Of a DNA stretch of 20,196 nucleotides, positions 1 through 20,196 are shown one piece after another. Made by a program: the position numbers and the translations under genes. This stretch comes from a candidate division WWE3 bacterium CSP1-7 (GTDB lineage Bacteria; Patescibacteriota; WWE3; 9FT-COMBO-53-11): positions 1-20,196 of the forward strand of contig LDXK01000007.1 in NCBI GenBank assembly GCA_001443395.1, written 5' to 3'. Under the pieces are notes generated by a model. The model was given only the letters and a program-made list of their open reading frames with translations, was not told the DNA's origin and did no database searches. Numbering within the stretch: the first letter of the stretch is position 1; each line of letters begins with the position of its first letter.

Positions 1-7
1 TTCGGGA

Positions 8-3000
8 ATGGGCATGGCCGGGCTGGCGGGAAATGAGGGCCTGAGTGCCGCCGAGTCCATTATCGCCCGGGCGTCCAGGGGAGAGCGGGGGTTCTGGAAC
101 CAAGCGAGGGACTGGATTTCTGGCATTCACTTCCCCGGAGACACAGGGGCCTGGGCCAGAAGGATTGAGGTCGGCGCTTCTCAGAGAGGCTACGCATCTG
201 GCTTCCACCGCTTCTTCCGCCAGGGCAGGCGTGCCTTGTTACAAAACCTGGAGGATTTCGCTCCCGATGTGGCCAACAGCATTAGGGCCAGATATGGCGA
301 TGATGCGCTTCGGGCCGCGAACAACGCCATCCGTGGGGCCGGCACGGACGATGATATCCTGCGCGCTCTGGCCTCTACTGACAATATGCATCTGAACCTA
401 GAGAACATCCTAGACTCTGCCAGCCAGCGGTTCGGGGCGCAGATCGACAACATTCTTGATGATTCCTTCACGGCGCGGTGGGGTCCCGAGATTGAGCGGG
501 CCGCAAGGGCGGGCCCAGCCGAGATCGACAATATTGTCGATAGAATGTGGGGAGAAGTACAAGACGAACTAGATAATCGCCTAGACGATAGTCTTCGGAC
601 GCTAACCGAGGAGGCAACAGAGAGGATTGCCGCCGAGGGACCGGGATCTTTCCCGGGTGTTTTTGGTGATGCGGTAGACGAATTCTACGGTTCCTATGTC
701 CAGGGTCACGCAATGACAATGGCCCGCGTCGGCGATCTGACCGACCTAAGACCAGAAGTTGCAAACAGAATGATGGGCGTTCTGCTGGACCGAGAGCAGC
801 GGTTTATGGCCCGCGGCTGGGGCCGCCTAGAGGCAAGGTTTCAGGGCATTGCCAACGGGGTCAGGCGAATGAACGTGCCCGGTGGCGATGAGGTCATGAC
901 CTCGTTCCGACAATGGCGGGATGGCTGGGGACAGTTCTTTGAATGGCGCAACACAACCTGGCGGGAGTTCTTTGATGCCCGCGTGGCGGGACGGGCCCCG
1001 GCGTTGAGCTTTGACGAAATACGCTCAGCGGTGAATCGTCGCTATGATGACGTTGTGGCCATGGAGGCAGAGCGCCTACAAAACATTGATCGGCTGGTCG
1101 GCGGAATGCTTCCGGAGAATATGCGCCCCACATTTGCTGTATATAGGGATAGGGTTGCCGCGCTAAGGGCAGAACGGGCCACCATGATCCGCGAGTGGTT
1201 TGCGCAGGTAGATTCCATCCCCTACGATCAGAGACAGGCTGCCTATGCCGGTTTCTGGCGGCGGATGATGGACAACACCTCGGCCATTTCCGTCGAGGAG
1301 AAGATTGGTTCTCGTGCCGTGGCGGGGAATGCGGAGGCTGCCGCAACTTACCAGGACGACCTGATTGCTGCCAGCGTTCGTTCCGAAGAGGCAGTACGGG
1401 GAGCGCCGCTTTCAACTGCTGAGCAACGGCAGATTGTACTAGATAGACTGGCTCAGTATGGCAGACCTCAAGAGGAAGCCGACCTAGTAATGGGGCGGTT
1501 GCGCCAAGTGGCAAGACCTCCGGAACCGACGGCGGGGCTGGGGGTTCCGATGGATGCCGAGCAGATCGCGGCACAAGCCGGCGTCATGACGGATGCACAG
1601 CGGTCCGCTATTGCGGCTCAAGACCTAACAACAATAGAGCAAATTCGCCCCATTCTGGCAGCGATGCCTCCGGCGCAGCGCCAGGCATGGCTAGTGAGGG
1701 AGAGCGAAAGCAGCCTTGCCATTGGCCTACAAGAGGGATGGATCACCGCCAGGGAGCTAAACGAAACCAGGGCGGGGCACAGACTCAACAATGTCTTTGT
1801 CACTCGGGGCGGGTGGATTAGGTGGGGCTTTGAGGAACTCAACGGAGAGCAGGTTCCCGTTCTGACTTTCATCCGGGGGCGGCGACCCGGTGGATCCGAT
1901 GTTCTACGGTCCTGGATGCGCCATAATGATGTCGCCGGTCACCGCATGTTTCTGACCAACGAACTTCTTGCCGACACCGTAAATGAGGCTGGCGAGACCG
2001 TAACTCGGGGCGACACCTTCTTTAGGAGAATGGTCAGAGAGGGCGCCGTAACGCGGCTCAGGGATCTGCCGCCCGTTTCTGGCGAGCAGAGGATACTGTT
2101 CCGCATGGGCGGAGAGGCACAAGAAGCCGCCCATCTTCCCGACTTCCACGCCTTTGTCCCCCGACAACTCTACATGGACACTGGTATTGATCAGATGTGG
2201 TATCTGAGGGGACAGCATGCTGTAGAGTCTATTCGGGATGCAGCCCTAGACCTACGGGGACGGCCACCGCTCAGGTTTGCCGACCTTGGCGAGGCAGAAC
2301 AGCAAGCATTACGACGATGGATGTCACAGAGCCAGGTGCAGTTGGCCCAGGCCCGTTACATGGGAATGCGGGGCGCAGAGTTCACGCGCGATAGTGCTCT
2401 TCTAAACTACAACCGTCGGCACAACTACAACACCTTCCTCGGGGCAATCATGCCCTATGAGTTCTGGTTTACCGAGTCCGCCCTGAAGTGGGCACTGCAT
2501 TCCATCGACCGCCCAGAAATGCTCATGATCTATCTCAGAATGCAGCGGTTCTTGAACACCGCGTATCGGCCAGAACAGAACCTCCCCGCAAGACTTCGGG
2601 GGCAAATCCGTATCCCCATGCCCTTCCTGCCGAATTGGATGGGCGACAGCATCTTCGTAGATCCGATGCGGTTTGCGCTTCCGCTGGACCAGTTTACCTA
2701 TCCCTTCGAGCAATATCAGCAACAGCAACAGCGCGATGATGGGGCAACAACCAGGGTTCTGGAACAACTGTTGAATGATGGCCAGATTGACCAGGCGGAA
2801 TATCAAGAGGCTCTACAAACCAGACAGGGAACAACATGGGACAGGGCACAGGCATTGGCCAGACAGGATGACGACGAGGAAAGGCTTAGTGCCTTCGATT
2901 TTATGTCCTTGTTCTCCTCGCCGCATGTTCCTCTCCAGTGGGCATACAACGCCGCCAGGGGAACTCCGGAGAGGATAGGCACCCTCCTTCCGCTTACCAG

Positions 3001-4177
3001 AAGCATCCGGGGTGTTACTTCGGCTCTTGGAATTGGCCCAGCGGGCGGGGTGAACATTGAGGGGAACATCCGCAGAGAACTTGGACTTCCCGAGTTTGAC
3101 CGCTGGGACGACTATCGAATTGACCGGATGCTGTCCAACATGGTCGCTACGGGAGAGATCACGCTTCAGCAAGAGCGGGAGGCAATGATATCCCGAGAGG
3201 GTGAAGTGTTTGACCTGGCGGAACATAGAGCGGTACAGGAAATATCTGGCGGTCCAGGTCTTCTGGGCATAGCGAGGTCCGTCTTTGGCATTCCTATTCG
3301 GGCCTATCCACCCGGAGAAGAGCACCTGCGGGAACTGCGAGACGAGTATGCACAAGCCTGGCAAGAGTATGACGGTGGCGACATGCAGGCGGTCAATCGG
3401 TTCTTCGAGTCTCACCCAGAGTACGAGGCCAGAGTAGATTTGGGATACTGGAACAAGCCCGAGGAACGGATACGCCGGTTTGCGGTTGATGAGATTTGGG
3501 ATACCTGGAACTCCCTGCCGCAGTTGCACCAGAATGAGGTATCTGAGCAACTCGGTCCCTTGTTCCAGAACGCGTTCCTGGACAGGAATACCAGAAGTTA
3601 TGAATCCATCCCGAACGAGATGCTGGTTGCTTGGACCAGGGTCATGCGGGGCGATCCGCCCGGGACCCTCTCAACGGGGCCGGGCTGGCAAATTCCCCCG
3701 CTTGATCTAGCCCCCAGGGATGTAGCCTATAGGGCAAATGCATTCTACCAATCCCGTGATGCCTACTTCCCGCAGTGGAGAGACCTCCAGAGCGACTACT
3801 ATCTCCTGGATGAGGGCTCCGCCCGGAGAGAGTATCTGAGAGTCCACCCGCCATATGCGCAGTATCGGGCATGGCGAACGGATTGGTTCATGCGCAATCC
3901 CGATGTTGTTCCCTACCTTACGGACAGGCCGGAGGACTATACCTACCCGAGCGAACAGGCGCTGCGGGAGGCGCAGGCAGGGCAACCATCGCTCCAGCCG
4001 GCAGAGTGGTATCAGGTTTTGGGCCCGAATATCTGGTCTCTCCTGGACGACAACCAAAACGGCGAGGCCCTTCCTGAGGTGGCCCGAAGGAGGCTACAAG
4101 AGATAGCCGACCAATACGGAACCACAGTTGACCACATTCTATCCGACATAGCACAAGGACTTGCACAAACCCAGTAG
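8..4177 (+). CDS. Large internal virion/ejection-type protein (>=1389 aa, probably 5'-truncated)
   Basis: Long ORF whose frame is open back to the window edge (tcg gga atg). Helical-looking R/E/D/A-rich composition, no Cys, adjacent to head genes. Function is inferred from size and position only. Confidence 0.6.
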   Translation: MGMAGLAGNEGLSAAESIIARASRGERGFWNQARDWISGIHFPGDTGAWARRIEVGASQRGYASGFHRFFRQGRRALLQNLEDFAPDVANSIRARYGDDALRAANNAIRGAGTDDDILRALASTDNMHLNLENILDSASQRFGAQIDNILDDSFTARWGPEIERAARAGPAEIDNIVDRMWGEVQDELDNRLDDSLRTLTEEATERIAAEGPGSFPGVFGDAVDEFYGSYVQGHAMTMARVGDLTDLRPEVANRMMGVLLDREQRFMARGWGRLEARFQGIANGVRRMNVPGGDEVMTSFRQWRDGWGQFFEWRNTTWREFFDARVAGRAPALSFDEIRSAVNRRYDDVVAMEAERLQNIDRLVGGMLPENMRPTFAVYRDRVAALRAERATMIREWFAQVDSIPYDQRQAAYAGFWRRMMDNTSAISVEEKIGSRAVAGNAEAAATYQDDLIAASVRSEEAVRGAPLSTAEQRQIVLDRLAQYGRPQEEADLVMGRLRQVARPPEPTAGLGVPMDAEQIAAQAGVMTDAQRSAIAAQDLTTIEQIRPILAAMPPAQRQAWLVRESESSLAIGLQEGWITARELNETRAGHRLNNVFVTRGGWIRWGFEELNGEQVPVLTFIRGRRPGGSDVLRSWMRHNDVAGHRMFLTNELLADTVNEAGETVTRGDTFFRRMVREGAVTRLRDLPPVSGEQRILFRMGGEAQEAAHLPDFHAFVPRQLYMDTGIDQMWYLRGQHAVESIRDAALDLRGRPPLRFADLGEAEQQALRRWMSQSQVQLAQARYMGMRGAEFTRDSALLNYNRRHNYNTFLGAIMPYEFWFTESALKWALHSIDRPEMLMIYLRMQRFLNTAYRPEQNLPARLRGQIRIPMPFLPNWMGDSIFVDPMRFALPLDQFTYPFEQYQQQQQRDDGATTRVLEQLLNDGQIDQAEYQEALQTRQGTTWDRAQALARQDDDEERLSAFDFMSLFSSPHVPLQWAYNAARGTPERIGTLLPLTRSIRGVTSALGIGPAGGVNIEGNIRRELGLPEFDRWDDYRIDRMLSNMVATGEITLQQEREAMISREGEVFDLAEHRAVQEISGGPGLLGIARSVFGIPIRAYPPGEEHLRELRDEYAQAWQEYDGGDMQAVNRFFESHPEYEARVDLGYWNKPEERIRRFAVDEIWDTWNSLPQLHQNEVSEQLGPLFQNAFLDRNTRSYESIPNEMLVAWTRVMRGDPPGTLSTGPGWQIPPLDLAPRDVAYRANAFYQSRDAYFPQWRDLQSDYYLLDEGSARREYLRVHPPYAQYRAWRTDWFMRNPDVVPYLTDRPEDYTYPSEQALREAQAGQPSLQPAEWYQVLGPNIWSLLDDNQNGEALPEVARRRLQEIADQYGTTVDHILSDIAQGLAQTQ

Positions 4178-4189
4178 TTGTGCTAAAAT
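4161..4189 (+). promoter_or_regulatory. Sigma70-like promoter with extended -10 upstream of the head operon
   Basis: TTGCAC (4161-4166), 17-nt spacer, TGcTAAAAT (-10 at 4184-4189). Followed by GGAGG (4199-4203) and ATG 4213. Confidence 0.7.
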
Positions 4190-4212
4190 AGTTGGCATGG
4201 AGGACAAACAGG

Positions 4213-4938
4213 ATGACCGCTAGTGTGCAGGACGCCTTTCCGGTGGTCGAGCCGGAACCGACGGGGCCGCCAGCCCCTGACGTTTCGGGCGGATCAGCGG
4301 ATGCGGGTTCGGCAGCGACCGGCCCAGACGCAAGTTCTCTCGCTAAGGAGTTGGCCGAGGTAAAGGCACGCCTTGAGAGGCTCCCAGACGACATCGACGC
4401 GAGGTTCAAGTCTGCCAAGGACAAGCGCTTCGCCAAGGTCGATGAAATCTATGAGTGGGTCAAGGCTGCGGGGGGGGACCCCAAGAAGATCGAGGACAAG
4501 ATTGAGCGCCAGGCGCTCGTGGACCGATTGGAAGCCCTCGAAAAGCCAACTTCAAGTTCCGTCAGTGCTCCTGGCAGGGCGGCTGATGGGGACGCCGAGA
4601 GTAGAACGGCGAAATTCCTGAATGACCTGAAAGATGAGTCCGGGGTCGAACTAACCGACGAAGAGGTTCACCAGATTTGGGACGGCAAACGCTATACCAA
4701 CTGGGAGGACGCCTTCAAGGATGCCCGCAAGGCCGCTTTCAAGAAGGCCAAGGGCGAGAAGATCGGCGCCGGAGCCGTAGTCTCTGAGTCTGGCGTTGGC
4801 GTAACTTCCGCAACGGAAGATGAGCTGGCGCGAGAGCTGAGGGACATCCAGGAGGGAAGACGCGGAAGCGCCATCTCACCTGAAAACAAGAAACGACGCG
4901 CTGAACTAAAGGCTCAACTCGCCTCGCAGAGGCGATAG
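4213..4938 (+). CDS. Capsid scaffolding protein
   Basis: Upstream of the capsid gene, with a P/A/S-rich disordered N-terminus, charged helical core and basic C-terminal helix (KKRRAELKAQLASQRR). Start set at ATG 4213 because of GGAGG 9 nt upstream. Confidence 0.7.
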   Translation: MTASVQDAFPVVEPEPTGPPAPDVSGGSADAGSAATGPDASSLAKELAEVKARLERLPDDIDARFKSAKDKRFAKVDEIYEWVKAAGGDPKKIEDKIERQALVDRLEALEKPTSSSVSAPGRAADGDAESRTAKFLNDLKDESGVELTDEEVHQIWDGKRYTNWEDAFKDARKAAFKKAKGEKIGAGAVVSESGVGVTSATEDELARELRDIQEGRRGSAISPENKKRRAELKAQLASQRR

Positions 4939-5195
4939 TGCCGCTCGATTGGATGCACCTAGAAGGCGAGGAGAAGGCGCAAGCCATCCTCGATGATATT
5001 GAGGGCCTGGAAGACGCCGAGGTTCAGTCACTCCTAGAGGAGTGGCGCGAACTGGAGGGCTCAGACGACTCTAAGTTGTCTGACCTGACGCGCCTTGCCC
5101 TTGATTTTCTTGCACGCAAGAGTGGTGCCCCAACGAGCCGAGAGCGGGCTAGAGCCAGCCTTCAGCGCCGAGGGGTAATAGAATGGCCTCCTTGA
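4938..5195 (+). CDS. Small hypothetical protein (85 aa) between scaffold and capsid genes
   Basis: GTG start overlaps the scaffold stop (TAGTG), fills the gap and overlaps the capsid start. Acidic N-terminal half and basic C-terminal half. Confidence 0.6.
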   Translation: MPLDWMHLEGEEKAQAILDDIEGLEDAEVQSLLEEWRELEGSDDSKLSDLTRLALDFLARKSGAPTSRERARASLQRRGVIEWPP

Positions 5196-6430
5196 TCCAA
5201 ACGGTTTCCTCGACTGCGGTGGGCGGGCAAAACCTTCCCAATTCAGTCAGGACCCAGTACATTGAGAACTACATCGAAGCTGCCGAGATGGCGCGCGTCT
5301 ACGACCAGATTGCTGCGCCCATTGGCAGAGACATGAGCAACCTTGCTCGTGGTTCCTCGGTGCAGGTTAATGCCCTTTCGGACATGCAGCCTGGCACCTC
5401 GGCAATCTCCGAAGTCTCGGACATCGCCATGCAGGCACTCAGGGACGCGACCCTGAGCATCACCCCCACCAGCCGCGGCGAGGGCATTCAGTGCTCCGAG
5501 CTGCTTCTAAACCAGGCATACACCGACTACGGTGCCCAGCGGTTTGGGATCGTCGGCAAGGGGTTGATGGAAAGCCTTGAGGTTCTGGCCCGCGACGCGG
5601 CCACTCAGGGAAGTCTCGTCATCCGCCAGGGCGTTGCTGCCCGAACCTCACTTCTGGCTTCTGCAACGGGCCACCGGGCGACCGACGGCCTGTTCAGTGA
5701 CGCCTCGACGATGCTGGAAACCCTCAAGTGCCCTGGCTTCAAGGGCATGGGCGGGGGTCGGCGCTGGGTTGCGATCATGCACCCGGCCGCCTTCCATGAC
5801 ATCCGCGAGGACGGAAACGTCCAGAACGTCGGCATCTACCAAGACAAGGGGATCATCCTCAATTATGAGTTGGGGAGCATCGGTCCATTCGCTCTCGTGA
5901 GTTCAGCCTGGGCGAAGGTCTTCGGTGGAGCCGGGGCTCCTTTGACTGATCCGGGTTCAGCGGTGTTCTACACCCTGACCTCCTCGGTCAACGCCCTGGA
6001 CAAGACCTTGGTCCTGTCCACGGTAACACACCTGGACACACCCACCAACAAGTGGCTTACCATCGGCACGCGAGAGACGGGCGATACGTCCTACCCGCTG
6101 AACGATCGGGTGCGCTTTGTGTCTCATGCCGCTGGAGTAGTGACGTTTGTTGGCGAGGCCTCCAACGGCGGGTTGCGCTTTGACCATGCCGCGGCCACCT
6201 GGGTCGGGAATGCCTCAGATGTGTTCCCCATCGTCTTCGGTGGACCGATGTCGCTGGCGAAGGTCTACGAGCCTTCGGTTGGCGAGTACGGCACCATCGT
6301 TGGCCCGAAGCGCGACGGCTCACTGGACCAGTGGGTCACACTCGGCTTCAAGTGGTACGGGAACTACGGCCGGATGAGCGAGAGCTGGCTCATGCGGGCC
6401 GAGGTTGCCTCGAGCGCAAGCGTCGCGTAA
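5183..6430 (+). CDS. Major capsid protein (HK97 fold, N4-gp56-like) with probable insertion domain
   Basis: 415 aa after the scaffold. Motifs GSSVQV, AIMHPAAFHDIR, ELGSIGPF and C-terminal DGSLDQWVTLGFKWYGNYGRMSESWLMRAEVA resemble N4-gp56-family capsid proteins. Confidence 0.85.
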   Translation: MASLIQTVSSTAVGGQNLPNSVRTQYIENYIEAAEMARVYDQIAAPIGRDMSNLARGSSVQVNALSDMQPGTSAISEVSDIAMQALRDATLSITPTSRGEGIQCSELLLNQAYTDYGAQRFGIVGKGLMESLEVLARDAATQGSLVIRQGVAARTSLLASATGHRATDGLFSDASTMLETLKCPGFKGMGGGRRWVAIMHPAAFHDIREDGNVQNVGIYQDKGIILNYELGSIGPFALVSSAWAKVFGGAGAPLTDPGSAVFYTLTSSVNALDKTLVLSTVTHLDTPTNKWLTIGTRETGDTSYPLNDRVRFVSHAAGVVTFVGEASNGGLRFDHAAATWVGNASDVFPIVFGGPMSLAKVYEPSVGEYGTIVGPKRDGSLDQWVTLGFKWYGNYGRMSESWLMRAEVASSASVA

Positions 6431-6436
6431 CATAGT

Positions 6437-6521
6437 CTGGGAGGGTTCTCTTGAGGATCACATCGTGCCCGGCTTTGCAAAATGGGGTGCCCTCCCGGTA
6501 GGCTAGACTAAACCTCTAGCC
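6437..6521 (+). promoter_or_regulatory. Structured intergenic element (two stems) after the capsid gene
   Basis: CTGGGAGGGT (6437-6446) can pair with GCCCTCCCGG (6489-6498) using two G-U pairs. A perfect hairpin GGCTAGA-CTAAACC-TCTAGCC (6501-6521) lies just before the next start. Confidence 0.5.
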
Positions 6522-6533
6522 GGGGAAAAGACA

Positions 6534-6968
6534 ATGGCTGTTGGAACTAGCACGTACAAGGGTCTCGCCGTCCCCCTCAACGGGGAAGTCGAACTCAGAC
6601 AAGACACTGCGGCAACCGACTTCGTCACCCTGAGTGGCGATGCCAGCATCAGTGGGGATTACCTCGTGTGCCGCACCGGATCGACCGAGGTGTTCGTAAT
6701 CAACTCGGCCGGTGCCATCGCTGCGGGCTCAATCACTACCGGAGTAGGCGTGGCTGGACTGCGACTGGATACTCTAAAGTCGCTGAAGTTCTCCGCCCCC
6801 TACACCACGGCTCTGCCCACGACTGGGCTTGCCAAGGGTGAGATGTTCCTGGTGATCGCTTCAGGGACGCCGCAACTCGCCGTCCAAATCGCTGCTGCGA
6901 GCACGGTGAACGTGCTCAGGTACTTCACCGCCAATACGGCAACGTTCGGTCGGGCGAGCGCCTCCTAA
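6534..6968 (+). CDS. Putative capsid decoration/head fibre protein (144 aa)
   Basis: Immediately downstream of the capsid gene; T/A/S/G-rich, beta-strand-like composition. Confidence 0.55.
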   Translation: MAVGTSTYKGLAVPLNGEVELRQDTAATDFVTLSGDASISGDYLVCRTGSTEVFVINSAGAIAAGSITTGVGVAGLRLDTLKSLKFSAPYTTALPTTGLAKGEMFLVIASGTPQLAVQIAAASTVNVLRYFTANTATFGRASAS

Positions 6969-6985
6969 CAACTGAATAGCCTGAA

Positions 6986-7014
6986 GGGCGGGGGCGCTAA
7001 CCTCGCCCCCGCCC
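6986..7014 (+). terminator. Perfect 11-bp GC hairpin without U-tract (partial terminator or mRNA stability element)
   Basis: GGGCGGGGGCG-CTAACCT-CGCCCCCGCCC, abutting the GGAGG (7015-7019) of the glycosyltransferase gene. Confidence 0.5.
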
Positions 7015-7023
7015 GGAGGGATA

Positions 7024-8115
7024 ATGCGAGTTTTTGTCGGCGGAGTATCATCGGAATACGCACATGGGGGTTGCGTAGAATCGTTCCTTACCATCAGATT
7101 GAGGCCCGGAGACGAGCGCAAGTACCAGTGGCGCACGCGCGGAGACATTGCCCGTACCGAACTCTGTGACGAGTTTATGCGTCGCAAGGAGTTCGACGCC
7201 TTCTTCCTGGTGGACGTGGACATGCTGTTCGACCACGACATCCTGGAGAGGATGCGGTCACACGACCTAGATATTGTCAGCGGGCACTACTTCCGCAGGC
7301 GCTTCAACCCAATGATTTCGATTGCCGAGGTTGGGGAGTGGCCCTATGAGCCACTGTACGACATCCCCGATGACGGGCTGATTGAGGTCTCGACCAGCGG
7401 TTTCGGCTGTCTGCTTATCAAGAGGAATGTTCTGGAAGCAGTACAGAAGACGATGGATCCCAAGGAGCCAATCCTGGGAATGGGGCCCCTGCCCGAGATG
7501 ACCAATGGTGATCGAGGCCCGTTTGGAGCAGACTTCGTGTTCTCCGCAAGGGCCAGACAGTCGGGTTACAAGCACTGGGTAGACTGCAATCCCGTGGCGG
7601 AGGCCAGGCACGCAGCGACCGTGTTCTTGGATAGGAAACTGTACAAGAAGGTCCGTGGGTGGCAAGTAGAGAAAGCCGCCGACCACTGGAAGAAAATCTG
7701 GCAACTCAATCTGGAGGTTCATGGAATGGACGCAAAGACCGCCGACGCACGAGTGAAGCAACTTCAGCTAATCCGCAAAGGCTTTGCCGATAGCTTGCGG
7801 GATTTTGAGGATCAGGCGGCGAACCTGCGCACCCGCATTTCCATTGTGGATGGGCAGATTGCCGAACGAGAAATTGACATACAGACAGCGCCACCGGAAC
7901 CAAAGACGCTGACGGCAGAAGACTCTCCGAAGCCGCTACTCCTGGGCAAGTTGCCCGTGTTCAACTCAGAGAAAGAGGCGAAAGCCGCTCTGGCAAACAG
8001 GGGCAAGGGACCAGAGGGGGAGAGCGAAGAAGAGGGTCAACGTCTTCGGGAACCGGTAGCCAAGAAACTCGCACAGGATTTCTTGGGGGCGCTAAAAGAT
8101 GGCTCGGCCTCTTGA
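7024..8115 (+). CDS. GT-A fold (GT2-like) glycosyltransferase with fused C-terminal coiled-coil domain
   Basis: RGDIARTELC, FFLVDVDM (DxD), IVSGHY, SGFGCLLIKRNVLE and GADFVFSARARQSGYKHWVD match the phage GT2-like pattern. The last ~130 aa are charged and helical. Confidence 0.85.
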   Translation: MRVFVGGVSSEYAHGGCVESFLTIRLRPGDERKYQWRTRGDIARTELCDEFMRRKEFDAFFLVDVDMLFDHDILERMRSHDLDIVSGHYFRRRFNPMISIAEVGEWPYEPLYDIPDDGLIEVSTSGFGCLLIKRNVLEAVQKTMDPKEPILGMGPLPEMTNGDRGPFGADFVFSARARQSGYKHWVDCNPVAEARHAATVFLDRKLYKKVRGWQVEKAADHWKKIWQLNLEVHGMDAKTADARVKQLQLIRKGFADSLRDFEDQAANLRTRISIVDGQIAEREIDIQTAPPEPKTLTAEDSPKPLLLGKLPVFNSEKEAKAALANRGKGPEGESEEEGQRLREPVAKKLAQDFLGALKDGSAS

Positions 8116-8662
8116 GGTTATCAGGCATTGTTGCCTGGCAGGGACGAACCTTGAGCGCGCCGACCTGAGGTACATGGACCTCAGGGGAGTGAACTTTACC
8201 AATTCAAACCTGCGTGGGGCAGACCTGTCCCACGCCGACTGTCGGGGAGCGATCTTCGTGAAGGCGGACCTCTCGCGGGCGTGCCTCTACAACACGAACT
8301 GCGAGGATGCAGACTTCAGCAACGCCGACCTCACTATGTCCTACTTGCGGGCCACTAATTTCAACCACGCCACGATGTGGTGGGCATCCCTAAGAAGGGT
8401 GACGGCCAAGAGCGCCTTCTTCCTTGGGGCAGACATGACCGGCGTAGACATGGCTTACGGGTTCTTTCTGGGATCTAGGTTTGGGCCTCCTCTTTGCAAG
8501 GCCGACCAGATGCGGAATGTTGATAAGGCGGTCTTTCACTGGTACTGGGATCCACAGGGGGGCATCCCGTCCTACGATCCCAAAGAGGGATACGTTGATC
8601 TCTGGCACAGCGTCCTAGGGGGCATCTCTCTCCAAGAGAATGCATCTACGAGGCCCAAATGA
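8099..8662 (+). CDS. Pentapeptide repeat protein 1
   Basis: Tandem A(D/N)Lxx repeats (TNLER ADLRY MDLRG VNFTN SNLRG ADLSH ...) and a Trp-rich C-terminal extension. Confidence 0.9.
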   Translation: MARPLEVIRHCCLAGTNLERADLRYMDLRGVNFTNSNLRGADLSHADCRGAIFVKADLSRACLYNTNCEDADFSNADLTMSYLRATNFNHATMWWASLRRVTAKSAFFLGADMTGVDMAYGFFLGSRFGPPLCKADQMRNVDKAVFHWYWDPQGGIPSYDPKEGYVDLWHSVLGGISLQENASTRPK

Positions 8663-9096
8663 GACACCGCGCCTTTGAGTTACGATTGCAGGAACTGGAA
8701 ATGCAGCTGGAGTTCCTGGTCAAACAGGTCAATGAGGCAAGAGCCTCCGGGGCGGAGAAGACCGTCATTGCCGAGCTGATGCTGAAGTACACCGATGTCG
8801 AGGCTCGGATGGACGAGATACATCTGTGGGAAAAGGCGGAGGAAGAGAACCCGCGGTATGGAACCCAGGTCAGGGTCAACGGGATGTGGCGCCCGAAGTT
8901 GCCGGAGTTTGGATCTCTGGAGAAAGCCCTAGAAGCCATGAACTCCCCAACCGGGGGAGGACACTCGGCGGCGGCCGTGAAAGCGGCAAGAGAGTTTCGG
9001 TCCAGCGAGGACGCCAGGGAAACCGTCAGGTCCTTAGACGGTAGAAGCCCGCTCGTTCCCGAGGAAGAACGGAAGCCGTTCAACACGACGCTATGA
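8659..9096 (+). CDS. Hypothetical coiled-coil protein, apparent paralog of the glycosyltransferase C-terminal domain
   Basis: ATGA overlaps at both ends, heptad-like N-terminus, and KLPxFxS motif shared with 7726-8115. Confidence 0.7.
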   Translation: MRHRAFELRLQELEMQLEFLVKQVNEARASGAEKTVIAELMLKYTDVEARMDEIHLWEKAEEENPRYGTQVRVNGMWRPKLPEFGSLEKALEAMNSPTGGGHSAAAVKAAREFRSSEDARETVRSLDGRSPLVPEEERKPFNTTL

Positions 9097-9713
9097 CCAG
9101 TGTGGATAAGCGCCTGGAGTTGGCCTACAAGAGTTCCCTCGTCGGGGCGAACCTGGAGAGAGCCGATTTGCGTGGGTTAGATTTGCGAGGCATCAATCTG
9201 ACCAGCGCCAACCTCCGAGGGGCCGATTTGTCGCAGGCGAACTTGTCGCAGGCGACACTGATTAGGACAGATTTGTCCAGGGCCAACATCCAACGGGCGA
9301 ACTTCACCGACGCCGACATGACGGGCTGCGACCTTACGGGCTGTTACGGCAGAGGGGCGAAGTTCTACAGGACCAAATTGTGCCTGGCCTATCTGAGATA
9401 CGCCCAGTTCAAGAACGCATTCTTCATCGAGTGCGACATGACTGGGGCGGATCTGCTGAATAGCCTCTTCCTGGGAGCGAAGTTTGATGGCTCCAACACA
9501 GAGGGCGTGAAGAATGCCGACAGGGCCATCTTCCTGTGGTGGTGGTCGCCGTTGAAGACGGGGAAGATCAGCTACGATCCGCTGCCGGGATGGATACAAC
9601 TGGACGAGAGCGTTACTGGAGTCGAGAGCGTTCGAGAGAACGCCGCCCGAGAGCGTGTTGAAGACTCCGTACAGAAGGCGTGGGAGGTTATGGACGATGC
9701 CTCGAAAGCGTAA
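9093..9713 (+). CDS. Pentapeptide repeat protein 2 (paralog of 8099-8662)
   Basis: ANLER ADLRG LDLRG INLTS ANLRG ADLSQ ANLSQ repeats and the same C-terminal motif (FxWxWxP...SYDP..G...SV.G...ENA). Confidence 0.9.
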   Translation: MTSVDKRLELAYKSSLVGANLERADLRGLDLRGINLTSANLRGADLSQANLSQATLIRTDLSRANIQRANFTDADMTGCDLTGCYGRGAKFYRTKLCLAYLRYAQFKNAFFIECDMTGADLLNSLFLGAKFDGSNTEGVKNADRAIFLWWWSPLKTGKISYDPLPGWIQLDESVTGVESVRENAARERVEDSVQKAWEVMDDASKA

Positions 9714-10026
9714 GGATCAGCCCGTTCCGTTGGAAGAACTGCGGTTCTCGGGGGATGCCAACCTCATCCTTGCCAGGCTCAAGGCAGAGTTGGCCGAGAG
9801 GGATAGGTATATCAACGTCCTGGAGAACGAGAACCTGGGCCTGGAGAAGTGTGCCAACAGGGTTTGGACTGCCCTGGAGGAGGCGGAGGCAATGGCAAAC
9901 CGCTTCCCGCAGTTTGTTCAGGATGCCCTGAATGACCCGAAAAAGCACGCCTCCAGACTGGCCGAGGCGGCTCGCTACGGCAGGATCTTCCGGGAAGCCA
10001 AGGACGACTTCCAGAGACTCAGATGA
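9697..10026 (+). CDS. Hypothetical coiled-coil protein (109 aa)
   Basis: Start at ATG 9697 (MPRKRK) with GGGAGG upstream, ATGA overlap with the neuA-like gene, and heptad-like LKAELAERDRYINVLENENLGLEK. Confidence 0.65.
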   Translation: MPRKRKDQPVPLEELRFSGDANLILARLKAELAERDRYINVLENENLGLEKCANRVWTALEEAEAMANRFPQFVQDALNDPKKHASRLAEAARYGRIFREAKDDFQRLR

Positions 10027-10736
10027 ACCGCCAGCAGAGGGTCCTCGGGGTCACGGCCGCCAGGGGAGGAAGCAAGGGCGTTCCCCGGAAGAATATCCGC
10101 CAGATCAATGGCATTCCCCTGATTGCCTACACCATCCGAGAAGCCAAGAAGAGCCATCTCATCAGTAGATACATTGTGTCTACAGATGATGACGAGATAG
10201 CTGAGGTTTCCCGCCACTACGGGGCCGGGGTTCTGATGCGGCCGTCGGAACTGGCCGAAGACCATACCCCAATGATTGCCGTGATGCAGCACGCCCTGAA
10301 GCGGTGCGAGGAGGAAGAGGGGGAGTGGTATGACATCGTGGCCGACCTAAGATGCACCAATCCTCTCAAGACGGCCTATGACATCGACGGGGCAATAGAG
10401 AAACTGATCCACACTGGGGCAGACGGGGTTATCGGGGTGACAAAGCTGGACGATCACCACCCGGCACGGATCAAGCGGGTCTTCGAGGATAGATTGATTG
10501 ACTTTGCCTGGCCCGAGCCGCCGGCGGGATTGCGACAGGAACTCAAACCAGATGCCTTCATCCGCAACGGCAGCTTGTATGTGGTGCTCAGGGATGCACT
10601 TCTAGACGGCATTCTTCTTCAGGGTAGCGATAATCTTAGGCCTTGGTACATGCCGCTGGAGAAGAGCGTGAACATCGACTCCGAGTTGGATTTTGTTCTG
10701 GTGGAGGCGCTCCTTGGACGCAACCGCAAGATTTGA
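10023..10736 (+). CDS. neuA: Acylneuraminate cytidylyltransferase (CMP-nonulosonate synthetase family)
   Basis: ARGGSKGVPRKNI, PLIAYTI, IVSTDDDEIA, RPSELAED, NGSLY and SVNIDSELDF motifs of CTP_transf_3 enzymes. Confidence 0.92.
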   Translation: MNRQQRVLGVTAARGGSKGVPRKNIRQINGIPLIAYTIREAKKSHLISRYIVSTDDDEIAEVSRHYGAGVLMRPSELAEDHTPMIAVMQHALKRCEEEEGEWYDIVADLRCTNPLKTAYDIDGAIEKLIHTGADGVIGVTKLDDHHPARIKRVFEDRLIDFAWPEPPAGLRQELKPDAFIRNGSLYVVLRDALLDGILLQGSDNLRPWYMPLEKSVNIDSELDFVLVEALLGRNRKI

Positions 10737-11433
10737 AGTCGGGGGTAAGGAGTTCAACTTTACGGCCCCCACGCCCCTCCAGTTCAGGACACTGCACAAG
10801 ATAGTGGATGCCTACTATTCAACCGATTATGTCAGGCAGCGTCTAGGAAACATTCGGCATATCGTTGATGTGGGCGCCTGCATAGGAACAATGTCTCTTG
10901 TTTACGAGGCTATATGGCCAGGGGTGGAAATACTTGCCATAGAACCACACCCAGACAACTTCAGGTATCTCGTGGAGAACTGTAGGGCGTTCAAGAACAT
11001 TCACCCCGTGAACATTGCCGTCAGCGACAAAGAGGAGAGAATACGCCTCGCCTTCCCAACCCCGGAACAGCGGCCGGACATAAAACGCCTTTATCTATTC
11101 GCCAACGTAGGAATGGTTTCTCGCTACGGACTCTCAGACGCATTTGTGGCGGAGGTGGACGCCGTACCGCTAGACAGTATTGTTGGATGGAATGTAGATT
11201 TCCTGAAAGTCGACGTAGAGGGGTCAGAAATGCAGGTCTTGCGCGGGGCCGAAGGGGTGCTCTCTGGAAATCCCCTCGTGACGGTGGAGTTGCGCCCCGA
11301 CAATCTGGCCATGGCGGGCCTGACCTGCGAAGACGTTGACGAACATCTACAGGGCATGGGATATGAGGCGGTGGCAAAGTTTATGGGAGACCCGTTGTAT
11401 CAACGCCGGAACTGGCGGCCATGGTTTTCATAG
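10714..11433 (+). CDS. FkbM-family SAM-dependent methyltransferase
   Basis: IVDVGACIG, AIEPHPDNF, AVSD, LDSI and DFLKVDVEGSEMQVLRGA. Probable TTG start at 10714 with GGAGG at 10703-10707. Confidence 0.88.
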   Translation: MDATARFEVGGKEFNFTAPTPLQFRTLHKIVDAYYSTDYVRQRLGNIRHIVDVGACIGTMSLVYEAIWPGVEILAIEPHPDNFRYLVENCRAFKNIHPVNIAVSDKEERIRLAFPTPEQRPDIKRLYLFANVGMVSRYGLSDAFVAEVDAVPLDSIVGWNVDFLKVDVEGSEMQVLRGAEGVLSGNPLVTVELRPDNLAMAGLTCEDVDEHLQGMGYEAVAKFMGDPLYQRRNWRPWFS

Positions 11434-12083
11434 CCGAACTCGGCAGTATGCATAAAGGCATTGAGGCGCTGGCCTATGAGATGGTGCGCAGGGCAAAGAT
11501 GTCTGGCGCAGATGCCGTGAAGTTCCAGTTCGGCTGGGGTCCCGATGCGGGGGACGCCCGCAGGTGGGCCGAGGCGAACGCCAAACTGATACGTGGCTGG
11601 TGTGACTACTTTGACATCCAGTTCGGGGCGTCGGTGTTCTCCTGGGGCGGGTTGGCCACGGCGGAATCTTGCGGCGTAGACTACCTGAAGATGGCGCATC
11701 CGGAGACATTTGCCAGGAATGCGCCTTTTGAGAACTACGAGAAGATATTGCATCTGTGTCTGCAAAGCGGCAAGCCGCTGTACGTTTCCGGGAGCAGTGC
11801 CCCTGGGGCGGTCTCTCTTTATTGTGTTCCGAAGTATCCCGTTTACCAGGAGGAACTACAACTGCCGATGCGCTTCTCTAGCCTGTGGTGGGGCGGCTAC
11901 TCATCGCACACTCATGGAATTGAGGATGCGCTGGTGGCCATTGGCAGGGGAGCGACGGTTATCGAGAAGCACGTAACCCTGGACAAGACCGAGGAGAGCA
12001 TCAAAGACAACCAGTTCGCGCTCTCATTTGAGGAGTTTGCCGAGATGGTCCATATCGGAAGGGCTATGTCGAGGCTGACATAA
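11421..12083 (+). CDS. neuB: NeuB/SpsE-family nonulosonic acid synthase, short form lacking the C-terminal antifreeze-like (SAF) domain
   Basis: FIAELGSMHKG, GADAVKFQ, YCVPKYP, GYSSHTHG, GATVIEKHVTLDK and DNQFAL motifs; only 220 aa. Confidence 0.85.
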   Translation: MVFIAELGSMHKGIEALAYEMVRRAKMSGADAVKFQFGWGPDAGDARRWAEANAKLIRGWCDYFDIQFGASVFSWGGLATAESCGVDYLKMAHPETFARNAPFENYEKILHLCLQSGKPLYVSGSSAPGAVSLYCVPKYPVYQEELQLPMRFSSLWWGGYSSHTHGIEDALVAIGRGATVIEKHVTLDKTEESIKDNQFALSFEEFAEMVHIGRAMSRLT

Positions 12084-13012
12084 TGTTGGCACACTGGAGC
12101 GCCCCCTACAGACCTCACTGGAAGATGTGGTCCTGGCCGTGCGAGACCTCGTTCTGGGAGGTCTATGAGGCGAAAGACCTGGAGGGGCTGCCGCCGATTG
12201 GCATTCTCTACGCCAACCCGAATGCGCACTACGTCCTGGACATGGCCGCCCTGGAGATGCTGCCCGACCTCAAGATGGTTGTGACGCCGTCTACGGGGAA
12301 CACGCACATTGATATGCTGGCCCTTAGGGAGGCCGGCGTTGAACTGCGGTCTCTGCTGGATGACCGTCCCGCCCTGGAGGAAATCAGGGCCAGTTCGGAG
12401 TTCACGTTCCTTCTCATTATGAATGCCCTGCGACGGCTGGATAAGATGCTGTTATCGGGGGAGTGGAAGCGGGACGAGGAAAGCCTGCGGGGGCACGAGC
12501 TATACGAGGCGATGATCGGGCTGGTGGGTCATGGGAGGATCGGCAAGAACGTCGAGAGATGGTGCCGAGAGTTCGGGGCGGGGGTGTACTGGTACGATCC
12601 CTACGACGACGCCAGGGATAACATCTACCAGTGCAGCATACCGTGGCAGTTCTCAAACTGTCATGTTGTGGTTCTGTGCTGTTCCCTGACGGCCGAGACA
12701 AGGGGCTCGATTACGGGCCAGATGGTCTACCGAATGCGGCCGAATGCGACCCTCATCAATACGGCTCGGGGCGAGCTTCTAGCAGACGATGTTTGCGACG
12801 CCCTCAGGAAGCGCCAGGATGTGACGGCCTGGTTTGACGTACTGCCGGGAGAGGCAAGCGGTGGACCGGAGCAGGCTTACCTGGAACTGCCAAATGTCCA
12901 CGTGACCCCGCACATTGCGGGTACGACATTCGAGAGCCAGGAGAAGGCGGCTAGAATTGCAATGCAATTGGCGGGGAGGTGGCTGAGTGCCTACAGCAAA
13001 AGTCCAGCCTAA
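12083..13012 (+). CDS. D-isomer-specific 2-hydroxyacid dehydrogenase (phosphoglycerate dehydrogenase-like)
   Basis: STGNTHID, Rossmann motif IGLVGHGRIG, YDPY, LINTARG, FDVLPGE and VTPHIAG (catalytic Arg/Glu/His pattern). TAATG overlap with the neuB-like gene. Confidence 0.9.
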   Translation: MLAHWSAPYRPHWKMWSWPCETSFWEVYEAKDLEGLPPIGILYANPNAHYVLDMAALEMLPDLKMVVTPSTGNTHIDMLALREAGVELRSLLDDRPALEEIRASSEFTFLLIMNALRRLDKMLLSGEWKRDEESLRGHELYEAMIGLVGHGRIGKNVERWCREFGAGVYWYDPYDDARDNIYQCSIPWQFSNCHVVVLCCSLTAETRGSITGQMVYRMRPNATLINTARGELLADDVCDALRKRQDVTAWFDVLPGEASGGPEQAYLELPNVHVTPHIAGTTFESQEKAARIAMQLAGRWLSAYSKSPA

Positions 13013-13265
13013 GATGTACGAGTTCGTGAAGGCGAGCAAGAAGGACTTCAACGCCATCGAGGTAGACGGGAAAGTCCTCAAGATGGGCAAGAAGACAGCC
13101 GCCTTCACGACGCACGATCCAACACTTGCAAATGAAATCAATGCCCGTTATGGGTGGCAGAGGGGCGCCACTGGCGACCTGATTATGAATACCGTAGACA
13201 CCCACCTTCGCCGGGTGAAGTTGTTCGTGATGCCGGAGCTTCCCTGGAAGCGAAAGAAGGAATAA
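12987..13265 (+). CDS. Hypothetical basic protein (92 aa)
   Basis: GTG start with GGAGG at 12975-12979; stop abuts the next ATG. Confidence 0.6.
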   Translation: MPTAKVQPKMYEFVKASKKDFNAIEVDGKVLKMGKKTAAFTTHDPTLANEINARYGWQRGATGDLIMNTVDTHLRRVKLFVMPELPWKRKKE

Positions 13266-14147
13266 ATGGCATTCGTTCTGAGCAACCTATTGCAGCAAGC
13301 ATTTACCAGATTGGGTCAGGCCAACATCTCCACTGCCACCGGGGGTTCTACCAGCACCGTTGTGGACAGCAAGCAGGGCGGGTTACACGGGGATAATGCC
13401 TGGAAGGATGGGGCCTGCCTCATTGTGAGAGATGCCGCCGGGGCATCCGCCGCTCCGGAGACCGAGATTGCGTTGGTCACCTCCTATACCGACTCGTCCG
13501 GCACATTTACGTCCGCGGCGTCGGCCTACACGGCGGCTCCGGCATCGGGCGATACGTTTATGTTCGTCAATGACTTCTACCCCCTGTTCACCATGATGGA
13601 GTTGGCGAACTCTGTATTACAGGCCCTGGGTCCTATCCCGCTCATAGACAGTTCGATCACCACGGCCGCCGCCCAGACAGAATACACCCTTCCGGTTACT
13701 GCGAAGAGGATGGCCCCACTTCGGGTGGAGTACAACACCAAGGTCGGTGACGCCAACGACAACCAGTATGTGCCGATTGATAACTACCGCATCGTTCCTG
13801 CGACTGCTGGAACAGCTGGAGTGATTGTCCTTCCACAACTGCCAACTAGCAGGACGGTTCGCATCTGGTACATGGGCGTCCATCCCACCCTGACTGCATA
13901 CAGCAGCGCGGTGGCAGAGGTCATTGATCCCGAGCTGGCAACGGCCCTGCTTGTCGAGAAGGCGCTGGAGTGGCAGAACTCCCGTCTTCAGGGGGGAGAC
14001 GACTTCCTGCTTCAGAGGTGGAACGACCAGAAGCAGCAGGTAGTTGAGGCCAGGGCGAACTTCCCCATCTGGAAGCCGAAGAGACGCCCCAGATTACTTG
14101 TGGTGGATGACTACATCGCAGAAGATGAGTTCACGCACCCAACATGA
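13266..14147 (+). CDS. Putative head-tail adaptor (tail tubular protein A-like)
   Basis: Short N-terminal helix (LSNLLQQAFTRLG), TTAAAQTEYTLP, VVLPQLP-like/VRIWY strand region and C-terminal helices, directly before a ~800-aa nozzle-sized gene. Confidence 0.6.
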   Translation: MAFVLSNLLQQAFTRLGQANISTATGGSTSTVVDSKQGGLHGDNAWKDGACLIVRDAAGASAAPETEIALVTSYTDSSGTFTSAASAYTAAPASGDTFMFVNDFYPLFTMMELANSVLQALGPIPLIDSSITTAAAQTEYTLPVTAKRMAPLRVEYNTKVGDANDNQYVPIDNYRIVPATAGTAGVIVLPQLPTSRTVRIWYMGVHPTLTAYSSAVAEVIDPELATALLVEKALEWQNSRLQGGDDFLLQRWNDQKQQVVEARANFPIWKPKRRPRLLVVDDYIAEDEFTHPT

Positions 14148-16522
14148 CAAAAGTAAACGTCGGCCCAAAGATCAAGAACCCGACCCACGACTTAGCCCTA
14201 GAGGGAGATAACTACCTATGGGGGCTGAAGTTAGATGGTGGCGTGCGGGGGATGCAGGAGATATCCCAGTCCCCCTCTACGATGCTGATTGGCAGCGGCG
14301 GGAAGAGGTTCGGCACTGGCGATCCGACGTTCACCGAGATTGAGCAGTCTTCGTGGCATGGCGGGAGAGGCTCAGAGTTCTTCTCCGATGATGAGACTAG
14401 ATACCTAGACGCCTGGCAGGCGATGACCCGCATTCCGGGTAGGCTTCTACCACAGTTGCGCTGGGACTTTGCGGCTTCCGCTCTGCTGACGACGAGGATT
14501 ACGGACACCATTCCCTTCGCCTCGCATTCGTGGAAGCAACTCAGGGGCGCAACCAGATACATTGATGTGAAGTTCACGTCGCTTGGCTTTACGGCGGACA
14601 AGTGCTACATCTGGCTGCGCCGCAGAGGAAGTCCCGGAACTCTGACGCTGGAACTCTGCGCCAACCTGGGAGACGACACTCCGGCGCTAACCGCAAATGC
14701 CCTCAAGTCCATAACTGTCACAACTTCGACAATTACCGATACTCTATCCAGGTTCTATGCCTTTGACTGGACAACCACACAGGCGCTAACTGCCTCGACC
14801 GCCTATCACATCAAGGTCTTCGGGGCCTCCACGGACAATGCCGCCAACCATTGGGAAGTGGCGGTGGACGAGAGCGGCTCTGCCTCCCTCACCGCCACAA
14901 CTGACGGGACCTGGACCGCCGCCTCCTTCAGCATGTACTTCCGCGTAGTTCCAGCAGATGCGGCTTTCAAGGGGCACTTCTTCACCATCAGCGGAACGTT
15001 CCACGTCATTACAGAGAAGGACTCTGGAGACAGCACCCTATTCGAGTGGGACGAGACGAACGATTTGTGGGTTGCCGTTACCTTGGATGCCGGAGATGCC
15101 CTAAGCGGAACGGTGAAGTCGGTGGCCACCAGCAAGAACATCGCCCACTGTGCCAGGGGAACGACGGGCGGGTCTGAGACCATCTGGACATTCACCAACG
15201 TTTCTGGTACTGCCACTGGGCAGGACGACGCCACCGGTGCCAACAAGGCCGACTTGGTTCTAGCCTACAACGACCCCGTAGATGGCCCCCAGATAGCCAG
15301 ATTTGAGAATGACAACTGGTACTGGTCACGGTCGGACGTGAAGGCGCTCAACACCGACCTTGTATTCGGGACAGACGTGGAGTTCCCGCAGGGCTTCAAT
15401 GCACTTGCGATGGCGTTCTACAACGACCAGGTGTGGGTCAGGACCACGGATGGCATTCACTCGGTGAAGAACGACCGCCCATCCCGCCTCGATGTTGGGC
15501 TGGAAGCTGTCCTAGAACCATCGACCTCGGCGGGCGCGCTGCTTGCCAAGGACCTTTTCCTCTATCTGGCATGGTCGTTCTCGATTGAGCGATTGTATGG
15601 CGGGACGCTGGACGACATAGGCCCCTGGAAGGGCGCCGGTCTACCAGATGGAAGGCAGGGAGTTGTCTCCTGTTTCTGCTCTGGCATCGGCGGTATCTAC
15701 GTGGGAATAGACGGCGGCTCTGGGAATACATCGTCGGTATTCTTCACCACAAACGGCAGGGACTACGAGGAGGTGTTCCGTGCGTGGGAGGCTGGACAGA
15801 GAGTTCGCAACATCGCCTACCAGCCGCAGAATGGGACGACCAACCCCGCAAGACTGTGGATCAGCGTCGGCAGCGATCTGGTATTCATTGCCTTACCCGA
15901 CCAGTCCATGAACCCGCTGCACGACTCCGACAGCCGGTTCGTCCACGAGTATTCCATCACATCCCCGACGCACGACTTCGGGGCATCCCATCTGCCTAAG
16001 TTCTTCAGGGCAGTTGAGCTGTCGGCGGACAACCTGGGGGCCGAGTGTGATGTGGGAGTGGATTACCAAATAGACAAGGACGTGGGCACATCCACCTGGG
16101 TAGAACAAACCACCCTATACCAATCACCTCACGACGTGGCCGACCTGAACATGGGCAACCGCAAGAAACTGCGCTACCGCCTTCGGGCAAACACTTCCAA
16201 TGCGGCTACCCCGCCCGCCGTGAATGCGGTGGTGGTCACCGGCTTCGCCAGAACGAAACTCAAGCGGCAGTGGAACCTGCGGGTAAAGGCCGCCGACCTT
16301 CAAAGAACACGGACGGGCGGCAAAGACCACTCGTGGTCCAGCTTCTATGCCTTCATCCAGGAGGGGGCAAAGCAGGCGGACGACTTTGTGCTGCGCTCTC
16401 CAGAGGTAGAACTGGACGGGCTGCATGTTGTGATAGATGCGCCCACCGTTATGCGGAAGTTTGTGAACACGATCCAGAAGTGGGTTGGGGGTTCCTTTGC
16501 TCTCACCCTGCGCGAGGCGTAG
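14144..16522 (+). CDS. Putative tail nozzle / head-closure protein (792 aa)
   Basis: Beta-rich, W/Y/T-rich. N-terminal QSSWHGGRG and C-terminal ITSPTHDFGASHLPKFFRAVEL...KKLRYRL resemble podovirus nozzle/stabilisation proteins; follows the adaptor. Confidence 0.65.
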   Translation: MTKVNVGPKIKNPTHDLALEGDNYLWGLKLDGGVRGMQEISQSPSTMLIGSGGKRFGTGDPTFTEIEQSSWHGGRGSEFFSDDETRYLDAWQAMTRIPGRLLPQLRWDFAASALLTTRITDTIPFASHSWKQLRGATRYIDVKFTSLGFTADKCYIWLRRRGSPGTLTLELCANLGDDTPALTANALKSITVTTSTITDTLSRFYAFDWTTTQALTASTAYHIKVFGASTDNAANHWEVAVDESGSASLTATTDGTWTAASFSMYFRVVPADAAFKGHFFTISGTFHVITEKDSGDSTLFEWDETNDLWVAVTLDAGDALSGTVKSVATSKNIAHCARGTTGGSETIWTFTNVSGTATGQDDATGANKADLVLAYNDPVDGPQIARFENDNWYWSRSDVKALNTDLVFGTDVEFPQGFNALAMAFYNDQVWVRTTDGIHSVKNDRPSRLDVGLEAVLEPSTSAGALLAKDLFLYLAWSFSIERLYGGTLDDIGPWKGAGLPDGRQGVVSCFCSGIGGIYVGIDGGSGNTSSVFFTTNGRDYEEVFRAWEAGQRVRNIAYQPQNGTTNPARLWISVGSDLVFIALPDQSMNPLHDSDSRFVHEYSITSPTHDFGASHLPKFFRAVELSADNLGAECDVGVDYQIDKDVGTSTWVEQTTLYQSPHDVADLNMGNRKKLRYRLRANTSNAATPPAVNAVVVTGFARTKLKRQWNLRVKAADLQRTRTGGKDHSWSSFYAFIQEGAKQADDFVLRSPEVELDGLHVVIDAPTVMRKFVNTIQKWVGGSFALTLREA

Positions 16523-16953
16523 TGAAACCCTTCCGCTATAAACTGCGCCCTCGTCCCCCGAAGATGCCGCTGAACAGGATAGCGGGGGCGAGTGAGACAG
16601 AGAGACTGACTGGCTTTGTGCATGGGAAAGAGGCGTCTGATCTGGAGGAGAGGTTTGCTCGGGCGCTGGATAGGGCGGGTAAGGATTACCGATTTGAGTA
16701 TCTAGTTCTATCCAACGTAGGACTTCCGGGCGAGGAGAACCAGATTGACTTTGTGGTAGAGGATATCTACCCGGTGGAGATTGACGGCAACTTCACGCAC
16801 AAGTCGGCAGAGCAGAAAGCGCATGACCAACAGAGAGATGCCATCCTGAATGAGCAACTATCTGACTGGGGGTGGTATCCGATTGACCGCATTCCGGGGG
16901 ACTTTCTGGAGACGCAGGAAGCCGCCAACCAGATAGTCGGGGAGAAATTCTAG
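16522..16953 (+). CDS. DUF559/Vsr-like PD-(D/E)XK endonuclease-family protein
   Basis: SDLEERFARAL, IDFVV, VEIDGNFTH and DQQRDAILNEQLSDWGW..RI. GTG start at 16522 overlaps the nozzle stop (TAGTG). Confidence 0.75.
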   Translation: MKPFRYKLRPRPPKMPLNRIAGASETERLTGFVHGKEASDLEERFARALDRAGKDYRFEYLVLSNVGLPGEENQIDFVVEDIYPVEIDGNFTHKSAEQKAHDQQRDAILNEQLSDWGWYPIDRIPGDFLETQEAANQIVGEKF

Positions 16954-17264
16954 TGGGCCAAGTCCTTCCAACTCAGTACCAGGGCGAGAACGCCATCGTC
17001 CCGTGGGTTCTGTCCTTCACGTGGGCGGCGGAGGTTTCCGCTCCCACGTCTGTCACTGCCTACAAGAACGGAACTGACGTGAGTTCGACGGTTCTTTCGG
17101 GGTCGAACAGCGTCAGTGAAACTAACCTGACGCTCAAGGCTTTGGGTTCTACCACGGGCGGAGAGTTGTACATCATTGATATTGTCGTTGCGGTGGACGG
17201 CGTTACCGATGAGTGGTGGCTGCCGGTGCAGGTGCTCAAAGAAACGACGGGCAAGACGACGTGA
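16953..17264 (+). CDS. Small beta-rich virion protein, possible fibre-attachment adaptor (103 aa)
   Basis: TAGTG-coupled GTG start, T/S/V-rich, located before the fibre genes. Confidence 0.5.
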   Translation: MGQVLPTQYQGENAIVPWVLSFTWAAEVSAPTSVTAYKNGTDVSSTVLSGSNSVSETNLTLKALGSTTGGELYIIDIVVAVDGVTDEWWLPVQVLKETTGKTT

Positions 17265-17794
17265 GCACCACGGTTGTTGTTCCTGCCAGAGACTACATTA
17301 TCCCAGTAAGCAAGGACAGGGACCGGACATATACGACGACGTACACCACGGGGCTACTGAAGATCAATGCCACGGACTATCTGCTCATCAAGAACGAGAC
17401 CCTGCTTGCGGAGATAGTGGTTGGCCCCTATGCTCTCCAGACATCCCTAGATAGTCAACCAAGCTCCCCCGATTATCTGGAGTTCCTGGTGGATGAAACG
17501 GCCGGATACACGCTGACCGTGACCGGCACGGATAACAACAATGTGGCCCAAACAGAAGTCCTCACTATCGGCGCTCATGCCGGCGATCCGGTTCGCTACA
17601 CAACCACAAAGATTTTCAAGACGGTGGATGTTAATGGCCTATCTCTAACGGCGTGCAACGGAACTCTTTCATGCGTGGCCAGAGATATGCTCATCCTCCA
17701 GGACACCTCCGGCACACCCATATTGGCGCCATCAGTTACAGTGCCATTCCGGGACTACACCATCCCGGTTCCCGAAAGGTTGACCAATGGCTGA
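17261..17794 (+). CDS. Putative tail/fibre-associated protein (177 aa)
   Basis: GTGA overlap start at 17261; Thr-rich, with a VPxRDYxIPV motif at both termini. Confidence 0.55.
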   Translation: MSTTVVVPARDYIIPVSKDRDRTYTTTYTTGLLKINATDYLLIKNETLLAEIVVGPYALQTSLDSQPSSPDYLEFLVDETAGYTLTVTGTDNNNVAQTEVLTIGAHAGDPVRYTTTKIFKTVDVNGLSLTACNGTLSCVARDMLILQDTSGTPILAPSVTVPFRDYTIPVPERLTNG

Positions 17795-18515
17795 CTCTGA
17801 ACTCCAGGATTTGACCGCAGATACCGCACCGGCATCCGGCGATGTTGTCTACGTCGTTGTTGACCCGGCCGGCACACCTCTGGCCCGGAAGATGACGGTC
17901 GACAATCTACTGAAGGCTATCAACATCCTGTCGGCGGATACGACACCAGGTACGGCCGACCTTGTGGTGACGATTGATGACCCGTCCGGAACTCCGGTAG
18001 CCAAGAAAGCCACCATCGCCAACCTGATGAAGGCGTGGTTCCTGGACTCGGAGGGGAACCCGGCAGACGTCGTAACCCTGACAGCGGCTGATGGAACAAG
18101 CATCTATGCGGCACGCAGGGACCACGTTCATGCGGCAGCATTGATCCGCCATGTTTGCATCGAGGTTGTGGACAAGGACACTGCATTGACCACAGGGGAT
18201 GGCAAGAAGGCATTCCATATTCCGCCTGACATAACGGGCTACAACCTAGTCTATGTCCATATGTTTTGTCTGACGGCCAGCAGCAATGGCATTCCCACTA
18301 TTCAGGTGCGAAACCAGACAGACACCCAAGACATGCTGAGCACGAAGTTGACCATCGACCAGGGCGAGACGGACTCGAAGGATGCTACTGCGGCCGCCGT
18401 CATTGACACCACAAAGGACGACGTGGTGACGAATGACATCATCGCCCTGGACTGCGATGTGGCGGGTACGGGCACAAAGGGCCTGTATGTAACGCTGGGG
18501 TTCCAGAAGCCATGA
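17787..18515 (+). CDS. Tail fibre-like protein with two 39-aa repeats
   Basis: LTADTAPASGDVVYVVVDPAGTPLARKMTVDNLLKA and LSADTTPGTADLVVTIDDPSGTPVAKKATIANLMKA, then ARRDHVH (fibre HxH motif) and a C-terminal beta domain ending GTKGLYVTL. Confidence 0.7.
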   Translation: MADSELQDLTADTAPASGDVVYVVVDPAGTPLARKMTVDNLLKAINILSADTTPGTADLVVTIDDPSGTPVAKKATIANLMKAWFLDSEGNPADVVTLTAADGTSIYAARRDHVHAAALIRHVCIEVVDKDTALTTGDGKKAFHIPPDITGYNLVYVHMFCLTASSNGIPTIQVRNQTDTQDMLSTKLTIDQGETDSKDATAAAVIDTTKDDVVTNDIIALDCDVAGTGTKGLYVTLGFQKP

Positions 18516-19306
18516 CCTACGCAACCGGTGGTACGATTAGTGAAGTCGGGGGGAAACGCATCCACACTTTCAATACCGACGACAACTTCGTTGTCAGCGT
18601 TGCCGGTGATGTCGAGGTTCTCGTCGTTGCTGGCGGTGGTGGCGGCGGAGTGGGCTATGGAGGCGGTGGAGGCGGTGGCGGTATCCAGTACAATGCGGCT
18701 TTTGCGGTAACGGTTCAATCCTATGCTGTCGTCAGAGGCAACGGAGGGGCGGAGGGTGGAAATCCGGGCGGAACAGGGAACAATTCCACCTTCTCCACCA
18801 TAACCGCGAACGGGGGCGGTGGTGGCGGCGGTCCTGATTTAAATGGCGTAAATGGAGGATGCGGGGGCGGAGGCGGCGGTTCGGGCGCATCCTCAAAAAC
18901 TGGGGGCACGGGGAATCAGGGCTACAATGGCGGCAATAACCAGCCGCAGGGAGGGGTCGGCCCCGCGGGCGGCGGTGGGGGTGGCGGATCGGTAGGGCAG
19001 AATGCGGCAGTGAACAATGCGGGGAATGGCGGATCAGGTGCGTCATATAGTATCTCTGGAAGTGCGGTTGCCTACGCGGGCGGCGGTGGAGGGGGAATCA
19101 TTGGACAAACTGCCGGCACCGCGACGGATGGCGGAGGAGCAGGGAGCAATTCGACCACCGGGGCGGCGGGAACTGCTAACAGGGGCGGTGGCGGTGGCGG
19201 CGGCGGTGGCGGTACCGCCAGCGGTGGGGCAGGCGGAAGTGGTGTTGTGATTATCAGCTACATACCAACCGCTGCTGCCGGTCAATCCATCATGTGGTGG
19301 TTCTGA
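18512..19306 (+). CDS. Glycine-rich fibre tip/adhesin-like protein
   Basis: HTF...VEVLVVAGGGGGG...GGAGGSGVVIISY architecture typical of phage glycine-rich domain proteins. Confidence 0.8.
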   Translation: MTYATGGTISEVGGKRIHTFNTDDNFVVSVAGDVEVLVVAGGGGGGVGYGGGGGGGGIQYNAAFAVTVQSYAVVRGNGGAEGGNPGGTGNNSTFSTITANGGGGGGGPDLNGVNGGCGGGGGGSGASSKTGGTGNQGYNGGNNQPQGGVGPAGGGGGGGSVGQNAAVNNAGNGGSGASYSISGSAVAYAGGGGGGIIGQTAGTATDGGGAGSNSTTGAAGTANRGGGGGGGGGGTASGGAGGSGVVIISYIPTAAAGQSIMWWF

Positions 19307-19644
19307 TGCCCACCAACGGTTCCCGCGTCACCCAGAAGCAGCTATTCGAAACCGTCATGGAACTCGACGGTAAGCTATCATCCAAGATGGACAACATCCT
19401 GGCGCAGGTGACCTCGAACAGGGTAGCCAATGCGGGGGAATACGCCTGTCTCCAGGAGGGTCTCAATAGCCTCAAGACACGCCTGGAGGGAAAGGGGGGC
19501 CTGATTGACCGGATAGACAGAATCGACGGGAAGGGGGGACGCCTGACAGTCCTTGAGCACAGTGATAGGAAGGTTGGCTTCTGGGCCAGCCTCATTGGGG
19601 TCGTTTCGGCTGCCATAGCCGGAATACTTGCAAGTCGGAATTGA
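19306..19644 (+). CDS. Coiled-coil protein with C-terminal transmembrane helix (holin/XhlA-like)
   Basis: TGATG-coupled ATG, heptad-like region, and hydrophobic C-terminus VGFWASLIGVVSAAIAGILA. Confidence 0.55.
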   Translation: MPTNGSRVTQKQLFETVMELDGKLSSKMDNILAQVTSNRVANAGEYACLQEGLNSLKTRLEGKGGLIDRIDRIDGKGGRLTVLEHSDRKVGFWASLIGVVSAAIAGILASRN

Positions 19645-19656
19645 ACGTGCTATAAT
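19628..19656 (+). promoter_or_regulatory. Near-consensus sigma70 promoter with extended -10
   Basis: TTGCAA (19628-19633), 17-nt spacer, TGcTATAAT (-10 at 19651-19656). Confidence 0.8.
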
Positions 19657-19664
19657 CTCTCCAC

Positions 19665-19836
19665 GGGCCGGGCCTGGAGGGCCAGGAGAACGTAGGTTGC
19701 TGCAAGCCGCCAACGGTGCCCATCACCGGCGGCCCAAAACTTCGCCCGACTGCTCCACTGGGCAACCAGAGCGGTGATGTCGTGCGGCGAGATGCTAAGC
19801 ATCCCGCAATGCAGATGAGCTGGAGCCCCGGCCCCA
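19665..19836 (+). ncRNA. Candidate ~170-nt structured RNA of unrecognised family
   Basis: Starts 9 nt after the -10 box. Closing stem GGGCCGGG/CCCGGCCC, four internal hairpins including one with a GCAA tetraloop, and no convincing ORF. Confidence 0.55.
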
Positions 19837-19857
19837 TTCACAATCTCGGCACTGGAG

Positions 19858-19931
19858 GTTTACAATCAGACGCAGCTGAAGTTTACAATCAGCCAGGCTT
19901 GTAATCGTCGATACAATGTATACACATTGTA
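19858..19931. repeat. Operator-like direct and inverted repeats with a TACAA core
   Basis: GTTTACAATCAG at 19858-19869 and 19881-19892, inverted TTGTAA at 19899-19904, and palindrome TACAATGT-ATAC-ACATTGTA at 19912-19931. Confidence 0.65.
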
Positions 19932-19967
19932 GTCATCCGCATAAGAAAGGCAGTCAAAGGAGATAAC

Positions 19968-20153
19968 ATGAAGAAGTTCTACGCCAGCAAGAGCTTTTGG
20001 TTCTTCGTTCTCTCGATCGTTGTGGCCGTGGCTGGCCTGTTCGGCTTTGCTGATTTCCAGCCATCGGCAGACCAGGCGACGATCATCGCCCTGGTTGTGT
20101 CAGTTGGGGGCCTGATCCTACGGTTCCTGTCCAGCAAGGGCATTGAGCTCTGA
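19968..20153 (+). CDS. Small two-TM holin-like protein (61 aa)
   Basis: Strong SD AAAGGAG. N-terminal KKFYASKSFW, two hydrophobic helices and an LRFLSSK tail, typical of small phage holin-like proteins. Confidence 0.7.
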   Translation: MKKFYASKSFWFFVLSIVVAVAGLFGFADFQPSADQATIIALVVSVGGLILRFLSSKGIEL

Positions 20154-20163
20154 TAGTTCGTGT

Positions 20164-20196
20164 CATGTAACTACCCGTTCAATAGGTAGTTACATG
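20164..20196 (+). terminator. Perfect 12-bp inverted repeat after the holin-like gene (possible terminator)
   Basis: CATGTAACTACC-9 nt-GGTAGTTACATG. It runs to the window edge, so any U-tract cannot be seen. Confidence 0.5.

Follow-up and report, generated by a model that had tools for sequence, protein, structure and literature searches.

Background

In the NeuB/NeuA, PseI/PseF and LegI/LegF pathways, a PEP-condensing TIM barrel of the NeuB family adjoins a CTP_transf_3 cytidylyltransferase, and the synthase, about 335-350 aa long, carries a SAF domain. In N. meningitidis NeuB this domain aids substrate binding, and 40 of 425 KEGG NeuB sequences lack it, all of them from environmental organisms (PMC8208679; articles are cited here and below for the parts of their text available to us). 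Among phages, the capsid and tail-tube subunits of mycobacteriophages are reported to bear glycans (PMC12619734, citing Freeman 2023), and the cyanomyovirus S-SCSM2R has a kdsA/kdsB pair, an ulosonic-acid synthase gene adjacent to a CMP-synthetase gene (PMC12801897). How does the present locus compare with these systems? The window analysed here is the whole stretch of 20,196 nucleotides from contig LDXK01000007.1, and all features described below lie on its forward strand.

Organization and phage context of the cassette

Window positions 7024-13265 hold a chain of ten translationally coupled ORFs that forms one unit. In the junction table, adjacent genes from 8099 to 14147 always overlap or lie at most 1 nt apart, which bears out the overlapping chain described by the first-pass annotation. 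The chain ends at 13265 and not at 13012, where an apparent 253-nt gap is filled by an 83-aa ORF (13014-13265), read from the sequence and without match in Pfam and PADLOC searches; its stop codon directly precedes the ATG at 13266, and the chain runs gap-free into the gene of a 293-aa protein. This ORF is one of five chain members that had been overlooked. The others are pentapeptide-repeat protein 1 (8099-8662, 187 aa; PF00805, E = 5.6e-38), a 145-aa ORF with 4-nt overlaps on both sides (8659-9096), pentapeptide-repeat protein 2 (9093-9713, 206 aa; PF00805, E = 3.4e-36; phrog_7713, E = 1.9e-25), and an ORF of 109-123 aa (9655-10026) that starts with GTG at 9655 or ATG at 9697 and overlaps the next gene by 4 nt. 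The pentapeptide-repeat proteins are paralogues (44% identity). In Pfam, PHROG, NCBIfam and PADLOC the 145-aa ORF had no family match and the ORF at 9655-10026 no significant one. The count of promoter-like sites is within the range of chance (5 observed vs 3.1 +/- 1.7 expected). RNA folding gives a G+C-rich hairpin (6986-7014) in the interval that separates the cassette from the upstream gene, directly 5' of the GGAGGG ribosome-binding site and ATG of 7024. It has an 11-bp stem, a 7-nt loop and no U tract, and its energy of -31.9 kcal/mol (z = -3.77) is reached by 0 of 200 shuffles.

Upstream of the cassette lies the major capsid protein gene (5183-6430; phrog_1357 major head protein, E = 4.7e-22; N4-gp56 family TIGR04387, 54.2 bits, under its cutoff of 60). 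In MW202608.1, a related podophage that lacks the cassette and has only one 164-aa gene in the same slot, the protein annotated as major capsid protein shares 48% identity with its product. The C-terminal tail of the capsid protein is much alike in this cassette-less relative, and such little change speaks against a virion target. A 144-aa protein (6534-6968) follows in the position of the relative's annotated "head decoration protein" (BLASTP E = 0.095). Downstream (13266-16522) come a 293-aa and a 792-aa protein with 40% and 35% identity, respectively, to MW202608.1 post-head genes (L001 16631-17272 and 18591-19979; tblastn). The names "decoration", "adaptor" and "nozzle" used before are provisional; these three proteins match no family (the 144-aa protein in Pfam, PHROG, NCBIfam or PADLOC, the other two in Pfam, PHROG or NCBIfam). 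The placing of the cassette within the phage structural region was right: the capsid gene is upstream, the MW202608.1 post-head homologues are downstream, and the junctions are coupled.

Could a host LPS or capsule fragment have been joined into a phage contig by assembly? The cassette enzymes have bacterial homologues, and the closest sequenced relative has no cassette. However, both cassette ends are coupled gap-free to phage genes, and codon usage resembles that of the flanks (RSCU correlation 0.88 between cassette and flanks, 0.82 between left and right flank). In addition, the first gene encodes a phage-type GT-A protein (GT363), and the synthase (NeuBs) belongs to a 49-row subclade (SH-aLRT 98) apart from a 56-row subclade, 55 rows of which are genome loci. 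Clusters at 96-99% identity to NeuBs, GT363 and the dehydrogenase (HADH) hold 51, 58 and 29 member sequences, respectively. We regard an artefact as extremely improbable. The cassette is authentic DNA of the phage in a setting of late, structural genes, and it is presumably expressed late.

Enzymes of the cassette

The NeuA-like, FkbM, NeuB-like and D-2-hydroxyacid dehydrogenase genes of the first-pass list all have Pfam matches. CMPs (10023-10736, 237 aa) is a NeuA/PseF-like CMP-ulosonic-acid synthetase with 81.7 bits for PF02348 (CTP_transf_3; cutoff 22.6). Its whole length aligns with NeuA and PseF, to which it is nearer than to KdsB (TIGR03584 PseF 121.2 bits, under the cutoff of 205.7; KdsB models at most 46 bits), and its best PDB relatives are CMP-Neu5Ac synthetases (6ifd, 2.7e-29; 1eyr, 7e-23). 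FkbM (10693-11433, 246 aa, TTG start uncertain), a SAM methyltransferase, is above the cutoffs of both PF05050 (E = 6.3e-17; 62.7 bits vs 22.7) and TIGR01444 (80.2 bits vs 37.7), and also matches phrog_8156 (E = 1e-23). HADH (12083-13012, 309 aa) belongs to the D-isomer-specific 2-hydroxyacid dehydrogenase family (PF02826, E = 3.8e-34, 118 bits vs cutoff 25.1); its GxGxxG motif, R229, E257 and H277 are invariant across 26 homologues.

NeuBs (11421-12083, 220 aa) is a PEP-condensing synthase of the NeuB family that consists of the TIM barrel only. It matches PF03102 (E = 1.7e-20), and its AF2 model (pLDDT 94.8) finds NeuB and PseI as best Foldseek matches, with TMq of 0.78-0.83 to 6ncs, 8h2c and 1xuu. 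It aligns full-length with the 290-aa 6ncs chain, has the metal-site motif in common with PseI 8h2c, and shows 28 invariant columns, including two His-containing motifs common to PseI. The earlier label NeuB-like is thus correct for the family but not for a standard NeuB, given the length of 220 aa and the missing SAF domain. Scores are 75.5 against a cutoff of 399.65 for the NeuB equivalog and 69.4 against 340.25 for PseI. On the tree NeuBs falls in a distinct short clade; its 49-row subclade is made up of the window, 47 rows from metagenome and genome protein collections, and one 2.4-kb MAG contig. Placement by HMM and tree gave a distinct short NeuB clade, but no membership in the NeuB or PseI equivalogs, the scores being below cutoff. 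The missing SAF domain and scores so far under the NeuB and PseI cutoffs speak against the role proposed below.

The module in bacteria

Neighbourhoods within 5 kb were surveyed in 57 bacterial genome loci (L002-L058), and 56 of them have the short NeuB form of 205-250 aa. Near it lie a CMPs homologue in 37 loci, an HADH homologue in 22 and a small GT2 in 44; CMPs and HADH occur together in 19 loci, and all three in 18. The dehydrogenases adjoining short NeuB genes in bacterial loci are 39-43% identical to HADH. In a Pfam scan of 10 loci, CTP_transf_3 is fused to HADH in 6 and to GT2 in 4. Six NeuBs and six HADH homologues from metagenomes have identical longest-contig sizes (27292, 7133, 10655, 3222, 41992 and 23187), which implies that they lie on the same contigs. 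Because the homologues of NeuBs, CMPs and HADH are neighbours or fused in bacteria, a CMP-activated product of the ulosonic-acid type can reasonably be inferred. Judged from their sequences, NeuBs, CMPs and HADH are intact and functionally linked, and the phage carries a conserved module, so far uncharacterised, that is common to many bacteria. The scanned module loci are polysaccharide loci that also encode ABC transporters, Ugd, epimerases, aminotransferases and other transferases. Such a setting of the homologues favours a cell-surface target, which is against the virion as target.

What might be the product? HADH-family enzymes reduce alpha-keto acids, and such a reduction would abolish the anomeric centre on which CMP activation depends. 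The absence of the SAF domain also implies a substrate pocket unlike that of known synthases. One explanation is that the product of NeuBs and HADH is a small metabolite outside any glycan pathway, a 2-keto-3-deoxy or 2-hydroxy acid, while the cytidylyltransferase activates something else. This seems very doubtful to us in view of the full-length match of CMPs to NeuA and PseF, of the GT2 and polysaccharide export genes found as genomic partners, and of the fusions of the cytidylyltransferase to HADH or GT2. The ulosonic-acid synthesis proposed in the first-pass annotation finds support in the linked and intact synthase, cytidylyltransferase and dehydrogenase, but no recognisable Neu, Leg, Pse or Kdo route was found: besides the lack of SAF and the sub-cutoff scores, Pfam and NCBIfam searches detected no precursor-forming enzymes in the window. 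The module product is probably a CMP-activated ulosonic acid outside the Neu, Leg and Pse equivalogs.

Then where would this sugar go? The CMP-sugar may be passed to host transferases, or the GT-A enzyme may modify a host glycan, so that LPS, capsule or flagellar glycans are altered; the benefit could be a block of superinfection, or progeny kept off debris. All examined bacterial homologues of the module are in polysaccharide loci, no CMP-sugar transferase of known type is recognisable in the window (Pfam, PHROG, NCBIfam), and the adjacent kdsA/kdsB of cyanophage S-SCSM2R are read by its authors as cell-wall modification genes (PMC12801897). Remodelling of the host surface nevertheless appears rather unlikely, because the cassette is inside the structural operon, with promoters at chance level and coupling to virion genes, because in two further phages related GT-A genes hold the slot adjacent to the capsid gene, and because a late surface change would leave a lytic phage little time.

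The glycosyltransferase GT363

GT363 (7024-8115) matches phrog_1574 (E = 8.7e-9) and has a predicted GT-A fold. No Pfam family, GT2 included, is matched at E <= 0.01, and the former label "GT2-like" was rejected; the GT-A fold is visible only in the structure model (AF2, pLDDT 78.4). After the GT-A domain (about residues 1-205) come, in this model, a long helix at 211-287, a disordered region and helices at the C terminus. The DxD motif, D64-x-D66, is invariant among the homologues. In the PDB the best Foldseek match is STIV A197 (2.5e-8), and next come LH3/ColGalT1, mimivirus R699, TarP and SpsA; BFVD gives GT-A proteins of uncultured Caudovirales (best E = 8e-14). The known donors of DxD-type GT-A enzymes are NDP-sugars, not CMP-sugars. 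That GT363 is of this type, with no recognisable CMP-sugar transferase beside it, is a further observation against a virion target.

The GT363 family seems, from its sequence distribution, independent of the sugar module in occurrence. A tblastn search of 50,697 phage records gave two matches, MW202711.1 and MW202496.1, each encoding a glycosyltransferase of about 210 aa with 28-30% identity to GT363, in the order scaffold, capsid, 100-aa gene, glycosyltransferase and next tail gene, and without sugar-synthesis genes. For NeuBs, tblastn against the phage collection gave no match. In longest-contig size, none of 11 GT363 homologues agrees with a NeuBs or HADH homologue among those listed, and one resides on a 47-kb contig. 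There is no profile similarity between GT363 and the small GT2 of the bacterial module (hhalign probability 0.6%).

Are there then two unrelated insertions? The GT-A enzyme, perhaps with FkbM, might decorate the virion with host NDP-sugars, and CMPs-NeuBs-HADH might be a separately acquired module with its own target. This would fit the post-capsid GT-A homologues in phages without sugar genes, the separate contig sizes, and the four unrelated ORFs between the GT-A gene and the enzymes. It would also fit locus L002, whose order is CMPs-NeuBs-HADH without FkbM, and a 788-aa phage protein in BFVD, named FkbM methyltransferase, which contains a GT-A domain similar to GT363; because of this protein, the FkbM substrate may be the glycan of the GT-A enzyme as much as the ulosonic acid. 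However, all ten ORFs are translationally coupled, and FkbM sits between CMPs and NeuBs. Moreover, no neighbour of short NeuB in bacteria is more constant than a GT-A enzyme (GT2), which is sometimes fused to the cytidylyltransferase, so a GT-A with CMPs, NeuBs and HADH is a recurring combination. We take two separate insertions to be unlikely.

Proposed role

Our preferred reading, tentative and with a probability of roughly 40%, is that the resident cassette of a podovirus-like phage makes a sialic-acid-like sugar, and that the GT-A enzyme glycosylates a virion protein made at the same time; chemistry, step order, late expression and acceptor are what we infer. The long-resident cassette would be transcribed by read-through from the head genes. 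NeuBs would condense PEP with a host-supplied aldose to a 3-deoxy-2-ulosonic acid, HADH may perform an NAD(P)-dependent redox step at the alpha-hydroxy/alpha-keto-acid end of the precursor or the product, CMPs would turn the sugar into a CMP-sugar, and FkbM might O-methylate either the ulosonic-acid sugar or the glycan built by the GT-A enzyme. The sialic-acid-like product would probably be none of Neu5Ac, Leg, Pse and Kdo. The acceptor of GT363 would most likely be the capsid protein, the decoration protein or another co-produced virion protein. The presence of related GT-A genes near the capsid gene of two further podophages makes glycosylation of the virion plausible; gene position is what points to attachment to the virion.

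Comparison with known systems

The N-terminal domain of GT363 has the GT-A fold and DxD motif of its best structural matches, STIV A197, LH3, ColGalT1 and mimivirus R699, but identity to them is 13-17%, and its helical, partly disordered C-terminal extension of about 160 aa has no counterpart in these proteins or in the 210-aa phage homologues. Mycobacteriophages encode glycosyltransferases for which decoration of capsid and tail proteins has been shown or suggested (PMC12619734, PMC11256854), and GT363 would likewise act on the virion. Gp87 of Mycobacterium phage Ardmore resembles GT363 weakly at the level of fold (BFVD rank 48, E = 7e-5), whereas neither of the two tblastn matches among the 50,697 phage records is a mycobacteriophage. 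We know of no sugar-synthesis module reported for the glycosylated mycobacteriophages.

With the NeuB/NeuA, PseI/PseF and LegI/LegF pathways the window shares the synthase adjoining a cytidylyltransferase. Unlike their synthases, NeuBs lacks SAF at 220 aa, and no NeuC, PseB/C/H/G or LegB/C/H/G is seen in the window. In the module, a 2-hydroxyacid dehydrogenase looks like an obligatory partner, and to our knowledge no ulosonic-acid pathway gives such an enzyme a role. The SAF-less NeuB proteins of environmental bacteria have the same NeuB-domain-only architecture, but the available text of that article gives no function or gene context and does not contain the words "virus" or "phage" (PMC8208679); here the short form is tied to a cytidylyltransferase, HADH and GT2, and the phage copy belongs to a collection-only subclade. 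The synthase and CMP-synthetase pair of S-SCSM2R is Kdo-type and, in the part of the article available, stands among many cell-wall genes in a genome of more than 200 kb (PMC12801897), whereas the pair in the window is of the NeuB/NeuA type, accompanied by HADH and FkbM, and lies within the structural operon of a podovirus-like phage with a small genome.

Results

The ten coupled ORFs that follow the head genes are read here, with a probability of about 0.4, as a single glycosylation system, expressed late, whose most likely acceptor is a virion protein. What stands around them? The window carries 22 ORFs, the long ones all on the + strand, and a tRNA scan of it found none. The first ORF, of 1389 aa (2-4177, +), is cut by the 5' end of the window and has no family match; over its C-terminal 660 residues it shares 42% identity with part of a hypothetical protein of 2156 aa, which in the circular podovirus-like genome MW202608.1 (41.8 kb) stands before the scaffold and capsid genes. 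Two small genes lie between this ORF and the major capsid gene (5183-6430, +), whose product matches phrog_1357 (E = 4.7e-22) and falls below the cutoff of the N4-gp56 model (54.2 bits vs 60). After a 144-aa protein without a family match (6534-6968, +) begins the chain from 7024 to 13265, in which every junction is an overlap or a gap of at most 1 nt. In order, and all on the + strand, it encodes the glycosyltransferase GT363 (7024-8115), a pentapeptide-repeat protein (8099-8662), a 145-aa ORF (8659-9096), a second pentapeptide-repeat protein (9093-9713), an ORF of 109-123 aa (9655 or 9697 to 10026), the CTP_transf_3 cytidylyltransferase CMPs (10023-10736), an FkbM methyltransferase (10693-11433), the 220-aa NeuB-family protein NeuBs (11421-12083), the D-2-hydroxyacid dehydrogenase HADH (12083-13012) and an 83-aa ORF without a family match (13014-13265), whose stop codon lies immediately before the ATG of the 293-aa gene. 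The first-pass annotation had named five cassette genes and missed the other five of these ten ORFs; an apparent gap of 253 nt after 13012 is in fact coding, as it holds the 83-aa ORF.

The two pentapeptide-repeat proteins are paralogues (44% identical) with a Trp-rich C-terminal region in common. Each is followed by a small ORF without known family, and the pair stands between GT363 and the sugar enzymes; no relation was found when the 145-aa and 123-aa small ORFs were compared. Both repeat proteins match only PHROGs without assigned function, and a PADLOC scan of seven unexplained proteins, these two included, gave 0 matches. In a structural operon, such a protein might be a DNA mimic, an ejected protein or a fibre. 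Beyond the chain, the ORF listed at 16270-16953 shares 253 nt with the end of the 792-aa gene and probably has its true start further downstream; its residues 93-227 are 42% identical to an MW202608.1 gene. The 264-aa protein encoded at 18512-19306 is probably a tail-fibre-like component: it contains a glycine-rich domain (PF21722, E = 1e-20) and aligns to the central part of phrog_2295, a profile of 1183 positions (E = 2.3e-43).

Is the cassette a genuine part of the phage? The capsid proteins of the window and of MW202608.1 share 48% identity (5 of 6 tblastn matches, all of the same length). The order in MW202608.1 is a large protein, a scaffold-like gene, the capsid, an annotated decoration protein, and genes of 164, 299 and 882 aa; to the last two of these the window's 293-aa and 792-aa proteins are 40% and 35% identical. 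The names decoration, adaptor and nozzle used earlier for the genes flanking the cassette are provisional. No match was found in MW202608.1 for any cassette protein, and therefore the cassette is an insertion relative to the nearest sequenced relative. This insertion appears to be neither recent nor artefactual, because codon usage agrees between cassette and flanks (r = 0.88, vs 0.82 between left and right flank), G+C content does not shift along the region, the cassette is coupled to phage genes at either end, and proteins 96-99% identical to NeuBs, GT363 and HADH occur in the protein collection, in clusters of 51, 58 and 29 member sequences. A blastn search with 5183-13012 against 50,697 phage records gave no DNA match. 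The first-pass annotation had recognised no separate promoter for the cassette; the number of promoter-like sites is at chance (5 vs 3.1 +/- 1.7), and terminator-like sites are at chance also (7 vs 8.1 +/- 2.5). A strong G+C hairpin of 11 bp without a U tract (6986-7014; -31.9 kcal/mol, z = -3.8) closely follows the 144-aa gene and precedes the ribosome-binding site and start codon of GT363 (GGAGGG-ATG), and it may reduce read-through from the head genes into the cassette.

What kind of synthase is NeuBs? It carries a NeuB-type TIM barrel, with only the C-terminal part aligned to PF03102 (E = 1.7e-20), and it matches 6ncs over the full length in phmmer. Its AF2 model (pLDDT 94.8) is a complete TIM barrel. 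Foldseek relates the model to 6ncs, 8h2c (C. jejuni PseI) and 1xuu (N. meningitidis NeuB) at TMq 0.78-0.83, while the E-values of KDO8P and DAHP synthases are no better than about 1e-6 and trail by five to seven orders of magnitude. Across 26 sequences of the short family, residues E6, K34, Q36, K90, S161, H163, E182, H184 and D196 do not vary. The first three correspond to residues 25, 53 and 55 of 1xuu, and PseI can be aligned over the HxH...EKH motif, two His-containing motifs being common to both; presumably the conserved residues provide the metal-binding His pair and the catalytic Glu, Lys and Gln. In NeuB, a C-terminal SAF (antifreeze-like) domain supplies a substrate-binding Arg. This domain is not in NeuBs, which stops after the barrel at 220 aa, and PF08666 is missing from the protein-collection matches P0001-P0051 and present in most longer ones.

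The short form is a family of its own. In a collection of 5.8 billion proteins, the best 51 matches to NeuBs are 142-240 aa long with PF03102 alone; beyond them the E-value jumps, and the proteins are then mostly of at least 300 aa, most with a SAF domain. A profile of 26 short sequences found 200 representatives at E <= 1e-30 among 1.84 billion, and about 126 of the 150 matches listed are not longer than 270 aa. A scan of GTDB genomes gave 80 loci, 56 of which encode short forms (205-250 aa), in genomes that include SAR86, Pelagibacter, Magnetospirillum, Magnetococcales, Myxococcota and Planctomycetota. On a tree of 139 rows, built by a quick method with SH-aLRT support only, the 105 short sequences all fall into a single clade (support 100, stem length 1.53). 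A subclade of 49 rows (support 98) holds the window, 47 metagenome or genome sequences of the protein collection and one 2.4-kb MAG contig (L002), and another of 56 rows (support 84) has 55 rows from bacterial genome loci. We regard the 49-row subclade as probably viral because its contigs reach 50 kb (50093, 46245 and 34456 for NeuBs homologues) and because it stands apart in the tree; annotation does not enter into this view. The placement among sialic-acid-type clades that the first-pass annotation had proposed as a check keeps NeuBs in the NeuB family, but in a short clade of its own and below the equivalog cutoffs of NeuB_NnaB (TIGR03569, 75.5 vs 399.65) and PseI (TIGR03586, 69.4 vs 340.25).

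CMPs reaches 81.7 bits with CTP_transf_3 (PF02348, cutoff 22.6). It is nearer to NeuA/PseF than to KdsB (121.2 bits with the PseF model, 46 or less with the KdsB models), and its best PDB relatives are CMP-Neu5Ac synthetases (2.7e-29). It is a full-length enzyme of NeuA/PseF type, so that the former label NeuA-like holds at the level of family, but the PseF equivalog cutoff is missed (TIGR03584, 121.2 vs 205.7). The methyltransferase is FkbM as had been claimed (PF05050, 62.7 vs 22.7; TIGR01444, 80.2 vs 37.7), and the dehydrogenase assignment stands too (PF02826, 118 vs 25.1). HADH carries the NAD-binding domain, and G149, G151 and G154 (GxGxxG), R229, E257 and H277 are invariant in 26 sequences; we take the last three to be the Arg/Glu/His catalytic residues. 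Its N-terminal domain appears divergent, with the substrate-binding domain PF00389 at 16.1 bits (cutoff 24.6) and the N-terminal ~60 residues family-specific. A modelled complex of NeuBs and HADH, each given as an alignment, scored 0.00, which speaks neither for nor against binding.

Do these enzymes belong together? We examined 5 kb around the short NeuB gene in 57 genome loci (L002-L058), one of which (L057) has a 327-aa form without partners. A homologue of CMPs is found in at least 37 loci, of HADH in at least 22, and a small bacterial GT2 in at least 44; CMPs and HADH occur together in at least 19, all three in at least 18, and FkbM in at least 2. These counts are lower bounds because many loci are short contigs. 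Homologues of GT363 and of the pentapeptide-repeat proteins were found in 0 of the 57 within the same distance. Pfam scanning of 91 ORFs from 10 loci revealed CTP_transf_3-HADH fusions of 575-704 aa in six (L009 7198-9312, L020 7564-9291, L025 7584-9317, L036 7441-9234, L046 15730-17484, L012 6702-8462), adjoining a small GT2 and the short NeuB; no description of this architecture was found in the literature searched for it. Four of the ten have a GT2-CTP_transf_3 fusion (L011 8206-9939, L012 8569-9999, L019 8542-9978, L053 6696-8396), in loci of Lujinxingia, Omnitrophota, Chloroflexota and Planctomycetia where the short NeuB comes directly after it. It is a second kind of fusion, linking a GT-A enzyme to the pathway. 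The phage CMPs is closest to the HADH-fused type (43-55% identity), and the phage HADH to the stand-alone type 3' of the short NeuB (39-43%). L002 has CMPs-NeuBs-HADH in the same order as the window, without FkbM. The longest contigs of six metagenomic NeuBs homologues are pairwise identical in length to those of six HADH homologues (27292, 41992, 23187 and 10655 among these lengths), which indicates, as judged from these sizes, that the two genes remain linked on the phage side of the clade too. Gene fusion and a conserved neighbourhood are commonly accepted as signs that proteins serve one pathway, and because of both we conclude that NeuBs, CMPs and HADH form one unit.

All ten scanned loci lie among polysaccharide genes, including ABC transporters, UDP-sugar dehydrogenases, epimerases, DegT aminotransferases, a formyltransferase with a deacetylase, and others. 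In the Vibrio sinus and Pelagibacter loci (L016 10659-12338; L046 10686-12283), a formyltransferase and a polysaccharide deacetylase stand 3' of the short NeuB, and the latter locus has a PEP mutase and TPP-enzyme pair (phosphonate genes) nearby. The location of the bacterial modules in cell-surface polysaccharide loci speaks against a simple virion model and for remodelling of the host surface, and a cyanophage kdsA/kdsB pair is interpreted as host-surface modification in the part of PMC12801897 that deals with it. We consider such remodelling rather unlikely in the present phage and prefer a virion protein as the acceptor, because the cassette lies inside the head-tail operon.

The gene named GT2-like by the first-pass annotation does not belong to PF00535 by sequence: GT363 matches 0 Pfam families at E <= 0.01 and no PDB sequence at E <= 10. 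A relation to the small GT2 of the bacterial loci was rejected (hhalign probability 0.6%, none by tblastn). The AF2 model of GT363, with pLDDT mostly 85-97 over residues 1-150, has a GT-A fold over about residues 1-205, then a long helix, a disordered stretch and C-terminal helices, and both D64 and D66 of the DxD are invariant. Foldseek gave 117 PDB matches at E <= 0.001, those listed being nearly all glycosyltransferases; the best are STIV A197, the collagen glycosyltransferases LH3 and ColGalT1, mimivirus R699, TarP and SpsA. Among viral models, the best matches include many GT-A proteins of uncultured Caudovirales (best E = 8e-14), and the ESM Atlas gave the same viral clusters, with proteins of 214-234 aa, some having Anp1 or GT2 domains. 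One such model, BFVD A0A6J5M7M7 (E = 1.3e-12), is a 788-aa uncultured Caudovirales protein named FkbM methyltransferase with a GT363-like GT-A domain, which hints that the two types may cooperate in phages. Because of this protein, the FkbM of the window may act on the glycan of GT363 instead of the ulosonic acid. Two podophage-like genomes (MW202711.1, MW202496.1) encode a glycosyltransferase of ~210 aa, 28-30% identical to GT363, in the order scaffold, capsid, 100-aa gene, glycosyltransferase, first tail gene, that is, in the same slot. GT363 homologues are found there without sugar genes, and the longest contigs of the GT363 homologues in the protein collection, one of them of 47357, match in size those of no listed NeuBs or HADH homologue; both points suit GT363 and the sugar module being two independent units, which seems to us unlikely.

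Discussion

What would the unit make? From PEP and an aldose, NeuB-type enzymes form a 3-deoxy-2-ulosonic acid by condensation, the activation to a CMP-sugar is the task of CTP_transf_3 enzymes, and HADH enzymes catalyze NAD(P)-dependent interconversion of alpha-hydroxy and alpha-keto acids. In the most economical reading, the product would be a CMP-activated ulosonic acid with one extra redox step in its synthesis, which might be placed before or after the condensation. None of the precursor enzymes NeuC, PseB/C/H/G and LegB/C/H/G is among the 22 ORFs of the 20-kb window. To our knowledge, HADH-family dehydrogenases belong to none of the Neu, Leg, Pse and Kdo pathways. The product would not be assignable to any of these four, because the equivalog cutoffs are missed widely, the SAF domain is lacking, no precursor enzymes are in the window and the dehydrogenase is foreign to them. 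A literature search for a pathway of cytidylyltransferase, 2-hydroxyacid dehydrogenase and NeuB found no published description; papers on E. coli K15 and on Vibrionaceae nab proved irrelevant.

There is a further question of concern, what is decorated? Besides the position of the cassette in the operon, a virion target is favoured because a GT363-like enzyme keeps the capsid-adjacent slot in MW202711.1 and MW202496.1, and because the nearest solved folds include protein glycosyltransferases. Enzymes of the DxD GT-A type typically bind the diphosphate of NDP-sugars, and the known CMP-sugar transferases are of other types; none of the known CMP-sugar transferase types is recognisable in the window. 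The simple virion model is weakened by these two points, GT363 being a DxD GT-A. Since the window is 20 kb of a genome of maybe ~40 kb, the transferase or the precursor enzymes could lie outside it. The Ser/Ala-rich C-terminal tail of the capsid was dropped as a glycosylation signal because the cassette-less relative has a similar tail. The most specific version, in which SAF-less NeuB, NeuA-like enzyme and HADH, in the phage as in many bacterial polysaccharide loci, make an undescribed CMP-ulosonic acid that the phage methylates and places on its own capsid, is quite improbable; if true, no earlier tailed phage would be known to coat its virion with a sialic-acid-like sugar of its own making. 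Beyond the single virion system, host-surface remodelling and two independent units, the remaining probability goes to non-glycan or artefact readings.

If the module works as proposed, it would represent a new and hitherto uncharacterised branch of ulosonic-acid biosynthesis, widespread in environmental bacteria such as SAR86, Pelagibacter, Magnetococcales, Myxococcota and Planctomycetota, for which the cytidylyltransferase-dehydrogenase fusions are a clear biochemical handle. The small phage would then be a compact test of acidic-sugar particle decoration outside mycobacteriophages, and such decoration by tailed phages, if true, bears on adsorption, stability, and host and grazer recognition.

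How does the module compare with known systems? The survey of phage genomes for this cassette, suggested by the first-pass annotation, came back nearly empty: tblastn found NeuBs in 0 of 50,697 deposited phage records, and the combination is essentially absent. CMPs gave two, a bacterial Moritella contig and a match of 29% coverage in a 462-kb uncultured phage. In viromes, a table in PMC3877843 gives 126 neuB matches (8 viromes) and 11 neuA matches (5 viromes). Environmental bacteria with NeuB homologues that lack SAF have been published in PMC8208679, the relevant part of which assigns these proteins neither a function nor a context. In the SugarBase preprint (2026), the sections on the bacteria concerned report previously undescribed C10 ulosonic acids, CMP-activated, from Magnetospirillum, and for Kuenenia they place a deacetylase and a formyltransferase next to neuB; the Vibrio sinus and Pelagibacter loci resemble the Kuenenia arrangement, and those sections give no link to a dehydrogenase. 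As for phages, mycobacteriophages carry glycans on capsid and tail-tube subunits, according to a statement in PMC12619734 citing Freeman 2023. What is new here is an architecture in which a SAF-less NeuB is joined by a dedicated cytidylyltransferase and by a 2-hydroxyacid dehydrogenase, and the conservation and fusions of this module across bacterial phyla. Phage glycosyltransferases and virion glycosylation are already known; the module with FkbM and a capsid-adjacent GT-A enzyme inside the structural operon of a small phage is new.

What the first reader, a model, noticed from the sequence alone, without database searches (positions are those of the whole stretch)
19665..19836. Promoter-linked ~170-nt multibranched RNA candidate between two holin-like genes
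Seen: right after a near-consensus promoter are a closing stem 19665-19672/19827-19834, hairpin CCTGG/CCAGG (19673-19686) and inner stem CTGCA/TGCAG (19700-19704/19810-19814). The inner stem encloses three hairpins: 19706-19733, 19750-19774 (GCAA tetraloop) and 19783-19808. Competing long-range pairings exist: CATCACCG/CGGTGATG (19721-19728/19772-19779) and GCTCCA/TGGAGC (19752-19757/19821-19826). I do not recognise tRNA, tmRNA, SRP, RNase P or common riboswitch signatures. Inference: a possibly undescribed phage ncRNA, or a switchable leader controlling the downstream holin-like gene.
Basis: partly seen in the sequence, partly recalled or inferred. Interest (0 to 1): 0.75.

Follow-up and report, generated by a model that had tools for sequence, protein, structure and literature searches.

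The report
Uncatalogued structured RNA shared by phages
A roughly 170-base stretch behind a strong promoter in this phage contig is a conserved, folded RNA gene of a family found in no RNA catalogue, shared almost unchanged by otherwise unrelated groundwater and soil phages, and its job is still unknown.

Summary
The element is real. Window 19665-19834 (+) follows an extended -10 promoter (19628-19656). It has no Rfam 15 match and no tRNA or tmRNA call. Pattern scans found it in 3 viral contigs and 17 metagenome stretches, giving 9 distinct variants.

Similarity starts and stops exactly at the terminal helix. One carrier phage (G062) shares only 2 and 1 weak protein matches (about 30% identity) with the other two. 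Its RNA is still 78% identical overall, and the 5' two-thirds average 89% across variants.

Support for the fold:
- 97.6% of cells pair.
- Pairs changed on both sides occur in P2, P4 and P6.
- P6 is replaced by four different hairpins.
- One-sided changes give G:U on the + strand.

An in-frame stop and a frameshift rule out coding.

Best reading (about 0.5): a self-contained RNA gene made as a discrete RNA and acting in trans. Rivals: cis leader of the downstream unit (0.25), DNA-level site (0.1). No expression data exist. All variants come from similar habitats.

The parts
19628..19656 (+). Extended -10 promoter: TTGCAA, 17-base spacer, TG-c-TATAAT. The predicted start lies 1-3 bases before the terminal helix.
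   Evidence: 10 of 12 matches, TG present. TGnTA(T/G)AAT motifs lie 8-63 bases upstream of 7 of 10 copies in five different upstream sequences. The motif is rare: 2 sites in the 34-kb record G061 and 4 in G063.
19665..19834 (+). The RNA element, 170 nt. P1 terminal helix: 19665-19672 with 19827-19834.
   Evidence: Homology to L003 and the other variants begins and ends at these bases. Covariance model R1 scores 174.8 bits here. P1 pairs in 100% of cells with two G:U variants.
19673..19686 (+). P2 hairpin CCUGG-AGGG-CCAGG.
   Evidence: Pair 12:19 is A:U in 7 variants and G:C in 2. The loop GGG is invariant and complementary to the invariant CCC of the P4 loop.
19687..19701 (+). Conserved junction AGAACGUAGGUUGCU, possibly a weak P3 hairpin. 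GGUUGC (19695-19700) is complementary to GCAACC (19762-19767).
   Evidence: RNAalifold pairs 23-27 with 32-37. Variation is only A:U to G:U in 3 variants. The GGUUGC/GCAACC match is read directly from invariant columns of A3, so covariation cannot test it.
19706..19733 (+). P4 two-part hairpin GCCGCC-AAC-GGUG-CCCAU-CACC-GGCGGC.
   Evidence: Pair 45:67 is G:C in 6 variants and A:U in 3. Pair 51:64 is G:C in 8 and G:U in 1. Pair 47:65 is C:G in 6 and G.A in 3.
19746..19775 (+). P5. The family consensus is CCGACU/AGUCGG closing an internal loop GCUCCA and the hairpin CUGG-GCAA-CCAG (19758-19769). In the window's variant the outer pairing is shifted to CGAC 19747-19750 with GUCG 19779-19782.
   Evidence: An invariant block, CCCGACUGCUCC + one variable base + CUGGGCAACCAGAG, read from alignment A3. 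P5a pairs in 8 of 9 variants; the window is the exception. The shifted pairing is in the minimum-free-energy fold.
19779..19816 (+). P6, a long variable hairpin: GUC/GAU, UGCG/UGCA, GCG/CGC, GAUGC-UAA-GCAUC.
   Evidence: Folded alone, this region forms a long hairpin in all 9 variants, in four different sequence versions. Its base pair is G:C in L028 and A:U in L004c2. The next helix is UGC/GCA but CGC/GCG in L003. Mean identity here is 55.9%, against 88.8% in columns 1-113.
19822..19826 (+). GGAGC, directly abutting the P1 3' strand. Candidate long-range partner of GCUCC (19752-19756).
   Evidence: Pairs in 9 of 9 variants, with one U:A to U:G change in L027. The columns are otherwise invariant, so the pairing is unproven.
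19837..19866 (+). Second promoter-like site TTCACA-18-TACAAT, starting 3 bases after P1.
   Evidence: 10 of 12 matches. Conserved in 5 of 5 'type A' downstream sequences.
19837..19931 (+). AT-richer spacer. It holds TTCACAATC (19837), TTTACAATCAG twice (19859-19869 and 19882-19892, 23 bases apart) and the inverted repeat TACAATGT-ATAC-ACATTGTA (19912-19931), which contains TGTATACA (19917-19924).
   Evidence: TGTATACA occurs once in each of the three phage records, 48-85 bases downstream of the element each time.
19968..20153 (+). Downstream 61-aa protein with two hydrophobic stretches ('holin-like').
   Evidence: PHROG holin family phrog_34682 at E = 0.0094 only. No Pfam match.
19294..19644 (+). 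Upstream 116-aa protein with a hydrophobic C-terminal stretch. The promoter's -35 hexamer lies in its last codons.
   Evidence: No Pfam or PHROG match. The nearest Atlas clusters are viral hypothetical proteins.

Best explanation
Window 19665-19834 (+) is a gene for a structured RNA of about 170 nt. It belongs to a small family that no RNA catalogue holds.

It is transcribed rightward from the extended -10 promoter at 19628-19656. It folds into an 8-bp terminal helix (P1) that closes a multi-helix junction:
- P2, a hairpin.
- A conserved junction, possibly a weak P3.
- P4, a two-part hairpin.
- P5, with an invariant internal loop and a GCAA tetraloop.
- P6, a long hairpin that is free to vary.

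Invariant complementary segments may add tertiary or alternative pairings: GCUCC/GGAGC next to P1, GGUUGC/GCAACC, and loop GGG with loop CCC.

I read it as a self-contained RNA module, an 'RNA moron' with its own promoter. Phages exchange it as a unit bounded by P1. It is released or ends at the P1 boundaries. The 5' leaders of 8-63 nt would then have to be removed, as RNase P removes the leader of the phage P1 c4 RNA. The mature RNA would act in trans as a stable RNA that binds a factor common to these phages' hosts, as a decoy or as the RNA part of a complex.

Shown: conservation, sharp ends, a fold supported by compensatory and wobble changes, the strand, promoter linkage, no coding potential, one locus per phage record (two tandem copies in G063), no Rfam match.

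Inferred only: that a discrete RNA is made, how its ends form, that it acts in trans, and what it binds.
For: 1. Family and sharp ends.
- An exact 28-mer and three other patterns find 3 IMG/VR contigs. One pattern finds 17 metagenome stretches. Together they give 9 distinct variants.
- Against L003, BLAST aligns only 19665-19771 and 19818-19838 of the 2.2 kb compared. The alignment shows that identity starts at GGGCC and stops at CCCC.

2. Carried by unrelated phages.
- G062 shares 2 weak protein matches with G061 and 1 with G063, at 30-33% identity.
- The RNA's 5' 113 columns average 88.8% identity across variants.

3. Fold.
- 97.6% of 459 cells pair, against 30-49% when the partners are slid.
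- None of 500 shuffles reaches the covariation score.
- Double changes occur at pairs 12:19, 45:67 and 127:146.
- P6 forms a hairpin in four sequence versions, with further double changes at its base (G:C to A:U) and in its next helix (U:A to C:G).

4. Strand.
- One-sided changes in P1-P5 and the candidate pseudoknot give G:U in 7 cells, against 1 A.C cell.
- The folding z-score is more negative on the + strand in 8 of 9 variants.
- The reverse strand scores 12.7 bits against 174.8.

5. Promoter. TGnTA(T/G)AAT lies upstream of 7 of 10 copies, in five different upstream sequences, 8-63 bases from P1.

6. A module of its own.
- Two unrelated downstream sequence types both begin right after P1.
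- The same P6 version (GCGAG/CUCGC) occurs with both types.
- A second promoter-like site directly follows P1 in 5 of 5 type A loci.
- G063 carries two intact tandem copies.
- Rearrangement junctions fall at the P1 5' end: the L028 deletion relative to L031, and the L004 duplication.

7. Not coding. The frame MPITGGPK... meets an in-frame TAA in three variants. The other open frame, LLQAANG..., is stopped in L035 and frameshifted in L026.

8. Not catalogued. No Rfam hit in the window, in 119 kb of related loci, or at E up to 10 on three element regions. ARAGORN finds nothing.
Against: - No transcript evidence exists. No RNA run holds the stretch, so the promoter, the RNA ends and the RNA's stability are all predictions.
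- No intrinsic terminator follows P1 in the window (0 terminator-like sites in 19000-20196). The bases after P1 are only moderately U-rich in some variants.
- Three of 10 copies lack a recognisable promoter (L003, L028, L004 copy 2).
- The element always points the same way as the next gene and lies 116-142 bases before its start in 8 of 8 contexts. That also fits a leader.
- Diversity is shallow. There are 9 variants. Most helix columns never vary: 35 of 51 pairs. All holders are soil, sediment or groundwater metagenomes of 2014-2016, possibly one campaign, so the covariation statistics are weak.
- The single-sequence folding z-scores are modest, from -0.2 to -2.8.
- No partner protein or target was identified. 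Action in trans is argued only from modularity.
Confidence: 0.5

Rival explanations
1. A cis-acting leader. The element would be the promoter-proximal part of the mRNA for the next gene or operon. It would control that unit by modifying RNA polymerase (processive antitermination, as in HK022 put), by attenuation as in the lambda PR'-6S-tR' leader, or by pairing with the ribosome-binding region of the first gene.
For: - Same orientation as the next gene, and 116-142 bases upstream of its start, in 8 of 8 contexts.
- A promoter lies upstream in 7 of 10 copies.
- In G062 the element heads 65-aa protein, terS, terL, portal, Mu F-like protein and capsid. From recall, this resembles the lambda late-operon layout.
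- In type B loci a terminator-like hairpin with a U tract lies about 80 bases after the element.
- The invariant block GACUGCUCCACU has a 7-base Watson-Crick complement in the downstream untranslated region in three unrelated contexts. The chance is 0.03-0.05 per context. The complement lies just 5' of the ribosome-binding site in type A and B. Three further variants keep the pairing through G:U.
Against: - Homology between loci with unrelated downstream sequence ends exactly at P1, and no expression platform is shared.
- P6 versions and 3' tails recombine freely with both downstream types.
- Type A loci have a promoter-like site right after P1 (5 of 5), and the scan finds no terminator-like site before the gene in the window.
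- The type B 'terminator' also reads as a promoter, TTGACT-18-TATAGT.
- Duplex energies of the block with the untranslated regions are no better than shuffles in type A (z about +0.3; 58-63% of shuffles are as good, 82% for L035).
- The first downstream genes are unrelated to each other (61, 90, 65 and 254 aa).
- Tandem copies serve no purpose in a leader.
Confidence: 0.25
2. A DNA-level site. The conserved stretch, together with the repeats and palindrome next to it, would act as DNA. It could be a replication origin primed by the promoter's transcript (ColE1 RNA II-like), a recombination or packaging site, or a small mobile DNA element with defined ends.
For: - One locus per phage record.
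- It always lies beside a TGTATACA palindrome that is unique in each record, and beside repeats TT(T/C)ACAATC spaced 22-23 bases apart.
- The GC-rich element (67%) is followed by a 42% GC stretch.
- Several rearrangement junctions coincide with the element's 5' end.
- The element's depth in assemblies exceeds that of its flanks, and contigs break there.
Against: - Wobble changes are strand-specific (G:U on +, which would read A.C on -). Double-stranded DNA sites do not select for this.
- The promoters are consistently oriented.
- There are no terminal inverted repeats with target duplications, no transposase, no integrase and no replication initiator next to it.
- Cumulative GC skew follows gene orientation and marks nothing here.
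- In the 34-kb record G061 the element lies about 25 kb from terL, so it is not a cos or pac site there.
- The downstream repeats differ between type A and type B.
Confidence: 0.1
3. A conserved but functionless stretch. It would be a hitch-hiking recombination 'linker' between phage modules whose hairpins are incidental.
For: - Single-sequence z-scores are modest.
- 35 of 51 modelled pairs never vary, so they say nothing about structure.
- The variants may come from one habitat and campaign.
Against: - Nearly 89% identity over 113 columns, between phages with about 30% protein identity, needs either selection or very recent transfer.
- The changes that do occur preserve pairing: double changes in 3 pairs of the model, 2 more in P6, and four alternative P6 hairpins.
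- A promoter is retained in five different upstream sequences.
Confidence: 0.05
4. A small protein-coding gene. Either the open frame GTG 19716-19904, or the frame LLQAANG... that starts at TTG 19697 behind an AGGAG, would be translated.
For: - Both frames are open in the window.
- AGGAG lies 8 bases before the TTG.
- The first 19 codons of MPITGGPK... are similar in three variants.
Against: - There is an in-frame TAA in the L027, L028 and L031 variants.
- L026 has a 1-base insertion.
- L035 has a TAG at codon 14 of the other frame.
- Substitutions track stems, not codons.
- No PHROG match for the three frames tested.
Confidence: 0.02

Closest known systems
Phage P1/P7 c4 antisense RNA and P4 CI RNA (leader-encoded phage RNAs cut out of a longer transcript)
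   Same: - An RNA gene placed between a promoter and the genes that follow, in the same orientation.
- A terminal 5'/3' helix with dispensable leaders of variable length, which implies processing. RNase P cleavage of the c4 precursor is cited in PMC4919922 (passage and reference 206 read).
- Spread among different phages. This point is from recall.
   Different: - c4 and CI are about 70-80 nt (recalled). This RNA is about 170 nt with five or six helices.
- The Rfam scans returned no family at all, C4 included.
- Complementarity to downstream targets is only 7 bases and not better than chance by energy.
- No 3' CCA-like tail.
Lambda PR' leader ('6S' late transcript, tR') and HK022 put RNAs (promoter-proximal RNAs that govern read-through).
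   Same: - Strong promoter followed at once by an untranslated RNA of 70-190 nt.
- In G062 the element stands before a small membrane protein, terS, terL and the head genes.
   Different: - The scan finds no terminator-like site in 19000-20196, which covers the end of the element.
- No Q-like gene was recognised.
- In the window the element lies at the end of the structural genes, not at their start.
- The put RNAs are two simple stem-loops.
- The element is exchanged without its downstream sequence.
phi29 packaging RNA (pRNA, Rfam RF00044). Properties recalled.
   Same: - Similar size (174 nt).
- A 5'/3' terminal helix closing a multi-helix domain.
- Own strong promoter.
- Two hairpin loops with complementary bases (here GGG and CCC) that could pair within or between molecules.
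   Different: - No Rfam match.
- The carrier phages have terS and terL terminases and a standard portal. They lack the phi29-type packaging ATPase system.
- The loop bases are invariant, so the contact is untested.
Orphan structured RNAs of phages and prophages (GOLLD, ROOL and similar)
   Same: Complex, conserved folds of unknown function, carried by phages and found by comparative analysis of metagenomes. Known to me from the search listing and abstract of 10.1101/2024.12.08.627333 and from recall.
   Different: - Those RNAs are about 600-800 nt (recalled) and are in Rfam.
- This one is 170 nt and shows no similarity to them.
- It is so far seen only in a narrow set of soil, sediment and groundwater phage contigs.

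Membership tests
Any Rfam 15 family (4227 models) | Score at or above the family's gathering threshold | tested here: not met
   0 hits in the window and 0 in 119,035 bases of 16 related loci. At E up to 10 the only hits were noise at E of 2 or more: sR35, ZNFX1-AS1_2, PyrR, SpR20.
tRNA / tmRNA | Cloverleaf, or tRNA-like domain with a tag reading frame, as detected by ARAGORN | tested here: not met
   0 genes in the window.
P1 c4 / P4 CI type leader-encoded antisense RNA | Loops complementary to target sites near the ribosome-binding site of the downstream gene | tested here: inconclusive
   7-base complements of the invariant block occur in three unrelated downstream regions. Duplex energies are no better than shuffles in type A.
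P1 c4 / P4 CI type leader-encoded antisense RNA | Excision from the precursor by RNase P | not testable with these tools
   The only signs are the variable 5' leaders (8-63 nt) and the sharp P1 boundary.
Processive antitermination RNA (HK022 put-like) or lambda PR' leader | Terminators downstream that must be read through, or a terminator ending the leader | tested here: not met
   No terminator-like site in window 19000-20196. One ambiguous site in type B that also reads as a promoter. In the G062 segment L046, which holds the operon downstream of the element, 4 terminator-like sites against 10.4 expected.
Riboswitch | Aptamer coupled to a conserved expression platform, upstream of functionally related genes | tested here: not met
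   Two unrelated downstream sequences start right after P1. The first genes are unrelated: 61, 90, 65 and 254 aa. Ligand binding cannot be tested here.
phi29-type pRNA | Carried by a phi29-like phage with its own packaging ATPase and no terS/terL pair; match to RF00044 | tested here: not met
   terS-like and terL domains are present. No Rfam match.
Retron msr-msd or other reverse-transcriptase-linked RNA | Adjacent reverse transcriptase gene | tested here: not met
   No reverse-transcriptase domain among 22 window proteins, 17 neighbour proteins and 62 further proteins of G061-G063.
MITE or IS-derived element | Many copies, terminal inverted repeats with target-site duplications, a related transposase | tested here: not met
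   One locus per phage record (two tandem copies in G063), no other copy in the 572-kb host bin, and 0 of 150 related genomes. No transposase found.
Protein-coding small ORF | Reading frame kept open across homologues | tested here: not met
   In-frame TAA in three variants, TAG in L035, frameshift in L026.

The most novel reading that the evidence does not exclude
The element may be a new class of functional RNA that defines its own ends. It could be a self-cleaving ribozyme, or a tRNA-minihelix-like substrate in which P1 stacks on the GCUCC/GGAGC helix. It would travel between unrelated phages as a unit and act on a conserved host machine, for example as a decoy against a host defence or as a hijacker of transcription or translation. 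Its invariant complementary segments would let it switch between two folds.
Probability: 0.15. Interest if true: 0.85.

Novelty: new variant of a known kind. Interest (0 to 1): 0.6.

Why it matters
- Structured RNAs with five or six helices and long invariant junctions are usually ribozymes, riboswitches or parts of RNA-protein machines. Very few are known from phages.
- This one is kept nearly unchanged in phages that share almost no proteins, so it probably contacts something they all depend on.
- The window lies in a genome bin of only 572 kb. If the phages infect that kind of small-genome bacterium (unverified), this would be a rare handle on how such phages manipulate poorly known hosts.
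- The RNA is short enough for direct biochemistry: probing, cleavage assays and structure determination.
- If it is only a leader or a recombination linker, the finding is of modest interest.

Tried and rejected
- Expression data: no RNA holder is listed for the stretch. Laying 4 DNA runs gave contigs only. They showed co-occurring variants and higher depth over the element, but nothing on transcripts.
- Wider homologue search: four further patterns in viral contigs returned the same 3 contigs.
- A gapped pattern in genome contigs gave 6 loci. At E up to 1, model R1 gave no match in four of them and only weak partial matches of 10.7-13.8 bits in L011 and L012, so I treat them as chance.
- Protein-guided searches with the 254-aa and 183-aa neighbours gave one distant phage locus without the element (best R1 score 5.9 bits) and the two known contigs.
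- Phage GenBank records: no blastn match for 19300-20196.
- Host origin: no second copy in the host bin, none in 60 relatives by DNA or in 150 by the model. Only chance short matches to other host contigs.
- Antisense-target idea: whole-length duplex folding was meaningless. The restricted test was not significant. No complement of 9 or more bases to the invariant block lies elsewhere in the window or in G061-G063, apart from the opposite strand of the element itself and one 9-base match in G061.
- Replication-origin idea: GC skew was uninformative.
- HDV-like or hatchet-like topology: I considered these by eye and rejected them, because the partner of the 5' strand lies at the far 3' end and P4 covaries as a hairpin. 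This is inference, not a tool test.
- K-turn and tRNA-like readings of parts of the fold were considered and not supported by the order of the bases.
- Literature: one full-text search listed nothing that describes this RNA. A sequence cannot be searched there, so this does not show that it is unpublished.
Full report
**What the window is**

The window is the whole 20,196-base contig C7 of a 572-kb, 7-contig genome bin that is 80% complete. Its GC content is 58%, against 52.5-55.3% for the other contigs.

Its genes are phage-like:
- a major head protein (phrog_1357, 5183-6430);
- a 1389-aa protein of no known family;
- a glycine-rich protein (PF21722, phrog_2295, 18512-19306);
- a sugar-modification cassette.

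All large ORFs lie on the + strand. The link between this phage contig and the bin's organism is unverified.

**Checking the observation**

- The promoter TTGCAA-17-TGcTATAAT (19628-19656) scores 10 of 12 with a TG extension.
- The 172-nt stretch folds to -78.3 kcal/mol, z = -1.78, and 8 of 200 shuffles fold as well.
- The reverse strand gives z = -0.99.

On its own this is borderline. Rfam 15 gives no hit at gathering thresholds and only noise at E up to 10. ARAGORN finds nothing.

**Relatives**

- An exact 28-mer scan of viral contigs found two records.
- L002 is a 97%-identical relative of the whole region.
- L003 matches only 19665-19771 and 19818-19838 of the 2.2 kb compared.
- The alignment shows identity switching on at GGGCC and off after CCCC, with unrelated flanks.
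- A second pattern added a third record with two tandem copies.
- One metagenome scan gave 17 stretches.
- After removing duplicates there are 9 distinct variants of 164-173 nt, aligned as A3.
- Three more viral patterns and one genome-collection pattern added nothing real.
- A covariance model (R1) finds one locus per phage record, with two tandem copies in G063. It finds none elsewhere in the host bin and none in 150 related genomes.

The holders listed are soil, sediment and groundwater metagenomes of 2014-2016 from 17 studies. These may be one campaign.

**The carrier phages are not close kin**

- G062 shares only 2 weak protein matches with G061 and 1 with G063, at 30-33% identity.
- G061 and G063 are related to each other.
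- The element's first 113 alignment columns average 88.8% identity (minimum 82.1%).
- The P6 region averages 55.9%.
- In assemblies of single samples, several variants co-occur. Depth over the element exceeds that of its flanks, and contigs break there.

So the element is exchanged or conserved as a unit.

**Structure**

RNAalifold keeps P1, P2, a weak P3, P4, P5 and the core of P6. I counted my own model, which adds the GCUCC/GGAGC pairing and the loop GGG/CCC pairing.
- 97.6% of 459 cells pair, against 30-49% for slid partners.
- 3 pairs have changes on both sides (12:19, 45:67, 127:146).
- None of 500 shuffles reaches the covariation score.
- However, 35 of 51 pairs never vary.

Folded alone, the P6 region is a long hairpin in all 9 variants and in four sequence versions. 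Its base pair is G:C in L028 and A:U in L004c2. Its second helix is UGC/GCA but CGC/GCG in L003.

Points that do not hold:
It competes with P6.
- The pairing CATCACCG/CGGTGATG is private to the window's variant.
- In the window, the P5 closing pairing is shifted relative to the other 8 variants.

Three pairs of invariant complementary segments remain untestable by covariation: GCUCC/GGAGC, GGUUGC/GCAACC and GGG/CCC.

**Strand and coding**

- One-sided changes in well-aligned helices give G:U in 7 cells, against 1 A.C cell.
- z-scores are more negative on the + strand in 8 of 9 variants.
- R1 scores the reverse strand at 12.7 bits against 174.8.
- Both open frames through the element are broken in some variants: TAA in three, TAG in L035, a 1-base insertion in L026. 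Substitutions follow stems, not codons.

**Context**

Upstream, a TGnTA(T/G)AAT motif lies 8-63 bases before P1 in 7 of 10 copies, within five different upstream sequences.
- Five copies carry an extra conserved leader hairpin.
- L028 has lost the promoter and leader through a deletion ending at P1.
- L003 and the second tandem copy have no recognisable promoter.

Downstream there are two unrelated sequence types.
- Type A includes the window. It has TTCACA-18-TACAAT directly after P1, TT(T/C)ACAATC repeats 22-23 bases apart, a palindrome containing TGTATACA, and a conserved ribosome-binding region. A 61-aa or a 90-aa membrane protein follows.
- Type B has TTTGTAAGCTAATTGACC, then TTGTATACAA, then a hairpin that reads both as a terminator and as a promoter. 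A 254-aa protein follows. In G062 the genes that follow are instead a 65-aa membrane protein, terS, terL, portal, a Mu F-like protein and capsid.

TGTATACA occurs once per phage record, always 48-85 bases after the element. The same P6 version occurs with both downstream types.

No reverse transcriptase, integrase, transposase or recognisable RNA-binding protein lies nearby. The neighbours are viral hypothetical proteins.

**Interpretation**

The element is a real, conserved, structured RNA on the + strand. I put my confidence in that at about 0.8.

Several features point to a self-contained RNA gene whose product is defined by P1:
- the sharp ends;
- free recombination with two unrelated downstream modules;
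- a promoter-like site right after P1 in type A;
- the tandem copies;
- the dispensable leaders.

It is probably trimmed from its leader, and it probably acts in trans on something common to the hosts of these phages. Every step after 'it is transcribed and folds' is inference.

The main rival is a cis-acting leader.
- For it: the constant orientation, the 116-142-base spacing to the next start codon, and the G062 layout.
- For it, weakly: a recurrent 7-base complement of the invariant block GACUGCUCCACU near the downstream ribosome-binding sites.
- Against that last point: the energies are no better than shuffles in type A.

A DNA-level role (origin, recombination site) would explain the unique palindrome, the repeats and the junctions at P1. 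It would not explain the strand-specific wobble pattern. GC skew gives no support.

**Comparison with known RNAs**

The nearest analogues in logic are the leader-encoded, RNase P-processed phage RNAs c4 and CI. RNase P processing of c4 is cited in PMC4919922 (passage read). The other analogues are the lambda PR' leader and the HK022 put RNAs, and phi29 pRNA; their properties are recalled, not read. The element meets none of the tested defining features of these families (see the membership table). It is best called a new RNA family of unknown function.

**Limits**

- There are no expression data.
- Only 9 variants are known, from similar habitats.
- MAFFT misaligns P6, so the P6 covariation rests on per-sequence folds.
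- E-values from R1 are rough.
- The literature check was one full-text search that cannot query sequence.

Noticed in passing
window 10023-13012: The phage carries a sugar-activation and synthesis cassette: cytidylyltransferase (PF02348), FkbM methyltransferase (PF05050), a NeuB-family domain (PF03102) and a 2-hydroxyacid dehydrogenase (PF02826). MptE-like and methyltransferase genes occur in the related records. This suggests that the phage makes a nonulosonic-acid-type sugar, perhaps to decorate its virion or the host surface.
   Followed up: partly
window 8099-8662 and 9093-9713: Two pentapeptide-repeat proteins (PF00805, E = 5.6e-38 and 3.4e-36) sit among the structural genes.
   Followed up: no
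L004 2937-3341 (minus strand) = G063 18550-18954: Two intact tandem copies of the RNA have different P6 hairpins. They are separated by 13 bases plus a 54-base diverged fragment of the 5' end of the downstream 90-aa gene. The duplication junction falls at the 5' end of P1.
   Followed up: partly
L025 about 2065-2109; also L026, L027, L031, L035 upstream of the element: A conserved extra leader hairpin, GGCUCUGAGACACGGA(G/A)AUCCGUGGGGUAGGAGCC, lies between the promoter and P1 in five copies. It occurs with both downstream types. It is absent from the window.
   Followed up: no
window 19837-19931: Repeats TTCACAATC and TTTACAATCAG (twice), spaced 22-23 bases apart, lie beside an inverted repeat containing TGTATACA. 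That octamer is unique in each phage record and always lies just downstream of the RNA. The region looks like an operator or iteron array for an unidentified DNA-binding protein.
   Followed up: partly
window 20163-20196 (runs to the contig end); L045 1062-1097: A 14-bp perfect inverted repeat, GTCATGTAACTACC...GGTAGTTACATGAC, lies right after the 61-aa gene and has no U tract. The contig ends inside it.
   Followed up: no
G063: L050 5213-5782, L047 2239-2844 and 3478-4137: Free-standing homing-endonuclease-type genes (GIY-YIG with NUMOD3; T5orf172/MUG113; HNH_3 with a sigma-70 region 4-like helix-turn-helix) occur in a related phage. They fit the heavy mosaicism of this phage group.
   Followed up: no
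whole contig C7 versus C1-C6 of G000: The phage contig has 58% GC, against 52.5-55.3% for the other contigs of the 572-kb bin. No sequence link to them was found, so assigning it to this host rests on binning alone.
   Followed up: partly
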